Part shown: positions 1 through 64,000 of the stretch, piece after piece | How positions within the stretch are numbered: the first letter of the stretch is position 1 | How the letters are laid out: each line of letters starts with the position of its first letter | Assembly: GCA_001314655.1 (NCBI GenBank) | Contig: LJSF01000014.1 | Coordinates: forward strand, 1-64,000 | Origin: Rhodobacteraceae bacterium HLUCCA08 | GTDB taxonomy: Bacteria; Pseudomonadota; Alphaproteobacteria; Rhodobacterales; Rhodobacteraceae | DNA: 64,000 nucleotides | Direction: 5' to 3' | Program-made: the position numbers and the translations under genes | Notes under the pieces: generated by a model | Databases searched by the model: none | Seen by the model: only the letters and a program-made list of their open reading frames with translations | What the model was told of the DNA's origin: nothing

Positions 1-12
1 CCCCTCCGCGCA

Positions 13-52
13 TAAGACACGTCGCAAACGACGTCGCTATGCACGTGTCTTA
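13..52. repeat. Inverted repeat TAAGACACGT ... ACGTGTCTTA with 10-bp arms and a 20-bp spacer
   Basis: Read directly in the sequence. There is no coding context, so its function is unknown. It could be a hairpin or a protein-binding site. Confidence 0.4.
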
Positions 53-222
53 GGCCATCAGGCCGCCTCCAGGCAGGCGGTGACAATCGGGCGGTTACAC
101 ACGAGATGCGAAGTGATGCCCATCCTTGGCGCTCCCACTGTCGCAGTGTTCTGTAGCAGGAGCCGGATTTGCCAGTTTCGCTCTTGGAAAATTGTAGGTT
201 GACCAGTGGGTTACGGGTCAAG

Positions 223-312
223 TGGCGGAGACGAAGGGATTCGAACCCTCGAGACGGTTTCCCGCCTACTCCCTTAGCAGGGGAGCGCCTTCGACCACTC
301 GGCCACGTCTCC
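223..312 (-). tRNA. tRNA-Ser (anticodon GCT)
   Basis: The reverse complement folds as a type-II tRNA. It has the acceptor GGAGACG/CGTCTCC, a D-arm, the anticodon loop CTGCTAA (GCT), a long variable arm, a GGTTCGAAT T-loop, and an encoded CCA. Confidence 0.85.
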
Positions 313-455
313 GTCGACCCGTTTACTTGCAGCGGTCAGAGACGACAATGGCGATCATGATTTTTTTTCCCGGCGCCCCGCTTGACGCACGCGTTGCTGA
401 GGCGGCGCAGTCGTGATTGGGTGCGACGGCCACAAGCCACCGGAAAGGGTCCGAG

Positions 456-2237
456 GTGCAAACCGACCAGATCCTGATCTTCACGATCCTCGGATCGACC
501 ATGGCGCTGTTCCTGTGGGGGCGGCTGCGCCATGACGTGGTCGCGCTGGCGGCGCTGCTGGGCTGCGTCGTCGCCGGGCTGGTGCCGGCCGAGGGCGCCT
601 TTGCCGGGTTCGGCCATCCGGCGGTGATCTCGGTCGCCTGCGTGCTGGTGCTCAGCCGTGGGCTGCAGAATACCGGGGCCGTGGACGCCCTGGCCCGGGT
701 CGCCCTGCCGCGCGGGACGGGGCGGTTGTCGGGCATGCTGGCGCTGACCGGGCTGGGCGCGGCGCTGTCGGGCTTCATGAACAATGTCGGCGCCATGGCG
801 CTGCTGATGCCGCTGGCGGTGCAGCTGGCCGACCGGCTGTCGCTGACCCATGGCCAGGTGCTGATGCCGCTGGCCTTCGGCACGATCCTGGGCGGGATGA
901 CGACGCTGGTGGGCACGCCGCCGAACCTGATCGTGTCGGGGTTCCGGGCCGAGGCCGGGCTGGGCGCCTTCGGCATGTTCGACTTCACCCCGGTCGGCCT
1001 TGCGGTCGCCGCGATCGGCGTGATCTTCGTCGCGGCGTTGGGCTGGCGGCTGGTGCCCGCGCGTCGGCCGGCGGTGGGCGAGGCCTTCGAGACCGACCCC
1101 TACATGATCGAATTGCATGTCCCCGAGGCCAGCAAGGCGATCGGCCTGACCCTGCGCGGCCTGGAGCGCGAGATCGACGACAGCGGCGCCCAGGTCGTGG
1201 GCCTGGTGCGCAAAGGTGTGCGGCTGAACGCGCCGCATGGCGGGCGGCGGATCGGGGCGGGCGATGTCCTGGTGCTGGAGGCCGAGGTGGACAGCCTGAC
1301 CGAGGCGATTTCCACACTCGGCCTGACCCTGCAGGATCCCGCGACAGAACGCGAGTCCGGCCCCGACACCGCGAGCGACGAGGACATCGTATTGCGCGAG
1401 GTAGTGGTCCTGCCCGGTGCCAGCATCGTCGGCCGGTCCGCCCGCGACCTGTGGTTGCGGACGCGATACGGGCTGAACCTTTTGGCGGTGTCGCGTCAGG
1501 GCCGGCCACCCCGGGCACGGCTGCGCACGCTATCGCTGAAATCCGGTGATCTGCTGCTGCTGCAAGGGCCGGCCGAGGCGATCGGCGGCTTTGTCGGCGA
1601 CACCGGCTGCGTTCCGCTGGGGCCGCGCGACATCCGTCTGCCGGACCGGCGCATGGCGCTGATTGCCGCGGCGATCATGCTCGGGGCGATCGGAATCGTC
1701 ACCTTCGGCCTGCTGCCACCGGCGCCGGGCTTCGCGCTGGGGGTGCTGGCTTCGATGGTGGCACGGACGGTGCCGCCGCGGCAGGTCTATACCGCGATCG
1801 ACTGGCCGGTGATCGTGCTGCTGGGGGCGCTGATCCCGGTGGCCGGGGCGATGCAATCGACCGGTGCGGCCGAGGTTCTGGCCCGGGTTCTGGTCACCGG
1901 CGTCGCCCAGGGCAACGCGGTGGCGGCGCTGGCGGTGATCCTGATCACGACGATGTTCCTGTCGGACGTGATGAACAACGCCGCCACGGCCGCGGTGATG
2001 TGCCCGATCGCGCTGGGCATCGCCGGCACGCTCGGGGTCGACCCCGATGCCTTCCTGATGGCGGTCGCGATCGGCGCCTCCTGCGCCTTCCTGACGCCGA
2101 TCGGGCACCAGAACAACACGCTGATCCTGGGGCCCGGGGGGTTCGGCTTCGGCGATTACTGGCGGCTCGGCCTGCCGGTCGAGGCGCTGGTGGTGGCGGT
2201 CAGCCTGCCGCTGCTGCTGCTGGTCTGGCCGCTTTAG
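456..2237 (+). CDS. SLC13/DASS-family anion permease with two central TrkA-C (RCK_C) domains
   Basis: The 606-aa ORF is hydrophobic, with permease-like N- and C-terminal halves. The central soluble region has two RCK_C-like segments (RGLEREIDDSGAQVVGL..., GASIVGRSARDLWLRTRYGLNLLAV...). The ORF track starts at TTG 417. I prefer the in-frame GTG at 456, which is preceded by AAAGGG and gives the typical N-terminus QTDQILIF. The start is uncertain. Confidence 0.7.
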   Translation: MQTDQILIFTILGSTMALFLWGRLRHDVVALAALLGCVVAGLVPAEGAFAGFGHPAVISVACVLVLSRGLQNTGAVDALARVALPRGTGRLSGMLALTGLGAALSGFMNNVGAMALLMPLAVQLADRLSLTHGQVLMPLAFGTILGGMTTLVGTPPNLIVSGFRAEAGLGAFGMFDFTPVGLAVAAIGVIFVAALGWRLVPARRPAVGEAFETDPYMIELHVPEASKAIGLTLRGLEREIDDSGAQVVGLVRKGVRLNAPHGGRRIGAGDVLVLEAEVDSLTEAISTLGLTLQDPATERESGPDTASDEDIVLREVVVLPGASIVGRSARDLWLRTRYGLNLLAVSRQGRPPRARLRTLSLKSGDLLLLQGPAEAIGGFVGDTGCVPLGPRDIRLPDRRMALIAAAIMLGAIGIVTFGLLPPAPGFALGVLASMVARTVPPRQVYTAIDWPVIVLLGALIPVAGAMQSTGAAEVLARVLVTGVAQGNAVAALAVILITTMFLSDVMNNAATAAVMCPIALGIAGTLGVDPDAFLMAVAIGASCAFLTPIGHQNNTLILGPGGFGFGDYWRLGLPVEALVVAVSLPLLLLVWPL

Positions 2238-2388
2238 CAGGCGGTCCCGGCCAGGGCTGCGATGGTGCGGCACAAGGTCCGCCGGTCAGTCCTGCGGCCG
2301 CGTCACGAAGGCGCGCGCCAGCAACGCGGCGGCCAGGTGCCGCCCCGGGAACCCGGCCCCGCCGGCCACCAGAACCGCGGATCCAGGC

Positions 2389-3399
2389 TCACTCATCGGC
2401 ATGGGCCTCGATGATTCGGGCGCCTTCGGTCCATTCCCGCTCCAGCGTCATCTGCGCGGCGACGGCACGCCCGGCGGCGGCGATCCCGGCGGCGCGGGCG
2501 GGGTTGCTGCGCGCCCAGTCGTAGCGCTCCGCCAGGTCGGACATGTCGGCCCGGACCGGCACGTAATGCTCCCACGGGTGCAGGCGATCGTACTACCATT
2601 GGCGAAAGCCGCGCTCGCTTTGCACCTTGAACACGCAGCAGCCCAGCTTGAGCCGATTTGCGAAGTTGTTCCACGCATTGCTGTGCCCGTCGATATCCAG
2701 CGCATAGCGGCGATTGGCCCAGCTCATCTCGTCCACCCGCTCGGCCGCAAGGCCGCGGGCCTCGAAAAAGGACCCATAGCGGGCCAGCGGATGGGCACGG
2801 CCGAAGATCAGCCTGGCGTCGATCCCGGAGGCCCGGGCGATCATCACCAGACGCATCCGGGCCATCACATGGGGATCGTCGATGCGGTCGGTATCCCAGG
2901 ATACATCCCCCGGCCCGTTGGCCGACCCGCGCCAGACCAGGGTGTCTTCGCGATCCGCCCAGGCCGGGGCGTCGTGCCAGGCGCGATCCGCCTGCGCGTA
3001 GGCACGATGCCGGAAAAAGAACGGGTCCGGCACCAGCACGATCCCTGCCCGGTTCGACGAGGGCGAAAACCGGTAGGTGCCGGGCCGGTGGCCATCGGTC
3101 ATGGTAAAGACCGCGCGCCGGGCCGCCGTGGCCCGGGCGAATTGCAGGATATGGGGCACCACGTGCGGATCCCCGTCACGGGCGACAAGGTCGCGCGCGG
3201 TATGGCGGGTGACGGTCAGGGAAATCGTCCCGCCTTCGCGGCGCAGCAGGGCAGCCCGCGGGGCCAGCACATCGGGCGCTTCGATCCGGACCCGAAAGGG
3301 ATCGTGCCAGGCCCAGTCGCGCGCCAGTTCGGCCCGCAGCATTGCGGCAAGCACGTCGCGCAGGCGAGGCTGATCCTCGGACGCGCGACCCTGGGTCAT
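2389..3399 (-). pseudogene. Glycosyltransferase family 90 (CAP10/LPS-modifying-like) gene interrupted by an in-frame TAG
   Basis: The 268-aa ORF ends ...KLGCCVFKVQSERGFRQW at TAG (2593-2595). The same frame then continues ...YDRLHPWEHYVPVRADMSDLAERYDWARSNP... to TGA at 2389-2391. The motif [FW]..W.H[YR].LL.PW.HYVPV that spans the stop is the GT90 signature. Confidence 0.6.
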
Positions 3400-3428
3400 C
3401 GGTTTCTCCGGTTTCGCGCGACCGGCAC

Positions 3429-4526
3429 TCAGGTGTTGAACAGGAAGTGCAGCACGTCGCCGTCGCGGACGACATAGCCCTTGCCCTCGGCGCGCATCTT
3501 GCCGGCCTCTTTCGCGGGCTGTTCGCCGCCCAGGGCGATGAAATCGTCATAGGCGATGGTTTCGGCGCGGATGAAGCCCTTTTCGAAATCGCCATGGATC
3601 ACCCCGGCGGCCTTCGGCGCCGTGGTGCCGACCTTGATGGTCCAGGCGCGGGCCTCCTTGGGGCCGACGGTGAAATAGGTCTCCAGGTGCAGCAACCCGT
3701 AGGCGGCCTTGATCAGACGATCCAGGCCCGCCTCTTCCAGCCCCATCTCGTCCAGGAACATCGCGGCCTCGTCGGGCTCCAGCTGGGCGATCTCCTCTTC
3801 GATCCGGGCCGAGATGATGACGTGGGAATTGCCCTGGGCAGCGGCCATCTCGGCCACCGCCTGCGCATGGGCGTTGCCGGTCGCGGCCTCGTCCTCGGCT
3901 ACGTTGCAGACATAGAGCACCGGCTTGGTGGTCAGCAGTTGCAGCATCTTCCAGGCCTTGGAATCCTCGTCCTCCACCGGCACCGTCCGCGCCGGCCTGC
4001 CGTCTTCCAGGGCCTCTTGCGCGGCCTTCAGCAGCCGCTCCTGCTGGACCGCCTCCTTGTCGCCGCCGCGGACCTTGCGGACGATGTTCTGCAGGCGCTT
4101 CTCGATGCTTTCCAGGTCGGCCAGCATCAGCTCGGTCTCGATCGTGTCGGCATCGGCGACCGGATCGACCCGGCCCTCGACATGGGTTATATCCCCGTCC
4201 TCGAAGCAGCGCAGCACATGGGCGATGGCGTCGACCTCGCGGATATTGGCCAGGAACTGGTTGCCCAGCCCCTCGCCCTTGCTGGCGCCCTTCACCAGGC
4301 CGGCGATGTCGACGAAGGTCATCCGCGCCGGGATGATCTGGGCCGATTTCGCGATCTCGGCCAGCCGGTCCAGCCGCGCATCGGGCACGTTGACCTCGCC
4401 CACATTGGGCTCGATCGTGCAGAACGGAAAATTCGCCGCCTGCGCCGCGGCGGTCTTGGTCAGCGCGTTGAAGAGCGTGGACTTGCCCACGTTCGGCAAG
4501 CCGACGATGCCCATGCGAAAGCCCAT
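3429..4526 (-). CDS. ychF: Ribosome-binding ATPase YchF (Obg-family GTPase)
   Basis: MGFRMGIVGLPNVGKSTLFNALT... shows the G1-G4 motifs and a TGS C-terminus. The start is taken at MGFRMG, which is the conserved YchF N-terminus. The ORF track extends 21 aa further upstream. Confidence 0.9.
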   Translation of the reverse strand: MGFRMGIVGLPNVGKSTLFNALTKTAAAQAANFPFCTIEPNVGEVNVPDARLDRLAEIAKSAQIIPARMTFVDIAGLVKGASKGEGLGNQFLANIREVDAIAHVLRCFEDGDITHVEGRVDPVADADTIETELMLADLESIEKRLQNIVRKVRGGDKEAVQQERLLKAAQEALEDGRPARTVPVEDEDSKAWKMLQLLTTKPVLYVCNVAEDEAATGNAHAQAVAEMAAAQGNSHVIISARIEEEIAQLEPDEAAMFLDEMGLEEAGLDRLIKAAYGLLHLETYFTVGPKEARAWTIKVGTTAPKAAGVIHGDFEKGFIRAETIAYDDFIALGGEQPAKEAGKMRAEGKGYVVRDGDVLHFLFNT

Positions 4527-4663
4527 TTTCGTGCTCCTGTCTGCCAGTCGCGGGCTGTCTAGGCCCGGACGCGGCGCGGCACAAGCCACAGCACCGCCCC
4601 TGACCCATTGATTTCCCGCGCCCCCTGCGCCAAACCGGGCCGGTCACTGCCAGGGAAACGCAC

Positions 4664-5455
4664 ATGACACGGATCGACGCCAAATTCGCCCAGCTCAGGG
4701 CCGCCGGCCGCAAGGCCTTTGTCGCCTATGTCATGGGCGGGGATCCGGATTACGAAACCTCGCTCGAGCTGGTCAGGGGCCTGCCCGGCGCCGGGGTCGA
4801 CATCATCGAGCTGGGCATGCCCTTCACCGACCCGATGGCCGATGGCCCGACGATCCAGCTGGCCGGCCAGCGCGCGCTCGAAGGCGGCCAGACCCTGGAC
4901 AGGACGCTGCAGATCGTGCGCGAGCTGCGCAAGGCCGACGAGGCCACCCCGGTGGTGCTGATGGGCTATTACAACCCGATCTACAATCGCGGCGTCGACC
5001 GTTTCCTGGCCGATGCCAAGGCGGCCGGCGTCGACGGGCTGATCGTCGTCGACCTGCCCCCCGAAGAGGACGAAGAGCTGTGCCTGCCCGCCCAGGCCGC
5101 GGGGCTGAACTTCATCCGCCTGGCCACCCCCACCACCGATGACAGACGCCTGCCGAAGGTGCTGACCAACACCTCGGGCTTCGTCTATTACGTGTCGATC
5201 ACCGGGATCACCGGTTCGGCCGAGGCGCAGGCCGGCGATGTCGGCCCCGAAGTGGCGCGGATCAAGGCGCAGACCGACCTGCCGGTCATCGTCGGTTTCG
5301 GGATCAGGACGCCCGAGGCCGCCGGCACCATCGCCGGCGTCGCCGATGGCTGTGTCGTCGGCTCGGCGATCGTGTCGGAGATCGGGGCGGGCAAGCCGGT
5401 GGCGCAGGTGCTGGACTTCGTCCGCGGCCTGGCCGAGGGCGCCCATTCGGCCTGA
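4664..5455 (+). CDS. trpA: Tryptophan synthase alpha subunit
   Basis: 263 aa. The motifs ...[11 protein letters not shown]..., [18 protein letters not shown] and a GF..R.. C-terminal region are typical of TrpA. Confidence 0.9.
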
Positions 5456-5524
5456 TTGCGGGCGATTGCGCCCTTGCGCCGGCGGGGCTACCAATTGGCT
5501 CACCACGTTGAAGGATCCCCGCCC

Positions 5525-6694
5525 ATGCCCGTGATCACCTGCATCGACGACCTCAAGCGCCTGCACAGGCGGCGCACGCCGAAGATGTTCTACGATTACG
5601 CGGAATCCGGCAGCTGGACCGAACAGACCTTTCGGGACAATACCACCGATTTCGCGCAGATCCGCCTGCGCCAGCGCGTGGCGGTCGACATGTCGAACCG
5701 CACCACCGCCTCGACCATGGCCGGCCACAAGGTGGCGATGCCCGTCGCGCTTGCCCCGGTCGGGCTGACCGGCATGCAGCGCGCCGACGGAGAGATCAAG
5801 GCCGCGAAGGCGGCCGAGAAATTCGGCGTGCCCTTCACCCTGTCCACCATGTCGATCTGTTCGATCGAGGATGTGCGCGAACACACGAAGGAACCGTTCT
5901 GGTTCCAGCTTTACGTGATGCGCGACGAGGATTTCGTCGACAACATCATCGCCAGGGCCAGGAACGCCGGTTGTTCGGCGCTGGTGCTGACGCTGGATCT
6001 GCAGATCCTCGGCCAGCGCCACAAGGACCTCAAGAACGGGTTGTCGGCGCCGCCCCGGCTGACCCTGCCGGTGATGGCCGACCTGGCGACCAAGTGGCGC
6101 TGGGGGCTGGAGATGCTGCGCACCCCGCGCCGGACCTTCCGCAACATCGTCGGCCACGCCAAGGGCGTGAACCAGATGGGCTCGCTCATGTCCTGGACCA
6201 ACGAACAATTCGACCCCCGGCTGGACTGGGACAAGATCGCCCGGCTGAAGGAAAAATGGGGCGGCACCCTGATCCTGAAGGGCGTGCTGGACGTGGAGGA
6301 TGCCCGGCGCGCCGCCGATATCGGCGCCGATGCCATCGTCGTGTCGAACCACGGCGGGCGGCAACTGGACGGGGCGCTGTCGGCGATCCGCGTGTTGCCC
6401 TCGATCGTGCGCGCCGTGGGCGAGCGGGTCGAGGTCCATTTCGACAGCGGCATCCGCTCGGGCCAGGATGTGCTCAAGGCGCTCGCGCTGGGGGCCAGGG
6501 GCACCTATATCGGCCGCGCCTATATCCACGGGCTCGGCGCGATGGGCGAGGCCGGCGTGACCCGCGCGCTCGAGGTGATCCACAAGGAACTCGACGTGTC
6601 GATGGCGCTGTGCGGCCGGCGCGACGTGCAGGATCTGGGTCGCGACGTCCTGCTGGTGCCCGAGGATTTCGAAGGCCGCTGGGCCCCGGCCTGA
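5525..6694 (+). CDS. lldD: FMN-dependent alpha-hydroxy-acid dehydrogenase (L-lactate dehydrogenase/LldD-like)
   Basis: MPVITCIDDLKRLHRRRTPKMFYDYAESGSWTEQTFRDN ... SNHGGRQLDGA shows the glycolate oxidase/LldD family signatures. The start at ATG 5525 is preceded by GAAGGA. Confidence 0.8.
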   Translation: MPVITCIDDLKRLHRRRTPKMFYDYAESGSWTEQTFRDNTTDFAQIRLRQRVAVDMSNRTTASTMAGHKVAMPVALAPVGLTGMQRADGEIKAAKAAEKFGVPFTLSTMSICSIEDVREHTKEPFWFQLYVMRDEDFVDNIIARARNAGCSALVLTLDLQILGQRHKDLKNGLSAPPRLTLPVMADLATKWRWGLEMLRTPRRTFRNIVGHAKGVNQMGSLMSWTNEQFDPRLDWDKIARLKEKWGGTLILKGVLDVEDARRAADIGADAIVVSNHGGRQLDGALSAIRVLPSIVRAVGERVEVHFDSGIRSGQDVLKALALGARGTYIGRAYIHGLGAMGEAGVTRALEVIHKELDVSMALCGRRDVQDLGRDVLLVPEDFEGRWAPA

Positions 6695-6706
6695 CAGGAT
6701 CCGCGC

Positions 6707-7864
6707 CTAGCCCACCGCCCGCCCGGCCGGGTGCCGGGCCCGGATCGCCAGGGCCAGCGGCGCCGCGATCAGCAGCACGCAGGCGACCCCGGCGAAGGCC
6801 GCCCGCAGGCCGAAGGCCTCGCTGGCGAAGCCCATTCCGACCGGCGCCAGGAAAAACCCCGAAAAGCCCATCACCGCGACCTTGCTGATCGCGTCGGTGC
6901 GGCGATGCGGCGGCACCATCCGCCCGACCAGCGCCAGGCCCAGCGGCCCGATCACCGACACGCCCAGGCCAAGGATGCCGAATCCCAGATAGGCCCAGAC
7001 CGGGGCCGGAGCCGCCGCCGCGATCACCGCGCCGCAGGCCGACAGCATCGAGGCCCAGACGATCACCGTCACCGCGCCGGCCCGATGCGACAAGGCCTGC
7101 CCCGAAAACCGCCCCAGCGCCATGGTCAGGCCCAGCGTCGCCGGCCCCAGCGCGCCCTCGGCCGCGCCGCCCTGCAGCGTGCGCTCGATATGCAGGGCCG
7201 ACCAGGCCTCGACCGTGGCCTCGGACATGAAGGCGACCAGCACCACGCCGCCGCACAGCAGAACCGCCTCGAACGGGAACCGCCCCGGCCCGTCCTGACC
7301 CGGCGCCACCACCGCTTCGGGGTCCAGCCGCAGCCGGGTCGCCAGCAGCAGCGCCAGCACCGTGTATCCGGCGAACATCTGCACCGGCACCGCCCCGGCC
7401 TCGCGCGCCAGCCCGGTCAGGATCGCGCCGATCGCATAGCCCAGCGAAAACAGACCGTGATTGGCATTCATCAGGCTGCGACCGTGGCGCGCCTCGGCCT
7501 CGCTCACCCGCGTGTTCATCAGCACGTCCAGCAGCCCCGATGCCAGGCCCAGCGCCACCATCGCGGCAAAGAAGGCCACCGGGCCGCTTGCCAGGCCCGG
7601 CCCCAGCACCGCCAGCGCCAGCAGGACCGTGGCGACCTGCATGCCGGCGCCGCCCAGCGCCCGGTCAAGCCGCGGCGCCAGCCACATCGAGGTAACCAGC
7701 CCGAAGGCCGATCCCAGCAGAACCGTGCCGAATTGCGCATCGCCCACACCCAGCCCGGCCTTCAGCACCGGCACCTGCGCGGCGAAGGTGCCCCAGAACA
7801 GGCCCAGGGTCAGAAAGGCAAGCGCCGGGCGCGGCGTCGCGGCAAGGGCGGAACGGACGGACAT
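6707..7864 (-). CDS. MFS transporter
   Basis: There are 12 predicted TM segments and an MFS-like G-rich loop. The start is taken at MSVRSALAAT. The ORF track's 5' extension overlaps the intergenic region. Confidence 0.7.
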   Translation of the reverse strand: MSVRSALAATPRPALAFLTLGLFWGTFAAQVPVLKAGLGVGDAQFGTVLLGSAFGLVTSMWLAPRLDRALGGAGMQVATVLLALAVLGPGLASGPVAFFAAMVALGLASGLLDVLMNTRVSEAEARHGRSLMNANHGLFSLGYAIGAILTGLAREAGAVPVQMFAGYTVLALLLATRLRLDPEAVVAPGQDGPGRFPFEAVLLCGGVVLVAFMSEATVEAWSALHIERTLQGGAAEGALGPATLGLTMALGRFSGQALSHRAGAVTVIVWASMLSACGAVIAAAAPAPVWAYLGFGILGLGVSVIGPLGLALVGRMVPPHRRTDAISKVAVMGFSGFFLAPVGMGFASEAFGLRAAFAGVACVLLIAAPLALAIRARHPAGRAVG

Positions 7865-8069
7865 GGCCGCGATATGTGCATGGCGATCGGGCCTGGGCAA
7901 GCCCCGTCCTTGCACTCTGCACGGGCCGCGCAGATAGCCCCTTCCCAAGCCCGCCGCGCTCGTCTATACGCGCGGCTTCACCGGGTAAGCCCGCCAGCGG
8001 GCCCCCTGACATGGCAAAGTGGGTCCCGACCAGAGTACCGGGACGCGCGAATTGAAAGGAACCGACCCA

Positions 8070-8708
8070 ATGGCTGGTGAAATCCCCGATCTCGTCGCCA
8101 CCGAACGCACCGGCACCGGCAAGGGTGCCGCCCGCCAGGCCCGCCGCGACGGCCTGGTGCCCGGCGTCGTCTATGGCGGCGGCGGCGAACCGCTGTCGAT
8201 CAACGTGCCGTTCAACGAACTGCTGAAAAAGCTCAGGGCCGGCCGCTTTCTGTCGACCCTGTTCAACCTCAAGGTCGAGGGCCATGACGATGTCCGCGTG
8301 ATCTGCCGCAACGTGCAGCGCGATGTGGTCAAGGACCTGCCGACCCACCTGGACCTGATGCGGCTCAAGCGGACGACCAAGATCAACCTGTTCATCCACG
8401 TCGAATTCGAGGATCACGACAAGTGCCCCGGCCTGCGCAAGGGCGGCATCCTGACCGTCGTGCGCCCCGAGGTCGAACTGGTCGTGACCGCCGGCGACAT
8501 CCCCGAAAAGCTGACCGCCAGCCTGGAAGGGCTGAACATCGGCGACACGATCACGATTTCGTCGATCAACCTGCCCGCCGGCACCAAGCCGACGATCGAC
8601 CGTGATTTCGTCATCGCCAACGTGCAGGCGCCCTCCGGCCTCACCGCCGCCGACGCGGCCGCCGACGCCGAAGGCGATGAAGAGGCCGAAGGCGCTGCCG
8701 AGGCGTGA
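8070..8708 (+). CDS. rplY: 50S ribosomal protein L25/general stress protein Ctc
   Basis: [38 protein letters not shown]... has the L25/Ctc fold and an acidic C-terminal tail. The RBS AAAGGA sits 8 nt upstream of ATG 8070. Confidence 0.85.
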
Positions 8709-8733
8709 ACCGCGGGCACGGCTGAATTCTGCA

Positions 8734-8762
8734 GCGGGGCCTTCGGGCCCCGCTTTTCGTTT
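8734..8762 (+). terminator. Rho-independent terminator after rplY
   Basis: The stem GCGGGGCC-TTCG-GGCCCCGC is followed by TTTTCGTTT. Confidence 0.7.
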
Positions 8763-8789
8763 GTCCTTCGCCGCGCTAAGACAGACCCC

Positions 8790-9494
8790 ATGAAACTCTG
8801 GGTCGGCCTCGGCAATCCCGGCGCGAAATACGCCGGCAACCGCCACAATATCGGCTTCATGGCCGTGGACCGCATCGCTGCGGCCCATGGCTTTGCGCCC
8901 TGGCGCGCCAAGTTCCGGGCAGAGCTGACCGAGGGCCGGCTGGGCTCCGAAAAGGTGCTGCTGCTGAAACCGCAGACCTTCATGAACCTGTCCGGCCAGT
9001 CGGTGGGCGAGGCGATGCGCTTTTTCAAGCTCGACCCTGCCGACATCACCGTCTTCCACGATGAAATCGACCTCGGCCCCGGCAAGGTCCGGGTGAAATC
9101 CGGCGGCGGCCATGCCGGCCATAACGGGCTGCGCTCGATCCACGATCATATCGGGCCGCATTACGTCCGGGTCCGGCTGGGCGTCGGCCATCCCGGCGAC
9201 AAGGCCCGGGTGCCGGGCTACGTGCTGGCCGATTTCGCCAAGGCCGACCAGTACTGGCTCGACGACCTGCTGCGCGGGATCGAGGACGGTGCCCCGGCGC
9301 TGGCCGCCGACGACAGCGGCCGGTTTCTGAACGCCATCGCCCAGCGCCTGGCCCCGCCGCGCTCGGGCACCGGGCAGCAAGCGAAGACGCCCGTCCGGGC
9401 GGATGAGCGGGCCGGCCAGACCACCGCCCCGGACCCCGCCCCCGAACCGGACACCCGCACGGCCCTGCAAAAGCTGATGGACCGGTTCAAGTGA
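8790..9494 (+). CDS. pth: Peptidyl-tRNA hydrolase
   Basis: MKLWVGLGNPGAKYAGNRHNIGFM... is the canonical Pth N-terminus. The C-terminal extension is typical of alphaproteobacteria. Confidence 0.9.
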   Translation: MKLWVGLGNPGAKYAGNRHNIGFMAVDRIAAAHGFAPWRAKFRAELTEGRLGSEKVLLLKPQTFMNLSGQSVGEAMRFFKLDPADITVFHDEIDLGPGKVRVKSGGGHAGHNGLRSIHDHIGPHYVRVRLGVGHPGDKARVPGYVLADFAKADQYWLDDLLRGIEDGAPALAADDSGRFLNAIAQRLAPPRSGTGQQAKTPVRADERAGQTTAPDPAPEPDTRTALQKLMDRFK

Positions 9495-10510
9495 CCGGCG
9501 CGCTCCGCGCCGCCTTCCGCGACCAGGCCGCCTCCTGCGCCGATCTGGGCTCGCCCTTCATGGCCCGGCTCTGCACCCTGCTGGCCGAGCGGCTGACGCC
9601 CGGCACGCCGCTTGCCGACCGGCTGCTGTCCTGGGACGGTGACGTCTCCTCTCGCGGCGCATCGGTCCCGCTGCGGCTCTGCGGCGCATTGCACGCGCTG
9701 CGGTTGCAGAACCGCGCCGGGCTTGCAGATGTCTATCCGCCACATGAAACGGATCCTGAAACACTCTGGGCGTCAATTTCACACGCCCTCTCCTCCGAAG
9801 CCGCCTTTATCGACCACTTCCTCGACAGCCCGCCCCAGACCAACGAGGTCCGCCGATCGGTCGCGCTGCTGCCCGCGGCGCATTACGTCGCCGCCCGCTT
9901 CGGCCTGCCTCTGCGTCTGTCCGAGATGGGGGCCAGCGCCGGGCTGAACCTGAATTTCGACCGTTTCGCGCTGACCACGCCCGCGGGCCGGCTCGGCCCC
10001 GCCGATGCGGCCCTGACCCTGACACCCGACTGGCGCGGGGATCCCCCCGGCACAGCCGAGCTGCGCATCGCCGAACGGCGCGGTGTCGACCTCAATCCGC
10101 TGGACCCGCAGGCCGACGCGCTGCGTCTTCTGGCCTATCTCTGGCCCGATCAGCCGCACCGGCTGGCACTGACCCGCGCCGCCATCGGAACCGCCCATCG
10201 CGAGGTCGACCGTGGCGACGCGATCGACTGGTTGACCACGCGCCTCGCCTCTGTCCCGGGCCAGACCCATTTCATCTACACCACGATCGCCTGGCAGTAT
10301 TTTCCGCCCCGGGCGCAGGCCCGCGGCACCGCCCTGATCGAACGGGCCGGCGCAATGGCGACGGACAACGCCCCCATCGCCTGGTTCGCGATGGAGGCGG
10401 ACGGCGAAAGGCCCGGTGCGGGCATGACCCTTCGGCTCTGGCCGGGCAACGACACCATCGCGCTTGGCCGGGTCGATTTCCACGGCCGCTGGATCGACTG
10501 GCGGGCTTGA
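9491..10510 (+). CDS. DUF2332-family protein (conserved hypothetical)
   Basis: 339 aa and soluble. It resembles the DUF2332 family often found downstream of pth in alphaproteobacteria. This is recall-based similarity. Confidence 0.5.
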   Translation: MTGALRAAFRDQAASCADLGSPFMARLCTLLAERLTPGTPLADRLLSWDGDVSSRGASVPLRLCGALHALRLQNRAGLADVYPPHETDPETLWASISHALSSEAAFIDHFLDSPPQTNEVRRSVALLPAAHYVAARFGLPLRLSEMGASAGLNLNFDRFALTTPAGRLGPADAALTLTPDWRGDPPGTAELRIAERRGVDLNPLDPQADALRLLAYLWPDQPHRLALTRAAIGTAHREVDRGDAIDWLTTRLASVPGQTHFIYTTIAWQYFPPRAQARGTALIERAGAMATDNAPIAWFAMEADGERPGAGMTLRLWPGNDTIALGRVDFHGRWIDWRA

Positions 10511-10556
10511 GCGCGGCGCCGCCCCGTGCCAGCCTGCCGCATCGAACAGGGGGGGG

Positions 10557-11720
10557 ATGATGGGACATTGGCTCAGACGGATCGGGCTGGCGCTGACGGT
10601 GCTGGTCCTGCTGGCGGCGGCGCTGGCGCTGTGGCAACGCGAGCGGCTGATCCGGCTGATGGCCGTCAACACGCTGTTCTCGGCCGACAGGATCGTCTCC
10701 AATTTCAGCCATATGGACGAATTGTTTCTGACCGCGCCCCTGCCCCGCGGCGACGGCGCGGTCAGCCCCCTGCCCGCCGGCCCGGCCCTGGACCTGCCGC
10801 CCGAGGTCGACACCTGGATCGACCGGCGCGCGATCACCGCCCTGGTGATCCTCAAGGACGGCGCGCTGGTCCATGAAAGCTATCACCTGGGCACCGGCCC
10901 CGATGACTTGCGGATCAGCTGGTCGATGGCCAAGTCCTTTCTGTCGGCGCTGACCGGCACGCTGGTGGCCGAGGGTGCGGTGGACCTGTCGCACCCTGTC
11001 ACCCACTATTTCCCGGCGCTGGCCGGTTCGGCCTATGACGGCGCCACGGTCGAGGATGTCCTGCAGATGGAAAGCGGGTTGGCCTTCGACGAAGATTACC
11101 TGGATTTCTGGAGCGATATCAACCGTATGGGTCGTGTCCTCGCCCTTGGTCGGTCGATGGACGATTTCGCCGCCGGGCAGGATCAGCGTCGCGTCGAACC
11201 GGGCACCGACTGGGAATATGTCTCGATCGACACCCATGTGCTCGGCATGGTCCTGCGCGGCGCCACCGGCGACAGCGCGACCGCGCTGATGGCCGAGCGG
11301 ATCATCGCGCCGCTGGGCCTGGAACGGACGCCCCATTACGTCACCGACGGCTCTGGTACCGCCTTTGTCCTCGGCGGGCTGAACCTGACCGCGCGGGATT
11401 ATGCCCGTTTCGGCCAGATGATCGCCCAGGGCGGCCACTGGCAAGGGCGCCAGGTCGTGCCTGCCGACTGGATCGAGGCCTCGACCACCGCCAGCGCCCT
11501 GACCGGTCCGGACGAGCTGGGCTATGGCTATCAATGGTGGATCCCCCGGGACGCCCGGCCGGGCGAGGTTTTCGGCCGCGGCATCTACGGCCAATATCTG
11601 TGGATCGACCGGGCCCGGAACGTGGTGATCGTCGTCACCGCCGCCGATCGGGCGTTCCGGGATCCGGGCGTGAACGCGGCCAATATCGACATGTTGCGGC
11701 GCATCGCCGCCGGGCTTTGA
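10557..11720 (+). CDS. Serine hydrolase (beta-lactamase/esterase, class C-like fold) with N-terminal signal/TM
   Basis: The S-x-x-K motif (SWSMAKSF) and a Y-x-N-like/YGYQWW region fit this fold. The start is at ATG ATG 10557. Confidence 0.7.
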   Translation: MMGHWLRRIGLALTVLVLLAAALALWQRERLIRLMAVNTLFSADRIVSNFSHMDELFLTAPLPRGDGAVSPLPAGPALDLPPEVDTWIDRRAITALVILKDGALVHESYHLGTGPDDLRISWSMAKSFLSALTGTLVAEGAVDLSHPVTHYFPALAGSAYDGATVEDVLQMESGLAFDEDYLDFWSDINRMGRVLALGRSMDDFAAGQDQRRVEPGTDWEYVSIDTHVLGMVLRGATGDSATALMAERIIAPLGLERTPHYVTDGSGTAFVLGGLNLTARDYARFGQMIAQGGHWQGRQVVPADWIEASTTASALTGPDELGYGYQWWIPRDARPGEVFGRGIYGQYLWIDRARNVVIVVTAADRAFRDPGVNAANIDMLRRIAAGL

Positions 11721-11763
11721 CCGCGCCGCGCCCGGCCCTAGCTGTCAGCAAAAGGAGACCGAC

Positions 11764-12144
11764 ATGGAAAAGGCCCCGTCGCGCAATGTCCTGGGTCAGC
11801 CGCTGGCGCCCTGTTCGCTGGACCCGCTCACCGGGTTCTTCCGCAACGGTGCCTGCGACACCTGCGCCGAAGATCGCGGATCGCACACCGTCTGCGCGGT
11901 GATGAGTGCCGAATTCCTGGCCTTTTCGAAATATGTCGGCAATGACCTGAGCACCCCGCGGCCCGAATTCGGCTTTGCCGGGCTGAAACCGGGCGATCGC
12001 TGGTGCCTGTGCGCCAGCCGTTTTCTGCAGGCCCATGATGATGGCTGCGCCCCGCGCATCGCCCTGGCCGCGACCCATGAACGGGCGCTGGACATCGTCC
12101 CGCTGGAGGTTCTGCGCATCTATGCCGAAGACACCTCGGGCTGA
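11764..12144 (+). CDS. DUF2237-family small Cys-rich protein
   Basis: 126 aa with conserved Cys pairs (CSLDPLTGFFRNGACDTC..., WCLCASRF). Confidence 0.55.
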   Translation: MEKAPSRNVLGQPLAPCSLDPLTGFFRNGACDTCAEDRGSHTVCAVMSAEFLAFSKYVGNDLSTPRPEFGFAGLKPGDRWCLCASRFLQAHDDGCAPRIALAATHERALDIVPLEVLRIYAEDTSG

Positions 12145-12644
12145 TCGGTGCGCCCGCGCGCGCTGACCGCACCGTCCATCAGGTCCTCGATGAAGACCGA
12201 CAGCAATTGCGGCCGGCCGCTGACCCCGGCCTTGCGGTAGATCGCATTGGTCTGTGCCTTGACCGTGCCTTCCGACGTGTCCCGCAGGCCGGCGATTTCC
12301 GCCGTCGTCATGCCCTTGATGGCGAACAGCGCCACGTCGCGTTCGGCCGGGGTCAGGCCCCATTCGGCGAAGCGTTCCTCCATGATCTCCAGGAAGGCGC
12401 CCGAGGCGGCGCGCAGCTGGCTTTCGACATGCGCCGTATGCCGGGTCATGCTGCGGAACAGGACGATGCTGACGGCCACGCCCAGGACCAGCCCTAGCGC
12501 GGCGCCGATCTCGATCACCTCGTGGAACTGCCAGTTGATCGGCGCCAGACCGAACACGCTGACCAGCAGGTTCCACAGGAAAAAACCCGCGCAGGTCACC
12601 TGCACGAGCACCAGGGCAACGAAGAGTCCGCGCCGCGATGTCAT
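12120..12644 (-). CDS. Membrane-anchored LuxR-family transcriptional regulator (two N-terminal TM helices plus a C-terminal LuxR HTH)
   Basis: The N-terminus has two hydrophobic helices. The C-terminal TPAERDVALFAIKGMTTAEIAGLRDTSEGTVKAQTNAIYRKAGV is a LuxR/GerE HTH. Confidence 0.75.
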   Translation of the reverse strand: MTSRRGLFVALVLVQVTCAGFFLWNLLVSVFGLAPINWQFHEVIEIGAALGLVLGVAVSIVLFRSMTRHTAHVESQLRAASGAFLEIMEERFAEWGLTPAERDVALFAIKGMTTAEIAGLRDTSEGTVKAQTNAIYRKAGVSGRPQLLSVFIEDLMDGAVSARGRTDQPEVSSA

Positions 12645-12656
12645 CCAGCCGGCGCG

Positions 12657-13172
12657 TCAATCGTCATCATCATCCTTGTCGTCCTCGTCATCATCCTCGT
12701 CGTCGGCGTCATCATCTTCGTCGTCTTCATCTTCATCGTCGTCGTCGTCGTCGTCATCGTCTTCATCGTCGTCGTCATCGTCGTCATCGTCTTCATCGTC
12801 GTCGTCATCGTCGTCTTCGTCGTCGTCTTCATCGTCGTCGTCGTCTTCATCGTCATCATCCGCACCCGCGTCATCCGCGTCCCCGGGGTCGACCAGGCGC
12901 GGGGTGGGCCTGTCATCGTCGTCGCGGCGATTGCCGCCGATCTCGGTCCAGTAATCGCGCAGGATCACGCCGGTTTCTGGCACCACGACGATCTCGCGAC
13001 GCAGTTCATCCGACCAGGCGACAAAACGGATCCGCCCCAGAAGCGTGCGGCTGACCTCGACGCGGGTGAACCCCTGGTCGTTCAATTGCCGAACGATCTG
13101 CTGCTCAAGGGTCTGGGCCGCGGCCGCCATCGGCGCGAACGCCAGGGACGCGGCCAGCAGAAGCGGTTTCAC
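12657..13172 (-). CDS. Secreted PepSY-like domain protein with a ~100-residue poly-Asp/Glu C-terminal tail (paralog 1)
   Basis: I take the start as GTG (13170-13172), giving (M)KPLLLAASLAFAPMAAAAQT, a signal peptide. The PepSY-like core is QGFTRVEVSRTLLGRIRFVAWSDELRREIVVVPETGVIL. The tail from about residue 125 to the C-terminus is almost exclusively D/E. The ATG at 13331 in the ORF track would overlap the upstream gene by 85 bp and lacks a signal peptide. The start is uncertain. Confidence 0.6.
   Translation of the reverse strand: MKPLLLAASLAFAPMAAAAQTLEQQIVRQLNDQGFTRVEVSRTLLGRIRFVAWSDELRREIVVVPETGVILRDYWTEIGGNRRDDDDRPTPRLVDPGDADDAGADDDDEDDDDDEDDDEDDDDDDDEDDDDDDDDDEDDDDDDDDDEDEDDEDDDADDEDDDEDDKDDDDD
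12660..12890. repeat. GTC/ATC/TTC trinucleotide microsatellite-like tract encoding the poly-D/E tail
   Basis: Long runs such as gtcgtcgtcatcgtcttcatcgtcgtcgtc, with internal 9-18 bp tandem duplications, are seen directly. Confidence 0.8.
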
Positions 13173-13246
13173 GATCGCGGGTTTCAAGCCTTGTCTCTTC
13201 CTTGTTCGGGCCGCGGGCGCGGGCCGCCGCGGCCCGCATTCCGGGT

Positions 13247-13873
13247 CTATTTGCGCGCCTTCGCCGGTTTGAAGGTCGCGTTGAAGGCGATCGAGACCCG
13301 TTCCTCCTCGGCCTCGTTGGGATAGACCCAATGCACCAGATAGGATGGGAACAGGATGAGGTCACCGGGCTGTGGACGCAACTTCTTCTTCATCCGGAAC
13401 GGCGGGGCCTTGAGGATGCGCCAGTTCGGCAGGTCGCTGCGCGGGTCGACGAATTCGATCATCCCCGAATTGCCCGGCGCGACCGCGGGCTGGGCGACGT
13501 AATAGACACCCGACCAATGCGCCCCGGGATGGGTATGGGGCGCGTTGAAGCCCCCCTTGGGGTTGGCGTTCATCCAGGCGAAAAGCTTGAGGTCCAGCGC
13601 CGCGCGCGGGGTGGTCGCGCCGATCCGGTCATTGGCCGCGAACACGGCCTCGGTCGCCAGGTCGCGCAGGCGGCGCAGGCAGGCGGGCTTGCCGTCGAAA
13701 AGGTTCCCCTCGGAATGCCAGCCGCCGCGGTTCGACTTGTGCGTGCCATCGGACAGGGCGCGCATCCGGGCGCCCTCCTCCAGAAGGGCGGCATTCAGCG
13801 CCGCATGATCCGGCGCCCGGAACCGCAGCACGGGGGTCGAGAACAGTTTTTCGTATCTGGTGGCTTCAAGCAT
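13247..13873 (-). CDS. Putative 2OG-Fe(II) oxygenase (TIGR02466-like family)
   Basis: About 208 aa. It has a HxD...H-type facial triad context (HTHPGAHWSGVYYV ... LFPSYLVHWVYPN) and an N-terminal ...LFSTPVL... The start is at ATG 13871-13873. Confidence 0.6.
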   Translation of the reverse strand: MLEATRYEKLFSTPVLRFRAPDHAALNAALLEEGARMRALSDGTHKSNRGGWHSEGNLFDGKPACLRRLRDLATEAVFAANDRIGATTPRAALDLKLFAWMNANPKGGFNAPHTHPGAHWSGVYYVAQPAVAPGNSGMIEFVDPRSDLPNWRILKAPPFRMKKKLRPQPGDLILFPSYLVHWVYPNEAEEERVSIAFNATFKPAKARK

Positions 13874-13989
13874 CCGCGCCTCACATCTGGCCGATCCGGG
13901 TGTCATCGGGAAACGCCCCCGGTCCCGTTCGTGACGGAAACCGGGGGCGCGGTCATGCCTGCATGGCAGGCAGGGGTCGATGGTTCGGG

Positions 13990-14511
13990 TCAGTCGTCGT
14001 CTTCCTCGTCATCATCTTCCTCGTCATCATCTTCCCCGTCATCATCTTCCTCGTCGTCGTCTTCGTCGTCGTCGTCTTCCTCGTCGTCTTCGTCGTCTTC
14101 GTCGTCTTCGTCGTCGTCGTCTTCCTCGTCATCGCGCGCGTCATCATCGCGCTCTTCGTCGTCTTCCTCGTCGTCTTCCTCGTCGTCTTCCTCGTCGTCG
14201 CTCTCGTCACCGTCGACAAAATCCTCGTCATCGGTATCGAATTCGACCCCGGGGCGGGTGTCGTCACCGGCGCGCACACGCTCGATTTCCTGGCTGAGGA
14301 TCGCGCCGGTGGCGGCATCGTAGATCACTTCGACCTTGGTATTGCCGCGGGTCGCCTCGACCTTGATCTGGGACGGGCCGGTATCGATCTCGACGCGGGT
14401 ATAGCCTTCGTCGAGATACCCCTGCGCGAGGCGTTCGGCCAGGCTCTGGGCCAGGGCCGGGCTGGCGCCGAGGGCGAGGATGGCGGTGGTGGTCATCAGG
14501 GTGTTGCGCAT
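13990..14511 (-). CDS. Secreted PepSY domain protein with a ~100-residue poly-Asp/Glu C-terminal tail (paralog 2)
   Basis: The start at ATG 14509-14511 has an AAAGGA RBS. It has the signal peptide MRNTLMTTTAILALGASPALAQS and the PepSY core EGYTRVEIDTGPSQIKVEATRGNTKVEVIYDAATGAILSQE. The tail is ~110 residues of D/E. Confidence 0.75.
   Translation of the reverse strand: MRNTLMTTTAILALGASPALAQSLAERLAQGYLDEGYTRVEIDTGPSQIKVEATRGNTKVEVIYDAATGAILSQEIERVRAGDDTRPGVEFDTDDEDFVDGDESDDEEDDEEDDEEDDEERDDDARDDEEDDDDEDDEDDEDDEEDDDDEDDDEEDDDGEDDDEEDDDEEDDD
13993..14250. repeat. Tandem 12- and 15-bp repeats (gtcatcatcttcctc x3; ctcgtcgtcttc x3) within a GTC/TTC-rich tract encoding the poly-D/E tail
   Basis: Direct tandem units are seen at 14020-14065 and about 14160-14200. 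Confidence 0.8.
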
Positions 14512-14732
14512 TGGGTCGTCCTTTCGGTCAGGAATGTCTCTTGTGTGAGCGTGGTCGAGGCAGCACCCCTCGGGTCCCTGCCTTGCCACCACCAGACCCG
14601 GTTCGACCTGCGCATCCCATTGACCCACGGGTAGAAACGGCGCGCCCTAAACCCCGCGACTAAGGCCATAAACTTCGGTTTAGGACCGATGCGGGGCTTT
14701 CGCGCCGATCGGTTTCGGCTCATGATCGGCCC

Positions 14733-15323
14733 ATGTCGATCAGGATCGCATTGTTGGTTCTGCTGCTTCTGCCGGGGCTTGCCGCGGCACAGCAGATCCG
14801 ACCGGCCGACCGGGAGCGGCTGACCGAAACCGATGCCCTGCTGGGCCGGGCGCTGAAACAGGCGCTGGCCTATGGGGCCGCCGCCGACATCGCCTTGCTG
14901 ACCCGGGCGATGCAAGGTGCGCCGGGCGATTTCGACCCCGCGGGTGACTGGAATTGCCGCACGCTCAAGCTGGGCGGGATCCTGCCGCTGGTCGCCTATC
15001 CGGATTTCTCGTGCCGGATCGAGCCGCTCGAAACCGGCGGCTGGCGGCTGGTCAAGCTGACCGGGTCGCAGCGGGTCGTCGGCACGATCCACGCCACCGG
15101 CCCGTCGGCCCTGTTCCTGGGCGTCGGCCATGTCGGCACCGCCCCGGCGACCGATTACGCCGGCCTGCCACCGGACGACCAGACCCCGGTCGAGCCGAAT
15201 CAGACCACGGCCGATGTCGGCTGGTTCGAACAGATGGGCCCGGACCGCGCCCGCCTGTTGCTACCCGATCCGGTGCTGGAGAGCGATTTCGACATCCTCT
15301 ACCTGACCCGTCAGGCAGGATAG
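14733..15323 (+). CDS. Secreted hypothetical protein (DUF4893-like)
   Basis: The signal peptide is MSIRIALLVLLLLPGLAAAQ and there are two Cys residues. The family assignment is from memory and uncertain. Confidence 0.5.
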   Translation: MSIRIALLVLLLLPGLAAAQQIRPADRERLTETDALLGRALKQALAYGAAADIALLTRAMQGAPGDFDPAGDWNCRTLKLGGILPLVAYPDFSCRIEPLETGGWRLVKLTGSQRVVGTIHATGPSALFLGVGHVGTAPATDYAGLPPDDQTPVEPNQTTADVGWFEQMGPDRARLLLPDPVLESDFDILYLTRQAG

Positions 15324-15437
15324 GGTATTCCCGACTTACCGCCCGGCGCCCTCCCCCCTAGTGTCAACGAATTGAAACCGCCTTGGCGCGGAACGGTTTT
15401 TTGGGGCGGCGCGACCGCCTGACAGGGGAAAAGACGA

Positions 15438-18362
15438 ATGGCACTGATCCAAGGCGGCACCGGCAATGACAGCCTTGAAGGCACCAATGGCGCGGATCTC
15501 ATTTATGGTTATGGCGGCAATGACGACCTCTTTGGCAGCCCGGGCGGCGACCTCATGGATGGCGGCGCAGGCGATCTGGACACCGCCGACTATTCCGGCA
15601 GTCTGAACGGCGTCACCGTCAACCTCGACACCGGCGTGGGCGATGGCGGCCTGGCCACCGGGGACACGCTCGTGGGGATCGAGATCGTCATCGGCTCGGA
15701 TGCCGGCGACACCCTGATCGGCGACGACAAGGACAACAACCTGTGGGGTCGCGACGGCGACGACACGCTGATCGGCGGGCTCGGCGACGACAACCTGCAG
15801 GGCGAAGGCGGCTTCGACACCGTCGATTACTCCGACAGCGATGCCGCCGTCGAAATCTTCCATATCGACGCGGGCGGCGGCGGTCCCTCGGGCGGCCATG
15901 CCGAGGGCGATTTCCTCAAGGGCATCGAAAAGATCATCGGCTCCGATTTCGACGACACGATCTATGCGCCCTTCTCCGTCACCTGGTCCGAGGCCCATGG
16001 CGGCGATGGCAATGACGCCCTGCACGGGGTCACGCAGGATGTCTCGCTCTATGGCGGCAGCGGCGACGATTACCTGCGCGTCGCTTTCCCAGATGACAGC
16101 TATGTCTATGGCGGCCTCGACCGCGACGAAGTCGATTTCGACGGCGTCTTCGGCGTCACCGCCAATCTGGGCACCGGCATGGTCAACGGCAACGAGCGGC
16201 TGTTCCTGATCGAGGACGCGACCGGAACAGGCAGCACCGACATCCTGATCGGCACCAGCCTGGCCAATACGCTGGACGGCAGCGGCGGCGACGACACGCT
16301 CGAAGGGATGGGCGGCGCCGACCACCTGATCGGCGGCGCCGGTATCGACACCGCGCGCTATACCAGCTCGACCGGGGGCGTGATCGTCGACCTGGAGACC
16401 GGGACCGGCGACGATTTCCATGCCAACGGCGATATCCTGGAAGAGATCGAGAACATCCGCGGCTCCAACCATGGCGACACGCTTCTGGGCGACGCCAACG
16501 ACAACACCTTCTGGGGCCAGAACGGCGACGACACCTTTGACGGGCGCACCGGCGACGACACCTATTTCGGCGGCGCCGGCAACGACCTGGTCAGCTTCGC
16601 CAGCAGCGCCACGGGCCGCAGCGCGTCCCTGGCGACCGATACCGGCGGCACTTTCGACAGCATCGAATCCCTGCAGGGCTCGGACCGGAACGACACGCTG
16701 ACCGGCAATTCAATGGCCAACACGATCACCGGCGGCCTGGGCGACGACACGCTTGCCGGGCTGCAGGGCGCCGACCGGCTGGGCGGCGGCGGCGGCAGCG
16801 ACACCGCCGATTACCGCGCCTCGACCGCCAGCGTCAGCATCGACCTGGTGAACGGCACCGGCACCGGTGGCCATGCCGAAGGCGATGAGCTGCAAAGGAT
16901 CGAGAACGTCCAGGGCTCGGATTATTTCGACGTCCTGATCGGCGACGCCGAGGTCAACCGCCTCTACGGCAATGGCGACAACGACCTGCTGATCGGCGGC
17001 GCAGGGGCCGATTTCCTTTATGGCGGCGACGGGGACGACACGGCGATCTATACCGAGTCAGGTTCCGGCGTGACCGTCGACCTGCAGACCATCGGTGCCA
17101 ATCCCTATATCGGCGCCGGCACCGGCGGCGATGCCGAGGGCGACGTGCTGGACGGGATCGAGAATGTCGACGGCTCCAGGCACGACGATGTCCTGACCGG
17201 CTCCAACGCCGACAACACCCTGTTCGGCGACGATGGCGATGACACTTTCTTTGTCACCGGCGGCCAGGATGTGCTGGGCGGCGGCGACGGCGAGGATACG
17301 GTCGACTTCCAGGTTGCCCCGACCGCGGTCGGCACCACGGTCGATCTCGAGGTCGGCTATTACACGCTGGGGGCCATCGGCCCCAGCCTCGTGAACGATA
17401 TCGAAAACGTCGTCGGCACCGATCATGACGACACGCTCCTGGGCAACGCCTTCGACAACACGCTCGAAGGCGGCGCCGGGGATGACACGATCAGCGGCGG
17501 GCTGGGGCTTGATGTCGCCTCCTATGCCGGCGCCACGGGCGGCGTGTCGGTCTACCTGATGTGGACCGGGCTCGACGTGGGCGGCGGCGCGGGCATCGAC
17601 ACCCTGTCGGGGATCGAGAACCTTCTGGGTTCCGACCACGACGACCGCCTGGCCGGCGATACCGGCGACAACACCCTGCGCGGCCGCGACGGCGACGACA
17701 TCCTCAACGGCAAGGGTGGCAACGACGTGATCCGCGGCGGCGGCGGCCATGACAAGATCACCGCAGCCGACGGCAATGACAGCCTTTATGGCGGCACCGG
17801 CGACGACACGATCTTCGGCCTCGGCGGCGATGACCTGATCGACGGCGGCGCCGACAATGACTGGCTTTACGGCGGCCGTGACGCCGACCTGATCCTGGGC
17901 GGCGACGGCGATGACCAGATCCGCGGCAATATCGGCCATGACGACCTGCAGGGCGGCCTCGGCGACGACGATCTGCGCGGCGGCGCCGGCGACGATACGC
18001 TGTCGGGCGGCGCCGATGACGATTTCCTGGTCGGCGAGAACGGCGAGGACACGCTGGAAGGCGGCTCTGGCGACGACGTGATGATCGGCGGTTTCGATTC
18101 CGTGACCCCGGACGGGCTGCGCGACGTCTTCGTCTACAAGATGCACGGCGGCAACAGCGGCTATGACCGCATCCGCGGCTGGGAGGACGGCATCGACCAG
18201 ATCGACCTGACCGATTTCCAGTTCAATTCCTTCACCATCGACGTGTTCAACCGTGCAACCGACATCGCATCCGGTCTGCGGATCGATTTCGGGCTCGGCA
18301 ACGTGCTGCTGATCGAAGATTTCACCAAGGCCGATTTCGACGCGGGGGACGTGATGATCTGA
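15438..18362 (+). CDS. RTX-family calcium-binding repeat protein (hemolysin-type GGxGxDx[LI]x nonapeptide repeats) with a T1SS-type C-terminal domain
   Basis: 974 aa with dozens of GGxGxD repeats. The C-terminus (DVFVYKMHGGNSGYDRIRGWEDGIDQIDLTDF...LRIDFGLGNVLLIEDFTKADFDAGDVMI) matches the D.FvF...G.D.I.DF..G.D.IDL pattern of type I secretion C-terminal target domains. Confidence 0.85.
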   Translation: MALIQGGTGNDSLEGTNGADLIYGYGGNDDLFGSPGGDLMDGGAGDLDTADYSGSLNGVTVNLDTGVGDGGLATGDTLVGIEIVIGSDAGDTLIGDDKDNNLWGRDGDDTLIGGLGDDNLQGEGGFDTVDYSDSDAAVEIFHIDAGGGGPSGGHAEGDFLKGIEKIIGSDFDDTIYAPFSVTWSEAHGGDGNDALHGVTQDVSLYGGSGDDYLRVAFPDDSYVYGGLDRDEVDFDGVFGVTANLGTGMVNGNERLFLIEDATGTGSTDILIGTSLANTLDGSGGDDTLEGMGGADHLIGGAGIDTARYTSSTGGVIVDLETGTGDDFHANGDILEEIENIRGSNHGDTLLGDANDNTFWGQNGDDTFDGRTGDDTYFGGAGNDLVSFASSATGRSASLATDTGGTFDSIESLQGSDRNDTLTGNSMANTITGGLGDDTLAGLQGADRLGGGGGSDTADYRASTASVSIDLVNGTGTGGHAEGDELQRIENVQGSDYFDVLIGDAEVNRLYGNGDNDLLIGGAGADFLYGGDGDDTAIYTESGSGVTVDLQTIGANPYIGAGTGGDAEGDVLDGIENVDGSRHDDVLTGSNADNTLFGDDGDDTFFVTGGQDVLGGGDGEDTVDFQVAPTAVGTTVDLEVGYYTLGAIGPSLVNDIENVVGTDHDDTLLGNAFDNTLEGGAGDDTISGGLGLDVASYAGATGGVSVYLMWTGLDVGGGAGIDTLSGIENLLGSDHDDRLAGDTGDNTLRGRDGDDILNGKGGNDVIRGGGGHDKITAADGNDSLYGGTGDDTIFGLGGDDLIDGGADNDWLYGGRDADLILGGDGDDQIRGNIGHDDLQGGLGDDDLRGGAGDDTLSGGADDDFLVGENGEDTLEGGSGDDVMIGGFDSVTPDGLRDVFVYKMHGGNSGYDRIRGWEDGIDQIDLTDFQFNSFTIDVFNRATDIASGLRIDFGLGNVLLIEDFTKADFDAGDVMI

Positions 18363-18398
18363 CCCGCGACTCCACGCTCCTCACAACGGAGACTTTCA

Positions 18399-20024
18399 AT
18401 GACCACTTACATCTACAATGCCTTTGAAGCCCTCAAGCATCCGGTTCTGCAAGACACCTATACCCACATCCAGTACCGTGATTTCCAGATCGTCGCGCCC
18501 GAGGACGAAACCGGGTTCACCCTGCTGGACCCTTCGGGCGGCGCCCTGCCCGAGCCGCCCCTCGACGTCGATTCCGAGCTCTATGACCTGCGTTTCGGCG
18601 AGTCCGGGATCTTTGTCGATGTCGACCCGGACCAGGACCTGGTGCGCAGCGTCCGCCTGGACTGGACGCAAGGCGTGGCCGTGAACCAGACCGATCTGCT
18701 GATCTTCGAGGATGACCAGCGCCTGCTGGTGATCGAACTTGGCGGCGACCCCCTGCCCGCCTTCGCCAGCGGCGCCGAATTCACCGGTTTCGTCGGCGGC
18801 GTCATCAGCGCCGACGGCACCGCCGGCGCCCCCTTCGACCCGGGCAGCTTCATTCCCTTCACCTCGCTCACCTCCCTGTTATCCACGACCGAAAACGACG
18901 CCATCTTCGGCACCCCGGCCGGCGACACGTTCTTCGGCGGGCTGGGCAATGACACGATCACGGGCGAGACTGGCAACGATACCCTTTTCGGCGGCGACGG
19001 TGCGGATCGTATCCTCGGCGATGACGGCGACGACACGATCTATGGCGGCGAGGGCTACGATGTTCTCTACGGCGGCGCGGGCGACGATGTCTTCTTCGGC
19101 GGGACCGGCTACAACCAGATGTATGGCGGCGCCGGGAACGACACCTATTTCGGCGGCGATGTGACCGGCGACCAGGTGAGTTTCATCGAGGCCAGCTCCG
19201 GCATTTCGCTTTACCTTGAATTCCCGGATCTCGACCTGGGCGGCGGAATGGGGGTCGACACGTTCTTTTCCATCGACCGCTTTGTCGGCTCGCCCCACGA
19301 TGACCGCATGGTGGGCGATGACAGCTTCAATCGCCTGTTCGGCGGGTCCGGCAACGACATCATCCGGGCGAATGGCGGCACCGGCAATTTCCTCAACGGC
19401 GGCAGCGGTGACGACGATATCCGCGGCTCGGACGGCGACGATACGGTCTACGGCATGCAGGGCCAAGACATCATCGCGACGCTCGACGGCGCCGACGTGA
19501 TCTACGGCGGTGACGAAGCCGACTGGATCTCGTCCGGGCGCGGCAACGACATCGTCCATGGCGACGACGGCGACGACACGATCCGCACCAATCGCGGCAA
19601 CGACACTGCCTATGGCGGCAGCGGCGCCGACGATATCCGCGGCGGCGGCGGCAACGACCTGATCCTTGGCGGCGGCGACGACGATTACCTGGTCGGCGAA
19701 AACGGCGCCGACACGCTGGACGGCGGGGCCGGCGACGACGTGTTGATCGGGGGCTTCGATGCCACCACGCCCGACGGGCTGACCGATACCTTCGTCTACC
19801 GCACCGGCGCGGATGGCGGCGGCTATGACCGCATCCGCGGCTGGGAGGACGGCATCGACGTGATCGACCTGACGGCGTTCGGCTTCACCGATTTCGACAC
19901 CCAGGTCGATCCCCTCGCGACCGACGTCGCGGCGGGCCTCAGGATCGATTTCGGCGGCGGCGACGTGCTGCTGGTCGAGGATTTCACCAGGGCGGATTTC
20001 GACGCCGGCGACGTGCTGATCTGA
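18399..20024 (+). CDS. RTX-family calcium-binding repeat protein (paralog 2) with the same C-terminal domain
   Basis: 541 aa with GGxGxD repeats. The C-terminal ~90 aa align with those of paralogs 1 and 3 (DTFVYRTGADGGGYDRIRGWEDGIDVIDLTAF...GLRIDFGGGDVLLVEDFTRADFDAGDVLI). Confidence 0.85.
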   Translation: MTTYIYNAFEALKHPVLQDTYTHIQYRDFQIVAPEDETGFTLLDPSGGALPEPPLDVDSELYDLRFGESGIFVDVDPDQDLVRSVRLDWTQGVAVNQTDLLIFEDDQRLLVIELGGDPLPAFASGAEFTGFVGGVISADGTAGAPFDPGSFIPFTSLTSLLSTTENDAIFGTPAGDTFFGGLGNDTITGETGNDTLFGGDGADRILGDDGDDTIYGGEGYDVLYGGAGDDVFFGGTGYNQMYGGAGNDTYFGGDVTGDQVSFIEASSGISLYLEFPDLDLGGGMGVDTFFSIDRFVGSPHDDRMVGDDSFNRLFGGSGNDIIRANGGTGNFLNGGSGDDDIRGSDGDDTVYGMQGQDIIATLDGADVIYGGDEADWISSGRGNDIVHGDDGDDTIRTNRGNDTAYGGSGADDIRGGGGNDLILGGGDDDYLVGENGADTLDGGAGDDVLIGGFDATTPDGLTDTFVYRTGADGGGYDRIRGWEDGIDVIDLTAFGFTDFDTQVDPLATDVAAGLRIDFGGGDVLLVEDFTRADFDAGDVLI

Positions 20025-20262
20025 TCGCGCGCCGCGCCCGGCTGGGTTCGACCCGCCGTGGCTGTCGTCCTGTCGCGGCGGTCCTTTTCAAGATCCGCAG
20101 CGATCGGGGCAGCAGCAGCAAGGCGCTGCTGTTCCCCGACCGCGTGGCCAAGGCGCAACGTGACGCGACGCGACCCGATTTGTGGCGCCCGGGCGCACCG
20201 AAACGCCATAGAATCGCCGTTAACCATGATTAACACGCCGTTAACCAAGGAGGCGTGTTTCC

Positions 20263-21945
20263 GTGTTCACCTATCGTTTCGACGGCTATACTTGGGTCGG
20301 GTCGCTGGCCAGTTTCAATACCGTTCTGAACCGGGTCAATTACAGTTTCGACAGCGATGCTGTGACCTATGACCTGACCGATGCGGGCCAGGCGATCCAG
20401 GGCGAACAACTGGTCGATACCGACCTGCCGACGATCACCGCGGATGAGGTCGGGTCGGCCAACAGCTACACTGTCGACCTGGTCACCGCAGGAAACGTGG
20501 AGACCCAGATCCAGGAAGTCTCCTGGACCTATTTCGGCGAAAGCTACACGACCTGGATCCTGTTCAGCCAGGACATGGTGACCGGCCGCGCCTTCCTGAT
20601 GGAGATCGGCGGGGACGAATTCCCCACCTTCACCCAGCGCGCCGACCTGCAGAGCCTGTTCAACACCGCGACCTTCAGCGACCCCAGCCCCGGATCGGGG
20701 TTCGAGCCGGGCGATACCGTCCCGATCGCCGAGATCGCCGAGGTGACGGCCACCGATACCGACGGCAGCGTCACCGACACCCCCTGGGGCGACTGGATCT
20801 ATGCCAGCGACGGCGCCGACATGATCACCGCCGCCAGCGGGACCGAGGCGGATACGCTCCATGCGCTGGATGGCGATGACACGATCACCCTGGGCACGGC
20901 CGGCGGCCTGATCCATGCCGGCGCGGGCGACGACACCGCCACCACCGCCGCGCAATCGGCAATCACCTTCTACGGCGAGGACGGCACCGACCACCTGACC
21001 AGCACCGGCACCGGCCGGGTCTATTTCCTGGGCGGGGCGGGCGACGACACCTTCATCGGCAATGGCGCCGACGACTGGGTCAGTTTCGCCGACCCGAACA
21101 GCTACGGCATCACGCTCTATCTGAAATGGACCGGGATGTTCGACCTGGGCAGCGGCCAGGGCACCGATACCTATGTCGGGATCGAGGGTGTTCTGGGCTC
21201 GGATGGCGACGACCGGATCATCGCCGACAAGGACTCGACCATCGGCATCACCGTGCATACCGGCTTCGGGAATGATGTCGTGAAGGGCACCGAGGGCAAC
21301 GACGTGATCGATGGGCGCGACAGCGACAGCCTCGTGGCTCATGGACGCGGAGGCGATGACATCATCATCGGCAGCGATTTCGGAGATGACACGCTGTTCG
21401 GGTATCACGGCGACGATACGATCGACGGTCTGGATGGCTTCGACTACCTCTATGGCGGCGCCGGCAACGACCTGCTGCGCGGCGGCGAGGGCGACGACAA
21501 CCTGCGCGGCAATCGTGGCAACGACACGCTCTTCGGTGGCGCAGGCCGCGACGACCTGCGCGGCGGTGCCGGCGATGATCTGCTCGAAGGTGGCAGCGAC
21601 AACGATTACCTGTTCGGCGAAAACGGCGAAGACACCCTGCATGGCGGCACCGGCAACGACGTGATGACCGGCGGCTTCGGTGCCGGGGTGCTGGACGGGC
21701 GGACGGATGTCTTTGTCTTCGCCTCGGCCGCCCAGGGCAGCGGCGGTGCCGACCGGATCAAGGATTTCGAGGACGGGATCGACAGCCTGGATCTGACCGC
21801 CTTCGGCTTCGCCAGCTTCTCGCAGATCAGCGCCCTGGCCAGCGATACCGCCTCGGGCATGCGGATCGATTTCGGGGATGGCGACACGCTGCTGCTCGAA
21901 GGGTTCCTGAAGGCCGATTTCGATGCGACCGACGTGTCATTCTGA
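20263..21945 (+). CDS. RTX-family calcium-binding repeat protein (paralog 3); likely GTG start
   Basis: 560 aa. The N-terminal 170 aa are non-repeat, followed by GGxGxD repeats and the conserved C-terminal domain (DVFVFASAAQGSGGADRIKDFEDGIDSLDLTAF...GMRIDFGDGDTLLLEGFLKADFDATDVSF). AAGGAGG lies 10 nt upstream of GTG 20263. Confidence 0.8.
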   Translation: MFTYRFDGYTWVGSLASFNTVLNRVNYSFDSDAVTYDLTDAGQAIQGEQLVDTDLPTITADEVGSANSYTVDLVTAGNVETQIQEVSWTYFGESYTTWILFSQDMVTGRAFLMEIGGDEFPTFTQRADLQSLFNTATFSDPSPGSGFEPGDTVPIAEIAEVTATDTDGSVTDTPWGDWIYASDGADMITAASGTEADTLHALDGDDTITLGTAGGLIHAGAGDDTATTAAQSAITFYGEDGTDHLTSTGTGRVYFLGGAGDDTFIGNGADDWVSFADPNSYGITLYLKWTGMFDLGSGQGTDTYVGIEGVLGSDGDDRIIADKDSTIGITVHTGFGNDVVKGTEGNDVIDGRDSDSLVAHGRGGDDIIIGSDFGDDTLFGYHGDDTIDGLDGFDYLYGGAGNDLLRGGEGDDNLRGNRGNDTLFGGAGRDDLRGGAGDDLLEGGSDNDYLFGENGEDTLHGGTGNDVMTGGFGAGVLDGRTDVFVFASAAQGSGGADRIKDFEDGIDSLDLTAFGFASFSQISALASDTASGMRIDFGDGDTLLLEGFLKADFDATDVSF

Positions 21946-22025
21946 TTTTCACGCTTTGGGAAACGATGAAACCATGCTGGATTGACACGGATCGGGCCGC
22001 CCGGATCGCTCCGGACGGCCCCTTG

Positions 22026-23172
22026 TCAATCGCGCAGGCGCACGATGTCGCCCAGCAGCCCCTCGGTCCCGTTATGGACCGTCAGGCGTTCCACCTTCCC
22101 GGCGATGGTCTCCAGCGCCTCAAGTTCCTTGAGCCGCAACATCACCGGATTGTCCGCCATCACCTTGGCGGTGTTCAGAAGCGAACGGGTCGCGTTCGTT
22201 TCCTCGCGCCGGCGGATGACGTTGGCCTCGGCCTGTTTCTCGGCCGCGACCAACGCCGTCAGGATGTCGCGCATCTCGCCCGGCAGGATCACGTCCTTCA
22301 GGGCGATCTCGGCCAGCTCGATCCCGATCCGCGCCATCTCGGCCCGGAGGGTCTCGGCCACCTGCGCATCCACCGCGCCCTTTTCGGCCAGCAGGGCATC
22401 CAGGGTCAGCGCCCCCAGCGCCTTGCGATAGGCCAGGGCCACGGCCCGGTGCAGCGCTTCCTCGAAATCGCGCACCCGGGTGACGGCCGCCTCCGGATCG
22501 GTGACCCGGTAGATCGCGGTCAGGTTGACCCGGATGGTCACCCGGTCACGGGTCAGAACCTCGTGCCCGGTCACCTCATGCGCCCGAAGACGCAGGTCGA
22601 CCTGTTTGACCGCGACATGGCGCCCGACCTTCCAGAAGCCGTGGGTCCCCGGGGGCAATTGCCCCATCAGGACCCCGTCCACCGACAGCATCCCGACATG
22701 CCCCTCGGCCACTTCGGTGGCGTTGAAAGCCGTGGTCAGCCCCGCCCGCACCAGGCGCCGCAACAGCGGGGCCGGCACCTCCAGCCGGTCGGTCAGCGGC
22801 ACCCGCTCGACCTCCCAGGGGCCCGCATCTTTCCACCAGACCGCGCGCGCCTCGGGCAGGACGACCTCGTGCAGCCGCCCGTCGCGGGTGATCACCGCCA
22901 GCTCCGCCGGCCCGGTCCGGACCTCGGTCAGATGCGCCGCGGCCAGTTCGGGCCGGTCGCGCCACAGCGCCCCGTCATAGGGCGACACGAAGCGGAGAAT
23001 GTTCAGATCATGCACCTCGCGCAGCACGTCGCGTGCCGCGATCCGGTGCCGCCCGGGGCCCAGGATCGTTTCGATCCGCCCCTCGCGCAGCACCAGCATG
23101 CGCTCGGTTTCCATCAGGGTGACCCGGGTATGCCCGGTCAGCCGGTCCAGGATATGTTCGATCAGTCGCATC
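22026..23172 (-). CDS. SPFH/band-7 (stomatin/slipin-like) domain protein
   Basis: I take the start at MRLIEHIL (ATG 23170-23172), which has a GGAGA RBS. The SPFH core and a coiled-coil C-terminus (AEKQAEANVIRRREETNA...) are present. The ORF track's additional 148 N-terminal codons are low-complexity and probably not coding. Confidence 0.7.
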
Positions 23173-23583
23173 TGTCGTCTCCGTCTTTCGTCGCCTATCG
23201 TCGTCGCAAAGCGCGATCTCCTATTGGTTTGGTTCGGTTGGGGCGGAACGCCCGCAGGTGTGACCGCGCCCGTGTCATTGGGGCGGGAAAGAACCCGGGA
23301 TCGCCCCGCGCCATGCCCCGGAACGGGAGGCCCGCGAGCGGGCCGCGCAATCCGAAGCGGCGCGTCCGGGCGGGCGAACCCTGCCGTGTGCGGCGCAACG
23401 GACGGCTTGGCCGTCATCGTGCGCTCCGGTCCCGGACCAGAGCAGGAACGGACCCTTGCCGCAGCCCACCCGAAGGCGGGCCCCGGCGCCGGATCCCCCC
23501 TGCTGGGACGACCCCGGATCCCGGTTTTCAACGCGTGGGACACGCGTGTCGGGGGATCGACCCCCGGATGCGTCCGCATCCTC

Positions 23584-23658
23584 CGTTGTGATGGCTGGAG
23601 TCGAACCAGCTCCACCTCGATTAGACGTCGAGTGCTCTACCAGATGAGCTACATCCTT
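23584..23658 (-). tRNA. Degenerate tRNA-like sequence (pseudo-tRNA; TCT-like anticodon region)
   Basis: The reverse complement shows a good D-arm (GCTCATCTGGTAGAGC) and T-arm (GCTGG-TTCGACT-CCAGC). The anticodon loop is CGTCTAA with G in place of U33, and the acceptor stem closes with only 4 of 7 bp. It is either non-functional or non-canonical. Confidence 0.4.
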
Positions 23659-23949
23659 GGCGTGACAGGCCAAACCCGCACGGTGCCCCGGCCCTGGCAT
23701 ACGGGGTTCGGCAAAGCCGCCCGCACCGGGAGAGTGATCACCTCTGCCCGCTAGGGTCCGAACCGATCCGGTCGGGAGCCGGGGTTTACGCCGCATCGGC
23801 GGCGTCGGGATAGCCGGTTTTTCCCGGGCCCCACGGCGCCGTGGCGCCAGCGCAACAAAATTGCGCTCCCACGCAACAAATGAAAAGGGCGGCAGCCCCC
23901 GGCCCCGCCCCTTCCGCACATCCGAACCGCTTTCAACCGGTCGAAAGTT

Positions 23950-25206
23950 TCAATCCGCGTCGCGGCCTTCCTCGGTATCGGACATGTCGAAGCCCAGATG
24001 GCGGGCCACGGTCTGCACATCCTTGTCGCCGCGCCCGCACATGTTCATCACGATGATATGGTCGGCCGGCAGCCCGGGCGCGATCTTCATCACATGGGCC
24101 AGGGCGTGGCTGGGCTCCAGCGCCGGGATGATGCCTTCGGTCCGGCAGGACAGCTGGAACGCCTCCAGCGCCTCGCGGTCGGTGATCGAGACATATTCCG
24201 CCCGGCCGGTTTCATGCAGCCAGGAATGCTCGGGCCCGATGCCGGGATAATCGAGGCCCGCGGAAATGCTGAACCCTTCCAGGATCTGCCCGTCCTCATC
24301 CTGCAGAAGGTAGGTCCGGTTGCCATGCAGCACACCCGGCCGCCCGCCGGTCAGCGAGGCACAATGCTCCATCTTGTCGTCGACGCCCTTGCCGCCGGCC
24401 TCGACCCCGATGATCCGCACCTCCGGATCGTCGAGGAAGGGATGGAACAGGCCCATCGCATTGGACCCGCCGCCGATCGCGGCGATCACCGTGTCGGGCA
24501 GACGGCCCGCGCCCTCTTGCTCGGCCAGTTGCCAGCGCACTTCCTTGCCGATGATCGACTGGAAATCGCGGACCATGGCCGGATAGGGGTGTGGCCCGGC
24601 CACGGTGCCGATGCAATAGAAGGTGTCGCGCACATTGGTGACCCAGTCGCGCAGCGCGTCGTTCATCGCGTCCTTCAAGGTGCCGCGTCCGCTGGTCACC
24701 GGGATCACCTCGGCCCCCAGCAGCCGCATCCGGAACACGTTGGGCGCCTGGCGCCGCACGTCATGGGCGCCCATGTAGACGACGCATGTCAGGCCGAACT
24801 TGGCACAGACCGTGGCGGTGGCCACCCCATGCTGGCCGGCCCCGGTTTCGGCGATGATCCGGGTCTTGCCCATGCGGCGGGCCAGCAGGATCTGACCCAG
24901 CACGTTGTTGATCTTGTGCGCGCCGGTATGGTTCAGCTCGTCGCGCTTGAGATAGACTTTGGCCCCGCCCAGCTCTTCGGTCAGGCGCTGCGCGAAATAG
25001 AGCGGGCTGGGCCGGCCGACATAATGTTTCCACAGGTCGTCCATCTCGGCCCAGAAATCCGGGTCGTCCTTGGCACGCTCGTATTCCGCCTCCAGGTCCA
25101 GGATCAGCGGCATCAGCGTTTCGGAGACGAAGCGCCCGCCGAACTTGCCGAACCGGCCCCGGTCATCCGGCCCGGTCATGAAGGAATTGATCAGGTCTTC
25201 GGCCAT
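23950..25206 (-). CDS. trpB: Tryptophan synthase beta subunit
   Basis: The PLP-binding region HTGAHKINN and GGGSNA are present, and the full 418-aa sequence is conserved. Confidence 0.95.
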
Positions 25207-25332
25207 CGCGCCCTCCCGGCATTTCCCGCCTGATCTAGCGCGCCCGGACCGGCCGGTAAAGCCGCCGCCCCGTCATCCTGGCCGAAAAACTCCCGCCGGA
25301 AGCTCCGGCCGGTGGCCACCAGGCACGGCGGT

Positions 25333-25992
25333 CTACAGCCTGGGCACGACCGGGCCGCGCGCCGCATCGACAAAGGCGCGGATCAGCCCGGGATCCTTCA
25401 CCCCCGGCGCGCTTTCCACCCCCGAGGACACATCGACCTGCCGCGCCCCGGTCAGCCGCACCGCCTCGGCCACGTTGCCAGGTGTCAGGCCGCCGGCCAG
25501 CATCCAGGGACGGGTCCAGTATTTCCGCCCCGCCAGCAGCCGCCAGTCAAAGGCGATCCCGTTGCCCCCGGGCAGATCGGCCCCGGGCGCCGGTTTCGCA
25601 TCGATCAAAAGCTGGTCGGCCACGCCGGAATAGAGGTCGATCGCGCCCAGGTCCTCCGCCCCCGAGACCCCGACCGCCTTCATCACCGGCAGGCCGTGGC
25701 GGGCGCGGATCGCCGCCACCCGCGCGGGCGTTTCGTGGCCGTGCAATTGCAGCATGTCCAGCGGCACGGCCCCCACCAGCGCGTCCAGCGTGGACTCATC
25801 GGCATCGACCACCAGCGCCACCTTGGCCACACCGGGCGGCACCTGAACGGCCAGCGCCGCGGCCTCGGTCACCGATACCGCCCGCGGGCTGCGGGCAAAG
25901 AACACGAAGCCCAGGTAAGCGGCCCCGGCCGATACCGCGGCATCGACCGCGTCGCGGGTTTTCAGACCGCAGATCTTCACGCGCACATCCAT
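25333..25992 (-). CDS. trpF: N-(5'-phosphoribosyl)anthranilate isomerase
   Basis: [19 protein letters not shown]... with 219 aa has the PRAI fold. Confidence 0.85.
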
Positions 25993-26065
25993 CAGGGATC
26001 TCCGACCGGGACGGCGGGCGGGGCGATGCCCCGGGCCCGGCCCGGGGCGAGCGGCGCCCGTCGGC

Positions 26066-26416
26066 TCAGGACGCCTTGTCCAGAATCGCCAGGACCTCGT
26101 CCTTGCCCTCGTGCTTCTGCGCGGTCAGCCGGTCCACCTCGCGGCGCAGGGCGTCGGCTTCGCGCTTGCGGGCGCGGGCCTCGGACCGGATCCGGTGCTC
26201 GCGCACCCATTCCCAAAGAAAGCCGACCAGCAGCCCGATCGCCACCCCGGCGAAGATCACCACGAACAGCGGCACCTGGATCGAGGTCGGGAACGGCACG
26301 AAGCGCTCCAGCCCCGCCGGCACCAGCGACAGCGTGGTCGGCTCCAGATTGGCCATCCCGATGAAGATCAGGCAGATGGCGACGATCGCCCAGAAGGCAT
26401 AGCGGATATAGGTCAT
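26066..26416 (-). CDS. lapA: LapA-family (DUF1049) inner-membrane protein
   Basis: There are two TM helices and a charged coiled C-terminus. Its position between ihfB and trpF is conserved in alphaproteobacteria. Confidence 0.6.
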
Positions 26417-26425
26417 GGATCCAGT

Positions 26426-26707
26426 CTACTGCCCGTTCAGCCGGTCCCGCAACAGCTTCCCGGTCTTGAAGAAGGGCACGTGTTTTTCATCCACCTGCAC
26501 CGCCTCGCCGGTGCGCGGGTTGCGACCCATCCGCGCATCGCGTTTCTTGACCGAAAAGGCGCCGAAACCGCGCAGTTCGACGCGGTCGCCCTCGGCCATC
26601 GCCTCGATGATCCGGTCGAAGATCGTGTTCACGATTCGCTCGACATCGCGCTGATAAAGATGCGGGTTCTCAGCGGCGATCTTCTCGATCAGCTCCGAAC
26701 GGATCAT
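26426..26707 (-). CDS. ihfB: Integration host factor subunit beta
   Basis: [31 protein letters not shown]...[10 protein letters not shown] is a 93-aa HU/IHF fold. Confidence 0.9.
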
Positions 26708-27019
26708 TGGGCTCCCCCCCGGGATTTCTTGTGTCGGACCGCGGCCCGGGTGTTCGGCCGCCCGACGACTATAGGCGCAAACACCGCCCGCACGAAATAG
26801 CAGACAGCGGCATTCGGCGCGCTTTTCGCCCCGATTCCCGCGACTTGGCCCGGTTTCGGCGATCTGCGACGCGGCAATCCGCGATGCCGCGATGCGGCGT
26901 GATGCCGGGGCTCCCCTCCCGATTCGGCCCGCTTCGGCCGTCCAATGGGCGCCCGGAACGCAAAACCCCCGCCGGATCTCTCCGGCGGGGGTATGAGCTC
27001 AGGCCTCAGGCCGGTGCGA

Positions 27020-28705
27020 TCACTTGTCGTCGCCGCCCTTCAGCGCGGCGCCCAGGATGTCGCCCAGCGAGGCCCCGGAATCGGACGAGCCGTACTGCTC
27101 CACCGCTTCCTTTTCCTCGGCGATCTCGCGGGCCTTGATCGACAGGCCCAGCCGGCGCGACTTGCTGTCGATATTGGTGACGCGCACATCGACCTTGTCA
27201 CCGACCTGGAACCGCTCGGGCCGCTGCTCGGCGCGGTCGCGGCTCAGATCCGAACGGCGGATGAAGGATTTCATGCCCTCGTATTCCACCTCGATCCCGC
27301 CATCCTCGATCGCGGTCACGTTCACGGTGATGATCGAGCCGCGCTTCACGCCGCCGATCGCATCCGCAAAGGGGTCGCCGTCCAGCGCCTTGATCGACAG
27401 GGAAATGCGTTCCTTGTCCACATCCACCTCGGTGACCTTGGCCTTGACCATGTCGCCCTTGCGGTAGTTCTGGATCGCATCCTCGCCGCGCTCGTCCCAG
27501 GACAGGTCGGACAGGTGCACCATGCCGTCGATCTCGCCGGGCAGGCCGACGAACAGGCCGAACTCGGTGATGTTGCGGACCTCGCCCTCGACCTCGGTGC
27601 CCTCGGGATGGGTTTCGGCAAAGACTTCCCAGGGGTTGCGCATGGTCTGCTTGAGCCCCAGGCTGACCCGGCGCTTGGCGCTGTCGATCTCCAGCACCAT
27701 GACCTCGACTTCCTGAGAGGTCGACACGATCTTGCCCGGATGGACGTTCTTCTTGGTCCAGGACATTTCGGAGACGTGAACCAGCCCCTCGACCCCCGGC
27801 TCCAGCTCCACGAAGGCGCCGTAATCGGTGATGTTGGTGACGCGGCCGGTATGCACCGACTCCAGCGGGAACTTGGCCTCGACCGCATCCCACGGATCGT
27901 CCTGCAGCTGTTTCATGCCCAGGCTGATGCGGTGGGTTTCCTTGTTGATCTTGATGACCTGGACCTTCACGGTCTCGCCGATCGACAGGATCTCGGAGGG
28001 GTGGTTGACCCGGCGCCAGGCCATGTCGGTGACGTGCAGCAAGCCGTCGACACCGCCCAGGTCCACGAAGGCCCCGTATTCGGTGATGTTCTTGACCACG
28101 CCGTCCACGGCCTGGCCTTCGGTCAGGTTGCCGATGACCTCGGCGCGCTGCTCGGCGCGGCTTTCCTCCAGGATGGCGCGGCGCGACACGACGATATTGC
28201 CGCGGCGGCGATCCATCTTGAGGATCTGGAACGGCTGCTTGAGGCCCATCAGCGGGCCGGCATCGCGCACCGGGCGCACATCGACCTGGCTGCCGGGCAG
28301 GAACGCCACGGCGCCGCCCAGATCGACGGTGAAGCCGCCCTTGACGCGGCCGAAGATCGCGCCTTCGACGCGTTCTTCCGCGGCATAGGCTTTTTCCAGG
28401 CGATCCCAGGCTTCCTCGCGCCGGGCCATTTCGCGGCTGATCACCGCTTCGCCACGGGCGTTTTCGGACGCGCGCAGGTAGACCTCGACCTCGTCGCCGA
28501 CGCTCAGGTCGGGCGCTTCACCGGGATTCGCGAATTCCTTGAGATCGACGCGGCCTTCCATCTTGTAGCCGACATCGATGATGGCCTGTCCCGCTTCGAT
28601 CGCGATGACCTTGCCCTTGACGACAGACCCTTCCTCGGGCGTGTCCATTTCGAAGCTTTCGTTCAGGAGGGCTTCGAATTCCTCCATGGATGCGTTCTGA
28701 GCCAT
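27020..28705 (-). CDS. rpsA: 30S ribosomal protein S1
   Basis: 561 aa with six S1 repeats. Confidence 0.95.
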   Translation of the reverse strand: MAQNASMEEFEALLNESFEMDTPEEGSVVKGKVIAIEAGQAIIDVGYKMEGRVDLKEFANPGEAPDLSVGDEVEVYLRASENARGEAVISREMARREEAWDRLEKAYAAEERVEGAIFGRVKGGFTVDLGGAVAFLPGSQVDVRPVRDAGPLMGLKQPFQILKMDRRRGNIVVSRRAILEESRAEQRAEVIGNLTEGQAVDGVVKNITEYGAFVDLGGVDGLLHVTDMAWRRVNHPSEILSIGETVKVQVIKINKETHRISLGMKQLQDDPWDAVEAKFPLESVHTGRVTNITDYGAFVELEPGVEGLVHVSEMSWTKKNVHPGKIVSTSQEVEVMVLEIDSAKRRVSLGLKQTMRNPWEVFAETHPEGTEVEGEVRNITEFGLFVGLPGEIDGMVHLSDLSWDERGEDAIQNYRKGDMVKAKVTEVDVDKERISLSIKALDGDPFADAIGGVKRGSIITVNVTAIEDGGIEVEYEGMKSFIRRSDLSRDRAEQRPERFQVGDKVDVRVTNIDSKSRRLGLSIKAREIAEEKEAVEQYGSSDSGASLGDILGAALKGGDDK

Positions 28706-28919
28706 GTGGCTGTATGTGTCCTTTGCGTTTCTATTCGGGCCAGGCGGTTGTCTCCGCCGGTCTTTCCTCGGTTTGCTCGGTCGATACGACGAAAAGCGGA
28801 ACAGGGCCGGTCATTCCGGCCCTGCCCGCCTGTCGCGGCTGTGCCGCCGCTTCGACGGGCGCGGGATAGCCCCATTCGGCCCGACAATCAAGGTTTTTCG
28901 CCCCGTTGCCCCTGCGACA

Positions 28920-29528
28920 TCAGCCGCGCGCTGCGGTCACGATCGCGACCGCCCGGGCCACCGCCGTGTCGATGTCCAGCGCGCTGGTGTCCAGCAGCAC
29001 CGCGTCCTCGGCCGGACGCAGCGGCGCCGTGGCGCGGTCGCTGTCGCGGGCGTCGCGGGCCTTCACATCTTCCAGAACCGCGTCGTATTCGACGGCCAGG
29101 CCTTGGTCCTGCAGCTCTTTGCAGCGCCGCGCGGCGCGGCATTCGGGGCTGGCGGTGACGAAAATCTTCACCTGCGCCTCGGGGCAGATCACCGTGCCGA
29201 TATCGCGCCCGTCCAGCACCGCGCCCCCGGACCGGCGCGCGAAAGAGCGTTGGAAGTCAAGCAGATGCTCGCGCACCTGGGCGATCACCGCGACCTTGGA
29301 GGCCGCCTGGGCCACACCCGGGCTGCGCAGATCGTCGCGCTCCAGGTCCTCGGCCCGGATGTCCCGCGCCGCCGCGACGGGGTCCATGCCCTCCAGCATC
29401 CGCGCCCCGACCACGCGATACAGCAGCCCGGTATCCAGATGCGCCAGCCCGAAATGCGCCGCCACGGCCTTGGAAATCGTCCCCTTTCCGGCCGCGGCCG
29501 GCCCGTCGATCGCGATCGTGAAGCTCAT
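28920..29528 (-). CDS. cmk: Cytidylate kinase
   Basis: The P-loop [13 protein letters not shown] is present in a 202-aa protein. Confidence 0.9.
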
Positions 29529-30007
29529 CCCGCCTCCCTCCGCATCGCCCAGATCATCGCCATCAAAGCGCTGAAAAGGCTTGCGAATTTCGCCTTGGTA
29601 AAGGCGCTGGACGTGGCGACGAGTTCGGGCTGCAGGACCGTGACGAAGGTGACTTGATGGATCGCCCGATCCTCGGCCAGGTCCAGCACCGCATAGGTCG
29701 CCGCCAGCAGCGCCACGATGCCCCGCACGATCGGCGCGCGCCAGCCCATCAGCGTGATCCAGGTGGCCAGCAGCACGACAAGGGCCGGGTCCAGGACCCG
29801 CAGGATATAGCCATAGCTCGCCGCCGCTTCTTCGGTCAATGACGTGACAAAAGGTTCAATTTTTTCAACATCATAGCCAAGCACATGGAAATCCGGCGGC
29901 CAGTATCCCGCAGCGCCCGGAATGACCGAGAACCAGGTCAGCGCCCCGATCCACAGATACAGGCCCAACGCCGCGCCCCCGGTGATCCGACGCGACAGGC
30001 GCAGCAT
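29525..30007 (-). CDS. Hypothetical integral membrane protein
   Basis: 160 aa with 4 predicted TM helices. Its start overlaps the cmk stop. Confidence 0.5.
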
Positions 30008-31359
30008 CAGTGGTTCGCCCGCTCGACCCGCGCGCCAAGGGCCGCCATCAGCGGCTCGAACACCGGGAAAGACGTCGCGATCGGCCCGCCATCATCGACG
30101 CTCACCGGTTTTTCGCTGGCCAGGCCCAACACCAGGAACGACATGGCGATCCGGTGATCCAGCCGGCTTTCAACCGTCATCCCCCCGGAAACATTTCCGA
30201 ATCCACGGCCATGAACGATCCACCAATCCTCGCCCTCCTCGACCTCGACACCCGCCTTGCGCAGCCCCTGCGCCATGGCGTCGATCCGGTCGCTTTCCTT
30301 CACGCGCAATTCGCGCACGCCCCGCATGACCGTCGGCCCTTCGGCGAAGGCCGCGACAACGGACAGGACGGGATATTCGTCGATCATGCTTGCCGCACGC
30401 TCCGGCGGAACCTCTATCCCTTTCAGATCGGGGGAAAATTTCGCGCGCAGATCGGCCACCGGCTCGCCCCCCTCCTCGCGGGGGTTCTCGAAGGTCAGGT
30501 CGGCGCCCATCTCCTGCAGGGTGGTGAACAGCCCGGCGCGGGTCGGGTTCAGGCCGATATTGGGCACCAGCACGTCCGAGCCTTCGACGATCAGCGCCGC
30601 GCAGACCGGGAACGCCGCCGAGGACGGATCCCGCGGCACCACGATGTCCTGCGCCCGCAATTCGGGCTGACCGGTCAGGGTGATGACCCGCCCCTCATCG
30701 GTGTCCTCGACGGTCAATTCGGCGCCGAAGCCGACCAGCATCCGTTCGGTGTGATCCCGTGTCGCCTCGCGCTCGATCACCACTGTCTGCCCCGGCGCGT
30801 TCAGCCCGGCCAGCAGCACCGCCGATTTCACCTGGGCCGACGGCACCGGCACAACGTAGCGCACCGGCACCGGGTCCGCCGCGCCGGTGATCGTCATCGG
30901 CAACCGCCCGCCCCTGCGGCCATGGGCCCGGGCGCCGAACAGGGCCAGCGGGTCGGTCACCCGCGCCATGGGCCGCGCACACAGGCTGGCATCCCCGGTG
31001 AAGGTCGCGCTGATCGGGCAGGTCGCCATCGCCCCCATGATCAGCCGCACCCCGGTGCCGGAATTGCCGCAATCGATCACCTGCTCGGGCTCGGCGAAGC
31101 CACCGGTGCCGACCCCGTGCACCGACCATTCACCGCCGCCATGGTCGGCCAGCTCGGCCCCGAAGGCCCGCATCGCCCGGGCGGTGTCCAGCACGTCCTG
31201 ACCTTCCAGCAGGCCGGTGATCCGGGTCTCGCCGACGCTGAGCGCCCCGAGGATCAGCGATCGATGGGAAATCGACTTGTCGCCGGGCACATGCGCCACG
31301 CCATGCAGCGGCCCGGCCTTGCGGGACATCATCGGGATCGGATCGCCATGGCCGGACAT
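30007..31359 (-). CDS. aroA: 3-phosphoshikimate 1-carboxyvinyltransferase (EPSP synthase)
   Basis: LGNSGT-like ([10 protein letters not shown]) and RPM motifs are present. The start at ATG 31357-31359 is preceded by GAGAGG. The ORF track's 5' extension is not supported. Confidence 0.9.
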
Positions 31360-31493
31360 ATCGCGCCTCTCGTTCTGGTCGCCTGCCTGATAAACCGGCA
31401 ACCCGTTAGCGTCCACACCTTGCGGCATGTCGACACCACCCCGGCTCGATCCTGGCGGACAACTCCGGGGTCCGGGGCAGAGCCCCGGGGGGG

Positions 31494-32204
31494 TCACGCC
31501 CGCCGGAACGTCAGGTAATGCGGCACCCGGCCTTCGCGCAGGGCCTTCTGTTCATAGCGGGTCGAGATCCAGTCCCCCCAGGGCCGCCGCCAGTCGCCCG
31601 GTCCCTCGGCCAGCCAGTCGAACCCATGGCCCGGCACCTGTTCCAGCGTCTGGCGCACGTAGTCGGCAATATCGGTTGCGACGCGGAATTCGGCCCCCGG
31701 TTTCAGCGCCCGTGCCAGCGGGTCCAGGTAATCCGGGGTGACGAAGCGCCGCCGGTGGTGACGTTTTTTCGGCCAGGGATCGGGATAAAGCAGGAACGCC
31801 TTGTCGATGCTTGCCTCGGGCAGCACGTCGAACAGGTCGCGCACATCGCCGGGGTGGACGGCCAGGTTCGTCACCCCGGCCTTGCGGATCTTGCCCAGCA
31901 GCATGGCGACGCCGTTGATATAGGGCTCGCAGCCGATGATGCCGATATCGGGGTTCAGCGCCGCCTGGTGCACCAGGTGCTCGCCACCGCCGAATCCGAT
32001 TTCGAGCCAGACCGGGCGATCCCCGAACAGGGCGCGCAGGTCAAGCGGCGCGCGCTGCGGGTTCACGTCCCAATCCACCGGGCCGGGCGACAGCTTGGCC
32101 AGATCCTGTTCCAGCCAGGCCTCCTGGCTGGACCGAAGGCCCTTGCCCTTGATCCGGCCATAGAAATTGCGCCAGGGCGCCTTGGGATGCTTGCCGTCGG
32201 TCAT
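31494..32204 (-). CDS. trmB: tRNA (guanine46-N7)-methyltransferase
   Basis: The SAM-binding region [11 protein letters not shown] is present. The start is taken at MTDGKHP (ATG 32202-32204). Confidence 0.8.
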
Positions 32205-32254
32205 GAGCCGGGGATGTAGCCGGCCCCGCACGCGGCTGCAATGCGCGACATCGG

Positions 32255-32320
32255 CCAAGGGGCCCAAGATCCTTGGCCCAAGGATCTTGCAAGGATTTTA
32301 TATAAAATCCTTGCCCGGCG
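32255..32320. promoter_or_regulatory. Cluster of perfect palindromes (GATCCTTGGCCCAAGGATC; CAAGGATTTTATATAAAATCCTTG) between metK and trmB
   Basis: Both are seen directly. The second has an AT-rich TATATA core, which is unusual in this GC-rich genome. The site could be a bidirectional terminator for metK, an operator or promoter for trmB, or both. Confidence 0.45.
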
Positions 32321-32361
32321 CCCGACATGGCCCGGGGCGCCCCGGTCCATCGCCGGTCCGC

Positions 32362-33528
32362 TCAGACCGCCTTTTTCAGCGCCTCGACCAGGTCGGTCCG
32401 TTCCCAGGAAAACCCGCCATCGGCCTCGGGCTCGCGGCCGAAATGGCCATAGGCGGCGGTGCGCTGGTAGATCGGGCGGTTCAGGCCCAGATGCTCGCGG
32501 ATGCCGCGCGGGGTCAGGTCCATCACCTGCGGGATCGCCGCCTCGATCGCGGCGGGCGCGACCTCGCCGGTGCCGTGGGTGTCGACATAGATCGACAGCG
32601 GCTTGGCCACGCCGATCGCATAGGACAGCTGCAAGGTGCAGCGCCGGGCCAGGCCCGCGGCGACCACGTTCTTGGCCAGGTAGCGCGCCGCATAGGCCGC
32701 CGAGCGGTCGACTTTGGTCGGATCCTTGCCGGAAAACGCGCCGCCGCCATGGGGCGCGGCACCGCCATAGGTGTCGACGATGATCTTGCGGCCCGTCAGG
32801 CCGGCATCGCCATCGGGGCCGCCGATCACGAAGGTGCCGGTCGGGTTGACCCACCATTCGGTCTTGTCGGTGATCCAGCCGCTGGGCAGGACCTCGCGGA
32901 TATGGGGTTCGACGATGGCGCGGATATCGTCGCTGGTCTGGTCCTCGCTTTCGTGCTGGGTCGACAGCACGATCGAGGTCACCTCGACCGGCTTGCCATC
33001 CTCGTAGCGCAGGCTGATCTGGCTTTTCGCATCCGGCTTCAACGTCGGTTCGGCGCCGGATTTGCGCAGCTCGGCCAGGCGGCGCAGGATCGCGTGGGAA
33101 TACTGGATCGGCGCCGGCATCAGCTCGGGCGTTTCATCGACCGCATAGCCGAACATGATCCCCTGGTCGCCGGCCCCGTCCCGGTCCACGCCCTGGGCGA
33201 TGTGGGCGGATTGCTCGTGCAGGAAGTTCAGCACATGGCAGGTGTTCCAGTGAAACTTTTCCTGTTCATAGCCGATGTCGCGGATGCAATCGCGGGCGAT
33301 ATTGCCGATATCGCCCATGAAGACCTTGAGCCGCTGCGGATCGGACAGACCGACCTCGCCGCCGATCACCACCATGCCCGAGGTCGCGAAGGTCTCGCAG
33401 GCCACCCGGGCATTCGGCTCTTCGGCCAGGAAGGCATCGAGGATCGCGTCCGAGATCCGGTCGCAAACCTTGTCCGGATGCCCCTCGGAAACGGATTCCG
33501 AGGTGAAGATGTAGTTGTTGCGGGCCAT
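32362..33528 (-). CDS. metK: S-adenosylmethionine synthase
   Basis: [27 protein letters not shown] is the canonical MetK N-terminus. Confidence 0.95.
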
Positions 33529-33606
33529 GGGGAGTGCTCCATTGGGGGTTTCCGCGCCTCGCCAGGAAGCCGTTGAGGCGGGTTGTTCCGGGTTCCGGCA
33601 TTTCGC

Positions 33607-35157
33607 CTATCCGGCGACCCCGGAAAGGTCAACGGCAAAGCGGCGGCGGGCCAATGCAAGGCCCAGCGTGCAGAGCGCGAGCAACAGCAGCAGCGGCCGA
33701 TCGCCGGTCCGGGCATATAGCGGCGGCGGCAGCACGCCGGGCAGGCGCGCGTCCAGATACCCCGCCTCGCCCAGCGGCAGCGATGCGACGATCCGCCCGC
33801 GCGCGTCGATCATCGCGGAAATGCCGGTATTGGCGGCGCGGATCATCGGCAGGCCCTGCTCGATCGCCCGGGCCTGCGATTGCACCAGGTGCTGGCGCGG
33901 GCCGGCATGATCGCCGAACCAGGCGTCATTGGTCAGCACCATCAGCAGGTCGGGGCGGCCCGACCCAAGGTCGATCTCTTCTGGAAAGATCCCCTCGTAG
34001 CAGATCAGCGCCCGGACCCGGCCCAGGGCCGCGACCTCGACCAGGTCCGGATCACCGCCCGGGGTAAAGCCGCGTGCCAGGTCCGCCACCCCGGTCAGGC
34101 CCAAGGGCTCCAGCACCCAGGACAGCGGCACGTATTCGCCGAACGGGACCAGGTGGGCCTTGTCGTAGGTCGCCGTCACCTCGGCCTCGGGTGAAATCAC
34201 CACCAGCGCATTGTGGAAGGCATCGCCCGCGCCCCGGCGCTGGATCCCGGCGACGATCTCGGCCCCGCGCCCGGCCCGGGCCATCTGGGCCAGCCAGGGC
34301 TCGGCGAAGTCCAGCAGAGCGGGGATCGAGGTTTCGGGCCAGACCACCACATCCGGCGGCACGCCCTGCGCCGTCAGCCCCACGGCCCGGTCGAAAAAGA
34401 CCGGCATCCAGGCCACGTCCCATTTCAGGTGCTGCGGCGCGTTGGGCTGCACGATCCGCACCATCGGCGCGTCGGCCACGGCGCCCGGCGCCTTCGGCGT
34501 GATCGCCGCCAGCCCGATCACCGCAACCAGCACCGCGACCAGCCCGGGCCAGATCAGCGTCCAGCCGCGGGCCAGCGACAGCGCAATCGCCCCGGCGACG
34601 GCCAGCAGCAGCAGCGACGTCCCATGCGGACCGATCCAGGCCAGCAGGTGATCGGCAGGCGTGCCGACGATGCTGTAGGACAACTGCGCCCAGGGAAAGC
34701 CCGACAGCACATGCGCCCGGGCCAGTTCCGCCCAGGCCAGCATCACCGGCAGGGCCAGCAAAAAAAGCGGCCCGCGCGGCACCAGCCTGCGCGCCGCCCA
34801 GAACGCGGCGCCCCAGAACAGCGCCAGCCCGCCGCACATGCCGATCACGGCAAAGGGGATCATCCAGCCGTGTTTCAGCGGATCGACAAGGAACGGCTCC
34901 ACGATCCAGCGCAGGGTGACGGCGAAATAGCCCGCGCCGAAGGCCCAGCCGACCCAGGCCGCCTGCTGCGCGGACAGGGCGACGCTTGCACGAAAGACGA
35001 CCGCCAGGCAGGTCAGCACCAGCACCCAGGGCACCGCGATCGGCTCGTGCGCGAGCGCCAGGACGGCACCGACCAGGAAGGCCGTGCCCAGCCGCTGCCA
35101 GCGCGTCCAGCCCAGCACCGACGCCCAGACCCGCGCGGCCCGGGCCGCTTCAGCCAC
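33607..35157 (-). CDS. lnt: Apolipoprotein N-acyltransferase
   Basis: It has an N-terminal polytopic membrane domain and a C-terminal CN-hydrolase domain, in 516 aa. Confidence 0.8.
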   Translation of the reverse strand: MAEAARAARVWASVLGWTRWQRLGTAFLVGAVLALAHEPIAVPWVLVLTCLAVVFRASVALSAQQAAWVGWAFGAGYFAVTLRWIVEPFLVDPLKHGWMIPFAVIGMCGGLALFWGAAFWAARRLVPRGPLFLLALPVMLAWAELARAHVLSGFPWAQLSYSIVGTPADHLLAWIGPHGTSLLLLAVAGAIALSLARGWTLIWPGLVAVLVAVIGLAAITPKAPGAVADAPMVRIVQPNAPQHLKWDVAWMPVFFDRAVGLTAQGVPPDVVVWPETSIPALLDFAEPWLAQMARAGRGAEIVAGIQRRGAGDAFHNALVVISPEAEVTATYDKAHLVPFGEYVPLSWVLEPLGLTGVADLARGFTPGGDPDLVEVAALGRVRALICYEGIFPEEIDLGSGRPDLLMVLTNDAWFGDHAGPRQHLVQSQARAIEQGLPMIRAANTGISAMIDARGRIVASLPLGEAGYLDARLPGVLPPPLYARTGDRPLLLLLALCTLGLALARRRFAVDLSGVAG

Positions 35158-36034
35158 CCGAACGGCCCTGCAGCCGCACGCGCAATCGCTTGATCCGGCG
35201 GGGGTCGGCCTCCACCACCTCGAATTCCGGGCCGTCTGGATGGGGGATCACCTCGCCGCGCGCCGGAACATGGCCGGCCAGCATGAAGACCAGCCCGCCC
35301 AGGGTGTCGATCTCTTCCTCGTCGATCTCGTCATGATGGGTCAGCGGCATGCCGATCTCGGCCTCGAACTCCTCCAGCGGCGCGCGGGCCTCGGCCATGT
35401 AGACGCCGGGCTTTTCCTGGTGCCAGGGGGTATCCTCGGCGGTGTCGTGTTCGTCCTCGATCTCGCCCACCACCTGTTCCAGCAGGTCCTCGATCGTGAC
35501 CAGCCCGTCGGTGCCGCCATATTCGTCGATCACCAGCGCCATGTGGATCCGCTCGGCCTGCATCTTTTGCAGGAGCACGCCCAGCGGCATCGACGGCGGC
35601 ACATAGATCAGCGGCCGGATCAGGGCGGACAGGTCGAACGCCGCCTCGTCGCCGTTGAAACCATGGATCAGGGCCACGTCCTTGAGGTTGACGAAGCCCA
35701 GCGGCGTATCCAGCGTGCCGTCGAAGACCGGCAACCGGGTGAACCCGCTGTCGCGGAACACCTGCACCAACGCCTCCTGGTCGATCCCGACCGGCACGGC
35801 GGAAATCTCGGCCGTGGGGATCATCACGTCTTCGACCCGCAGCCGGCGCAGGTTGACCATGCCGGGCATCGGCGCCTCCGCAGCGGGGGCCACTCCGTTC
35901 ACGGGATCAAGCGTATCCGAAGGAGACAGGGCATCGACGATACGGCTGAAAAAGCCGCGTTCACTGGCAGGTTGCTGAGGATCACCCGGCGCGCCACGCG
36001 CCGCGTTAGAAGACCCCTCGGGGGTATCGCCCAT
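35150..36034 (-). CDS. corC: CorC/HlyC-family transporter-associated protein (CBS pair plus CorC_HlyC domain)
   Basis: CBS domains and the C-terminal transporter-associated domain are present. The conserved ybeZ-ybeY-ybeX-lnt order supports the call. Confidence 0.8.
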
Positions 36035-36091
36035 CGTTTCTCTCTCACTGGCGGGCGCTGGATCGGGGCGGCCCGCGAAGGCCCCATGCGG

Positions 36092-36577
36092 TCAATATGG
36101 GTCAGACAGCCCCAGTTTGCCAAGTATCTCGACCTCAAGTCCCTCCATAAGCGCGGCATCGGCGTCACGCTCGTGGTCGAAACCCAGCAGATGCAGGATG
36201 CCGTGCACGGTCAGATGCGTCACATGGTCCGCTAGCGGCTTGCCCGCCTCGGCCGCCTCGCGGGCGCAGGTTTCCCAGGCGATGGCGATATCGCCGAGTT
36301 CCGGATCGGCCGGATCGGGCGGCAAGGGCATCTCACCCGTCCCGGCCGCGCCGCGGTCCTCCGAGGGCCAGGACAGCACGTTGGTCGGCTGCGGCTTGCC
36401 CCGGAAATCGGCGTTCAGCGCGGCGATGCGGGCATCGTCGCAGGCCAGCAGCGCGATCTCGAAGGCGGCGGGCTCCAGCCCCAGCCGCTCCAGCGTCGCC
36501 GCCTCGGCCCGTTCGGCCAGCGCGGCCAGGTCCAGCGCGGACCAACTCTCCGCTTCGATCAGGACATCGATGCTCAT
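36092..36577 (-). CDS. ybeY: Endoribonuclease YbeY (rRNA maturation factor)
   Basis: The metal-binding motif HGILHLLGFDH is present. Confidence 0.9.
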   Translation of the reverse strand: MSIDVLIEAESWSALDLAALAERAEAATLERLGLEPAAFEIALLACDDARIAALNADFRGKPQPTNVLSWPSEDRGAAGTGEMPLPPDPADPELGDIAIAWETCAREAAEAGKPLADHVTHLTVHGILHLLGFDHERDADAALMEGLEVEILGKLGLSDPY

Positions 36578-36963
36578 CGCGCACGGGAACCCGACCAGGC
36601 GATCAACCCGGCGATCGCGACCGGCACGAAAAGAAGCCCCTGCGGAAGATCGCCAAGCCCCGCCCCCGTGAGCGGCACAGCTGCCAGTCCGGCCAAGGCG
36701 AAGACCGCCGCCATGGCACTGGACAGGATCATGCTCCCGGCATCGCGCTGCAGGGTCGCCACGGCGAATGATACCGCCATCAGCAACAACAGCCCGGTCA
36801 CCATGTGCCAGACCATCCAGGCCGGGGCGACGACCTCGACCGGCAGATCCGACGCCCTGAGCGGTCCGGCGACCTCGGCTCCGCCGACGAAGGTGTGCAC
36901 CAGGAACCAGGCCAGCGACAGCCCTGCCGCCAGCCAGCCGGCGATCCTAGCTTGCCGCGTCAT
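36574..36963 (-). CDS. Hypothetical membrane protein
   Basis: I take the start at ATG 36961-36963 (MTRQARIAGWLAAG...), which overlaps the phoH stop by 17 bp. There are 3-4 TM helices. The ORF track's longer version overlaps phoH extensively. Confidence 0.45.
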   Translation of the reverse strand: MTRQARIAGWLAAGLSLAWFLVHTFVGGAEVAGPLRASDLPVEVVAPAWMVWHMVTGLLLLMAVSFAVATLQRDAGSMILSSAMAAVFALAGLAAVPLTGAGLGDLPQGLLFVPVAIAGLIAWSGSRAR

Positions 36964-37960
36964 CGGCGTCGTAGGCCTCGATGATCGCGGCGACCAGCGG
37001 GTGACGCACCACGTCCTTGGCGGTGAAATAGTTGAAGCTGATCTTGTCGATCCCGCCCAACAGCCGTTCCGCATCGGCCAGACCCGAGGCGACACCGCGC
37101 GGCAGGTCGATCTGGCTGCGGTCGCCGGTGATGACCATCCGCGACCCCTCGCCCAGGCGGGTCAGGAACATCTTCATCTGCATCGTGGTGGCGTTCTGCG
37201 CCTCGTCCAGCACGACGAAGGCATTCGACAGCGTCCGGCCGCGCATGAAGGCCAGAGGCGCGATCTCGATCTTCTTGTCCTCGATCAGCTTGGCGACCTG
37301 CTTGGAGGGCAGGAAATCGTTCAGCGCGTCATACAGCGGCTGCATGTAGGGGTCGACCTTGTCCTTCATGTCGCCCGGCAGGTAGCCCAGCTTTTCGCCG
37401 GCCTCGACGGCGGGGCGCGACAGGATGATCCGGTCGACCAGCCCGGCCAGGAACATGTTCACCCCGACGGCGACCGCCAGATAGGTCTTGCCGGTGCCGG
37501 CCGGGCCGATGCCGAAGGCCAGCTCGTGCTCGAACAGGGCCTGGACATAGGCCTTTTGCGCGGCGGTGCGCGGCTCGACCATCTTCTTGCGGGTCTTGAT
37601 CTCGACCCGGTCGCGGGGCAGCAGATCCAGCTGGTCGCCGGCCAGGCCGCCCGGTTCGGGCGTTGTGCCGCCCAGGCGCAGTTCGCGGTCGATATCGCCC
37701 GGTTCAAGCGCCCGACCGACCTCGAGCCGTTCATAAAGCGCGGTCAGAACGTCGGCCGCCTGCTCCCGGGCGGCAGCGGGGCCGTGTATGGTCAGCCGGT
37801 TGCCGCGGCGCAGGATCTGCACGCCCAGTTTCAGCTCGATCTCGGCCAGATGGCGGTCATGTTCTCCGCACAGATCGATCAGAAGGAAATTGTCGGGAAA
37901 CTCGAGCACGACCTCGACCGGTGGGCCATCGGCAGTTGCCGCGAGTGGGGCGATCGTCAA
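36947..37960 (-). CDS. phoH: PhoH-family ATPase
   Basis: Walker A GPAGTGKTYLA and the PhoH signature are present. Confidence 0.9.
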   Translation of the reverse strand: MTIAPLAATADGPPVEVVLEFPDNFLLIDLCGEHDRHLAEIELKLGVQILRRGNRLTIHGPAAAREQAADVLTALYERLEVGRALEPGDIDRELRLGGTTPEPGGLAGDQLDLLPRDRVEIKTRKKMVEPRTAAQKAYVQALFEHELAFGIGPAGTGKTYLAVAVGVNMFLAGLVDRIILSRPAVEAGEKLGYLPGDMKDKVDPYMQPLYDALNDFLPSKQVAKLIEDKKIEIAPLAFMRGRTLSNAFVVLDEAQNATTMQMKMFLTRLGEGSRMVITGDRSQIDLPRGVASGLADAERLLGGIDKISFNYFTAKDVVRHPLVAAIIEAYDADDAAS

Positions 37961-38126
37961 ATCACGCTCCGGATTGCGTTTTCATTCGGGCCGAGTGTGA
38001 CAACTGGCCAGTCACAACGCAACAGGTTGCGACGGATGTCACCAAAGTTTCTTGGTCCCGAACCGTCGGCCGACGCAGATCGGGCGGCCCAGGGGGCCGC
38101 CCGTTTCATGTGTTTCGCATTTCGCG

Positions 38127-38480
38127 TCAATCGCGGACACGCGGGACGCGGTCGGCGATGCCCTCGTTCGAGCCTATGTCCCCCACGACCGAATTCGGCG
38201 GCGCGATCTCGGTGCAGACCGGCAAGCCGGAAACCGGGTCGCGCCGACGGGACCAATAACCTTCCAGACCGTCATCGATCATCCAGATATGGCAGCCATC
38301 GGGATCGATGTAGATGCCCGCCTCGAGCTGCGCCAGGCTGCCGGAATCGCGCCCGCCATCCGCGCCGATGGCCAGAACCGGCGCCGGACCGGTCGCCCGC
38401 GTCGTGCCTTCGATGCCGATACAGCCCGAAACAAGACCGGCGCAGCCGACGAGGACCGAGGTTTTCAATGCTTTTTTCAT
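38127..38480 (-). CDS. Small lipoprotein sharing an N-terminal 'IDPDGC...W...DGG.EGY' module with the adjacent OmpA-family gene
   Basis: The start MKKALKTSVLVGCAGLVSGC gives a lipobox. The motif GIYIDPDGCHIWMIDDGLEGYWSRRRDPVSGLPVC follows. Confidence 0.6.
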   Translation of the reverse strand: MKKALKTSVLVGCAGLVSGCIGIEGTTRATGPAPVLAIGADGGRDSGSLAQLEAGIYIDPDGCHIWMIDDGLEGYWSRRRDPVSGLPVCTEIAPPNSVVGDIGSNEGIADRVPRVRD

Positions 38481-38493
38481 GTCCCTCATCCCT

Positions 38494-39051
38494 TCAGCGG
38501 TAACACACGATTTCGACGCGACGGTTCTGCTGCATGCCGGCTGCGGTCGCATTGGTCGCGACCGGCCGTCGTTCGCCATAGCCGATCTCGCGCGCGACAC
38601 GCGCCCCGACCGACCGCGCCACATCCGCCACCGCGGCGGCGCGGCGCTGGCTGAGCGACATGTTGTATTCGTCGGACGCGCGGCTGTCGGTATGACCATA
38701 GATCGCGTAGGCAAAGGCCCCGGCCGACCGAAAGAACTCCTCGAGCGAGGCGCGGCCGGCATGGGTCAGGCGCGCGCTGTCGGTGTGGAACAGCACATCG
38801 CTGTTGCTGACCGCACAGGTATTGACATCCATACAGACCGGCATGCCGTCGACCGGGTTGACCCGGCCTTCCATGTAGCCTTCGACGCCACCATCGGCGA
38901 CCCAGTGCATGCAGCCATCGGGGTCGATCCATATGCCCGGCTCGACCCGGCCGGTCACGTCTTGCGCCTGCGCCGGTGTCGCCAGCGTGACCGCGGCGAC
39001 GGCTATCGCCGCGACCAGACCCAACGGTCCCATCACATTGTACTTGTTCAT
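38494..39051 (-). CDS. OmpA-family protein (N-terminal IDPDGC module plus C-terminal OmpA peptidoglycan-binding domain)
   Basis: It has a signal peptide, GIWIDPDGCMHWVADGGVEGYMEGRVNPVDGMPVC, and a C-terminal ...GHTDSRASDEYNMSLSQRRAAAV...NRRVEI. Confidence 0.75.
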   Translation of the reverse strand: MNKYNVMGPLGLVAAIAVAAVTLATPAQAQDVTGRVEPGIWIDPDGCMHWVADGGVEGYMEGRVNPVDGMPVCMDVNTCAVSNSDVLFHTDSARLTHAGRASLEEFFRSAGAFAYAIYGHTDSRASDEYNMSLSQRRAAAVADVARSVGARVAREIGYGERRPVATNATAAGMQQNRRVEIVCYR

Positions 39052-39290
39052 CTTCGACACGCCTCTTTCCTTGACTGGCCCCGATTTTTGACGGCGCCTT
39101 GTCACAAGCGCCCACTTTGCCCCATTATCTTCCAACGGATAACAAATTTTGGTCAAATTTAAAGGCGAAAAGACCATATATTGTGTCTGAAGCAGCGACA
39201 AACGGCGCATCGCGGCAACACTGTTGACCCTGCGTCGGTAAAACCGTCACAAAGCCAATACCTTGCCCTGCCGCACCGGGGGACGCCCCG

Positions 39291-40604
39291 TCAGGCGATG
39301 ATTCTCCCCGACAGGGAATTGGGCGCCGAAGCCAGCAGAACCACCGGTGCGATCGTGCCCGGCGCGATTTCGGACGCATCCACATGGACCGCGTGCAGGT
39401 ATTCGGACTTGCCCACCATCTGGCCCGGCAGGCGGCCCGGTTTCTCGAACAGCACCGACACCTCGCGCCCGACCATGGCGTCCTGCAGCGCGCGCTGCTG
39501 TTCGGTGATGCGGGCCTGCAGCCGGGCCAGGCGCTCGGCCGCGACATCCGGCGCGACCTGGCCCGCGCGCTCGGCCGCCGGGGTGCCGGGCCGGGGCGAA
39601 TACCGAAAGCTGAAGGCGGTGCCATAGCCGGCCTCGCGCAGGATCGTCATCGTGTCCTCGAAATCCGCCTCGGTCTCGCCCGGGAAACCGACGATGAAAT
39701 CGCCCGACAGGTGCAGGTCGGGGCGGGCGTCGCGGACCCGTTCGATCAGCCTCAGATAGCTTTCGGCGGTATGTTTGCGGTTCATCGCCTTGAGGATGCG
39801 GTCCGACCCCGATTGCACCGGCAGATGCAGGTAGGGCATCAGCTTCTCGACTTCGCCATGGGCCGCGATCAGGGCATCGTCCATGTCGTTGGGATGGCTG
39901 GTGGTGTAGCGGATACGCTCCAGCCCGTCGATGTCGGCCAGGGCGCGGATCAGCCCGGCCAGCCCGCCCGCATGGCCGTGATAGGCGTTCACGTTCTGGC
40001 CCAGCAGGGTGATTTCGCGCACCCCGGCCTCGACCAGGGCGCGGGCCTCGGCCAGCACCCGATCCGCCGGCCGGCTGACCTCGGCGCCGCGGGTATAGGG
40101 AACCACGCAGAAGGAACAGAACTTGTCGCAGCCTTCCTGCACGGTCAGGAACGCGGTCGGCGCGCGCCGGGCCGTGCCGCGCCCCTTCAGATGCGCGAAC
40201 TTGTCCTCTTCGGGCATGTCGGTATCGACGACCCGTTCGCCGGCCTTCAGCCGCGCCTCCATCTCCGGCAGGCGGTGATAGCTTTGCGGGCCGACCACCA
40301 GGTCGACCATCGGCTGGCGGCGGATGATCTCCTGGCCCTCGGCCTGGGCGACGCAGCCGGTCACGCCGATCTTCAGATCGGGGTTCGCGGCCTTCAGCCC
40401 CTTGTAGCGGCCCAGTTCGGAATAGACCTTTTCCGCCGCCTTTTCGCGGATATGGCAGGTGTTCAGCAGGATCATGTCCGCGTCGTCCGGCGTATCGGTC
40501 GCGACATAGCCCTGCCCGCCCAGCGCCTCGGCCATGCGTTCGCTGTCATAGACGTTCATCTGGCAGCCATAGGTCTTGATGAACAGCTTGCGGGGGCCGG
40601 ACAT
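39291..40604 (-). CDS. miaB: tRNA-2-methylthio-N6-dimethylallyladenosine synthase
   Basis: The UPF0004 N-terminus [12 protein letters not shown] and the radical-SAM motif CSFCVVP are present. Confidence 0.9.
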
Positions 40605-40720
40605 GGGGCGGGTCCTTCGGAACTGGGGCGACGTGACGTCGACATAGCCCTCCGCCGCCGCGCTTGCAATGAAGCGCCGTTTATCGGACCTTAAGGGTCG
40701 AGCAGCAACACACCGGTCCG

Positions 40721-41584
40721 ATGCGCTATTCCGACCTTTCCGGCTTTCTCAAACAAGGCAAACCGCTGCTGGCCCGCGGGCCGGTCGCGCTTGTCTTCGT
40801 CGAAGACGCGATCGAGGTCGATTCCACCCTGCGTCATCACCTCGATGCCGGGTTCCGTGCGATCATCGCCCTGGTGCCGACGCATATCGACATCGCCGCC
40901 GACGTGTCCGATCAGATCCACCGGGTCGATTACGACACGCTGGGCGAAGGCGCGGTCGCCGGGGCGCTGAACGCGGTGATGGGCGCGGCCGGGGATATCT
41001 GGCTGTTCTACTGCTTCAACGCCGAATACCTGTTCTACCCGTTCTGCGAACACCGCAGCGTCGGAGAGATGCTGGCCTTCCACACCGAGGAACGGCGCAA
41101 CGCGATGCTGACCTATGTGGTCGACCTGTATGCCGACGACCTGTGGACCTACCCCGAGGCGGTATCGCTGGAGGATGCCCACCTGGACCGGTCGGGCTAT
41201 TACGCCCTGGCCCGCAAGGACAAGTGGAACAACGACATCGACCGGCAGCTGGATTTCTTCGGCGGATTGCGCTGGCGCTTCGAGGAACACATCCCCAAGC
41301 CGCGGCGCCGGATCGACCGGATCGGGCTGTTCCGCAACCGGCCCGGCCTGCAATTCCGGCCCGACCACACCTTCAGCGATCCCGAATACAACACCTATTC
41401 CTGCCCCTGGCACCATTCGCTGACCGCGGCGATCTGTTCGTTCCGCACCGCCAAGGCGCTGAAACGCAATCCCGGCAGCACCTTCGAGATCGACACCTTC
41501 ATGTGGCACAATTCGGCCCCGTTCACCTGGCATTCCCAGCAATTGCTGGACCTGGGGCTGATGGAGCCGGGGCAGTGGTTCTGA
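40721..41584 (+). CDS. Conserved hypothetical protein
   Basis: 287 aa and soluble, with aromatic and Cys/His-rich motifs ([23 protein letters not shown]). No family is recognised. Confidence 0.45.
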
Positions 41585-41614
41585 CGGCGCCTGCCTGAAC
41601 TGGCCTTTCTGACC

Positions 41615-41662
41615 GGGCCTATCTGGCCGGGCCTATCTGATCGGGCCTATCTGATCGGGCGG
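41615..41662. repeat. Tandem ~13-bp direct repeat (CGGGCCTATCTGR x4)
   Basis: The sequence ccgggcctatctggccgggcctatctgatcgggcctatctgatcgggcgg is seen directly, immediately downstream of the RAYT-like gene. Confidence 0.8.
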
Positions 41663-41686
41663 TGGCCCCGTGGCGGGTCGGACGAT

Positions 41687-42154
41687 TCAGGCCGCGACCG
41701 GGTCCGCCCGCGGTGCGCCGCGCCGATGCAGCGACGACCAGGCCCAGTCTTCGGCCCGCTGCACCAGGCCGGCGCGCACCGGCGCGTCCAGAACCGCGCG
41801 GGTCCGGGCGGCCAGCATCGTGTCGGGCACGATCGCTTCCTGCACGGTCGGATCCCACAACGCCGCGCTGTCGCCCGCGCCGCAATGGCGGGCAAAGGCC
41901 GACCGGATCAGCCGCAGCCGTGGCGCCATCGGCGCATCCTCCGGCAATCGGCACAGCAGGTGGAATTCGGACGGCAGGATACAGGCGGCGGCGATCTCGA
42001 ACGGATACCGGTGCCGGGCCAGGGCCACGCAATCGCGCAGCAGGGCAATGCGCCGGACCAGCAGGTCCGAGGCCGGATCGGCCAGGCGCAGGGTCACGGC
42101 GACATGGGTGAGGCGGGGCGTGGAATGCGGGCTCTGGATCATGGCAAGAACCAT
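41687..42154 (-). CDS. REP-associated tyrosine transposase-like (TnpA_REP / IS200-Y1 family), possibly degenerate
   Basis: 155 aa. The HuH-like HLL motif appears in ILPSEFHLLCRLPED. The C-terminus ...AGLVQRAEDWAWSS matches the RAYT C-terminal NPV.AGLV..DY.WSS. The usual catalytic Tyr context (WQ..[FY][HY]D) reads ALWDPTVQEAI here, with no Tyr. Confidence 0.55.
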   Translation of the reverse strand: MVLAMIQSPHSTPRLTHVAVTLRLADPASDLLVRRIALLRDCVALARHRYPFEIAAACILPSEFHLLCRLPEDAPMAPRLRLIRSAFARHCGAGDSAALWDPTVQEAIVPDTMLAARTRAVLDAPVRAGLVQRAEDWAWSSLHRRGAPRADPVAA

Positions 42155-42223
42155 GGGCCCGACTCGGTTAACGCCTGGTGAATCGCGGTTGGTGAATGCC
42201 GGCGGTCCGGGGTCGGGCCGGCC

Positions 42224-42700
42224 TCAGGTCCGGCGCAGGCGGATCACCACGTCGACCTTGGCGATCTCGGCCCCGTCGGGGGCATCGGGCACGCGGGCGA
42301 TTTCCAGTTGTTCGGATGGGGCATCGGTCAGCCGGCCGTCTTCTTCCCAGTAGAAATGCGGGTGGTCGGACATGTTGGTGTCGAAATAGGACCGGGTGCC
42401 GTCGACCGTGATCTCGCGCATCAGACCGGCTTCGCAGAAGGCGCGCAAGGTGTTGTAGACCGTGGCCAGCGACACTTTCTCGCCGGCGGCTTCGGCGGCA
42501 TCGAACAGGCTTTCGGCGGTCACATGGCGGTCATGGCCATCGCCGACCAGAAGGTTCGCCAGGGCAAGACGCTGACGTGTCGGGCGCAACCCGACCCGGC
42601 CCAGCCAGTCCTGGCCGCGCTGTCTTGCGATATCGCCCTGCTTTACGGTCACGACGCTGCGCTCCCCTTTCGTCGGCTTCTGAGGCAGCATATGTGACAA
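42224..42700 (-). CDS. irr: Fur-family transcriptional regulator, probably the iron response regulator Irr
   Basis: It has the Fur fold with a winged helix and an HPH/His-rich region. Divergent placement upstream of fabA-fabB-fabI is the arrangement typical of alphaproteobacteria. Confidence 0.6.
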
Positions 42701-42828
42701 ACCACCTAGATTTCAACCGTGACGACACAGGCCGCGACCGGCCCGACAGCCCGGGCCGGCCTTGCCCTGAGAACGGCGCCGGTGATAGAGGGCAGGAAAG
42801 CCCAGTCCAGGGAAGGGACCGACCACTC

Positions 42829-43338
42829 ATGTCCGACTACCCCCGCCGGTTCGACCGCGAGGACCTGTTGAAATGCGCCCGGGGCGAATTGTTCGGCCCC
42901 GGCAATGCGCAATTGCCCGAACCGCCGATGCTGATGATGGACCGGATCACCGATATCTCGGGCGATGCGGGCAAACACGGCAAGGGCCACGTGGTGGCCG
43001 AGTTCGACATCACACCCGACCTGTGGTTCTTTGACTGTCACTTTCCCGGCAACCCGATCATGCCCGGGTGTCTGGGGCTGGACGGGCTGTGGCAATTGAC
43101 CGGGTTCAACCTGGGCTGGCGCGGCTGGCAGGGGCGCGGCTATGCGCTGGGCGTCGGCGAGGTCAAGCTCAAGGGCATGGTGCGCCCGGACCGCAAGATG
43201 CTGACCTATCACGTGGATTTCACCAAGGCGGTGCAGACCCGGCGCCTGACCATGGGCGTCGCCGACGGCATCGTCGAGGCCGATGGCGAAGTGATCTACG
43301 AGGTCAGGGACATGAAGGTCGCGCTCAGCGAAAGCTGA
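42829..43338 (+). CDS. fabA: 3-hydroxydecanoyl-ACP dehydratase/isomerase
   Basis: The active-site context ...[17 protein letters not shown]... is present. The start at ATG 42829 has a GGAAGGGA RBS. Confidence 0.9.
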
Positions 43339-43360
43339 GGCATATCGAGGGAGAGCGCTC

Positions 43361-44590
43361 ATGCGCCGCGTCGTCGTCACAGGGCTTGGCATCGTATCGC
43401 CCATCGGAAACACCGCCGCCGAGGTGGATGCCGCCCTGCGCGCCGGAACCTCGGGGATCGAGGCCGTGCCGGACATGGCCGAACACGGCTTTCGCAGCCA
43501 GATCGCCGGCACCGTCAAGATCGACCCGGCCGAACATGTCGACAAACGCGCCCTGCGGTTCATGGGGCCGGGGGCGGCCTATGCCCATATCGCGATGTCC
43601 CAGGCGATCGCCGATGCGGGGCTGGAGGAACGCGATGTCGTCAACCCGCGCACCGGGCTGATCGCCGGCTCGGGCGGGCCCTCCACCTCTGCCATGTTCG
43701 CCGCCCATCAGACCGTGCTGGACAAGGGCAGCCCGAAACGCATCGGGCCCTTCGCGGTGCCGAAATGCATGTCCTCGACCATCAGCGCCAACCTGGCCAC
43801 CGCCTTTCGGATCAAGGGGATCAACTACTCGATCACCTCGGCCTGTTCGACCAGCCTGCACTGCATCGGCGCGGCGGCCGAACAGATCCTGCTGGGCAAG
43901 CAGGACGTGATGTTCGCCGGCGGCGGAGAGGAACTGGACTGGACCCTGTCCTGCCTGTTCGACGCCATGGGCGCCATGAGCTCTCGGCGCAACGACGCGC
44001 CGCAGACAGCCAGCCGCGCCTTCGACGCCGATCGCGACGGCTTCGTCATCGCCGGCGGCGGCGGCATCCTGGTGCTCGAGGACCTGGAGCACGCCCGCGC
44101 CCGCGGCGCGACGATCCATGCCGAGGTCACCGGGTTCGCCGCCACCTCGGACGGCCACGACATGGTCGCCCCCTCGGGCGAAGGCGCCGAACGGGCCATG
44201 GCGCTGGCGCTGGCCACCCTGCCCAAGGGCCGCGCGGTCAGCTATATCAACGCCCATGGCACCTCGACCGGCGCCGGCGACCTCCCCGAGATCGAGGCCG
44301 TGCGCCGCGCCTTTGCCGGCCGCACCCAGCCGCCGGTCAGTTCGACCAAGTCGATGACCGGCCACGCCCAGGGCGCCGCCGGCGCGCTCGAGGCGGTGTT
44401 CTGCCTGCTGATGCTCAAGGGCGACTACATCACCCCGTCGATCAATATCGACACGCTCGACCCGGCGATCGAGCCGGGCGAAATCGCCACCGCGCTGGTC
44501 GAAAACGTCGGCCACGATACGATCATGACCAATTCCTTCGGTTTCGGCGGGACGAACGGGTCGATGTTGCTCTCCAGGTTCCGGGATTGA
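43361..44590 (+). CDS. fabB: 3-oxoacyl-ACP synthase I
   Basis: The active Cys is in ACSTSLH, and the His/His region GHAQGAAG is present. 409 aa. Confidence 0.9.
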   Translation: MRRVVVTGLGIVSPIGNTAAEVDAALRAGTSGIEAVPDMAEHGFRSQIAGTVKIDPAEHVDKRALRFMGPGAAYAHIAMSQAIADAGLEERDVVNPRTGLIAGSGGPSTSAMFAAHQTVLDKGSPKRIGPFAVPKCMSSTISANLATAFRIKGINYSITSACSTSLHCIGAAAEQILLGKQDVMFAGGGEELDWTLSCLFDAMGAMSSRRNDAPQTASRAFDADRDGFVIAGGGGILVLEDLEHARARGATIHAEVTGFAATSDGHDMVAPSGEGAERAMALALATLPKGRAVSYINAHGTSTGAGDLPEIEAVRRAFAGRTQPPVSSTKSMTGHAQGAAGALEAVFCLLMLKGDYITPSINIDTLDPAIEPGEIATALVENVGHDTIMTNSFGFGGTNGSMLLSRFRD

Positions 44591-44594
44591 CCGA

Positions 44595-45383
44595 ATGACG
44601 ATTTCACTGAACGGCAAGCGCGGCTTGATCATGGGCGTGGCCAATGACCGCTCCATCGCCTGGGGCATCGCCCGCGCCATGCACGAGGCCGGGGCCGAGC
44701 TGGCCTTTTCCTACCAGGGCGAACAATTGCTCAAGCGGGTCGGTCCGCTGGCCGAAAGCCTCGGCTCGGACCTGTTGGTCGAGTCCGACGTGACGGACGA
44801 TGCCTCGCTCGATGCCTGTTTCGCCGAACTGGCCGACCGCTGGGGAAAGATCGATTTCCTGGTCCATGCCATCGCCTTTTCCGACAAGTCGGAACTGACC
44901 GGGCGGATCACCAACACCACCCGCGGCAATTTCCGCAATTCGATGGAGATCAGCTGCTACAGCTTCATCGACGTCAGCAAACGCGCGGCCGAGATCATGC
45001 CCGATGGCGGCGCGCTGATGACCATGACCTACCAGGGATCGACCCGGGTCACGCCGAATTACAACGTGATGGGCGTGGCCAAGGCGGCGCTGGAATCGGC
45101 GACCCGGTATCTGGCCGCCGACCTCGGCCCGCAGGGGATCCGCGTCAACGCGATCAGCCCCGGCCCGATGAAGACCCTCGCCGGGGCCGCCATCGCCGGC
45201 GCCCGGCGCACCTTCAAACATACCGAGGCGAATTCCCCGCTGCGCGCCAATGCCACGCTCGAGGCGATCGGCGGCACCGCGGTCTATCTGGCCTCGGACG
45301 CCGGGGCCTGCACCAGCGGCGAAATCCTCCGTGTCGATTGCGGCTATCACGTCATGGGCATGCCGATCCTGGAAAATCTCTGA
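44595..45383 (+). CDS. fabI: Enoyl-ACP reductase (NADH)
   Basis: The NAD-binding region GVANDRSIAWGIA is present, within the SDR fold and the Tyr/Lys catalytic region. Confidence 0.9.
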   Translation: MTISLNGKRGLIMGVANDRSIAWGIARAMHEAGAELAFSYQGEQLLKRVGPLAESLGSDLLVESDVTDDASLDACFAELADRWGKIDFLVHAIAFSDKSELTGRITNTTRGNFRNSMEISCYSFIDVSKRAAEIMPDGGALMTMTYQGSTRVTPNYNVMGVAKAALESATRYLAADLGPQGIRVNAISPGPMKTLAGAAIAGARRTFKHTEANSPLRANATLEAIGGTAVYLASDAGACTSGEILRVDCGYHVMGMPILENL

Positions 45384-46180
45384 TGACAGCGGCGGCGCTG
45401 GTCCTGGGGGGGCTGGCGCTGTGCGCGGGGCTGGCATTCGCCTTGCGCGGCGGGCTGCGCTCCTACCGGCGCACCCGGGTGATCGGGCTGGACCCGGGCG
45501 GGCTGGTGATGTCGGGCATCGCCGTGGCGGTGGCGATGTATCTGTTCGGGCCCTTGTTCGGGCTGGCCCTGACCCTGGTCGTCGTGCTGCACGAATTCGG
45601 CCATGTCGCCGCGTTCCGGGCGATCGGCCACGCGGATGCGCGGTTCCGGCTGATCCCGTTGCTGGGCGGGGTGGCGATTTCCGACCGGGCACCGGACACG
45701 CCCGCCAAGGCCGCCTTCGTGACCCTGATGGGCCCGGCGATCGGGCTGGGGCCGATGCTGGTCGCCTATGGGCTCGCCCCCTGGGCCAGCACGGTGGACC
45801 CCAATCTGGGCCTGTTCCTGGTGACCTTCGCCACCGTCGCCGGGGCGCTGAACCTGCTGAACCTGCTGCCGGTCTGGCCACTGGATGGCGGGCGGCTGGC
45901 GGGGCTGGTCGGCGGCGCCTTCTGGCCGCCGCTGCCGATGCTGATCGGTGCGGCCTCGGTCGCCGCGCTGACGATCCTGGCGATCGTCGCGAAATCGCTG
46001 ATCCTGGGGGTGCTGGCCATCATCGGCCTGCAGAACCTGATCGTCCACGGCGCGGATGAAATGCGCGCGCCGGGACGGCAGATGCCAAGGCGACAGGCCG
46101 TTCTGGTCCTGGCCGCCTGGGCCGCGACGGCCGCCACGCTGTTCGCGGGCGGCCTGCCGCTGATCCAGAGGGTGCTTTAG
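45383..46180 (+). CDS. M50-family (site-2 protease-like) membrane metalloprotease
   Basis: HEFGH sits in a TM helix, with further TM helices downstream. The start ATG overlaps the fabI stop as TGATG. Confidence 0.7.
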   Translation: MTAAALVLGGLALCAGLAFALRGGLRSYRRTRVIGLDPGGLVMSGIAVAVAMYLFGPLFGLALTLVVVLHEFGHVAAFRAIGHADARFRLIPLLGGVAISDRAPDTPAKAAFVTLMGPAIGLGPMLVAYGLAPWASTVDPNLGLFLVTFATVAGALNLLNLLPVWPLDGGRLAGLVGGAFWPPLPMLIGAASVAALTILAIVAKSLILGVLAIIGLQNLIVHGADEMRAPGRQMPRRQAVLVLAAWAATAATLFAGGLPLIQRVL

Positions 46181-46629
46181 GCCCCGTTGATCTCGACCAG
46201 CTCGACCGCAAAGACCAGGTCCTTGCCGGCCAGCGGGTGATTGGCATCCAGCGTCACCTCGGTCTCGGTCACTTCGGTCACCACGACCGGAACCGCCTGG
46301 CCCGACGGCGCCTGCATCTGCAATTGCAGACCGACTTCCAGCGGGATTTCCGGCGGCACCTGGTCGCGCGGGACCGCCTGGGTGGCGTCGGGGTTGACCG
46401 GGCCATAGGCCTCGTCGCTGGGGATCTCGACCGTCTTCTTGTCGCCGACCTGCATGCCCGGCATCGCCTTGTCCAGACCCGGAATGATCTGGCCCGATCC
46501 GACGGTGAATTCCAGCGGCTCGCGCCCTTCGGAACTGTCGAAGGGTTCGCCGTTGGTCAGCGTTCCGGTGTAGTGAATGCGCACGGTGTCGCCAGTCTTG
46601 ACCTGGGTCATCAAAGCCTCGTTCGTCAT
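46177..46629 (-). CDS. FKBP-type peptidyl-prolyl cis-trans isomerase (SlyD/FkpB-like)
   Basis: It has an FKBP domain with an inserted flap. It is 150 aa, or 144 aa if MTQVKTGD is the start. Confidence 0.8.
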   Translation of the reverse strand: MTNEALMTQVKTGDTVRIHYTGTLTNGEPFDSSEGREPLEFTVGSGQIIPGLDKAMPGMQVGDKKTVEIPSDEAYGPVNPDATQAVPRDQVPPEIPLEVGLQLQMQAPSGQAVPVVVTEVTETEVTLDANHPLAGKDLVFAVELVEINGA

Positions 46630-46772
46630 GGTGGGGGATGAATGTCGAAGGCCGCTTTGCGTCGCGGGTGCTTCGTCTCGGGGGTCAGCCTACCGGCTGT
46701 GCCGCGGGGATGCAAACCGCCCTTTCGCCCGGGGTCCGCCCGTGCCAGTCTTTGCCCAAACCGGAGGACGCC

Positions 46773-46901
46773 ATGACGATCCGCGCCTGCGTCTTCGACG
46801 CTTATGGAACCCTGTTCGACGTGGCCGCCGCCGCGCGCAGGGCCGCGGCCGAGCCGGCCCATGTCATCGACGACCTGACCGGGCTGGAGCGCCTGTTCTG
46901 A
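46773..46901 (+). pseudogene. N-terminal fragment of a haloacid dehalogenase-type (HAD) hydrolase
   Basis: MTIRACVFDAYGTLFDV is HAD motif I, but the ORF is only 42 aa before a stop. The next gene starts at the overlapping TGATG. Confidence 0.5.
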
Positions 46902-47713
46902 TGCCGCAATTCACCACCCCCGACGGCGTGTCGATCCACTTTACCGATGCCGGCAGCGGGCCGGCCGTGCTGGCGATTCCCGGCCTGACCCGCAATACCG
47001 GCGATTTCGACCATGTCGCCCCGCATCTGCCGGTGCGGCTGATCCGGATCGACCTGCGCGGTCGCGGCCGGTCGGGCCGGGCGGACCCCGCGACCTATAC
47101 CGTCCCGCACGAGGCACAGGACGTGCTGGGGCTGATGGATCACCTCGGCCTCGACCGCGCCGCGATCCTGGGCACCTCGCGCGGGGGGGTGATCGCCATG
47201 GCCCTGGCCGCCGGCGCAAGACACCGTCTGACCGGCGTCGCCCTGGTCGATATCGGCCCCGAGATCGCGCCCGGGGGGCTGGCCGTCATCGCCTCCTATG
47301 TCGGCAAGCCCCCGGCGCAGAAAACCTGGGACGAAGCCGCCCGGTTCCGCGCCCGCACCTGGAGCGGGTTCACCGATGTCCCGATGGAGCGCTGGCTGCA
47401 CGAGGTCCGCAACCATTACGAGCAAACCCCCGACGGCCTTGCCCTGCGCTATGATCCCGCCCTTGGTGATGCCTTCAAGGACGGCGCCCAGCCGGTGCCG
47501 GACATGTGGCCGCTGTTCGACGCGATGGCGGGCCTGCCGCTGGTCCTGATCCGCGGCGCCAATTCCGACCTTCTGACCACCGACACCGCGGCCGAGATGC
47601 GCCGCCGCCGCCCGGACATGATCCGTGCCGATGTGCCCGGCCGCGGCCATGTGCCCTTTCTGGATGAACCCGAGGCGCTTGCCGCCCTTCACGACTGGAT
47701 CGCCCGCCTATGA
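46901..47713 (+). CDS. Alpha/beta-fold hydrolase
   Basis: The nucleophile elbow GTSRGG and an HGxP-like start are present. 270 aa. Confidence 0.75.
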   Translation: MPQFTTPDGVSIHFTDAGSGPAVLAIPGLTRNTGDFDHVAPHLPVRLIRIDLRGRGRSGRADPATYTVPHEAQDVLGLMDHLGLDRAAILGTSRGGVIAMALAAGARHRLTGVALVDIGPEIAPGGLAVIASYVGKPPAQKTWDEAARFRARTWSGFTDVPMERWLHEVRNHYEQTPDGLALRYDPALGDAFKDGAQPVPDMWPLFDAMAGLPLVLIRGANSDLLTTDTAAEMRRRRPDMIRADVPGRGHVPFLDEPEALAALHDWIARL

Positions 47714-48690
47714 ACATCGACATGATCCGCGCCGCCGCCGGTCGGCTGGAGGGCCATGCCCGGCGCACCCCGCTGCTCAATTCGCCCTTCCTCGACAAGA
47801 TCGCCGGGCGGCGGGTCTGGGTGAAACCCGAATGCCTGCAGCATACCGGCAGCTTCAAGTTCCGCGGCGCCTGGTCGGCCCTGTCGGCGCTGGATGACGC
47901 CACCCGTGCCCGCGGCGTGATCGCCTTTTCCTCGGGCAACCATGCGCAGGGCGTCGCCATGGCCGCCGGGCTGCACGGCGTGCCGGCGGTGATCGTCATG
48001 CCCTCGGACGCGCCCGCGCTCAAGATCGCCAATACCCGCGCCCTGGGGGCAAAGGTCATCCTGTATGACCGCGCCACCCAGGACCGGGACGAGATCGGCG
48101 CCCGCGTCGCCGCCGAAAGCGGCCTGACCCTGGTCAAGCCCTTCGACGACCCGCAGGTGATCGCCGGCCAGGGCACGACCGGGCTGGAGATTGCGCAGCA
48201 GGCCGCCGAACAGGGCATCGACACGGCCGAGGTGCTGGTCTGCACCGGCGGCGGGGGCCTGTGTTCCGGCATCGCCCTGGCGCTCGAGGCCGAGGCGCCC
48301 GGCCTCACCGTCCGCCCGGTCGAACCGGACGGCTTCGACGACGTGGCCCGGTCGCTCGCCGCCGGCGCGGTCCGGCGCAATGACCGGCTGTCGGGCAGCA
48401 TCTGCGACGCGATCCTGACCCCGGCGCCCGGCGATCTGACCTTTCCGATCCTCGCCCGGCTTTGCGGCCCCGGCCTGACCGTGACCGAGGACCAGGCGTT
48501 GCAGGCCATGGCCCAGGCCTTCCTGCGGCTGAAACTCGTGGCCGAACCGGGCGGCGCCGTGGCCCTGGCCGCAGCGCTTTTTCGCCCGGACGACATCGCC
48601 GGTGACGACGTGATCGTCACCATCTCGGGCGGTAACGTGGATCCGGCCATGTTCGCCCGCGCCCTGACCACGCTGGAGACCCCGTCATGA
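47710..48690 (+). CDS. PLP-dependent serine/threonine dehydratase-family enzyme (fold-type II)
   Basis: The PLP Lys is in HTGSFKFRGA, and the GGGGL Gly-rich loop is present. Confidence 0.8.
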   Translation: MNIDMIRAAAGRLEGHARRTPLLNSPFLDKIAGRRVWVKPECLQHTGSFKFRGAWSALSALDDATRARGVIAFSSGNHAQGVAMAAGLHGVPAVIVMPSDAPALKIANTRALGAKVILYDRATQDRDEIGARVAAESGLTLVKPFDDPQVIAGQGTTGLEIAQQAAEQGIDTAEVLVCTGGGGLCSGIALALEAEAPGLTVRPVEPDGFDDVARSLAAGAVRRNDRLSGSICDAILTPAPGDLTFPILARLCGPGLTVTEDQALQAMAQAFLRLKLVAEPGGAVALAAALFRPDDIAGDDVIVTISGGNVDPAMFARALTTLETPS

Positions 48691-49907
48691 CCCGCTTCAC
48701 CATCGCCTCGTTCAACGTCAAGAACCTGATCGGGCCGGACAGGGAATATTACGAATTCCAAAGCTACACGCCCGAGGAATACGCCTGGAAAGCCGATTGG
48801 CTGGCCGACCAATTGCTGACGATGGAGGCCGATATCGTCGGCTTTCAGGAAATCTTCGAGGAACAGCCGCTGGCCCAGATCATCGCCGAAACCGATGCCC
48901 GTGGCGCCGCGCTCAACGATGCCGCGATCCCGGACCGGTCCCGGGGCTACCGCAAGAAGGCGATCTTCCGGAAACTGGAATATACCCCCTACGGGCCCGG
49001 CGCCGCGCTGGCCTTTGCCCCCAACGCCGCCGATGACGGAACGCCCGGCAAGCGGCGGCCGGGGGTGGCGGTGCTGTCGCGTTTCGGTTTTGCCGGCGAA
49101 CCGGAGGTGATCCAGGATCTGGACACGCCGCTCACCATCCCGTTCCAGCCCCTGCGCGGGATGACCGGGTCCGACAGTGGCCATTTCACCCTGCGCCGGC
49201 TGTCGCGTCCGGTCCTCAAGGTGCGGGTGCCGGTGGGCGGCGCCATCCTCACCGTGTTCAACTGCCACCTGAAATCCAAGCTGGGGGAATACATCACGCC
49301 GCCCGGCGCCGCCTTCGCCCCCGAGGCCGACCTGACCCGCTATGACCCGCTGGGCCGGGCCATGGGCAGCCTGCGCGCCGCCCTGCGCCGGATGGCCGAG
49401 GCCTGGGTGCTGCGGCGCGCGGTGGTGGCCGAACTCGACGCCGGCCACCCGGTGATGGTGCTGGGCGATTTCAACGACGGCGAACATGCGGTCAGCTCGG
49501 AAATCATCGCCGGCGAGGTGCCGTTCAAGAATTACGCCTGGATGCTGCGCCACGATGCCGAAAGCCCGGGCGACCGCTACAGCCATGAAGAAAATATCCG
49601 GATCACCGAAAGCATCGAACGGCTGCGGCTGCATTCGGCCGAAAAGCTGTTCGTGCGCAAATCCCTGCGCGACATGGTCTATACCTCGGCCTTCGGCGGG
49701 GTGTTCGAGTCGATCGACCAGATCTACCTGTCGCGGCATTTCCACCCCGATCACGACCAGCGGATCGGCGAGATGGAGTATTTCTCGGTCCTCAACGACC
49801 ATCTGACCGACGGCTCGCATCCCGAGGCGCCCTATAACAAGCTCGCCTCCGATCACGGGCAGATCATCGCCCATATGCGGCTGGGCGGCGGCGACGATGC
49901 GGGTTGA
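48687..49907 (+). CDS. Endonuclease/exonuclease/phosphatase (EEP)-family protein
   Basis: 406 aa with EEP-like motifs (FNVKNL..., GDFND, SDHG). Confidence 0.6.
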   Translation: MTRFTIASFNVKNLIGPDREYYEFQSYTPEEYAWKADWLADQLLTMEADIVGFQEIFEEQPLAQIIAETDARGAALNDAAIPDRSRGYRKKAIFRKLEYTPYGPGAALAFAPNAADDGTPGKRRPGVAVLSRFGFAGEPEVIQDLDTPLTIPFQPLRGMTGSDSGHFTLRRLSRPVLKVRVPVGGAILTVFNCHLKSKLGEYITPPGAAFAPEADLTRYDPLGRAMGSLRAALRRMAEAWVLRRAVVAELDAGHPVMVLGDFNDGEHAVSSEIIAGEVPFKNYAWMLRHDAESPGDRYSHEENIRITESIERLRLHSAEKLFVRKSLRDMVYTSAFGGVFESIDQIYLSRHFHPDHDQRIGEMEYFSVLNDHLTDGSHPEAPYNKLASDHGQIIAHMRLGGGDDAG

Positions 49908-50670
49908 ACGGGACGGGATCGCCCTGAATGCGCATGTGTCCGGCGACGGCCCGCCGGTCCTGTTCCTGCATGCGCTGGGGCTGGATCACACGATCTGGGC
50001 CGATGTCATGGGCCAAATGCCGAACCACCGGCTGATCGCGATGGACCTGCGCGGGCACGGAGCCTCCGACGCGCCGCCGCCGGCCTACGCGATGGGCGCC
50101 CTGATCGCCGATGCCGAGGCGGTGCTGGAGGCGGCCGAGGCGCGCGATGCCGTGGTGATCGGCATCTCGCTGGGCGGGATGATCGCCCAGGGGCTGGCGG
50201 TCAAACGGCTGGACCTGGTGCGCGCCCTGGTGCTGTCGAACACCGCCGCCAGGTTCGGCCAGCCCGGCCCCTGGCAGGACCGCGCCGCGCTGGTGCAGGC
50301 GCAGGGAATGGCGGCGATCGAGGAGACGACGCTGACCCGCTGGTTCGGCAGGGGCGCCAGCGGCCCGGCCGTCGACGCCGCCCGCGCCCTGCTGCGCGAC
50401 TGCGACCCGCAGGGCTATGCCGGCGGCTGCACCGCCATCGCCGGAACCGATTTCTACACGCCCACCTCGGGCCTGCGCCTGCCCACCCTGGGCATCGCCG
50501 GGGATCGCGACGGATCGACCCCGCCCGACCTGGTGCGCGAAACCCTGGAGCTGATCCCGGGGTCGGACGTCCGGCTGATGCGCCGCTCGGGTCACCTGCC
50601 CTGCCTGGATGCGCCCGAGGCCATGGCGGCGCTGATCCGCGATTTCCTGGCCCGGATCGGCCATAGCTGA
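49897..50670 (+). CDS. Alpha/beta hydrolase, 3-oxoadipate enol-lactonase-like
   Basis: The GISLGG nucleophile elbow is present. Length and pattern resemble PcaD. Confidence 0.7.
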   Translation: MRVERDGIALNAHVSGDGPPVLFLHALGLDHTIWADVMGQMPNHRLIAMDLRGHGASDAPPPAYAMGALIADAEAVLEAAEARDAVVIGISLGGMIAQGLAVKRLDLVRALVLSNTAARFGQPGPWQDRAALVQAQGMAAIEETTLTRWFGRGASGPAVDAARALLRDCDPQGYAGGCTAIAGTDFYTPTSGLRLPTLGIAGDRDGSTPPDLVRETLELIPGSDVRLMRRSGHLPCLDAPEAMAALIRDFLARIGHS

Positions 50671-50765
50671 CGCAACGCCACGCGAAAACCGACCGCAAAG
50701 GGTCGTTTTCCGGCATGCCGCGCCTGGCCCACCCGGCACCCTGCACTCAAACGGGGAGGGGTCGG

Positions 50766-51842
50766 ATGACACGGATCAGGGCCGCTGTGTGCCATGCCTT
50801 CGGCGCGCCGCTGCGCATCGAAGAGGTCGAGCTGCGCGCGCCACACAGCGCCGAGGTCGAGGTGACGCTGGGCGCGGTGGCGATCTGCCATTCCGACATC
50901 TCCTATGCCGAGGGGATCTGGGGCGGCACCCTGCCGGCGGTCTATGGCCACGAGGCGGCGGGAACCGTGACCGCCCTGGGACCTCAGGCAGGCGGGCTGG
51001 CCCTCGGCGACAAGGTCGTGGTGACCCTGATCCGGTCCTGCGGCACCTGCCCGTCCTGCGCCGGCGCCCATCCGGCCCATTGCGAGACCCCCGCCCCGGC
51101 GACCGGCCCGCTCAGCCTGCCCGATGGCAGACCGCTGATGCAGGCGATGCACTGCGGCGCCTTCGCCGAAAAGGTGGTGGTCGATCGCAGCCAGATCGCC
51201 CCGATCCCCGACGCCTTGCCGATGGAGGCCGCCGCGCTGCTGGCCTGCGGGGTGATCACCGGCGTCGGCGCGGTGATCAATACCGGCGCCGTCCGGCCGG
51301 GAGAGGACGTGGTGGTGATCGGCGCCGGCGGCGTCGGCCTGAACGCGATCCAGGGCGCGCGGATCGCCGGGGCACGGCGGATCGTGGCGGTCGACCTGAA
51401 CGCGTCCAAGCTGGAGGATGCCCGCACCTTCGGCGCCACCGACACGCTGCTGGCCGACGCCGACGCCCCCGCCGCCACCCGCGCGCTGCTGGGCCGGGGG
51501 GCCGATGCGGTCTTCGTCACCGTCGGCGCCATCGCCGCCTTCCAGATCGCGCCCGATTACCTGGCCCCGCGCGGCCGGGTGGTGCTGGTCGGCATGCCCG
51601 CCGTCGGCGCCATGGCCAGTTACGAGCCGGGAAACCTGGCCGCCGCCGGGCAGGCGCTGATCGGCTCCAAGATGGGCGATGCGGTGATCGCCCGCGACAT
51701 CCCCTGGCTGTGCGACCTGCATGCCCAGGGCCGGCTGCAGCTTGAGACGCTGATCTCGGGCCGCTGGCGGCTTGAGCAGATCAACGAGGCGATCGCCGAT
51801 ACCCGCTCTGGCGCCGCGCGTCGGAACGTGATCCTGTTCTGA
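50766..51842 (+). CDS. Zinc-dependent alcohol dehydrogenase (MDR family)
   Basis: The zinc ligands GHEAAG...C..C..C..C and the Rossmann motif GAGGVG are present. The start is taken at MTRIRAAV. Confidence 0.85.
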   Translation: MTRIRAAVCHAFGAPLRIEEVELRAPHSAEVEVTLGAVAICHSDISYAEGIWGGTLPAVYGHEAAGTVTALGPQAGGLALGDKVVVTLIRSCGTCPSCAGAHPAHCETPAPATGPLSLPDGRPLMQAMHCGAFAEKVVVDRSQIAPIPDALPMEAAALLACGVITGVGAVINTGAVRPGEDVVVIGAGGVGLNAIQGARIAGARRIVAVDLNASKLEDARTFGATDTLLADADAPAATRALLGRGADAVFVTVGAIAAFQIAPDYLAPRGRVVLVGMPAVGAMASYEPGNLAAAGQALIGSKMGDAVIARDIPWLCDLHAQGRLQLETLISGRWRLEQINEAIADTRSGAARRNVILF

Positions 51843-51893
51843 CCGGGGCCCCGACCCCGCCCGCGATACCGGACCCCAAGGAAGCGACGCGCC

Positions 51894-53129
51894 ATGAAGC
51901 TGACCGACCTCGATATCATCGTCACCGCCGCGCCGGCGCCGGGCTGGGGCGGGCGCTACTGGATCCTGGTCAAGGTCACGACCGATACCGGGATCACCGG
52001 CTGGGGCGAATGCTATGCCAGCGCCGTGGGCCCCGACGCCATGCGCGCGGTCATCGCGGATGTGTTCAGCCGCCACATGGCGGGCGAGACCCCCGAGAAT
52101 ATCGAACTGATGTTCCGCCGCGCCTATTCGGCGGGCTTCACCCAGCGGCCCGACCCCACGGTGATGGGGGCCTTTTCCGGGCTGGAAATCGCCTGCTGGG
52201 ATATCCTCGGCAAGGATCGCGGCCGGCCGGTCCATGCCCTGATCGGCGGCAAGGTGAACGACCGGATCCGGGCCTATACCTATCTCTATCCCCTGCCCCA
52301 TCACGACCTGCCGGGCTTCTGGGGATCGCCCGAAATGGCCGCCGAAAGCGCCGCGGCGCTGGTCGCGCGCGGCTATACGGCGGTCAAGTTCGACCCGGCC
52401 GGCCCCTATACGATCCGCGGCGGGCATCAGCCATCGCTTGCCGATATCGAGGCTTCGGTCGCCTTCTGCGCCGCGATCCGGGCGGCGGTGGGAACCAGGG
52501 CCGACCTTCTGTTCGGCACCCATGGGCAATTCTCGCGCGGCGGCGCGATCCGGCTGGCAAGGGCGATCGAACCCCATGACCCGCTGTGGTTCGAGGAACC
52601 GGTGCCGCCCGACAATGTCGCCGACATGGCCGCCGTCGCCGGCGCCACCCGGATTCCCGTCGCCACCGGCGAACGGCTGAGCACCAAGGCCGAATTCGCC
52701 CCCGTGCTGCGGTCCGGCGCGGCGACCATCCTGCAACCGGCCCTGGGCCGCGCCGGCGGCATCTGGGAAGGCAAGAAGATCGCCACCCTGGCCGAGGTCT
52801 ACAACGCCCAGATCGCGCCGCATCTTTATGCCGGGCCGGTGGAATGGGCCGCCAATATCCAGCTGGCCGCCGCCTGCGCCAACACGCTGATGGCCGAAAC
52901 CATCGAAACCCCGTTCCACGACGCGCTGATCGGCGGCGCCCTGCGGGTCGAGGACGGGTATGTCCGCGTGCCGGACGCGCCGGGCCTGGGCATCGAGGTC
53001 GACGAGGCGCTGGCCCGTGCCCATCCCTATACCGGCGACGGGCTGCATCTGCAGATGCAGGAGGCGCCGATCTCCTATCACGGTGCCAACCCGTTCGCGG
53101 GCGGCGCGCCGGTGAAATCCGGCGAATAG
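51894..53129 (+). CDS. Enolase-superfamily enzyme (mandelate racemase / sugar-acid dehydratase-like)
   Basis: 411 aa. The N-terminal capping domain and the metal ligands D...E...E pattern are present (FDPAGPY..., FEEP). Confidence 0.75.
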   Translation: MKLTDLDIIVTAAPAPGWGGRYWILVKVTTDTGITGWGECYASAVGPDAMRAVIADVFSRHMAGETPENIELMFRRAYSAGFTQRPDPTVMGAFSGLEIACWDILGKDRGRPVHALIGGKVNDRIRAYTYLYPLPHHDLPGFWGSPEMAAESAAALVARGYTAVKFDPAGPYTIRGGHQPSLADIEASVAFCAAIRAAVGTRADLLFGTHGQFSRGGAIRLARAIEPHDPLWFEEPVPPDNVADMAAVAGATRIPVATGERLSTKAEFAPVLRSGAATILQPALGRAGGIWEGKKIATLAEVYNAQIAPHLYAGPVEWAANIQLAAACANTLMAETIETPFHDALIGGALRVEDGYVRVPDAPGLGIEVDEALARAHPYTGDGLHLQMQEAPISYHGANPFAGGAPVKSGE

Positions 53130-53180
53130 GGCCGGCCCCCGGCATCCACGGCTTTCTTCCCGGCGCGGGCGCGCGTATGT

Positions 53181-53193
53181 TGAACGCGGTTCA
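53181..53193. promoter_or_regulatory. Palindrome TGAAC-GCG-GTTCA, 16 bp upstream of the tetR start (candidate operator)
   Basis: Seen directly. It has the same half-sites as the two sites downstream of tetR. Confidence 0.5.
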
Positions 53194-53208
53194 CGCCGAG
53201 GAGTCCCC

Positions 53209-53814
53209 ATGGCCGGAAAGACCCAAACCCGCCGCCGCGCCCTGCGCGAAGCCCTGATCGAACACGCCGAACGCCGGATCCATGCGGACGGGTTGGCCGC
53301 CCTGCGCGCCCGCGACCTGGCGCAGGATGCGGGCTGCGCGCTGGGGGCGATCTACAATGTCTTCGGCGATCTGGGGGAACTGGTGCTGGCCGTCAATGCC
53401 CGCACCTTCGAGGCGCTGGGCGCCCAGGTGGCCGAGGCGCTGGCCGATGCGCCGCAGGACGCGACCGGGCAATTGGTGGTGATGGCCCGCGCCTATCACC
53501 GTTTCGCTGCCGAGAATTACCACGCCTGGCGCGCCCTGTTCGACATCGACCGCCCCGCCGGCGCGGCCGCGCCGGATTGGTACCTGACCGAGATGAACCG
53601 CCTTTTCGCCTATATCGAGGCGCCGCTGCGCGCGCTTTTTCCCGATCTGGGGCCACAGGACCTGGCGCTGCTGACCCGGGCCTTGTTCTCCTCCGTTCAT
53701 GGCATCGTCATGCTGGCGCTGAACGAAGCCAGCGCGGGCGTGCCCCAAGCCGAGGTCGACCGGATGATCGCCCTTGTCCTGCACCGTATGGCCGGGCTGC
53801 CTCAAGGAAAATGA
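53209..53814 (+). CDS. TetR-family transcriptional regulator
   Basis: The N-terminal HTH is LRARDLAQDAGCALGAIYNVF. 201 aa. Confidence 0.85.
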   Translation: MAGKTQTRRRALREALIEHAERRIHADGLAALRARDLAQDAGCALGAIYNVFGDLGELVLAVNARTFEALGAQVAEALADAPQDATGQLVVMARAYHRFAAENYHAWRALFDIDRPAGAAAPDWYLTEMNRLFAYIEAPLRALFPDLGPQDLALLTRALFSSVHGIVMLALNEASAGVPQAEVDRMIALVLHRMAGLPQGK

Positions 53815-53881
53815 ACAGCGTTCACGCTTTTCGTTGACCCCGCGATGCGAATCGCCCTATCCAATTTGTGAACAGCGTTCA
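53812..53881. promoter_or_regulatory. Two identical palindromes TGAACAGCGTTCAC (53812-53825 and 53869-53882) in the tetR-pspA intergenic region
   Basis: Both are seen directly. The first overlaps the tetR stop codon. The second ends 15 bp before the pspA ATG, just upstream of the AGGAAAGG RBS. Confidence 0.55.
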
Positions 53882-53896
53882 CGAAAGGAAAGGCGG

Positions 53897-54628
53897 ATGT
53901 TCAGAACCCTCTCGACCCTGATCGCCGGGGTCTCGGCCCGCTCCGAGGACCGGGTCCGTGACGCCTTCGCGATCGAACTGATCGACCAGAAGATCCGCGA
54001 GGCCGACGCCCAGCTCAAGGCCGCCAAGGCCATGCTCGCCTCGCTGATCCAGCGCCAGCGCGGCGAACAGCGCCAACGCGACGCCCTGCGCGGCCGGATC
54101 GCCGACATGACCACCCGCGCCGCCGAGGCGCTGCAGGCCGGCCGCGACGACATGGCCCGCGAGGCCGCCCAGGCGATCGCCACGATGGAAAACGAACGGG
54201 CCCTGCGCGACACCACCTGCGACCGGCTGGAGCAGAAGGTGATCCGCCTGCGCAGCGCGATCGAGGCCGGTCACCGCCGGGTCATCGACCTGAAACAGGG
54301 CGCGATCCGGGCCCGGGCGGTGCGCCGCGAACAACAGATGCAGGCGCGGCTGAGTTCGGCCATCGGCGCCACGTCGGCCAGCGACGAGGCCGAGGAGTTG
54401 ATCGCCCGCGTCATGGGCCGCGACGACCCGTTCGAACATTCCGAAATCCTGCGCGAAATCGACAGCGACCTGGGCCATGAAACCCTGGCCGACCGGATGG
54501 CCGCCCAGGGATTCGGCGCCGCCACCCGGGTCACCGCCGATGATGTGCTGGCCCGCCTGCAGCGGCTCGAAGAGGCGCGCAACGAACGCCTGCTGGCCGA
54601 ATATGTGGGGGGCAAGGACCAGGCGTGA
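53897..54628 (+). CDS. pspA: PspA/IM30-family membrane-stress protein
   Basis: MFRTLSTLIAGVSARSEDRVRDAFAIELIDQKIREADAQLKAAKAMLASLIQRQ... is all-helical coiled coil, typical of PspA/Vipp1. The start at 53897 has an AGGAAAGG RBS. Confidence 0.8.
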   Translation: MFRTLSTLIAGVSARSEDRVRDAFAIELIDQKIREADAQLKAAKAMLASLIQRQRGEQRQRDALRGRIADMTTRAAEALQAGRDDMAREAAQAIATMENERALRDTTCDRLEQKVIRLRSAIEAGHRRVIDLKQGAIRARAVRREQQMQARLSSAIGATSASDEAEELIARVMGRDDPFEHSEILREIDSDLGHETLADRMAAQGFGAATRVTADDVLARLQRLEEARNERLLAEYVGGKDQA

Positions 54629-54736
54629 TCCCCGCCGCGTCGCATCCCCCGCATGCCCCGCCGGGTCTGTCCCGCCCGGCGGGGCCCCGTTTCGCGCCCC
54701 CTTTCCAAACCCCGCGCCCCGCGCCAAGGTTGCCGC

Positions 54737-55417
54737 ATGGGAACGATCACCCGTCTTCTGCGCCGCATCGCCGCCCGGGCCACCGGGCATGTGCTGGTCT
54801 TCATCGCCCGTTTCATCACCGCCGTGCGTGCCGATTGGCGGGGGATCGAACCGGTGCCGCGCCAGCGGGTCTATTTCGCAAATCACGTGTCCAATGCCGA
54901 CATGCCGATGATCTGGGCCGTCCTGCCGCCGGCCCTGCGGCGCGAGGTCCGGCCCGTCGCCGCCGCCGATTACTGGCTCAAGACCCCGCTGCGCGCCTTC
55001 GTCGGCCCCGAGGTCTTCAACTGCGTGCTGGTCGACCGCCGCCCCGAGGCGCGCAGTGACGACCCGCTGGAGAGCATTCTTGCCGCCCTGCGCGAGGGGT
55101 CGTCGCTGATCATCTTTCCCGAAGGCGGGCGCAACATGGGCCCCGACCCGTTGCTGCCGTTCAAGGCCGGGCTGTACAACATCGGCCGCGCATGTCCCGA
55201 GGTGGACCTGGTGCCGACCTGGATCGCCAACCTGACCGCGATCATGCCCAAGGGCGAAATCATCCCCCTGCCGCTGATCTGCACCGTGACCTTCGGCGCG
55301 CCGCTGCATGTCGACCCGGGCGAGGACAAGGATGCCTTTCTGGCCCGCGCCTCGGGCGCGCTGGCCGCGCTCGCCCCGCCGCCGCCGCCGCCCGCGCCGG
55401 AACAGGCCCCGGCATGA
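54737..55417 (+). CDS. Lysophospholipid (1-acyl-sn-glycerol-3-phosphate) acyltransferase, PlsC family
   Basis: The HX4D motif HVSNAD and FPEGGRN are present. The C-terminus is Pro-rich (APPPPPPAPEQAPA). Confidence 0.75.
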   Translation: MGTITRLLRRIAARATGHVLVFIARFITAVRADWRGIEPVPRQRVYFANHVSNADMPMIWAVLPPALRREVRPVAAADYWLKTPLRAFVGPEVFNCVLVDRRPEARSDDPLESILAALREGSSLIIFPEGGRNMGPDPLLPFKAGLYNIGRACPEVDLVPTWIANLTAIMPKGEIIPLPLICTVTFGAPLHVDPGEDKDAFLARASGALAALAPPPPPPAPEQAPA

Positions 55418-56364
55418 CCGACACCACCTATCAGCACATCCTGATCCTGTTCCTGGGGGTTTGCGGCCTGCTGCTAGCGCTGACCCTGTTCGGCGCCGCC
55501 CTGCGCGCCCGTTACGGCCGTGGCCAGGACAACCCGGTGATCGAAACCTACATGACCCGGGTCCATAGCTGGTGGACCATGGTGCTGCTGTTCGTGCTGG
55601 CGCTGATGCTGGGCCGGGTCGGGGTCGTGCTGCTCTTCGCCTTCGCCTCGTTCTCGGCGCTGCGCGAATTCCTGACCCTGACCTACAAGCGCCAGGCCGA
55701 TCACATCGCCCTCGCGCTGGCCTTTTTCGCGGTGCTGCCGTTGCAATACCTCTTCGTGGGCCTGGGCTGGCAGGCGGTCTATACGGTGTTCATCCCGGTC
55801 TATGCCTTCCTGCTGCTGCCGGTCGTGTCGGCCCTGCGCGGGGATGCGTCGGGGTTCCTGGTGCGGGTGGCCGAAACCCAATGGGGCCTGATGATCACCG
55901 TGTTCTGCGCCAGCCACGTGCCGGCGCTGCTGAACCTGGGCTTTCCCGATTACCCGGCGGACCGGGGCCTGTTGCTGATCGCCTTCCTGGTCATGGTCGT
56001 CCAGTTCGGCGACCTGCTGGATTTCTATTTCGGCCGCCGCCTTGGCCGGACCCGGATCGTGCCGGGCCTGTCGCCCAAGACCTGGGAAGGCGCGTCCCTG
56101 GGCGTCGCCAGCGCCGCACTGATCGGCGGCGCGCTGGCCTGGCTGACACCGTTCCCGGTCTGGGGCGCGATGGCGATGGCGGCGGTGGCCTCGGCCACCG
56201 GCCAGGCCGGCAACCTGGTGATCGCCGCGATCAAGCGCGACCGCGGCGTGCGCGACTGGTCCCACCTGATCCCCGGCCAGGGCGGTTTCGTCGACCAGAT
56301 GGACAGCGTGATGTTCGCCGCCCCGGTCTTCTATCACCTCACCGCGCTCGCCTGGGCCAGCTGA
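55414..56364 (+). CDS. CDP-diglyceride synthetase (CdsA)-family integral membrane protein
   Basis: It is polytopic. SPKTWEG and the C-terminal PGQGGFVDQMDS match the CTP-transferase signature. The start ATG overlaps the previous stop as ATGA. Confidence 0.7.
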   Translation: MTDTTYQHILILFLGVCGLLLALTLFGAALRARYGRGQDNPVIETYMTRVHSWWTMVLLFVLALMLGRVGVVLLFAFASFSALREFLTLTYKRQADHIALALAFFAVLPLQYLFVGLGWQAVYTVFIPVYAFLLLPVVSALRGDASGFLVRVAETQWGLMITVFCASHVPALLNLGFPDYPADRGLLLIAFLVMVVQFGDLLDFYFGRRLGRTRIVPGLSPKTWEGASLGVASAALIGGALAWLTPFPVWGAMAMAAVASATGQAGNLVIAAIKRDRGVRDWSHLIPGQGGFVDQMDSVMFAAPVFYHLTALAWAS

Positions 56365-57008
56365 CGCCGCCGCATCAGCGCCACGACACCGAACGCACTG
56401 GCCAGAAGCAGACCGCCCGCCGGCAGCGGCACGGGCGCGGGGGTGGTGATCCGGATGTCGGTGAACTGGAATTCGTATTCGATCCCGAAGGCCGACCAGA
56501 ATACTCCGCCCGTCGTACCCTGGTAATAGGCGTCGTTCATGTAGCGGTAAGACCCGGTCAAAGGATCCATTTCGGCCTCGTAGACGTAACAGCAGCCATC
56601 GGTCCTTCGATAGCGAAAGCTGCGACTCGCCTCGTCCAGCGACGCCTCAAGGTAGTTGCCCCATTGGCAGAAGTCCCGCTCCGTACCCGTGAGGTAGCAG
56701 TCCAGCGAATATTGGTTGTCCAGGTCCAGTTCATCGGGGTGGAAATACAAGGCCAGTCGCCCGGAACGGGATTCTCCCCTCTCCAAACCGCCGATATTGA
56801 AGCCCAGTTCAGCCAAGGAGAACCGGCGCGCATTGAAATCGACGTTTTCGTAGGTTGCCTGATCATAACTCTCGTCGAGGAACAGAGACCAGTTCGACAA
56901 TGTCGACGTGAACGTCGCCTCGTAGACCAGCGTCGCCGCGTCGGACTTCGCACCGAACAGCGTCACGGCGGCGCCCAGGACCGCAGTCAAAACTCCAAAC
57001 CGACCCAT
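56334..57008 (-). CDS. Secreted protein with a C-terminal VPLPA-CTERM-type sorting signal
   Basis: A signal peptide (MGRFGVLTAVLGAAVTLFGA) is present. The extreme C-terminus is PAPVPLPAGGLLLASAFGVVALMRRRQ, that is a VPLPA motif, a TM helix and an Arg cluster. Confidence 0.65.
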   Translation of the reverse strand: MGRFGVLTAVLGAAVTLFGAKSDAATLVYEATFTSTLSNWSLFLDESYDQATYENVDFNARRFSLAELGFNIGGLERGESRSGRLALYFHPDELDLDNQYSLDCYLTGTERDFCQWGNYLEASLDEASRSFRYRRTDGCCYVYEAEMDPLTGSYRYMNDAYYQGTTGGVFWSAFGIEYEFQFTDIRITTPAPVPLPAGGLLLASAFGVVALMRRRQLAQASAVR

Positions 57009-57104
57009 ACCGCCCCCTACAGCGTTAACCATTCATTAACGAATCTTAACAAGCCGGGGCGGGTCAGGCAACGAAACCGGGGCGTCCAGGTAAAGGAAAG
57101 GCAC

Positions 57105-57181
57105 TGGCGGCCCCTGAAGGATTCGAACCCTCGACCTGCCGATTAGAAGTCGGCTGCTCTATCCAGCTGAGCTAAGGGGCC
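57105..57181 (-). tRNA. tRNA-Arg (anticodon TCT)
   Basis: The reverse complement is GGCCCCTTAGCTCAGCTGGATAGAGCAGCCGACTTCTAATCGGCAGGTCGAGGGTTCGAATCCTTCAGGGGCCGCCA. This is a canonical cloverleaf with the loop CTTCTAA and an encoded CCA. Confidence 0.9.
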
Positions 57182-57242
57182 GTGCCGCGCCCGTCATAAA
57201 CCGAGGCGCGCGCCGGGGGAAGCCTCCCGCCGCGATGGCCGC

Positions 57243-58262
57243 TCAGGCCGCCTGTTCGCGCTGCAGCTTGCGGTCGTGCAGGCCCTTGACCTGGCGCAGG
57301 ATGGTCGCCTGCGGTTCGGTCGTGCGCAGGCGGGCGATGGCGCGGCGGTGCCAGGAGATCGCGCCCTGGTGCAGATCGCGCAGTTCGGCATCCTCCAGCA
57401 ACCGGGCAACCTCGGCCTCGACCGCCGGCAGCCAGCGCTGGATCGACAGATCCTCGACCAGGTTGTCGTCATACTGGTTCCAGTACTTGCGCCAGTATTT
57501 CACCTCGTCCTCGACCGGACGGTTGGCATCGCCGCGCTCGGTCTTGACGATGAACGTCTCCATCGCGCGCACCGCGTAATGGTTCAGCTGCACCAGGTCA
57601 TGACCGAACATGTCGCCCTTGAGCGACTTGACCTGCCGGTTGACCATCTCCTCGGGCAAGGTCGCGCCACTGCCGTTGACCCAAACGACCCGCGCGCCCG
57701 GCACCAGTTCCGGCGCATGGTTGCCGATTCGCGCGATCGGGGCACCGCCTCGCACCAGGGTCTTGAGCCCCCGCGCCCGTTCCCAGCCATAGGCGGCATT
57801 GTCGGTCGCCATGGCGCGGGTGAACTGCCCGATGACCGGCGTATCGGGCGTGAAGGCGACCCGGCCGGAACAGCCGAAATTGCGCTGGTTCACGGCGATC
57901 AGATCGGCCTGCGGCACGGCGGCGAACAGGTCCTCCAGCCGGCCCTGCCCGGCATGGATGCACAGGAACTCGTCCACGTCGAAACTGATGAACCAGTCCG
58001 ACCGCCGCGGCCGCGCCATGGCGTCGACAAAGGCCATGGCGGCCCAGTGATGTCCGCCCTCTGCCCGGCTCACGCAGGACGGGTTGGGCAGGTGGCGCAC
58101 CAGGCCCAGCTCGTCCAGCCGCTCCAGGATCAGGTCGGTCCCGTCGGCGCAATCATTGGTGAAACACAGAAAATCGTCGATCCCGATCAGCCGGTGATAA
58201 GCCAGCCATTCCAGGATGAACGGGCCCTCGTTCTTCATCGGGGTGATGGCGGTGATCCGCAT
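57243..58262 (-). CDS. Glycosyltransferase (GT2/GT92-like nucleotide-sugar transferase fold)
   Basis: MRITAITPMKNEGPFILEWLAYHRLIGIDDFLCFTNDCADGT... is N-terminal GT-A-like, with DxD context in FDVDEF. Confidence 0.6.
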   Translation of the reverse strand: MRITAITPMKNEGPFILEWLAYHRLIGIDDFLCFTNDCADGTDLILERLDELGLVRHLPNPSCVSRAEGGHHWAAMAFVDAMARPRRSDWFISFDVDEFLCIHAGQGRLEDLFAAVPQADLIAVNQRNFGCSGRVAFTPDTPVIGQFTRAMATDNAAYGWERARGLKTLVRGGAPIARIGNHAPELVPGARVVWVNGSGATLPEEMVNRQVKSLKGDMFGHDLVQLNHYAVRAMETFIVKTERGDANRPVEDEVKYWRKYWNQYDDNLVEDLSIQRWLPAVEAEVARLLEDAELRDLHQGAISWHRRAIARLRTTEPQATILRQVKGLHDRKLQREQAA

Positions 58263-58503
58263 GTCTCTGCTCGTCTGTCAGGCGCCTCTGCCGGGCGGTT
58301 CGGGCAGAGTATAGCCCAAGCCTTGCCGAACCCCTAGCGCGGTTTGCCCGGTGCCGGTGCCGGGACCGGGAGATTGACCGGCAACCGCCTCCCGGCGGGG
58401 CGGCCCTGGCAATACACGAGCCGCACCTCGCGCCGGAACAGCAGATTCCGAAAGGCCGTGGCCCGGGGCAAAGAACGATGTCGCGGGCGGCGCCCGCCAC
58501 CGG

Positions 58504-58815
58504 TCAGTGGGTCCAGGCGCCACGCCGGTTGGTCGCGAAATTCTCGCCATAGCCGCCCGAACGGATGTTCGCCTTGCGCGGCTTCGGCTCGCGCACGATG
58601 GCGTCGATGCCATGGGCTTCGGCATAGGCCAGGGCGGCCTCCTTGGTGTCGAAATGCAGGCTGACCTGGGCCTGGGTGTCACTGGACGAGGTCCAGCCCA
58701 TCAGCGGATCGACTTCGCGCGCGCTTTCGGGGGCGAAGTCCAGCACCCAGTGCCGTGTCTTCGCGGTCCCCGAGGACGTCGCGGTTCGGGCGGGACGATA
58801 GATACGGGCCGGCAT
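58504..58815 (-). CDS. ETC complex I subunit conserved region protein (NDUFS4/18-kDa subunit homolog)
   Basis: [27 protein letters not shown]...PLMGWTSS...[10 protein letters not shown]...V.EPKPRK is present. The start has an AAGGAG RBS. The ORF track's 22-aa 5' extension is unsupported. Confidence 0.7.
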
Positions 58816-58978
58816 CTGCGCACTCCTTCGTTTGGCGCGGTTATCCCGCAAAGCCCGCGGCCGTGCAAGCGGTGCATCCATGCCGGCGTTAACCCGACGG
58901 TAGGGAGCGGGGGGCTATGCAGGCATATCATTTCAGCCAGTGTCCCGTGCAGGGGCGCCCCAATCGGGACTTGACCAC

Positions 58979-59548
58979 ATGAACCTTCTGACCAAAACGA
59001 CCGCCCTGTGCCTGATCGGCACCGCCAGCCTTGCCGGCGACTACGAAGACGCCATGCAGGCCTACCTCGATGCCCATGTCGCAAGCTGGGCCACCGATGC
59101 GACGCTGATCGACGCGATCATCGCCCAGAACACCGCCAATGCCGGCCTGACCCAGGCCGATATCGACGCGCTCGACCTGGCCTGGCGGGCCGAGGTCGGC
59201 GCCGCCGACACGCCGACGATCACCCCAGTCCTTTCCAATCCGGCCTCCGACCGATTGCGGGCCATCTCCGCCGAAAGCGGTGGCGCAGTGACCGAGATCT
59301 TCATCATGGATATGCACGGCCTGAATGTCGCCACCTCGGACGTGACCTCCGATTACTGGCAGGGGGACGAGGCGAAGTTCATCGAAACCTACGGCGTCGG
59401 CCCCGGCGCGGTGCATTTCTCGGAGGTGGAGCTCGACGAATCGACCCAGACCTACCAGGCCCAGATCTCGGTCACGATCGTCGCGCCCGACACCGGAGAC
59501 CTGATCGGCGCAATGACCGTGGGCGTGAACGCCGAATCGCTGATGTGA
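58979..59548 (+). CDS. Secreted/periplasmic hypothetical protein encoded immediately upstream of an MCP
   Basis: The signal peptide is MNLLTKTTALCLIGTASLAG. The protein is 189 aa and acidic. Confidence 0.55.
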   Translation: MNLLTKTTALCLIGTASLAGDYEDAMQAYLDAHVASWATDATLIDAIIAQNTANAGLTQADIDALDLAWRAEVGAADTPTITPVLSNPASDRLRAISAESGGAVTEIFIMDMHGLNVATSDVTSDYWQGDEAKFIETYGVGPGAVHFSEVELDESTQTYQAQISVTIVAPDTGDLIGAMTVGVNAESLM

Positions 59549-59626
59549 CCTTTCCCGCGGGCGCCGCCCCGGCGCCCCCGTCACCTTCCCGGGCCGGTCC
59601 GGCCCGCGCACAACCAAGGACAGACC

Positions 59627-61369
59627 ATGTTCGCCAAATCCTCGACCGGTTTGCTCAAGACCATCCTTTCGTCCTTGTTGCCCAAGGTGGCCCTGATCGT
59701 CGCGTCGACCGTCGGCCTTGTGGTCGGCGTCCTGACCTATCAATCCTCCAACCAGGCGCGTGGCCTGGTGATCGACGCCTTGCACGAATTCAGCGCGGTG
59801 TTGACCCAACAGGCGGCCGATCGGGCTTCCGGCGCCACCCGGTTCCGCAAGGTGGAGGATCTCGAACCGATCCTGCAGAAGGTCCTGGACGATGCCGGCG
59901 GCGAAGCCCGCCTTGCCGCCGTCTTCGATGCCGAAAGCACCGTCATCACGGCGGTCGGGACCGAGGATGCGGAACGTCTCGACACGCTGGTCCGACAAGT
60001 GCTCGATACCGGCGAAACGGTCCATTCGTCCGATTTCACCCGCATCGCGTCGCCGATCCGCTTCGGCGACGACAATGCCGTGATCGGCGTGCTCGCCAGC
60101 GCCTGGAGCCTCGACAGCGCGATGGCGCGGATCAACCGCTATCTCGTCGAGAACCTGATCATCGCCGGGGTTGTTTTCGCGATCTGCCTGGCCCTGGCCA
60201 CCTGGCTGTTGCACATCCTGGCGACCCGGCCGATGCGCGCCTTTTCCAGCGCGATCGGCACGATGCGCGCCGGAAACTACGATGTCGACATTCCCGGGTG
60301 CCACCGCGGGGACGAGATCGGCAACATCGGCACCAGCCTGGCCGCCCTGTCCGAAAAGCTGACCCGGGGCCAGCTGCTCGAACAACGCAACAAGGACCGC
60401 CAGGTCGAACAGGCACAGGTGGTGGAGCAGTTGAACGCCAGCTTGCAGGCCCTGGCCGATGGCGACCTGACCGCCACGATCGACACCCCCTTCGCCGAGG
60501 ATTACGAACCGCTCCGGCTGGGATTCAATGACGGGTTGCACCGGCTTGGCGCCTCGATCCGCGGCGCGCTGGACGCCGCCAGCAATGTGCGCAACGGATC
60601 GCGCGATATGGCCGCCGCCGCCGAAAGCCTTGCCACCCGGACCGAAACCCAGGCCGCGGCACTGGAACAGACCGCCGCCGCGGTCGACGGAATGGCCGGC
60701 CAGGTCGAAAGCACCGCCGCCGATGCCCGCAACATCGCCGGGATCGTCGGCAAGGCGAAAGCCGATGGCATGCGCTCGGACGAGATCGTCGAAACCGCCG
60801 TCGCCGCGATGGCCGAGATCCGCGAAAGCTCCGACCATATCTCCAACATCATCGGCGTGATCGACGACATCGCCTTCCAGACCAACCTGTTGGCCCTGAA
60901 TGCCGGGGTCGAGGCCGCCCGTGCGGGTGCCGCCGGCAAGGGCTTTGCCGTCGTCGCGACCGAGGTCCAGGCCCTGGCCCGCCGCTCGGCCGACGCGGCG
61001 CGCGAGATCAAGGACCTGATCGCCGCCTCCTCGGCCCAGGTCGAACGCGGCACCGGCCTGGTCGATGATGCCGGCCGGGCGCTGAAGGAAATCGTCGACC
61101 AGATCGGCCATATCTCGGATCTGATCACCGGCATCGCCGAAACCACCGAACAACAATCCGGCGGCCTGGCCGAGGTCAACCAGTCCGTGTCCCAGCTCGA
61201 ACAGCTGACCCAGAACAATGCCGCCATGGTCGAGCAAAGCACCGCCGCGACCCAGGCGCTCGATGCCGAGGCGGCGCGGCTGTCGGACCTGATGCGCCGT
61301 TTCGTCATCCCGGACCAGCCCGCCACCCTGAGCGCCGCGGCCGAGGACGCGCCCCGCGCCGCGGCCTGA
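59627..61369 (+). CDS. Methyl-accepting chemotaxis protein (2 TM, periplasmic domain, HAMP, MCP signalling domain)
   Basis: TM1 spans about residues 20-40. A periplasmic region is followed by TM2, HAMP (MRAFSSAIGTMRAGNYDVDI...) and the conserved signalling domain (...DDIAFQTNLLALNAGVEAARAG...). Confidence 0.9.
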   Translation: MFAKSSTGLLKTILSSLLPKVALIVASTVGLVVGVLTYQSSNQARGLVIDALHEFSAVLTQQAADRASGATRFRKVEDLEPILQKVLDDAGGEARLAAVFDAESTVITAVGTEDAERLDTLVRQVLDTGETVHSSDFTRIASPIRFGDDNAVIGVLASAWSLDSAMARINRYLVENLIIAGVVFAICLALATWLLHILATRPMRAFSSAIGTMRAGNYDVDIPGCHRGDEIGNIGTSLAALSEKLTRGQLLEQRNKDRQVEQAQVVEQLNASLQALADGDLTATIDTPFAEDYEPLRLGFNDGLHRLGASIRGALDAASNVRNGSRDMAAAAESLATRTETQAAALEQTAAAVDGMAGQVESTAADARNIAGIVGKAKADGMRSDEIVETAVAAMAEIRESSDHISNIIGVIDDIAFQTNLLALNAGVEAARAGAAGKGFAVVATEVQALARRSADAAREIKDLIAASSAQVERGTGLVDDAGRALKEIVDQIGHISDLITGIAETTEQQSGGLAEVNQSVSQLEQLTQNNAAMVEQSTAATQALDAEAARLSDLMRRFVIPDQPATLSAAAEDAPRAAA

Positions 61370-61445
61370 GACGGGCGGCCCGACCGTCCGCCCGGCATCG
61401 CCGCTCCGGTCCGGTCCGGCGGCACCGGGACGATGGGACATTCTA

Positions 61446-61463
61446 CTGACAGAAGGTTGTCAG
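61446..61463. promoter_or_regulatory. Palindrome CTGACA-N6-TGTCAG, 56 bp upstream of uvrB
   Basis: Seen directly. It does not match the alphaproteobacterial SOS box (GTTC-N7-GTTC), so its meaning is unknown. It may overlap a -35-like TTGACA. Confidence 0.3.
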
Positions 61464-61518
61464 GGGCACCCCTTGCGCCTGCTTCCGCCCGTGCCACATT
61501 GGGGCAGAGGAGACGCTC

Positions 61519-63713
<2,195 letters not shown>

Positions 63714-63717
<4 letters not shown>

Positions 63718-64000
63718 AACGCGCCATTGCATTTCTGGTGACCTGCGCCACCCTGCCGCTGCCCGCCCTGGCTTGGGAGTTCTCTCCCGAGCCGATCTGC
63801 ACCCTTAGCCAGGCCGCCGGCACAGGCCAGGTCACGGTCACCTTCGACCCGGCCCTGCCCGAATACGGAATTGCAATCACGCTGGCGGAAGGCGCGTGGG
63901 ATCAGGCCCCCGTCTTTGCCATCGTCTTCGAAGGCGCCCGTCCGCTCACGATCTCGACCGACCGTCATGTCCTGAGCGATGAAGGAATGACGCTGACGGT
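63714..64000 (+). CDS. Secreted hypothetical protein (5' partial in window; continues past the end)
   Basis: The ATG overlaps the uvrB stop as ATGA. The signal peptide is [22 protein letters not shown]. Confidence 0.45.

Follow-up and report, generated by a model that had tools for sequence, protein, structure and literature searches.

A four-gene cluster with two acid-tailed proteins

Why should an oxygenase gene lie between two genes for secreted proteins with almost purely acidic tails, next to a gene for a membrane-anchored LuxR-type regulator? This arrangement is found in the window, by which we mean the whole 64-kb stretch of DNA analysed here, from Rhodobacteraceae bacterium HLUCCA08, an organism originating from hypersaline Hot Lake mat consortia. 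The four genes of the preliminary description (B, O, A and L) are all present as minus-strand open reading frames at the positions claimed (Table 1). Genes called independently by JGI on identical contigs agree in length (173, 208, 171/176 and 174 aa). A has two values because translation may be taken to start from GTG 13172 or from TTG 13187; as the DNA is identical and the start codon alone differs, the idea of a tail-length polymorphism was withdrawn. Gaps between the genes of the module are small, with 12 bp separating A and L in the window. Megablast of the region against a plasmid collection gave no informative match.

Table 1. Features of the acid-tailed PepSY cluster and its surroundings (positions in the window)
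Feature	Position	Strand	Evidence and remarks
DUF2237 gene	11764..12144	+	convergent with L; 25-bp overlap of L 3' end
L, membrane-anchored one-component regulator, 174 aa	12120..12644	-	GerE match, hydrophobic segments
A, A-type acid-tailed PepSY protein, 171 aa (176 aa from TTG 13187)	12657..13172	-	
A tail-coding DNA, 77 residues	12660..12890	-	tandem repeat, period 3/30
O, TIGR02466/PF13759 protein, 208 aa	13247..13873	-	HMM, fold model
GC-rich 16-bp hairpin followed by UUUCC	13913..13950	-	RNA fold; directly after B stop
B, B-type acid-tailed PepSY protein, 173 aa	13990..14511	-	
B tail-coding DNA, 84 residues	13993..14244	-	tandem repeat, period 12/15
20-bp palindrome TCCTAAACCGAAGTTTATGG, candidate operator of L	14666..14685	.	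~160 bp upstream of B ATG
Three RTX (HemolysinCabind) genes	15438-21945		begin 927 bp from B

RNA folding of the whole 122-nt segment between B and O gives a minimum free energy of -54.9 kcal/mol (z -2.7), and the hairpin that follows the B stop codon is possibly a leaky terminator or attenuator. A scan for sigma-70 promoters returned nothing, the terminator scan stayed at chance level and Rfam contains no RNA element matching near the cluster.

Acid-tailed PepSY proteins form a large family

Apart from A and B, no ORF in the window contains an acidic tract, defined as 18 or more D/E within 40 aa. The tail of A consists of 59 D, 10 E and 8 other residues, and that of B of 48 D, 26 E and 10 others. 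The D/E string quoted earlier is indeed found in A; the supposed length of 100-110 residues was too high. The net charge of the mature proteins is about -69 for A and -76 for B. Both begin with a typical Sec signal peptide, as read off the sequence itself, in which an n-region with K/R precedes a hydrophobic core and AxA-Q. In B, the signal (residues ~1-21) is followed by a putative PepSY-like alpha+beta domain (~23-92), a conserved DEDF linker and the D/E tail.

The PepSY fold is a small alpha+beta structure, in which a single helix packs against a four-stranded antiparallel sheet. Assignment of the tailed proteins to PepSY holds at the level of the family, PF13670 matching 19 of the 36 members at E<=0.01 (best E 1.2e-6) and PF03413 matching eight of the 36; one member is named 'PepSY domain-containing protein' by NCBI. 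It does not hold for the two window proteins themselves: B scores 16.1-18.3 bits against PF13670/PF03413, under the gathering cut-offs (24.3 and 24 bits, respectively), and the Pfam scan of A gave no match to either. A PDB sequence search with the PepSY-domain profile produced only noise, mostly ribosomal uS3. A word-indexed search with the B domain recovered only two relatives, and an exhaustive profile search was used instead. The resulting family comprises 1877 cluster representatives at 50% identity, with Asp-rich tails of 50-120 residues that are conserved in composition and not in sequence. It extends to Rhodobacterales from freshwater and activated sludge, including Cypionkella, Fuscovulum and Rhodobacter. 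No functional description of PepSY proteins with Asp-rich tails was found in the literature.

The conserved core module pairs PepSY proteins with a one-component regulator

L matches GerE (PF00196; 30 bits versus a cut-off of 23.5) over residues 97-149, and its N-terminal 65 residues contain two hydrophobic, TM-like segments (~7-31 and ~40-64), predicted to form a hairpin. The short, predicted external loop between them has conserved W38 and E42, and the predicted cytoplasmic HTH is highly conserved across 100 homologs. The earlier designation of L as a two-TM LuxR-type regulator is therefore upheld. HMM scans detected neither a receiver nor an autoinducer domain, and the source name of KPP89539.1, 'two-component response regulator', does not fit a protein that has TM-like segments instead of a CheY-like receiver.

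The comparison covered 80 PepSY loci. These are a biased sample of the family, because the scan used a single peptide pattern, G[PL][TSN]QIKVEA; the alignment behind it had been reduced from 36 sequences, which proved too diverse, to eight. An L homolog is present in 70 of the 80 loci, located 3' of the PepSY genes in every unit that could be chained, and an A-type gene adjoins L in 83 of 84 chained units. The order B-A-L is found in 60 of the 84 regulator-anchored units and A-L alone in 16; A-L is thus the minimal unit, and includes copies with non-acidic tails. Judging from this gene content, the conserved core in Rhodobacterales is a B-type PepSY protein, an A-type PepSY protein and a two-TM LuxR regulator. 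The expected conservation of the neighbourhood is accordingly seen for B-A-L and fails for O, which is present in only three of the 80 loci and, by the same comparison, is an accessory and not a core part of the module. Since O is absent from the other 77 loci, and pure poly-D tails occur without it, it is not needed for the core function. Tail purity was also considered as a marker of O and rejected, as pure poly-D or D/E tails without O are encoded in loci L010, L014, L020, L029, L042, L074 and L079.

A rival view of the tails is that they are bulk periplasmic polyanions without a signalling role, serving in cation buffering, Donnan or osmotic balance, or inhibition of carbonate or phosphate nucleation, with L merely controlling their expression. 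The extreme net charge of about -70 per protein, the conservation of composition over sequence and the hypersaline source are all consistent with this view, and poly-Asp is a classic scale inhibitor. However, the family is also present in the freshwater and sludge bacteria mentioned above, its well-conserved N-terminal domain is strictly paired with L, and some copies of the minimal unit have non-acidic tails. We regard a purely bulk role as conceivable but rather doubtful.

A candidate operator and the flanking genes

The site upstream of B is the sole copy of the palindrome in the 64 kb, even when one mismatch is allowed (0.05 expected). Its family consensus is GCaTAAAC-N4-GTTTAtGC. In 51 of the 80 loci, a PepSY-family gene has a site at most 400 bp upstream, and 53 of the 68 sites found in 1.0 Mb are placed in this way. 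From this distribution, we infer that L may bind the palindrome as its operator. The window site is nearer to the divergent DUF4893 gene than to B.

Among the flanking genes, a DUF2237 homolog recurs in 56 of the 80 loci, nearly always convergent and just downstream of L, which may reflect synteny only. The RTX genes on the other side had given rise to the earlier model, in which the cluster handles calcium in the periplasm and shares its regulation with the neighbouring RTX proteins. Their closeness to B (Table 1), together with the EF-hand partners of O found elsewhere (see below), which point to Ca2+, would suit that model. Yet none of the 80 related loci in other genomes has an RTX homolog within 8 kb of the module, and no operator-like palindrome is present near the RTX genes, the sole site in the window being that upstream of the PepSY operon. 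Furthermore, a PALP gene directly precedes the module in relatives, whereas a block of Band_7, RTX and DUF4893 genes intervenes in the window, so that this block looks like a lineage-specific insertion. RTX co-regulation as a conserved association is largely refuted, and the calcium-handling model built on it is the most improbable of the explanations considered here.

O belongs to TIGR02466/PF13759 and has a 2OG-oxygenase fold

The proposed membership of O in the 2OG-Fe(II) oxygenase family was borne out by HMM searches, in which O exceeds the curated cut-offs of both TIGR02466 (96.6 versus 62.5 bits) and PF13759 (2OG-FeII_Oxy_5; 82 versus 27 bits). The invariant motifs are H113-T-H115, H181 and R192-x-S/T194. 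A basic stretch of O, RMKKKLRP, is conserved and a K/R patch is invariant; the protein as a whole is basic (pI 9.85), lacks a signal peptide and is predicted to be cytoplasmic. The second metal-ligand position is occupied by His, giving HxH...H in place of the canonical HxD/E...H, which makes 2OG-dependent hydroxylase chemistry less than certain for O. The structural model (pTM 0.79) has the double-stranded beta-helix fold and matches 89 PDB entries at E<=1e-3. Among the best 50 of these 89, almost all are 2OG oxygenases; the first two are uncharacterised structural-genomics proteins, and the closest structures of characterised proteins after them are PolD and the protein prolyl hydroxylases P. 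putida P4H/EF-Tu and PHD2. In Pfam (E<=1), O matched only PF13759, Cupin_1, 2OG-FeII_Oxy_3 and Cupin_2, with no sign of AspH-family membership. No functional description of TIGR02466 or PF13759 was found in the literature.

The oxygenase family recurs beside acid-tailed genes

A second set of loci was centred on O. It contains 87 loci, of which 23 were too short to judge and 64 were informative. A secreted acid-tailed protein adjoins O in 44 of the 64, the O relatives with such neighbours being 56-100% identical, and 20 have no acidic neighbour; as background, the flanks beyond 2 kb of O contain a single unique acidic ORF over 152 kb. The partners belong to two types. PepSY-type partners are found in 26 loci, in three arrangements (23 on the same strand as O and three divergent, two of the latter followed by a LuxR gene). 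EF-hand-type partners, found in 18 loci, have a two-EF-hand domain, one of them passing the Pfam EF-hand_5 cut-off, and their genes nearly always precede O on the same strand, at a distance of 28-116 bp. The palindrome is absent from these EF-hand-type loci. In loci L106 and L163, acidic secreted proteins of other families are encoded on both sides of O.

Because the N-terminal domains of the partners are either PepSY or an unrelated two-EF-hand domain, O appears to track the tail rather than the domain that precedes it. This recurrence in 44 of 64 loci, with two unrelated N-domain families, supports the functional tie between O and poly-acidic tails that the preliminary description had proposed from the window, and the tails are a likely substrate of the O family. 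The EF-hand partners also make a role of the tails in binding Ca2+ or other divalent cations more plausible. In a neighbor-joining tree of O, which carries no support values, PepSY-type and EF-hand-type partners are interleaved. A single ancestral insertion of O is disfavoured, with presence and absence varying in Octadecabacter (L007 versus L010) and Thalassococcus (L089 versus L029). Given this variation within genera and the interleaving of partner types, repeated gain, loss or partner exchange appears more likely.

Alternatively, O and the tails might be linked through shared regulation or physiology, such as responses to metal, oxygen or envelope stress, O acting on a small molecule or on another protein. 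It would fit such a link that O is cytoplasmic and the tails are exported, that about a third of the informative O loci have no acidic neighbour, that the HxH motif is atypical among protein hydroxylases and that the literature assigns no function to PF13759/TIGR02466. It is harder to reconcile with the tight same-strand spacing (28-116 bp) between O and partners that have nothing in common but a signal peptide and an acidic tail, with the recurrence of the adjacency in several arrangements and at GC contents of 0.50-0.67, and with the basic nature of O. An indirect link of this kind is possible, but we consider it unlikely.

A model for the module

We propose that the cluster is an envelope module of cation-binding tails, PepSY-to-L signalling and a tail-modifying enzyme. 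The two Sec-exported PepSY-like proteins would use their polycarboxylate tails to bind multivalent cations in the periplasm with low affinity and high capacity. Their PepSY domains, that of the A type above all, may dock on the TM hairpin or the short external loop of L, encoded directly downstream, much as DbfQ acts on DbfS. Transcription would in this way respond to cation load, with L feeding back on its own operon by way of the conserved palindrome. In some lineages, that of the window included, the gene for a cytoplasmic TIGR02466 enzyme of oxygenase fold is placed between the two PepSY genes. Since its family recurs beside acid-tailed genes with unrelated N-domains, O most likely modifies the tails oxidatively; since it has no signal peptide and its presumed substrates are exported, the modification would have to precede Sec export. 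The simplest chemistry would be hydroxylation of Asp or Glu, tuning metal affinity. Taken whole, this explanation might equally well prove right or wrong.

A different route from PepSY to L would be proteolytic, the PepSY domains acting as protease inhibitors that control the release of tethered L. Inhibition was the original proposal for the domain and is supported by its Pfam description, and L, tethered by a TM hairpin, could be freed by cleavage. However, no protease gene is conserved in the module, and recent experiments favour direct sensor binding and metal binding; we therefore hold this route to be highly improbable.

Within the proposed envelope module, a bolder reading, which we offer tentatively and regard as less likely than not, is that the TIGR02466 subfamily could be an unrecognised bacterial protein Asp/Glu hydroxylase that decorates the tails of Sec-exported Ca2+/metal-binding proteins of the PepSY and EF-hand types before export. 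In Rhodobacterales, the proteins thus modified would pass a periplasmic cation signal to a membrane-anchored LuxR regulator. If true, this would be a new post-translational modification of exported bacterial proteins, and a bacterial counterpart of the eukaryotic hydroxy-Asp/Gla-type modifications that tune extracellular calcium binding. It provides a cheaply testable substrate hypothesis for a widespread family, TIGR02466/PF13759, frequent among marine bacteria and cyanophages and represented by two orphan crystal structures. A further outcome is the delineation of the large and so far unnamed acid-tailed PepSY family, which comes with a one-component membrane regulator and a conserved candidate operator and suggests that an ecologically dominant marine clade senses or buffers cations in its periplasm.

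Comparison with known systems

The combination had been taken as undescribed. This stands for the link between tail and oxygenase, of which no description was found in the literature, but not for modules of PepSY proteins with membrane sensors (PMC12714742). DbfQ, a small periplasmic PepSY protein, directly controls the sensor DbfS; neighbourhoods of PepSY genes and two-component systems are more than 60-fold enriched, some with two PepSY genes upstream, and the sensor-proximal paralog is the predicted binding partner (PMC12714742). By analogy, B-A-L seems to be a variant form of the PepSY-sensor modules already described, for example DbfQRS. Like DbfQ-DbfRS of Vibrio cholerae and BqsPQRS (PA2659/PA2658) of Pseudomonas aeruginosa, it has small Sec-exported PepSY proteins encoded directly upstream of a membrane transducer. 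In contrast to them, the transducer is a one-component, two-TM LuxR/GerE protein that takes the place of histidine kinase and response regulator, and the PepSY proteins, its putative binding partners, have Asp-rich tails of 50-120 residues. It would thus extend the PepSY-sensor principle beyond two-component systems.

Metal binding by PepSY proteins has precedents in UipA (uranium/iron) and lanpepsy (lanthanide) (PMC8857325, PMC9988556). There, the metal is held on folded PepSY domains, whereas in A and B the obvious ligand field is the disordered polycarboxylate tail. Calsequestrin and calreticulin bind Ca2+ with low affinity and high capacity through C-terminal Asp/Glu runs. A and B share with them long runs of this kind on a compartment-resident protein, and their own Ca2+ binding is putative. 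Only the acidic tail is shared, as neither the three thioredoxin-like domains of calsequestrin nor any other calsequestrin-type domain is found in A or B (Pfam, E<=1), and the compartment is the bacterial periplasm.

For O, the proposed reaction is that of AspH, which acts on eukaryotic cbEGF domains, and of CinX/DurX, which act on lantibiotics; these Fe(II)/2OG enzymes hydroxylate Asp in Ca2+- or ligand-binding peptides. O differs from them in belonging to TIGR02466/PF13759 and in having HxH instead of HxD/E. P. putida P4H and PHD2, protein-modifying 2OG oxygenases with a flexible substrate loop, resemble the O model in fold (Foldseek E 5e-5 to 1e-4, TM about 0.55-0.6), but are only 13-19% identical to it and differ in metal motif and presumed substrate. 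The best matches in both sequence and fold are 2rg4 (Oceanicola granulosus Q2CBJ1) and 3bvc (Roseovarius nubinhibens ISM_01780), structural-genomics entries without assigned function, which are 22-27% identical to O, belong to the same Pfam family and share its HxH...H...RxS signature.

The PepSY-LuxR module

Four co-directional genes occupy the minus strand from 14511 to 12120. B and A encode Sec-exported, acid-tailed PepSY-like paralogs, O an oxygenase-fold protein and L a two-TM LuxR/GerE-type one-component regulator. Gaps of 116, 74 and 12 bp separate B/O, O/A and A/L, and the gene boundaries are the same in gene calls from 100%-identical metagenome contigs of Hot Lake mat consortia. The 3′ end of L overlaps that of a plus-strand DUF2237 gene by 25 bp (12120-12144).

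Features of the window and of two related loci (L106 and L163) in other genomes
Feature	Sequence	Location	Strand	Remarks
tRNA genes	window	226-312, 23590-23655, 57108-57181		
L	window	12120-12644	minus	174 aa
A	window	12657-13172	minus	171 aa, or 176 aa with TTG start at 13187
O	window	13247-13873	minus	208 aa
B	window	13990-14511	minus	173 aa
Palindrome	window	14666-14685		sole copy in window; 0.05 expected by chance
DUF4893 gene	window	14733-15323		divergent from B
Three RTX (HemolysinCabind) genes	window	15438-21945		after DUF4893 gene
SAM/SAH riboswitch aptamer	window	33535-33584	minus	RF01727, 52.4 bits vs gathering score 40
Third-type acidic secreted protein	L106	2185-3042		directly downstream of O
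Third-type acidic secreted protein	L163	3803-4594		directly downstream of O

A and B are built alike: a Sec-type signal peptide is followed by a ~70-residue domain, and the chain ends in an Asp/Glu tract. These tails are near-pure, as in the preliminary description, but count 77 (A) and 84 (B) residues rather than the 100-110 given there. The mature proteins each carry a net charge near -70, and no other ORF of the 64-kb window has an acidic tract. Tandem repeats of period 3/30 (A) and 12/15 (B) make up the tail DNA. The earlier assignment of the domain to PepSY holds for the family, in which 19 of 36 members match PF13670 and one carries the NCBI name 'PepSY domain-containing protein', but has little force for A and B taken singly: B scores below threshold with the PepSY HMM and the scan of A gave no match. 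The predicted topology, one helix followed by 4-5 strands, is compatible with PepSY, and fold searches returned weak PepSY matches only. A profile of the N-terminal domain matched 1877 cluster representatives (E<=1e-3). Most family members have Asp-rich tails, usually diluted by G, S, N, H or R, and about half end in -DD. Among the proteins from this search, P0020 (3837 aa), with 26 separate stretches matching the profile, appears to be a giant repeat protein made of the PepSY-like domain. P0017 (129 aa) joins a PepSY domain in-frame to the C-terminal end of a LuxR regulator (GVSGRPQLLSLFIEDLMDG), probably through assembly collapse or a deletion across repetitive tail DNA.

L scores above the GerE cut-off, and its N-terminus forms a two-TM hairpin with conserved W38 and E42 in the short external loop. 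Domain searches found no receiver domain in L, although one database name makes it a response regulator. Among 80 fetched loci with a PepSY-like domain, nearly all from Rhodobacterales, 70 contain an L homolog, and gene order is conserved: 60 of 84 regulator-anchored units are arranged B-A-L and 16 A-L, an A-type gene adjoining L in 83. A DUF2237 homolog, nearly always convergent and directly downstream of L, is present in 56/80 loci, which may reflect either synteny or a functional link. Many genomes have a second, upstream pair of A-type PepSY and LuxR genes (for example, L018 6643-7616; also L034, L041, L045, L051, L054, L056, L060, L065, L068 and L080). The tail of this PepSY protein is non-acidic and A/P/G/S-rich, often with a hydrophobic L-P-x-P-like end, and the pair is preceded, at 600-1100 bp, by a variant palindrome (TAAACGAAGGTTTA).

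The 20-bp palindrome of the module itself (consensus GCaTAAAC-N4-GTTTAtGC) precedes the first PepSY gene by 140-185 bp. In 1.0 Mb, 53 of its 68 sites are followed within 400 bp by a PepSY-family gene, covering 51 of the 80 loci. Conserved palindrome and gene order are the signature of an autoregulated operon in which L, as the HTH regulator, would bind the palindrome. The ATG of the DUF4893 gene is ~50 bp from the palindrome, within a divergent intergenic region common to this gene and B. Co-regulation with the RTX genes, proposed previously, finds no support in either synteny or sites: no RTX gene lies closer than 8 kb to the module in any of the 80 related loci, and no palindrome was found near the RTX genes of the window. 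Since in relatives the module comes immediately after a PALP gene, whereas here the two are separated by a Band_7, RTX and DUF4893 block, this block seems to be a lineage-specific insertion that interrupts conserved synteny.

Association of the oxygenase with acidic tails

O passes the curated cut-offs of both TIGR02466 and PF13759, for which the literature searched yielded no functional account. Its model is a double-stranded beta-helix (pTM 0.79), best matched by 2rg4 and 3bvc, both uncharacterised structural-genomics proteins, and then by Fe/2OG enzymes including the protein prolyl hydroxylases P4H/EF-Tu and PHD2. The invariant H113-x-H115, H181 and R192-x-S194 make up a 2OG-oxygenase-like pattern with an atypical second His. 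The protein is basic (pI 9.85), and no signal peptide was found in its sequence. At E<=1e-10 it has 854 homologs, the best 120 of which are 66-100% identical.

Neighbourhood conservation holds for the PepSY-LuxR core but not for O, which is present in only 3/80 PepSY-domain loci (L007, Octadecabacter; L044, a Great Salt Lake MAG; L048, Salibaculum), each time between two PepSY genes. Pure poly-D tails also occur without it. O is an accessory component of PepSY-LuxR loci.

A survey of 87 loci centred on O relatives gives the reciprocal view. In 23, PepSY-type acid-tailed genes are adjacent on the same strand, with LuxR and DUF2237 genes too where the flank suffices; three more have a divergent PepSY-type gene (L122, L131, L139), followed by a LuxR gene in the latter two. 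Another partner lies directly upstream on the same strand in 18 loci, typically 28-116 bp off; its product carries a signal peptide and two canonical EF-hand loops and has a long D/E/S tail. One such protein passes the Pfam EF-hand_5 cut-off. No acidic neighbour was found in 20 loci with adequate flank, and in 23 the flank is too short for judgement. In L106 and L163, O sits between an upstream EF-hand-type gene and, downstream, an acidic secreted protein of a third kind. This protein starts with a signal or TM segment, continues with a D/E/G-rich region and closes with a C-terminal domain of ~130 aa that contains an internal repeat and for which no Pfam family was found. Background sequence >2 kb from O contains one unique acidic ORF in 152 kb, itself a PepSY-family gene. 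PepSY-type and EF-hand-type contexts are interleaved in a neighbor-joining tree of O, built without support values. Because the acidic tail is the only feature that the partners share besides the signal peptide, O tracks the tail. Some EF-hand-type loci (L137 4680-6715, L159 4681-6719) continue after O with a convergent gene for a NarL/LuxR-type response regulator and one for a membrane histidine kinase; here too, the acid-tail/O pair has a GerE-family regulator as a neighbour.

Proposed function and relation to known systems

Two of the three best-supported readings concern the tails. The first is that the tails bind cations, as suggested by their chemistry and by the finding that EF-hand pairs have independently acquired such tails. 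The second, judging from gene neighbourhood and from the fold and charge of O, is that O would act on the tails in the cytoplasm, ahead of Sec export, and the simplest chemistry would be hydroxylation of Asp or Glu. Three things make this second reading uncertain: O has an HxH motif, O and the exported tails end up in different compartments, and some O loci have no acidic neighbour.

Taken singly, PepSY-sensor modules, acidic tails that buffer Ca2+ and 2OG oxygenases that modify proteins all have precedents. PepSY proteins bearing Asp-rich tails had no mention in the literature searched. The combination of these elements seen here, especially the oxygenase-to-tail association, appears undescribed, and this association yields a specific enzymatic prediction open to test. 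The third of the best-supported readings takes the core for a new form of PepSY-sensor module, pairing a one-component membrane LuxR regulator with polycarboxylate-tailed PepSY proteins. PepSY-TCS modules are widespread, some with two upstream PepSY genes (PMC12714742). PepSY proteins that bind metals, UipA and lanpepsy, are also on record. The closest experimentally studied analogue is DbfQ/DbfS, in which the periplasmic PepSY protein DbfQ binds and controls DbfS (PMC12714742); the sensor there, unlike L, is a kinase.

Follow-up and report, generated by a model that had tools for sequence, protein, structure and literature searches.

The locus examined here raises a simple question: how would the products of three tandem RTX genes leave the cell when no type I secretion system (T1SS) is encoded beside them, and what might those products do outside it? 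The genes lie in a 64-kb stretch of DNA (the window) and come from the salt-lake Rhodobacteraceae bacterium HLUCCA08. RTX proteins often dominate the exoproteome of Rhodobacteraceae in phototrophic consortia. ORF calling across the window gives three intact ORFs on the same (+) strand: P1 (974 aa, positions 15438–18362), P2 (541 aa, positions 18399–20024) and P3 (560 aa, positions 20263–21945). The coordinates and lengths given in a preliminary description of this DNA are exact, and independent gene callers agree on them in six metagenome assemblies.

The P1 stop and P2 start codons are 36 nt apart, and a GGAG sits 8 nt upstream of the P2 ATG; given this spacing and motif, P2 is probably co-transcribed with P1. 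P3 follows P2 after a 238-nt spacer and starts with GTG, a choice supported both by an AAGGAGG 9 nt upstream and by the alignment of residue 1 with the N-terminus of the N-terminal module family described below. Promoter and terminator consensus scans of the region were no better than shuffles, nor was a hairpin 3' of the P2 stop (z -0.38). A scan of genome contigs with P2 recovered no close relative genome; the two loci that it did return, from Aquisalinus luteolus and a Pseudomonadota MAG, are distant RTX loci.

The hemolysin-type GGxGxD repeats reported earlier are evident at both the protein and DNA levels. Pfam HemolysinCabind (PF00353) matches are strong in P1, P2 and P3 (E-values of 1e-72, 6e-54 and 1e-29, with 19, 11 and 5 matched stretches, respectively), and the DNA of the trio has a 27-nt periodicity, the length of a nonapeptide repeat. 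All three proteins contain the tandem GGxGxDxUx nonapeptides of the RTX beta-roll, with 34, 17 and 14 core GGxGxD-type motifs, respectively. P1 is RTX throughout: its repeats begin at the start of the protein, which has neither an N-terminal module nor a signal peptide, and are arranged in about nine long-period units of 72–86 aa, each made up of a few nonapeptides and a 'V.V.L..G.G.GG.A.GD.L..IEN..GS..DD.L.G' segment. These units are followed by an unbroken nonapeptide block of ~150 aa and then by the C-terminal domain. A full-length AF2 model of P2 (pLDDT 87.7) has regular 9-residue strand spacing over residues 168–450, and its best Foldseek matches in the PDB are all RTX T1SS substrates (CyaA RTX, Pseudomonas MIS38 lipase, AprA/PrtC/serralysin, MpAFP and AlgE R-modules).

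Directly after the RTX block, each protein ends in a non-repeat domain of ~88 aa. This domain spans aa 886–974 in P1 (positions 18093–18359, + strand, ending ...DFDAGDVMI), aa 453–541 in P2 (positions 19755–20021, + strand, ending ...DFDAGDVLI, with a model pLDDT above 90) and aa 472–560 in P3 (positions 21676–21942, + strand, ending ...DFDATDVSF). That the three ends share an alignable domain, as previously proposed, holds: identity is 58–61% over the last 200 aa and 58–70% over the last 110 aa, and the DNA of P1 and P2 is 82–88% identical across the last ~110 nt. The extreme C-termini (DVMI, DVLI and DVSF in P1, P2 and P3, respectively) consist of an acidic residue and hydrophobic residues, an arrangement also found in most complete members of the N-terminal module family. 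This type of terminus is known for the protease and lipase substrates of T1SSs and defines that class.

The class of the domain was determined by profile searches and alignment. In phmmer searches it aligns to PrtC residues 310–405 through the 'DTFVY...YDWIADFQKGIDKIDLS' segment (E 3e-8), as well as to serralysins and lipase chains. The NCBIfam profiles SMc04171, PueAB and EglC align with the trio through the last residues, ZapA and serralysin give further C-terminal alignments, and the last 110 aa of P3 match positions 454–573 of the 574-position SMc04171 profile (E 3e-10). The earlier assignment to a T1SS C-terminal target domain is therefore right as to a secretion-type domain and wrong as to TIGR03661, the VC_A0849 subclass: no match to that model was obtained with the full proteins (E<=0.01) or with their last 110 aa (E<=10) in output that contained other TIGR models, the presence of this one in the library being assumed. 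By these homologies, the domain is of the serralysin/lipase/SMc04171 type (PrtC, PueAB, EglC), and presumably includes an uncleaved T1SS signal. In the EglC profile the same ~100-aa domain is internal (positions 105–206 of 459); because of this placement, the conserved domain may serve chiefly to cap the beta-roll or to nucleate folding, and not as the secretion signal proper. A word-indexed search with an alignment of the last 110 aa recovered just 26 proteins, none longer than 190 aa and most from short contigs, a set in which HLUCCA08 paralogs beside a transporter could not show up.

No Sec or Tat signal is present in any of the three proteins, as a scan for hydrophobic runs in the first 40 residues found none longer than 4. 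Together with the homologous C-terminal region after the RTX block and the acidic-plus-hydrophobic terminus, this is the combination of traits that marks the substrate class. We consider it probable (roughly 80%) that P1–P3 are tandem paralogs that serve as T1SS substrates of the serralysin/lipase/PrsD-substrate class, with their transporter encoded elsewhere in the genome. Each protein would be synthesised without a Sec signal, and its uncleaved C-terminal region (~88 non-repeat aa) would be recognised by a distant trio of ABC transporter, membrane-fusion protein and TolC-like protein, through which the unfolded chain would be threaded with its C-terminus leading. Outside the cell, Ca2+ binding to the GGxGxD nonapeptides would drive folding into a parallel beta-roll with the C-terminal domain as its cap. 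P1 is essentially all beta-roll; P2, P3 and a fourth paralog each bear a beta-rich N-terminal 'MTTYT' module.

A Pfam scan of all ORFs of at least 330 aa identified no T1SS ABC, membrane-fusion or TolC genes in the window, and none of the leftover gaps is large enough for a T1SS transporter gene. The previous statement that no T1SS lies within 40 kb on either side goes further than the window allows, as only 15.4 kb is visible upstream of the trio and ~42 kb downstream. In public assemblies the sequence stops about 40 bp short of window position 1, and contigs L012 and L013 begin about 450 bp and 150 bp, respectively, ahead of the first gene. Around the fourth paralog no T1SS genes occur out to 10 kb, and adjacent T1SS genes are absent from five other loci with relatives of the N-terminal module. 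Any transporter must lie outside the window, in keeping with the distant one that was predicted.

The missing cis transporter was at first thought noteworthy, but it is ordinary, because unlinked substrates are well documented in Alphaproteobacteria, where a single T1SS commonly handles many dispersed substrates (PMC2275737). PrsDE of Rhizobium leguminosarum exports at least 12 proteins from dispersed loci (PMC2275737). Its substrates (NodO, PlyA/B, Rap) resemble the trio in being alphaproteobacterial and encoded away from their single transporter (PMC2275737); likened by description, they differ in their glycanase and cadherin-like passengers, and any homology is at most in the RTX/C-terminal region. 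A parallel is found in Ruegeria pomeroyi: its top three exoproteins by abundance are all RTX-like, lack a signal peptide and carry a serralysin-like domain at the C-terminus, and the one gene neighbourhood examined, that of the most abundant of them, is without an RTX operon (PMC2953401). Such RTX-like exoproteins are highly abundant in exoproteomes of the Roseobacter group (PMC2953401, PMC3933643). Judged by their descriptions, R. pomeroyi YP_165496, YP_165625 and YP_168868 and Phaeobacter ZP_02147451 are like the trio (same bacterial family, RTX repeats, serralysin-like C-terminal domain, no signal peptide), although their N-terminal parts are described otherwise (e.g. PEPEPK repeats).

Among individual proteins, Sinorhizobium meliloti SMc04171 (NF046115) is likewise alphaproteobacterial, and its RTX repeats lead into a C-terminal domain alignable to the end; secretion of SMc04171 is TolC-dependent (PMC2912261). 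Full-length scores of the trio against this profile (103–147 bits) are below the equivalog cut-off of 625, so P1–P3 are not orthologs of SMc04171, from which they also differ in the N-terminal part, P2 and P3 bearing the 'MTTYT' module. PrtC/AprA/serralysin and the family I.3 lipases share with the trio the last beta-roll turns, the 'D.FVY....D.I.DF..G.D.IDLS' segment and the acidic and hydrophobic extreme C-terminus (structures 1k7g, 3vi1 and 2z8x were matched by the P2 model), but the trio has neither an M10 catalytic domain nor a lipase domain. Identity as a serralysin (M10B) metalloprotease was rejected: there is no Pfam match to Peptidase_M10 or to PF08548 (Peptidase_M10_C) in the trio, and NF035945 scores of 59.1–210 bits fall short of the cut-off of 500, the matches being confined to profile positions 319–403.

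A non-repeat N-terminal module was originally described as distinct to the third paralog (aa 1–170; positions 20263–20772, + strand). This distinction is lost, as P2 carries a homolog (aa 1–165; positions 18399–18893, + strand; E 3e-8, 24% identity over ~170 aa) that is beta-rich with one helix in the model. Both modules begin with M-x-T-Y (MFTYRF... in P3), and the same ~165-aa module is carried by the fourth HLUCCA08 paralog at its separate locus. This 'MTTYT' family is rare, comprising 44 clusters among 1.84 billion protein representatives in an exhaustive HMMER search. The module has no Pfam model and no solved structural relative, and is modelled confidently as a beta-rich fold. It is likely the functional (binding) part of P2 and P3.

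The likeliest of the alternatives is a cell-surface coat or adhesin that is T1SS-exported but retained on the cell, with the 'MTTYT' module as anchor and P1 as structural beta-roll partner. Anchoring could be by binding to surface polysaccharide, as the N-terminal domain of the S-layer protein RsaA does with O-antigen, or by blocking the outer-membrane channel, as the retention module of LapA/MpIBP does. Wherever it occurs, the module sits at the very start (residue 1) of an RTX protein; its first residues are nearly invariant, and it would be the last part out in C-terminus-first T1SS export. Its relatives elsewhere cluster with further RTX proteins and adjoin glycosyltransferase, GDP-sugar and ABC-2 polysaccharide-export genes (L015, L016/L017), but no polysaccharide cluster lies beside the trio in the window. 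The window also contains no LapD/LapG-like genes, and the LapG (T/A/P)-A-A-(G/V) motif is missing in P2, P3 and P0003; of 37 family members checked, only 3 have it. Overall, retention at the surface seems unlikely. A LapA-like, BTLCP-linked retention module specifically was rejected, as residues 1–220 of P2, P3 and P0003 contain no LapG site. A broader proposal, that the module is a new fold acting as a surface anchor or polysaccharide-binding head, that it makes a small set of Rhodobacteraceae RTX proteins T1SS-exported, Ca2+-dependent coat or matrix lectins, and that P1–P3 co-assemble, is regarded as quite improbable.

The preliminary description had also linked the trio functionally to nearby poly-acidic proteins. 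This link has little to recommend it beyond adjacency: the poly-acidic genes are on the opposite strand with two unrelated genes in between, and their products have Sec signal peptides, so that their export route differs from that of the trio.

It is very unlikely that the trio instead serves antagonism, with its members secreted as pore-forming RTX cytolysins or as bacteriocins of the rhizobiocin kind directed against neighbours in the consortium. Cytolysins and rhizobial RTX bacteriocins do have RTX repeats and T1SS-type ends, partial NCBIfam matches to RTX_toxin and EhxA were obtained, and one module relative adjoins luxI/luxR genes. The RTX_toxin scores, however, fall far below the cut-off of 1000 bits over repeats only, a hydrophobic pore-forming domain is absent, and the window has no HlyC/CyaC-type acyltransferase gene and no evident immunity-like gene; the CorC_HlyC match at 35153–36091 is a CorC-type transporter-associated domain. 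With 205, 113 and 97.8 bits against the cut-off of 1000 and no acyltransferase gene, identity as a pore-forming cytolysin (HlyA/CyaA/LtxA; NF033943) was rejected. Least plausible of all, the trio might be cytoplasmic or periplasmic Ca2+-binding proteins, proteins exported by another route or decaying paralogs, a view favoured by the lack of a window transporter and by the one paper that names HLUCCA08, which, supplements included, has nothing on RTX or T1SS and no proteomic or expression evidence for the trio, but opposed by ORFs that are identical across at least six independent assemblies, a GC3 (0.84–0.85) typical of real genes of the window, good ribosome-binding sites, the absence of a Sec/Tat signal and the millimolar Ca2+ that RTX beta-rolls require and the cytoplasm does not offer.

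As probable T1SS substrates with a distant transporter, P1–P3 add one more example to what is already the documented norm in Alphaproteobacteria, namely substrates unlinked from their transporter. The placement of their C-terminal domain with the serralysin/SMc04171 type, instead of TIGR03661, is a modest gain. The one mildly new item, also of modest value, is the small 'MTTYT' family of N-terminal domains, not described before on RTX proteins or elsewhere, for which an alignment and a confident model are available; it could enter databases as a domain of unknown function.

The three tandem RTX genes lie on the forward strand at 15438-18362 (P1, 974 aa), 18399-20024 (P2, 541 aa) and 20263-21945 (P3, 560 aa, with a GTG start), with intergenic spacings of 36 nt (P1-P2) and 238 nt (P2-P3). 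The ORF listing reproduces exactly the positions of the three same-strand ORFs in the preliminary description. Their third-position GC is 0.84-0.85, as in real genes here (window GC 65-70%), and each has a plausible putative ribosome-binding site (GGGGA for P1, GGAG for P2, AAGGAGG for P3). An identical P2 protein is present in six metagenome assemblies, and independent gene callers produce the same calls. HemolysinCabind is the sole Pfam family in the trio (E values of 1e-72, 6e-54 and 1e-29 for P1, P2 and P3, respectively); their DNA repeats with the expected period of 27 nt, and the best database match of P3 is annotated as "putative Ca2+-binding protein" (Rhodobacteraceae bacterium HLUCCA08).

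Directly 3' of the P3 stop codon, a stable GC-rich hairpin (21982-22029, +) extends to the 3' end of the convergent Band_7 gene. The surrounding 88 nt (21943-22030) fold at -32.7 kcal/mol (z -2.4 versus shuffles), and the hairpin is a candidate bidirectional terminator, without a T-run. The 778-bp trpB-Band_7 spacer adjoining the trio contains a tRNA-like element (23590-23655, -; Rfam tRNA, 42.8 bits, model positions 4-67) that ARAGORN does not call. It shares the anticodon UCU with the genuine tRNA-Arg (57105-57181); the loop reads CGUCUAA, where G replaces U33, a base that is universal in tRNA anticodon loops. Read by eye from the sequence, it has only about four acceptor base pairs and no CCA, and could represent a pseudo-tRNA or the scar of an old integration.

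Identity among P1-P3 is 58-61% over the last 200 residues and 58-70% over the last 110, and the DNA of P1 and P2 is 82-88% identical across the final ~110 nt and the 'GYDRIRGWEDGID.IDLT' segment. These protein and DNA identities establish that the trio is paralogous with a common C-terminal domain, as proposed: its non-repeat part is ~88 aa, close to the ~90 aa claimed. Its assignment to TIGR03661 was not borne out, with no NCBIfam match to that class for whole proteins or their last 110 aa (E≤10). Instead, the C-terminal region aligns in NCBIfam with serralysin-family proteases (profile positions ~320-403 of 462), ZapA, polyurethane esterase PueAB (as far as position 603 of 616), the SMc04171 family (454-573 of 574, reaching the profile end) and glycanase EglC (105-206 of 459). 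In phmmer searches of PDB sequences, the end of P1 matches residues 310-405 of Erwinia PrtC across 'RDTFVY...YDWIADFQKGIDKIDLSAF' (E 3e-8), as well as Serratia serralysin, AprA and Pseudomonas MIS38 lipase. In EglC the equivalent segment does not stand at the C-terminus, as it does in the trio, but internally; the ~90 conserved residues may thus serve mainly to cap the beta-roll or nucleate folding, and the actual secretion signal may occupy just the last few dozen positions. An acidic-plus-hydrophobic terminus has long been known for substrates of protease/lipase-type type I secretion systems (T1SS); the trio ends in DVMI, DVLI and DVSF, and P1, P2 and P3 all lack an N-terminal hydrophobic signal.

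A full-length AlphaFold model of P2 (input of 20 family sequences; pLDDT 87.7, pTM 0.77) consists of an N-terminal module, an unbroken beta-roll with a strand every nine residues (168-450) and a compact C-terminal cap (pLDDT >90). All 15 Foldseek matches to this model in the PDB at E≤0.001 are T1SS-exported RTX proteins, comprising CyaA RTX blocks, MIS38 lipase and AprA/PrtC; serralysins, MpAFP and AlgE R-modules fall just below this threshold. P1 is built differently: it has no N-terminal module and consists of approximately nine long-period units of 72-86 aa, ~150 aa of unbroken nonapeptides and the C-terminal domain. Each long unit combines a few nonapeptides with 'D.A.Y..S..GV.VDL..G.G.GG.A.GD.L..IEN..GS..DD.L.G'; P2 has one clear copy (residue ~292) and P3 a degenerate one.

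No ABC_membrane+ABC_tran, HlyD or OEP domains were found in a Pfam scan of the translations of every window ORF of at least 330 aa with coding-type composition; the stretches outside the scan hold small ORFs only. The absence of a cis-encoded T1SS thus stands, but the 40 kb on each side claimed for it is to be read as 15.4 kb upstream and 42 kb downstream. The window as a whole is a housekeeping part of the chromosome (CitMHS transporter, ychF, FMN dehydrogenase, MFS, DUF2332, beta-lactamase-fold and SPFH/Band_7 proteins, rpsA, aroA, metK, lnt, phoH, miaB, fabF-like, uvrB, MCP and others), in which trpB was recognised by translation and PALP annotation. The metK region (stop-to-stop frame 32362-33606) has a SAM/SAH riboswitch aptamer at its 5' end (33535-33584, -; Rfam RF01727, 52.4 bits). 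HlyC acyltransferase activates RTX toxins; the gene at 35153-36091 (-) was rejected as an RTX accessory gene, as its CorC_HlyC domain, accompanied by CBS domains, is a CorC-type transporter-associated domain and not this acyltransferase. Public assemblies with the window's first gene begin ~40 bp before position 1 (L012 and L013 start ~40 bp before and ~260 bp after it, respectively), so assemblies seem to break repeatedly at the window start (1-460), where a repeat or the edge of an island may adjoin the tRNA-Ser (GCT) gene at 223-312 (-).

The HLUCCA08 genome was reconstructed from Hot Lake unicyanobacterial consortia; its published description credits it with a proteorhodopsin-like protein in addition to bacteriochlorophyll a synthesis/photosystem genes, and neither that description nor the supplements mention RTX proteins or T1SS (PMC5468372). 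The missing transporter, presented earlier as notable, is unsurprising given several precedents. In Rhizobium leguminosarum, PrsDE exports at least 12 proteins from dispersed chromosomal and plasmid loci, which its authors contrasted with the classical linked arrangement (PMC2275737). In Ruegeria pomeroyi, of the same family as HLUCCA08, the top three exoproteins by abundance are all RTX-like, lack a signal peptide and carry a C-terminal domain resembling that of serralysin, and no RTX operon neighbours the major exoprotein gene (PMC2953401); a Phaeobacter strain behaves similarly (PMC3933643). T1SS genes are likewise absent within 10 kb on each side, as sequence allows, from five loci encoding relatives of the P2 and P3 N-terminal module (L009 of HLUCCA08 and four others, L014-L018). 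The outline of the preliminary description, paralogous T1SS-type RTX proteins with a presumably distant transporter, is retained.

That description also linked the trio to two minus-strand poly-acidic proteins (12657-13331 and 13990-14628), each with a signal peptide, a long D/E tail and a domain of ~70 aa whose resemblance to PepSY_2 falls short of the cut-off (E 0.004 and 0.2). A common calcium-related role is possible, with proximity as its only basis; against it, the poly-acidic proteins follow the Sec route, differing from the trio, and the genes are on opposite strands with 2OG-Fe(II) oxygenase and DUF4893 genes in between. Called lengths of the poly-acidic proteins vary between same-organism assemblies (171/176/166 aa and 173/173/154 aa), and the acidic tract is suspected to expand and contract, the variants being compared by called length only.

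The N-terminal module is not peculiar to P3, as had been thought: P2 residues 1-165 are homologous to P3 1-170 (pairwise BLASTP, E 3e-8; 24% identity over the whole module), and both begin M-x-T-Y. HLUCCA08 has a fourth paralog, P0003 (516 aa), whose full length aligns with P3 at 44% identity. It is encoded at a second RTX locus (L009:6098-11551), alongside a 600-aa RTX protein and a divergently oriented 547-aa protein (no Pfam match). This locus is flanked by mipZ/parA-like and histidine-kinase genes, with no T1SS genes within 10 kb. When 1.84 billion representative proteins were searched exhaustively by HMMER with a two-sequence profile (P2 and P3 modules), no more than 44 clusters reached E≤1e-3, and most of them match from residue 1 on. 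The proteins open with 'MTTYT..G', RTX repeats follow from residue ~175-200, and most complete members have D-F/V-x-F/I-type tails. Conserved blocks in a 37-sequence alignment are MTTY, 'VVPD...FSY', W, 'GGD.LP.F', 'G.GF.PG..I' and 'TE.D', and members have no Pfam match except where the RTX repeats begin. Named members are from Rhodobacteraceae (HLUCCA08, Aestuariivita), and most others are from metagenome or read-archive assemblies.

In other organisms (L015, L016/L017, L018), recurring neighbours of 'MTTYT'-module RTX proteins are glycosyltransferase, UDP-galactopyranose mutase, GDP-sugar and ABC-2 polysaccharide-export genes and further RTX proteins, one of which (1198 aa) has an Integrin_beta/VWA match; luxI/luxR quorum-sensing genes are adjacent in one case. 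A LapG-type di-alanine motif occurs in three members (P0132, P0135 and P0147) and is absent from P2, P3, P0003 and the other members checked. As a minority hypothesis, the module could be a surface anchor or ligand binder, as suggested only by its fixed N-terminal position and the polysaccharide genes adjoining two relatives. The 44 clusters, the conserved blocks and the lack of a Pfam family indicate that the module is a genuine, rare and unannotated domain with no recognisable solved relative, and this small new N-terminal domain family is the only novelty of the trio.

Follow-up and report, generated by a model that had tools for sequence, protein, structure and literature searches.

A RAYT-derived gene of Rhodobacteraceae that has probably been kept as a non-catalytic protein after losing most of its active-site residues and its REPs

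REP-associated tyrosine transposases (RAYTs, or TnpA_REP) have been characterized as domesticated, single-copy, vertically inherited transposases (PMC5581495), and they are described as sharing all catalytic motifs, HuH and Tyr (PMC3479197, PMC6006769). The active site of the E. coli protein is built from the HUH motif H59-M60-H61, with Y115 as nucleophile and N119, H123 and E161 as metal ligands (PMC3479197); the class-2 signature is Y---NP, in which N119 is a metal ligand (PMC6006769), and Y115F is the standard catalytically dead mutant (PMC8266576). Contacts of E. coli TnpA_REP with the hairpin are made by R46, R78, K81, K82, Q83, T85, H86, K91 and R97. How RAYTs benefit their hosts has yet to be settled. 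They have been argued to be maintained only through a joint RAYT-REPIN benefit, since RAYTs would otherwise lose REPIN duplication and the REPINs would go extinct, and in Neisseria gonorrhoeae a frameshifted RAYT accompanied by decaying REPINs has been reported (bioRxiv 10.1101/2021.07.10.451892). In a literature search of incomplete coverage, no description was found of a conserved catalytically dead RAYT lineage or of an inactive HUH Y1 derivative.

The locus analyzed here lies in a stretch of 64,000 nucleotides (64 kb) from Rhodobacteraceae bacterium HLUCCA08 (contig LJSF01000014.1, positions 1 to 64,000), called the window throughout. It resembles the N. gonorrhoeae case in that RAYT function has been lost alongside loss or decay of the REP population; however, the gene is broken there, whereas here its reading frame, its conserved residues and an upstream box have outlasted the chemistry. 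The reading that the evidence favors, and that is held to be probable, is that the gene is a vertically inherited RAYT/TnpA_REP descendant whose nuclease and strand-transfer chemistry has been lost and whose product selection maintains in a non-catalytic capacity.

The gene occupies positions 41687..42154 on the minus strand as an open reading frame of 155 aa, and its product is on record as an identical protein named 'MAG: transposase [Rhodobacteraceae bacterium HLUCCA08]'. The initial annotation had called it RAYT-like from its appearance, and database searches bear this out. The NCBIfam model NF047646 (REP-associated tyrosine transposase) matches the protein with 66.2 bits, which falls below the curated cutoff of 80 bits, and the sole PDB sequence match is E. 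coli TnpA_REP (PDB ID: 4ER8; E=1.5e-11); no Pfam family, PF01797 (Y1_Tnp) included, matches the window protein even at E<=1. An AlphaFold (AF2) model built on 40 homologues reaches a pLDDT of 80.5 and a pTM of 0.73, with a low-confidence C-terminal third (pLDDT 41–53 over the last 30 residues, which include the conserved APVRAGLV..DW.SS). Its top Foldseek match is again 4er8_A (E=4.3e-9, TM 0.68), followed by IS200/IS605 transposases at E values of 1e-6 to 1e-5, and the model together with these matches shows the HUH/RRM-like fold, in which helix D lies over the sheet. The window gene is thus a RAYT by descent and fold: the E. coli YafM/TnpA_REP family (4ER8, NF047646) gives the best match in both sequence and structure, the proteins are of equal length, and they share the C-terminal PV.AGLV...DW.SS, which in the window protein takes the form AGLV...DWAWSS, as the initial annotation had correctly noted. 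The TnpA proteins of IS200/IS605 (PF01797; IS608, ISDra2) have the same RRM-like HUH fold; unlike them, the window gene lacks a Pfam match and the catalytic residues, keeps its synteny from genus to genus, and belongs to no insertion sequence, with no flanking hairpins and no second copy of itself anywhere in the 64-kb window.

In its active site the window protein departs from described RAYTs. Residues were mapped from the HMMER alignment to 4ER8, whose chain numbering agrees with that of PMC3479197. In the numbering of the 155-aa frame, E. coli H59-M60-H61, which lies on the central strand, aligns to E63-F64-H65, Y115 to A120, N119 to A124 and H123 to A128; four of the five residues H59, H61, Y115, N119 and H123 are therefore lost, and only the equivalent of H61 survives. 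The HLL that had been taken for a retained HuH motif is in fact just the second His and the two Leu after it. The accompanying statement that the protein has no catalytic Tyr was right, since the position of Y115 is Ala in the alignment to the RAYT reference, but it was drawn from the wrong region: the Tyr belongs not to a WQ segment but to the Y-x-x-x-N-P segment of helix D, preceding PV.AGLV, which in the window protein reads A-V-L-D-A-P-V-R-A. The suggestion of a domesticated or inactivated RAYT that was built on these observations is now backed more strongly than before, by the loss of four of five active-site residues. Among the hairpin contacts, Arg occupies the positions of E. coli R46, R78 and H86 in the window protein, and the base-specific K82 and R97 are not kept, so that its specificity would have to differ from that of the E. 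coli protein.

The same condition extends to a whole group of relatives. A word-indexed search returned 42 close homologues with 43–82% identity, mostly from Octadecabacter and from MAGs. In these the first His of the HuH motif is replaced by Glu, rarely by T or K; the second is His or Gln, with Gln in about half of the clade members; the Tyr position holds Phe, or else A, L, R, W and in one case Y; and the Asn position is invariably Ala. In an alignment of 40 of these homologues, 23 columns are invariant and a further 18 nearly so; they include LLRDCVAL, F83, H86, W96, APV.AGL, DW.SS and six near-invariant Arg. When 1.84 billion representatives were searched with a full profile, 3594 matched at E<=1e-3, of which 246 reached E<=1e-10; the HuH/Tyr/Asn set is missing from about two thirds of the best 150, and the first intact H-u-H/Y/N proteins come in at about E=1e-19. 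A second search seeded with more distant degenerate members gave 756 proteins at E<=1e-10, which, where the organism is named, come from Yoonia, Loktanella, Sulfitobacter, Albidovulum, Ascidiaceihabitans and unclassified Rhodobacteraceae/Paracoccaceae; they are often annotated 'REP-associated tyrosine transposase', and their active-site states (HuH motif/Tyr/Asn) are KxH/L/A, HxH/F/A, VxH/M/A, VxH/L/S, HxH/Y/A and similar. Scores against NF047646 descend from 190–196 bits for intact RAYTs through 140–178 bits for the degenerate Yoonia, Sulfitobacter and Ascidiaceihabitans proteins and 98 bits for one further protein (P0055) to 48–66 bits in the window's clade, and Pfam Y1_Tnp is matched by intact relatives only (P0043, P0101, P0108). 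A crude, midpoint-rooted neighbor-joining tree of 218 relatives, which does not separate one from several inactivation events, places the window protein in a clean clade of 52 members, none of them intact. The peptide pattern of the clade, scanned against a genome collection, found nine loci (Octadecabacter, Salibaculum and MAGs) in a scan that missed the window's own genome.

These proteins share not only their sequence but also their place in the chromosome. In the window the gene is flanked on its upstream side by irr, encoding a Fur-family iron response regulator (42224..42691, minus strand; NF045678 210.8 bits, NF045677 208.3 bits), and beyond it by the divergent fabA-fabB pair (42829..44590, plus strand). 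On the other side stand a convergent, conserved gene of 287 aa (40721..41584, plus strand) and miaB (39291..40604, minus strand; TIGR01574 479.7 bits). The 287-aa gene has no match in NCBIfam or among PDB sequences, and the gene tables of relatives assign no Pfam family to its orthologues of 287–288 aa; it is found in the same position in at least 15 loci. The order fabB-fabA / irr > X > < 287-aa gene > miaB, where X is the RAYT-derived gene, recurs in at least 15 loci, among them those of the window's organism (10 assemblies), its 82%-identical relative L016, two Octadecabacter species, a Great Salt Lake MAG, Yoonia algicola, and L017, L028, L030, L034 and L035; the FabA and ketoacyl-synthase Pfam families are present at all orthologous loci. 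A single copy, that of Sulfitobacter sp. LCG007, lies elsewhere and not beside irr. This conservation of synteny in at least 15 loci supports vertical descent, and inheritance at a fixed chromosomal slot is a property that the gene has in common with RAYTs in general (PMC5581495).

Comparison of the proteins found at this slot shows that they differ in how much of the active site remains. The L035 protein is HxH/Y/A, that of L034 HxH/F/A, that of Yoonia KxH/L/A and that of L028 SxH/H/A; Octadecabacter has ExQ/F/A, ExH/F/A is also found in the series, and the window has ExH/A/A. Replacement of the Asn by Ala or Ser is common to nearly all slot orthologues; loss of the Asn and His123 ligands, being shared across the series, was probably the earliest step. 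Together the slot proteins form a series of progressive decay within a single locus passed on by vertical descent.

The less-decayed members of the series also retain the partners of a RAYT. REP-like elements of the form GTA(A/G)GGTG-stem-loop-stem-CACCTTAC flank these orthologues: a hairpin GGTGGGTT..AACCCACCTTAC stands on both sides of the gene in L034 and in L035, GGTGGATC..GATCCACCTTAC stands upstream of it in L032 and again after miaB, and GTAGGGTGCGGCAGGCCGCACCTTAC directly follows the stop codon in L033; the REP hairpins of the relatives are also written GTAAGGTGGGTT..AACCCACCTTAC. The hairpin of L034 and L035 belongs to a dispersed family that was seen in at least 120 metagenome stretches, many with two to four copies arranged in doublets. 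Since REP-like hairpins flank the less-decayed orthologues, the ancestral state of the locus would have been a REP-associated RAYT, and in this respect the Yoonia, Sulfitobacter and MAG orthologues, with their GTA(G/A)-tagged REP-like hairpins, are like described RAYT/TnpA_REP systems. The window gene is unlike them: in its product the HuH motif reads E-F-H, the equivalents of Tyr115, Asn119 and His123 are all Ala, its score lies under the family cutoff, and REP hairpins are found neither at the gene nor in the 64 kb. No hairpin occurs in the 130 nt before the window gene or in the 70 nt after it, the approximately 20 perfect hairpins of the 64-kb window include no repeated family, and there is no dispersed non-coding repeat and no REP family in the window. 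The absence of REPs remarked on in the initial annotation thus holds for the window's lineage, and the less-decayed orthologues still carry them. The window's clade appears, over the 64 kb of genome examined, as a later stage with neither the chemistry nor the REPs.

A protein that has lost its chemistry could be a functionless RAYT pseudogene whose frame is open by chance, a decaying relic. Several observations fit such a relic, namely the loss of all catalytic residues but one, a non-synonymous rate that is the fastest among three adjacent genes, and the fall of the NF047646 score to the 48–66 bits of the clade. However, Octadecabacter, Salibaculum, Yoonia and many MAGs all have an intact open reading frame of much the same length in this slot, although synonymous sites are saturated between most lineages, and neither the 23 invariant and 18 near-invariant columns nor an upstream box kept at fixed spacing would be expected of a relic. 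The window and L016 are the sole unsaturated pair (dS 0.34); between them dN/dS is 0.31 for the RAYT-derived gene, which is below 1, as against 0.14 for the irr fragment and 0.08 for the 287-aa gene, the non-synonymous rate of the RAYT-derived gene being 3–4 times that of its neighbors. As judged from this one genome pair, selection on the gene is purifying but relaxed, and a mere relic is considered quite unlikely.

The tandem repeat directly 3' of the gene had been set against the REPs that normally flank RAYTs. It was described as four tandem copies of 13 bp; TRF instead gives an array of period 14 with 5.8 copies and 80% matches (41580..41660, no strand assigned) that contains three exact cores CGGGCCTATCTG, at 41614, 41628 and 41642, and the claimed fourth copy shares only CGGGC with them. 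The array fills the 102-bp gap between the two convergent genes and begins inside the stop codon of the 287-aa gene. Read on the strand of the RAYT-derived gene, the units start with two identical copies of CCGATCAGATAGGC and then diverge increasingly, ending in GCCGTCAGAACCAC, the unit that holds the stop codon and last two codons of the 287-aa gene. The 141-bp 3' region, array copy number included, is identical in nine independent assemblies of the window's organism; the same junction is 44 bp long and repeat-free in the 82% relative and 9–38 bp long elsewhere, and the array is absent at 15 of 17 orthologous junctions. By the criterion that the initial annotation put forward, the suggested link of the repeat to the RAYT is refuted: the exact 12-mer of the array is found nowhere else in the 64-kb window, and the array is absent near most orthologues. 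Nor does it contain a hairpin, and it is seeded by the 3' end of the neighboring gene. A metagenome scan, which also missed the window's own locus, found no two adjacent array units. The array is, by all appearances, a separate and lineage-specific product of slippage, a local duplication that arose from the 287-aa gene's stop codon.

Folds of the array on either strand are not better than those of shuffled sequences (z -1.2 and -0.9) and contain no hairpin, and the array has no Rfam match; lacking a significant fold and an Rfam match, it was ruled out as a REP substitute or structured RNA. A likeness of ATAGGCCCG to the GTAGGCC end of E. coli REPs was also dropped, as no supporting palindrome exists. 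At the same junction in L035 there is a second array of period 14, independent of the first, in which TAAAACCGCCGGCC occurs three times, copied from that locus's own gene end TAAAACCACTGGCC; nothing beyond slippage is offered to explain it.

These findings also bear on whether the protein might still be an active single-stranded DNA nuclease or transposase that works with non-canonical residues and uses the 14-mers as a substrate in place of REPs. Preservation of the fold with one HuH His, the invariant residues peculiar to the clade (R-D-C in LLRDCVAL, and H86) and the independent 14-bp array in L035, whose protein retains HuH and Tyr, would all suit such an enzyme. But the Tyr is conserved nowhere in the clade, the second His is Gln in about half of the members, and Phe in place of the Tyr, as it occurs in the clade, corresponds to the classical dead mutant; as to the proposed substrate, the array is missing from 15 of 17 junctions, forms no hairpin or significant fold, and has the same copy number in nine assemblies. 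Continued catalysis is very unlikely on this evidence.

Expression of the gene appears to be governed from a site of its own. A conserved upstream box, TTCACCAGGCGTTAAC (TTCA-N7-TTAAC), lies at 42167..42182 on the minus strand, 40 to 24 nt before an ATG at 42142. This ATG, which gives a protein of 151 aa (41687..42142, minus strand; active-site equivalents E-F-H / A / A / A), is probably the true start, and is preferred to the upstream ATG at 42154 because residue M5 of the 155-aa frame is invariant in 33 aligned homologues, because the upstream ATG is not in frame in the 82%-identical relative L016, and because only ATG 42142 stands at a fixed distance from the box. In 18 of 19 distinct loci TT(C/A/T)A-N7-TTAA(C) begins 39–40 nt before the start codon, and the spacers between irr and the gene have diverged apart from the box. 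At each orthologous locus TTCA-N7-TTAAC matches at most once, just upstream of the RAYT-like gene where the start is known. The perfect sequence TTAA-N7-TTAAC, found in L034 and L035, is the CtrA-site consensus used for Caulobacter and Dinoroseobacter (PMC4046655), and CtrA-activated promoters mostly carry the site at -35 (PMC11264516). TTMA-N7-TTAAC has four matches in the 64-kb window versus 0.05 expected, the others lying about 30 nt before other start codons. Given that the box centre lies about 32 nt before the ATG and that no Shine-Dalgarno sequence is obvious, the transcript would most simply be leaderless or have a very short leader; scans for sigma-70 promoters and terminators around the gene gave nothing relevant. 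The gene would have a CtrA-type promoter of its own, probably yielding a leaderless or short-leader mRNA, and would not depend on irr. In a search of incomplete coverage, the Rhodobacterales CtrA literature yielded no description of this gene.

As a 16-nt box at a fixed promoter-proximal position that is perfect in two orthologues, the site is like those of CtrA-regulon promoters (PMC4046655, PMC11264516); it is unlike them in that the first half-site in the window lineage is TTCA, not TTAA. This deviation, which is shared by most loci, leaves some room for the box to be the operator of another regulator, such as a relative of the LexA-like GTTC-N7-GTTC, or of the protein itself, and several loci do read GTTC-N7-GTTA. 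Yet it is the second half, TTAAC(C), that is invariant, and the final C of a LexA-type half-site is never present; the perfect TTAA-N7-TTAAC in two orthologues and the perfect boxes of the same type that occur elsewhere in the window some 30 nt before start codons likewise argue for the CtrA type. An operator of a different kind is accordingly regarded as a doubtful, minority possibility.

The position of the gene directly downstream of irr, on the same strand and in nearly every lineage examined, with a gap of 48–98 bp in most loci (in L006 the upstream neighbor is called as a 155-aa FUR gene), might instead mean that it works together with Irr, sharing a transcript with irr and acting in iron or haem regulation. 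Such a partnership is unlikely. The gene has its own conserved box, and the non-syntenic Sulfitobacter sp. LCG007 copy, away from irr, still carries it, which shows that the box belongs to the RAYT-derived gene and not to irr; moreover, the gap to irr widens to 213 bp in L030, REP-like hairpins intervene between irr and the gene in L032 and L034, and, as the whole fabA-irr-X-287aa-miaB block is syntenic, the adjacency may simply be inherited.

Because nearly all catalytic residues are lost and the gene has nevertheless stayed at a single chromosomal position in many marine Rhodobacteraceae, a host function that does not involve cutting is probable. In the mechanism proposed for this role, the nuclease and strand-transfer chemistry would have been lost with the protein retained under selection. 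Most plausibly, the protein would then use helices B and C to bind, without cleaving, single-stranded DNA or RNA that is structured, a capacity that would rest on the retained basic helices (Arg at the equivalents of R46, R78 and H86, and the six near-invariant Arg). Its expression would be under a CtrA-type regulator, as the motif suggests; the link to irr would reflect inherited adjacency rather than an operon requirement; any benefit to the host would no longer come via REP/REPIN propagation; and the tandem array would not be a substrate of the protein. Taken as a whole, the more specific picture of a Roseobacter-group RAYT lineage whose protein, under CtrA control, now binds structured single-stranded nucleic acid without catalysis and which has outlived its REPs is put forward tentatively, as a possibility.

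For annotation, the series means that members from Yoonia, Sulfitobacter and Ascidiaceihabitans score above the threshold of NF047646 and carry the name 'REP-associated tyrosine transposase' without having the tyrosine. For the biology of the family, if that more specific picture is true, the locus would offer a graded natural series at one chromosomal position, from HuH and Tyr with REPs on the flanks to a state in which catalytic residues and REPs are both gone, and the intermediate states with or without REPs among the orthologues make the order of events testable; the CtrA-like box provides an experimental handle in genetically tractable roseobacters. The window locus fits the scenario of REPIN extinction, yet the gene is still conserved afterwards, and its persistence points to a second, REPIN-independent role of the RAYT protein. 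If the more specific picture is true, this would be the first natural case of a RAYT scaffold that benefits its host independently of REPIN propagation.

Some degenerate RAYT-like genes, encoding proteins without the catalytic Tyr and Asn, are bordered by REP-like hairpins of the form GTA[AG]GGTG-stem-CACCTTAC. Among the loci of less-decayed orthologues these hairpins lie at 4920-4950 and 7753-7790 in L032, at 5541-5560 in L033, at 3900-3925 and 4519-4545 in L034, and at 1-20 and 610-635 in L035; they are also found in L036-L115. In metagenomes the GGTGGGTT..AACCCACCTTAC hairpin type is a dispersed high-copy family, present in at least 120 stretches and commonly as doublets. Six homologous proteins of the lineage (P0198, P0205, P0219, P0279, P0280 and P0290) are likewise without the catalytic Tyr and Asn, and often without the first His, but the NCBIfam model NF047646 still scores them at 140-178 bits (cutoff 80), and their NCBI records name these Tyr-less proteins 'REP-associated tyrosine transposase'.

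The neighboring 287-aa gene (40721-41584, plus strand), which always lies between miaB and the RAYT-derived gene, is strongly conserved, with 95% identity across 108 aa and a dN/dS of 0.08 in comparison with the relative L016. NCBIfam and PDB sequence searches with this gene returned no match, and its orthologues have no recorded Pfam family. L035 has an independent 14-bp tandem array at 642-697, with three copies of the unit TAAAACCGCCGGCC, which derives from the end of its own 287-aa orthologue (final codons plus stop codon); the junction and period are the same as those of the array in the window, whereas the unit sequences are unrelated.

Other repeats were observed elsewhere in the window. 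The region ~15600-21950 holds several large ORFs rich in 27-nt-periodic GGxGxD-type (RTX-like) repeats, with three paralogous C-terminal segments spaced ~1.66-1.92 kb. Two long tracts at 12595-12972 and 13931-14305 consist of GTC/GAC-type triplet and 12-15-nt repeats that, read on the minus strand, would give acidic Asp/Glu-rich low-complexity regions. At 32265-32314 the perfect palindromes CAAGATCCTTGGCCCAAGGATCTTG and GCAAGGATTTTATATAAAATCCTTGC abut and have AAGGAT arms in common, the second being unusually AT-rich for the HLUCCA08 genome.

Upstream of the RAYT-derived gene, a TT(C/A/T)A-N7-TTAAC box is conserved 40-24 nt ahead of the start codon in 18 of 19 loci. In the window it occupies 42167-42182 on the minus strand, and it is found at the same position in L004, L016, L019, L021-L025, L027, L028, L030 and L032-L035; in L034 and L035 it is a perfect CtrA consensus. 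Two more boxes in the window are perfect TTAA-N7-TTAAC: one at 20230-20245 (plus strand), 33 nt ahead of an RTX-repeat ORF (20263..21945) that begins with GTG, and one at 57024-57040 (both strands), palindromic (TTAACCATTCATTAAC), where a 232-aa ORF (56334..57032, minus strand) begins; the tail of this second ORF resembles a VPLPA-type C-terminal sorting signal. Relative to shuffles, the box pattern is enriched ~80x in the window.

Follow-up and report, generated by a model that had tools for sequence, protein, structure and literature searches.

We find that pspA in this stretch of DNA is most likely switched on and off by a TetR-type repressor acting through three conserved palindromic sites. 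The wiring of tetR to pspA is common to many alphaproteobacteria, and no description of it was found in the literature. The locus (53181-56364 of the window, i.e. of the whole 64-kb stretch that was analysed) holds four genes only and is flanked by genes for an enolase-superfamily protein and a VPLPA-CTERM protein. On balance we hold it to be probable that TetR represses a three-gene PspA module which ends at a hairpin, that the plsC-like and cdsA-like genes downstream form a separate unit, and that the window carries a copy of the module fused by a deletion. The features concerned are as follows.

53153-53181, + strand: putative tetR promoter (-35 TTTCTT at 53153-53158, 17-nt spacer, -10 TATGTT at 53176-53181)
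53181-53193, no strand: operator O1, TGAACGCGGTTCA, predicted site of tetR autorepression; directly precedes tetR in 75 loci
53209-53814, + strand: tetR, TetR_C_33 type (PF13305), 201 aa
53812-53824, no strand: operator O2, TGAACAGCGTTCA; position kept in 80 loci
53834-53862, + strand: putative pspA promoter (-35 TTGACC at 53834-53839, 17-nt spacer, -10 CTATCC at 53857-53862)
53869-53881, no strand: operator O3, TGAACAGCGTTCA; in 81/81 Rhodobacteraceae loci and in distant loci L081-L087
53897-54628, + strand: pspA, PspA/IM30 family (PF04012), 243 aa; residues 1-221 PspA, 222-243 partner tail
54553-54628, + strand: deletion junction and yiaAB-like remnant (QRLEEARNERLLAEYVGGKDQA and stop), with microhomology CCGCCTG at 54553-59
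54655-54685, + strand: GC-rich hairpin (11-bp all-GC stem, 9-nt loop), probable terminator of the pspA unit
54702-54730, + strand: plsC promoter-like motif (TTTCCA at 54702-07, 17 nt, CAAGGT at 54725-30, 6 nt to ATG)
54737-55417, + strand: plsC-like, PlsC/LPAAT-family acyltransferase (PF01553), 226 aa
55414-56364, + strand: cdsA-like, CTP_transf_1 membrane protein (PF01148; 172 bits, E = 3.8e-50), 316 aa

The exact pattern TGAAC-N3-GTTCA occurs three times in the window, each time at the tetR or pspA promoter, against a chance expectation of 0.03; none of 100 shuffled versions of the window reached three copies. O1 abuts the tetR -10, and 15 nt separate its end from the tetR ATG (53209). O2 shares bases with the tetR stop codon (TGA, 53812-53814) and ends 9 nt 5' of the pspA -35; O3 begins 6 nt past the pspA -10, covering the site where transcription is expected to start, and leaves 15 nt to the pspA ATG (53897). 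Judged by this placement, the operators occupy predicted promoter-occluding positions at both genes. The palindrome ahead of tetR and the 15 bp between the last operator and the pspA ATG had been reported correctly in the initial annotation. It had also called the three operators identical, which is true of the half-sites but not of the spacers (GCG in O1, AGC in O2 and O3), and had put two copies between the tetR stop and the pspA start, which describes O3 but not O2, as the latter is not wholly past the stop.

Ninety related loci were fetched, 89 of them with the module (the module-less exception is L090). Half-sites and positions of the operators are conserved in 89/90, that is, in every locus with this PspA subfamily. 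Among 81 Rhodobacteraceae loci (932 kb), all 253 exact operators fall in tetR or pspA promoter regions, and alignment of these loci shows a fixed operator layout while the remaining intergenic sequence has diverged. The conservation extends down to 25-37% PspA identity, including Labrys and metagenome relatives: six distant loci in this range (Labrys okinawensis among them) have two to three operator copies just 5' of pspA, and five have a divergently transcribed TetR_C_33 gene, the sixth contig being too short to show one. Promoter elements follow the same layout. At tetR, the order TTTCC/TTTGC, ~17 nt, CTAT.., operator could be aligned across ~75 loci; between O2 and O3, CTTGA (-35), 17 nt and CTATCT (-10) are kept in the locus alignment. 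A strict sigma-70/terminator consensus scan of 53000-56600 returned no promoter and, apart from coding regions, no terminator; the assignments of both are therefore based on conservation (phylogenetic footprinting). An Rfam scan of 52900-56600 gave a chance-level IRES match only, with no riboswitch or sRNA.

Profile searches place the four products in the families for which they had been named (TetR, PspA/IM30, PlsC and CdsA). The tetR product matches TetR_C_33 (PF13305) with 42.8 bits (cut-off 26.8, E = 8.7e-11); TetR_N (PF00440) aligned to residues 16-62 over all 47 model positions, with a score of 19.5 bits that is below the cut-off of 24. PDB 3CJD, deposited as 'Transcriptional regulator, TetR family', can be aligned with the N-terminal region from end to end and is ~55% identical to the protein over its full length (E = 2.4e-52). 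Two residues of the predicted recognition helix, G46 and Y49, do not vary among orthologues that are 30-72% identical overall. The comparative data thus strongly back the predicted control of pspA by TetR, and the earlier proposal that TetR regulates both its own gene and pspA via the three palindromes is supported by the conserved operator positions and half-sites.

The pspA product matches PF04012 with 59 bits (cut-off 33.9, E = 6.6e-16; model positions 17-216 of 220) and is 100% identical to a protein recorded under Rhodobacteraceae bacterium HLUCCA08. Its AlphaFold model is a long helical hairpin (mean pLDDT 77; helices 2-80 and 84-153 at pLDDT ~90), and the top PDB fold matches are Vipp1/PspA (E ~2e-3, probability 1.00); coiled-coil matches have low specificity. 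Since phmmer against PDB sequences found nothing, no solved PspA included, and a profile search gave only marginal in-register PspA/Vipp1 matches (E ~0.5), the assignment to the PspA family is based on Pfam and the fold; among the NCBIfam models for PspA, none matches the window protein.

The tetR-pspA wiring is found in many other alphaproteobacteria, but the unit conserved across relatives consists of the TetR_C_33 regulator, PspA and a YiaAB-like protein, not of pspA-plsC-cdsA. In relatives, pspA is followed by a separate third gene for a ~95-aa, two-helix YiaAB-like membrane protein with two hydrophobic segments; the full gene is present in 79/80 loci. Rhodobacteraceae copies match YiaAB (PF05360) below threshold (E = 0.0075-0.23); precomputed Pfam YiaAB matches (E <= 1e-5 class) exist for the partner copies of Labrys, L085 and L087. 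In the window, ~290 bp are missing in comparison to L014, L069, L003 and L010, and residues 222-243 of PspA correspond to the last 22 codons of the partner gene, joined in frame; the C-terminus of the window PspA has no hydrophobic segment. By comparison with its relatives, the window locus is a degenerate copy of the conserved three-gene module, from which a deletion of 290 bp, to all appearance microhomology-mediated, removed the partner. Thus, the lack of a partner membrane protein is true of the window, where the gene was deleted, but not of the relatives.

It could be argued that the partner deletion inactivated the module, leaving a non-functional relic in the window, or that the fusion is an assembly artefact; the partner is missing only in the window and, partly, in L068, both of which are MAGs. 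We regard this as unlikely, given that the fusion is in frame and keeps exactly the tail motif (E.A..E.LL) that is conserved in all orthologues, that the operators, the promoter and the two ORFs show no damage, and that six contigs from several sources carry the same 243-aa protein. Moreover, L068 has a second, independent in-frame fusion of PspA to its partner; two such events hint that the tail may be a docking or partner-switch element.

The pspA unit itself is followed by a hairpin in 78/80 loci, with differing sequence and including nine loci without plsC; 63/80 loci have a stem of 9 bp or more with six or more GC pairs, compared to 11/201 control coding segments. The hairpin at 54655-54685 probably terminates the pspA unit in the window, although its U-tract is weak (the genome is GC-rich), so that read-through into plsC-cdsA may occur. 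The initial annotation had described pspA, plsC and cdsA as tightly coupled. This is so for the latter two, as the cdsA-like start overlaps the plsC stop (ATGA) and the pair is translationally coupled, but pspA and plsC are separated by a 108-nt gap and the hairpin.

The plsC-like gene has a promoter-like motif of its own, and the 6-nt spacing from this motif to the ATG points to an mRNA with little or no leader. When the loci were scanned for the -35-like box (TT[TC][TC]C[ATC]A), 56/72 matched, a count which includes a few cases where the match is misplaced to the start of plsC; most of the missed loci have TTTGCA-type variants. The matched upstream sequences read TTT(T/C)CAA, ~16 nt, GCCAAAGT, 6-8 nt, ATG. 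The pattern TGAAC-N3-GTTCA is absent upstream of plsC (none of the 253 operators in the 81 Rhodobacteraceae loci lies near this gene). The two gene sets also occur independently: at least nine Rhodobacteraceae loci have the module without plsC-cdsA, all five distant loci with sequence past the module have neither gene there, and one genome (L090) has plsC-cdsA without tetR-pspA.

These data bear on the proposal, made in the initial annotation, of a single TetR-gated pspA-plsC-cdsA operon that links phospholipid synthesis with the repair of membranes; in such an operon, the hairpin would act only as a leaky attenuator. All genes are on the same strand with a short gap and a poor U-tract in between, both gene sets are membrane-related, and plsC-cdsA follows the module in 69/80 Rhodobacteraceae loci. 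However, the hairpin structure is kept even where nothing lipid-related comes next, and the plsC motif is kept near the ATG in L090, which has neither tetR nor pspA. Furthermore, the module and the plsC-cdsA pair share a long syntenic block in one Rhodobacteraceae clade. The upstream ADH and enolase-superfamily genes are equally syntenic; the adjacency of plsC-cdsA therefore looks like block synteny. We consider a single lipid-remodelling operon quite improbable and, on comparative grounds, plsC-cdsA is probably a neighbour outside the TetR regulon; a functional link to the module is possible in view of the adjacency in 69/80 loci.

That another regulator binds the palindromes, the adjacent TetR controlling something else, is highly improbable: L027 and L057 do have operators and pspA with no adjacent tetR, and the alphaproteobacterial LexA box, a direct repeat GTTC-N7-GTTC, also contains GAAC/GTTC tetramers, but a TetR_C_33 gene adjoins the operators in 85/89 module loci, co-directional or divergent, one operator is always at that gene's own promoter, recognition helix and half-sites are jointly invariant, and 13-15-bp inverted repeats suit a TetR dimer. 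A LexA/SOS box was rejected as an identity for the sites, which are inverted repeats with a 3-nt spacer.

We propose that control by TetR would proceed as follows. A TetR dimer would bind the 13-bp palindrome TGAAC-N3-GTTCA; on O1, abutting the tetR -10, it would cause autorepression, and on O2, flanking the pspA -35, together with O3, over the transcription start, it would keep pspA (in relatives also the partner gene) off. Release would be triggered by a signal, most probably a hydrophobic ligand that derives from lipids and occupies the C-terminal pocket; sequestration of TetR by the PspA/YiaAB pair is a less likely route. PspA would then be produced and bind damaged membrane via its N-terminal amphipathic helix, and the YiaAB-like protein may serve as anchor or sensor via its conserved cytoplasmic tail. 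The pspA unit would stop at the hairpin terminator, and the translationally coupled plsC-like and cdsA-like genes would be transcribed separately from their own promoter.

The locus differs from the canonical Psp system (PspF-PspABC(DE) of E. coli and Yersinia), as had been noted from the start. Both have a PspA/IM30 effector and an adjacent dedicated regulator, with small inner-membrane partners beside pspA, but the window has a predicted TetR-type repressor and palindromic operators at a sigma-70-like promoter. The sigma-54 activator PspF is not adjacent (the gene upstream of pspA codes for the TetR-family regulator), PspB and PspC are absent from the window, the partner in relatives is a YiaAB-like protein with two helices, and the window PspA is highly divergent. 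In the LiaIH/LiaFSR system of Bacillus subtilis, a PspA homologue and a small membrane protein, which anchors it to the membrane, are co-transcribed and likewise form a tightly regulated two-gene effector unit; there, however, the anchor gene comes first and regulation is by a two-component system, whereas here the gene of the presumed anchor comes after pspA and a one-component TetR is the regulator. Compared by Pfam, LiaI and the YiaAB-like protein have no sequence relationship. The ClgR-PspA-PspM-PspN system of Mycobacterium and other actinobacteria shares the order of a one-component HTH regulator, PspA and a membrane protein, but ClgR is an Xre-type activator bound by PspA, whereas TetR would be a repressor by operator placement; lineages and partner families differ as well. 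Autoregulated TetR repressors (TetR, QacR, AcrR and TtgR types) and the unpublished structure 3CJD share the predicted N-terminal HTH and the all-helical ligand domain, and such repressors likewise have palindromic operators that overlap their own and the adjacent target promoters; the target here is a PspA membrane-stress protein, not an efflux pump or a catabolic enzyme. A comparative survey of Psp systems makes no mention of TetR or YiaA partners (PMC11237479). Our literature search found nothing on TetR-controlled PspA, on PspA-YiaAB pairing or on 3CJD, and nothing on phage shock protein in Rhodobacterales or roseobacters.

More tentatively, the TetR_C_33-PspA-YiaAB trio might be an undescribed, self-contained envelope-stress system of alphaproteobacteria, in which the partner tail (E-x-A-x2-E-x-LL) docks to or switches PspA or TetR and a one-component repressor replaces PspF, LiaRS or ClgR; if true, the two-helix YiaAB domain, so far uncharacterised, would thereby gain a first functional setting. 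Proteins of the PspA/Vipp1/ESCRT-III type repair membranes universally, but the way in which they are switched on is known for few lineages only (PspF-BC, LiaFSR, ClgR). A TetR-gated PspA would offer an easily testable circuit in alphaproteobacteria, including the abundant marine roseobacters, and the TetR ligand would be a possible small-molecule signal of membrane damage. Treating plsC-cdsA as a separate unit guards against the misleading annotation of a 'lipid-remodelling Psp operon'.

The two downstream proteins belong to enzyme families that catalyse consecutive steps and are not members of unrelated ones. The PlsC-like protein matches PF01553 with 60 bits (E = 2.5e-16) and PDB 5KYM (PlsC) with E = 1e-4; its translation contains the HX4D (NHVSNAD) and FPEGGRN motifs, and the poly-Pro tail described earlier is indeed present, the C-terminal end reading APPPPPPAPEQAPA. 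All NCBIfam equivalogs score below their own cut-offs, which leaves it with no equivalog-level assignment. SalA, the sulfur-aminolipid acyltransferase of roseobacters, is defined by an HX5D catalytic motif (PMC8319176), and this identity was rejected on the basis of the HX4D. The cdsA-like protein scores 68 bits against the NCBIfam CdsA equivalog NF008635 (cut-off 385) and is by this measure not the housekeeping CdsA equivalog, although superfamily membership holds. In comparison to T. maritima CdsA, the K-R and three Asp residues are kept, but PGHGGMLDRID is replaced by PGQGGFVDQMD (PGHGG to PGQGG, DRxD to DQxD). A specialised CdsA paralogue is exemplified by YnbB of E. coli. The homologue search with the cdsA-like protein returned close relatives only, at least 67% identical.

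The palindrome TGAAC-N3-GTTCA, of which the initial annotation had reported three copies at tetR and pspA, was searched for across the whole 64 kb and occurs exactly only at 53181-53193, 53812-53824 and 53869-53881 (O1, O2 and O3, respectively). The expected number of matches is 0.03 and none of 100 dinucleotide-preserving shuffles of the window sequence reached three, which confirms the observation; allowing one mismatch yielded no extra site in the window. The gap between operator and start codon is 15 nt both for O1 and tetR (ATG at 53209) and for O3 and pspA (ATG at 53897). Two copies had been placed between the tetR stop and pspA; this holds for O3, while O2 overlaps the stop codon. The features of the locus are as follows.

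53153-53158 and 53176-53181: putative tetR promoter, -35 TTTCTT and -10 TATGTT
53209-53814: tetR; TetR_C_33 over threshold, TetR_N slightly under (Pfam)
53834-53839 and 53857-53862: putative pspA promoter, -35 TTGACC and -10 CTATCC
53897-54628: pspA; PspA_IM30, 59 bits (Pfam)
54553-54628: fusion segment within pspA (junction plus the last 22 codons of a partner gene), from comparison with relatives
54655-54685: hairpin, window copy
54702-54707 and 54725-54730: plsC upstream motif, TTTCCA and CAAGGT; also found at the corresponding place in 56/72 loci
54737-55417: plsC-like gene; Acyltransferase, 60 bits (Pfam)
55414-56364: cdsA-like gene; CTP_transf_1, 172 bits (Pfam)
56200-56300: deviating CdsA signature, residues ~265-295; same change in the orthologue of related locus L001
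56334-57032, minus strand: VPLPA-CTERM sorting-domain protein (TIGR03370), convergent

The four family assignments made originally are each borne out by Pfam. None of the four products received an equivalog-level NCBIfam name and no NCBIfam PspA model matches the window PspA. A protein carrying the name of the MAG Rhodobacteraceae bacterium HLUCCA08 matches this PspA at 100% identity. Solved PspA/Vipp1 structures show only marginal sequence similarity to the window PspA; it is predicted to fold into a long helical hairpin, and the top PDB fold matches of the model are Vipp1 and PspA. Together with the Pfam match over threshold, this predicted fold identifies it as a PspA family member. Along its entire length the window TetR shares ~55% identity with PDB 3CJD, an entry deposited under the TetR family of regulators; a literature search on this entry found no paper.

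One genome per species was scanned for relatives, and 275 genomes had one. The 80 top-ranking loci, all from Rhodobacteraceae (Octadecabacter, Loktanella, Yoonia, Marivivens, Cognatiyoonia, Roseovarius and others), were analysed, with the window added for the operator count (932 kb in total). All 253 exact palindromes in this set lie at tetR or pspA promoters. When upstream regions are anchored at start codons, a fixed operator/promoter layout stands out amid otherwise diverged sequence: O2, an AT-rich stretch, CTTGA (-35), 17 nt, CTATCT (-10), 6-7 nt, O3, a ribosome-binding site and ATG for pspA; TTTCC/TTTGC (-35), ~17 nt, CTAT.. (-10) touching O1, a ribosome-binding site and ATG for tetR. 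The assignment of the two window promoters rests on this conservation, because a strict consensus scan called neither. Such operator placement is what would be expected for promoter occlusion together with autorepression of tetR. In a subset of loci (L007, L019-L021, L023-L025, L030, L031, L034, L035, L037, L046, L070, L081, L083-L087) a third pspA-promoter operator, CTTGAACnnnGTTCA, overlaps the -35; it may be ancestral, since distant loci with a divergent tetR have one too. In the window's lineage it has been lost.

Several loci depart from the common arrangement. In L027 (3800-5200) and L057 (3400-4820) operators and pspA are present with no adjacent tetR, so the regulator is either encoded elsewhere or lost; the upstream gene, identified by eye from ORF translations, is RibBA-like and aminodeoxychorismate-synthase-like, respectively. 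A Loktanella isolate and Marivivens marinus (L010 5357-5916, L012 5292-5916) carry ~560-620 bp extra between the tetR gene and the operators of pspA. Two contigs labelled as Mucilaginibacter sp. and Luminiphilus sp. MAGs (L017, L040) bear a locus of Rhodobacteraceae type, with PspA 67-75% identical to that of the window; the labels probably reflect binning contamination.

The PspA subfamily is small and distinct: among 1.84 billion representative proteins, 489 clusters pass E <= 1e-3 and 45 pass E <= 1e-30. Six distant members, with PspA at 25-37% identity, were fetched; they come from Labrys okinawensis (Hyphomicrobiales), a TARA scaffold and several MAGs. A TetR_C_33 gene adjoins pspA divergently in five, the sixth contig being too short to tell, and all six have 2-3 palindrome copies directly upstream of pspA. 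Residues G46 and Y49 of the predicted TetR recognition helix are kept among orthologues only 30-45% identical overall, which matches the invariant operator half-sites. The TetR control of pspA proposed from the window sequence is strongly supported as a prediction from comparative evidence.

A gene for a 95-97-aa protein follows pspA in 79 of the 80 Rhodobacteraceae loci. This partner has two hydrophobic segments and a charged tail bearing the motif E.A..E.LL, which all orthologues conserve; a ~90-aa gene occupies the same place in five of six distant loci, with a recorded YiaAB (PF05360) match in four of those five. The window lacks ~290 bp present in relatives between pspA and the tail of the partner gene. 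As a result, PspA residue 221 (...DDVLARL) is joined in frame to the partner's last 22 residues, QRLEEARNERLLAEYVGGKDQA, with the deletion junction at the microhomology CCGCCTG (54553-54559); no membrane segment was found in the fused protein. An independent in-frame fusion (...DAGFG|ILLLTLALVNF...), retaining the second membrane helix and tail, occurs in L068 (Loktanella MAG JAIBDT010000032.1, 6500-6760); this may be a Rosetta-stone hint of interaction or, alternatively, a MAG artefact. The two fusions hint that PspA and the partner act together. Both come from MAGs and may be assembly artefacts; however, the identical 243-aa window protein is found on six contigs from several sources. The true unit is tetR-pspA-yiaAB-like, degenerate in the window.

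The initial annotation had extended the TetR-gated unit into a pspA-plsC-cdsA lipid operon. Six lines of evidence speak against this: a hairpin, a separate upstream motif, plsC free of operators, the occurrence of each gene set without the other, and block synteny. A GC-rich hairpin (median stem 11 bp) lies 3' of the pspA/yiaAB-like unit in 78/80 loci; its sequence varies by locus, with runs of T behind it in genomes of lower GC content. Stems of 9 bp or more that include 6 or more GC pairs were found in 63/80 loci versus 11/201 control coding segments, and the hairpin is present in all nine plsC-less loci with enough downstream sequence. The U-tract of the window copy is weak, and read-through from the pspA unit into plsC-cdsA is possible. 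Upstream of plsC is a conserved motif of its own consisting of TTT(T/C)CAA, ~16 nt, GCCAAAGT, 6-8 nt and ATG, in which CAAAGT/CAAGGT suggests a non-canonical -10. Because the motif ends 6-8 nt from the ATG and a Shine-Dalgarno sequence is usually missing, a leaderless plsC-cdsA mRNA is suggested. No operator was found near plsC in any locus. The module occurs without plsC-cdsA in Roseovarius, Pseudaestuariivita, Parasulfitobacter and Planktotalea, as well as in those distant loci whose contigs extend beyond the module (0/5 have either gene). Conversely, the plsC-cdsA pair of L090 encodes proteins at 70-77% identity to those of the window and has the plsC motif, tetR and pspA being absent. The adjacency of pspA and plsC looks like block synteny, since the whole neighbourhood (two alpha/beta hydrolases, a PLP-dependent enzyme, EEP-family and enolase-superfamily proteins and a zinc alcohol dehydrogenase) is syntenic across genera and plsC-cdsA keeps company with the hydrolase/PLP/EEP cluster in L090 and L064.

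The tetR-pspA-yiaAB-like module shares the logic of regulator, PspA and membrane partner with PspF-ABC, LiaFSR-LiaIH and ClgR-PspA-PspM. It falls outside all three because its regulator and partner families differ, in agreement with the earlier view that this is not the canonical Psp system. A comprehensive comparative-genomics paper on Psp mentions no TetR, YiaA, acyltransferase or cytidylyltransferase partners (PMC11237479), and further literature searches found no description of this wiring.

As for the enzymes, the plsC stop and cdsA start are joined by an ATGA overlap. The PlsC-like protein carries HX4D (NHVSNAD) and FPEGGRN motifs; identity with SalA was ruled out, HX5D being the motif that defines SalA (PMC8319176). 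The CdsA-like protein scores 68 bits against an equivalog cut-off of 385 (NCBIfam). Compared with T. maritima CdsA, it retains K-R and the Asp residues, with PGQGG..DQxD in place of PGHGG..DRxD and a K -> R change, suggesting altered substrate or chemistry; by sequence it is a CdsA paralogue, not a CdsA equivalog. A four-gene cluster (alpha/beta hydrolase, PLP-dependent enzyme, EEP-family phosphoesterase, alpha/beta hydrolase; window 46577-50670) adjoins plsC-cdsA in L064 (6-3300) and also in L090 (1-3312), although the latter has no tetR-pspA; the cluster may be the true functional partner of plsC-cdsA in an uncharacterised lipid pathway. Fatty-acid synthesis genes (FabB/F-type ketoacyl synthase and FabI-type enoyl-ACP reductase) are located some 8 kb upstream in the same orientation (43361-45383). 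The VPLPA-CTERM protein is in none of the related loci; its longest ORF shares 31 nt with the 3' end of cdsA, so the true start is probably further downstream.
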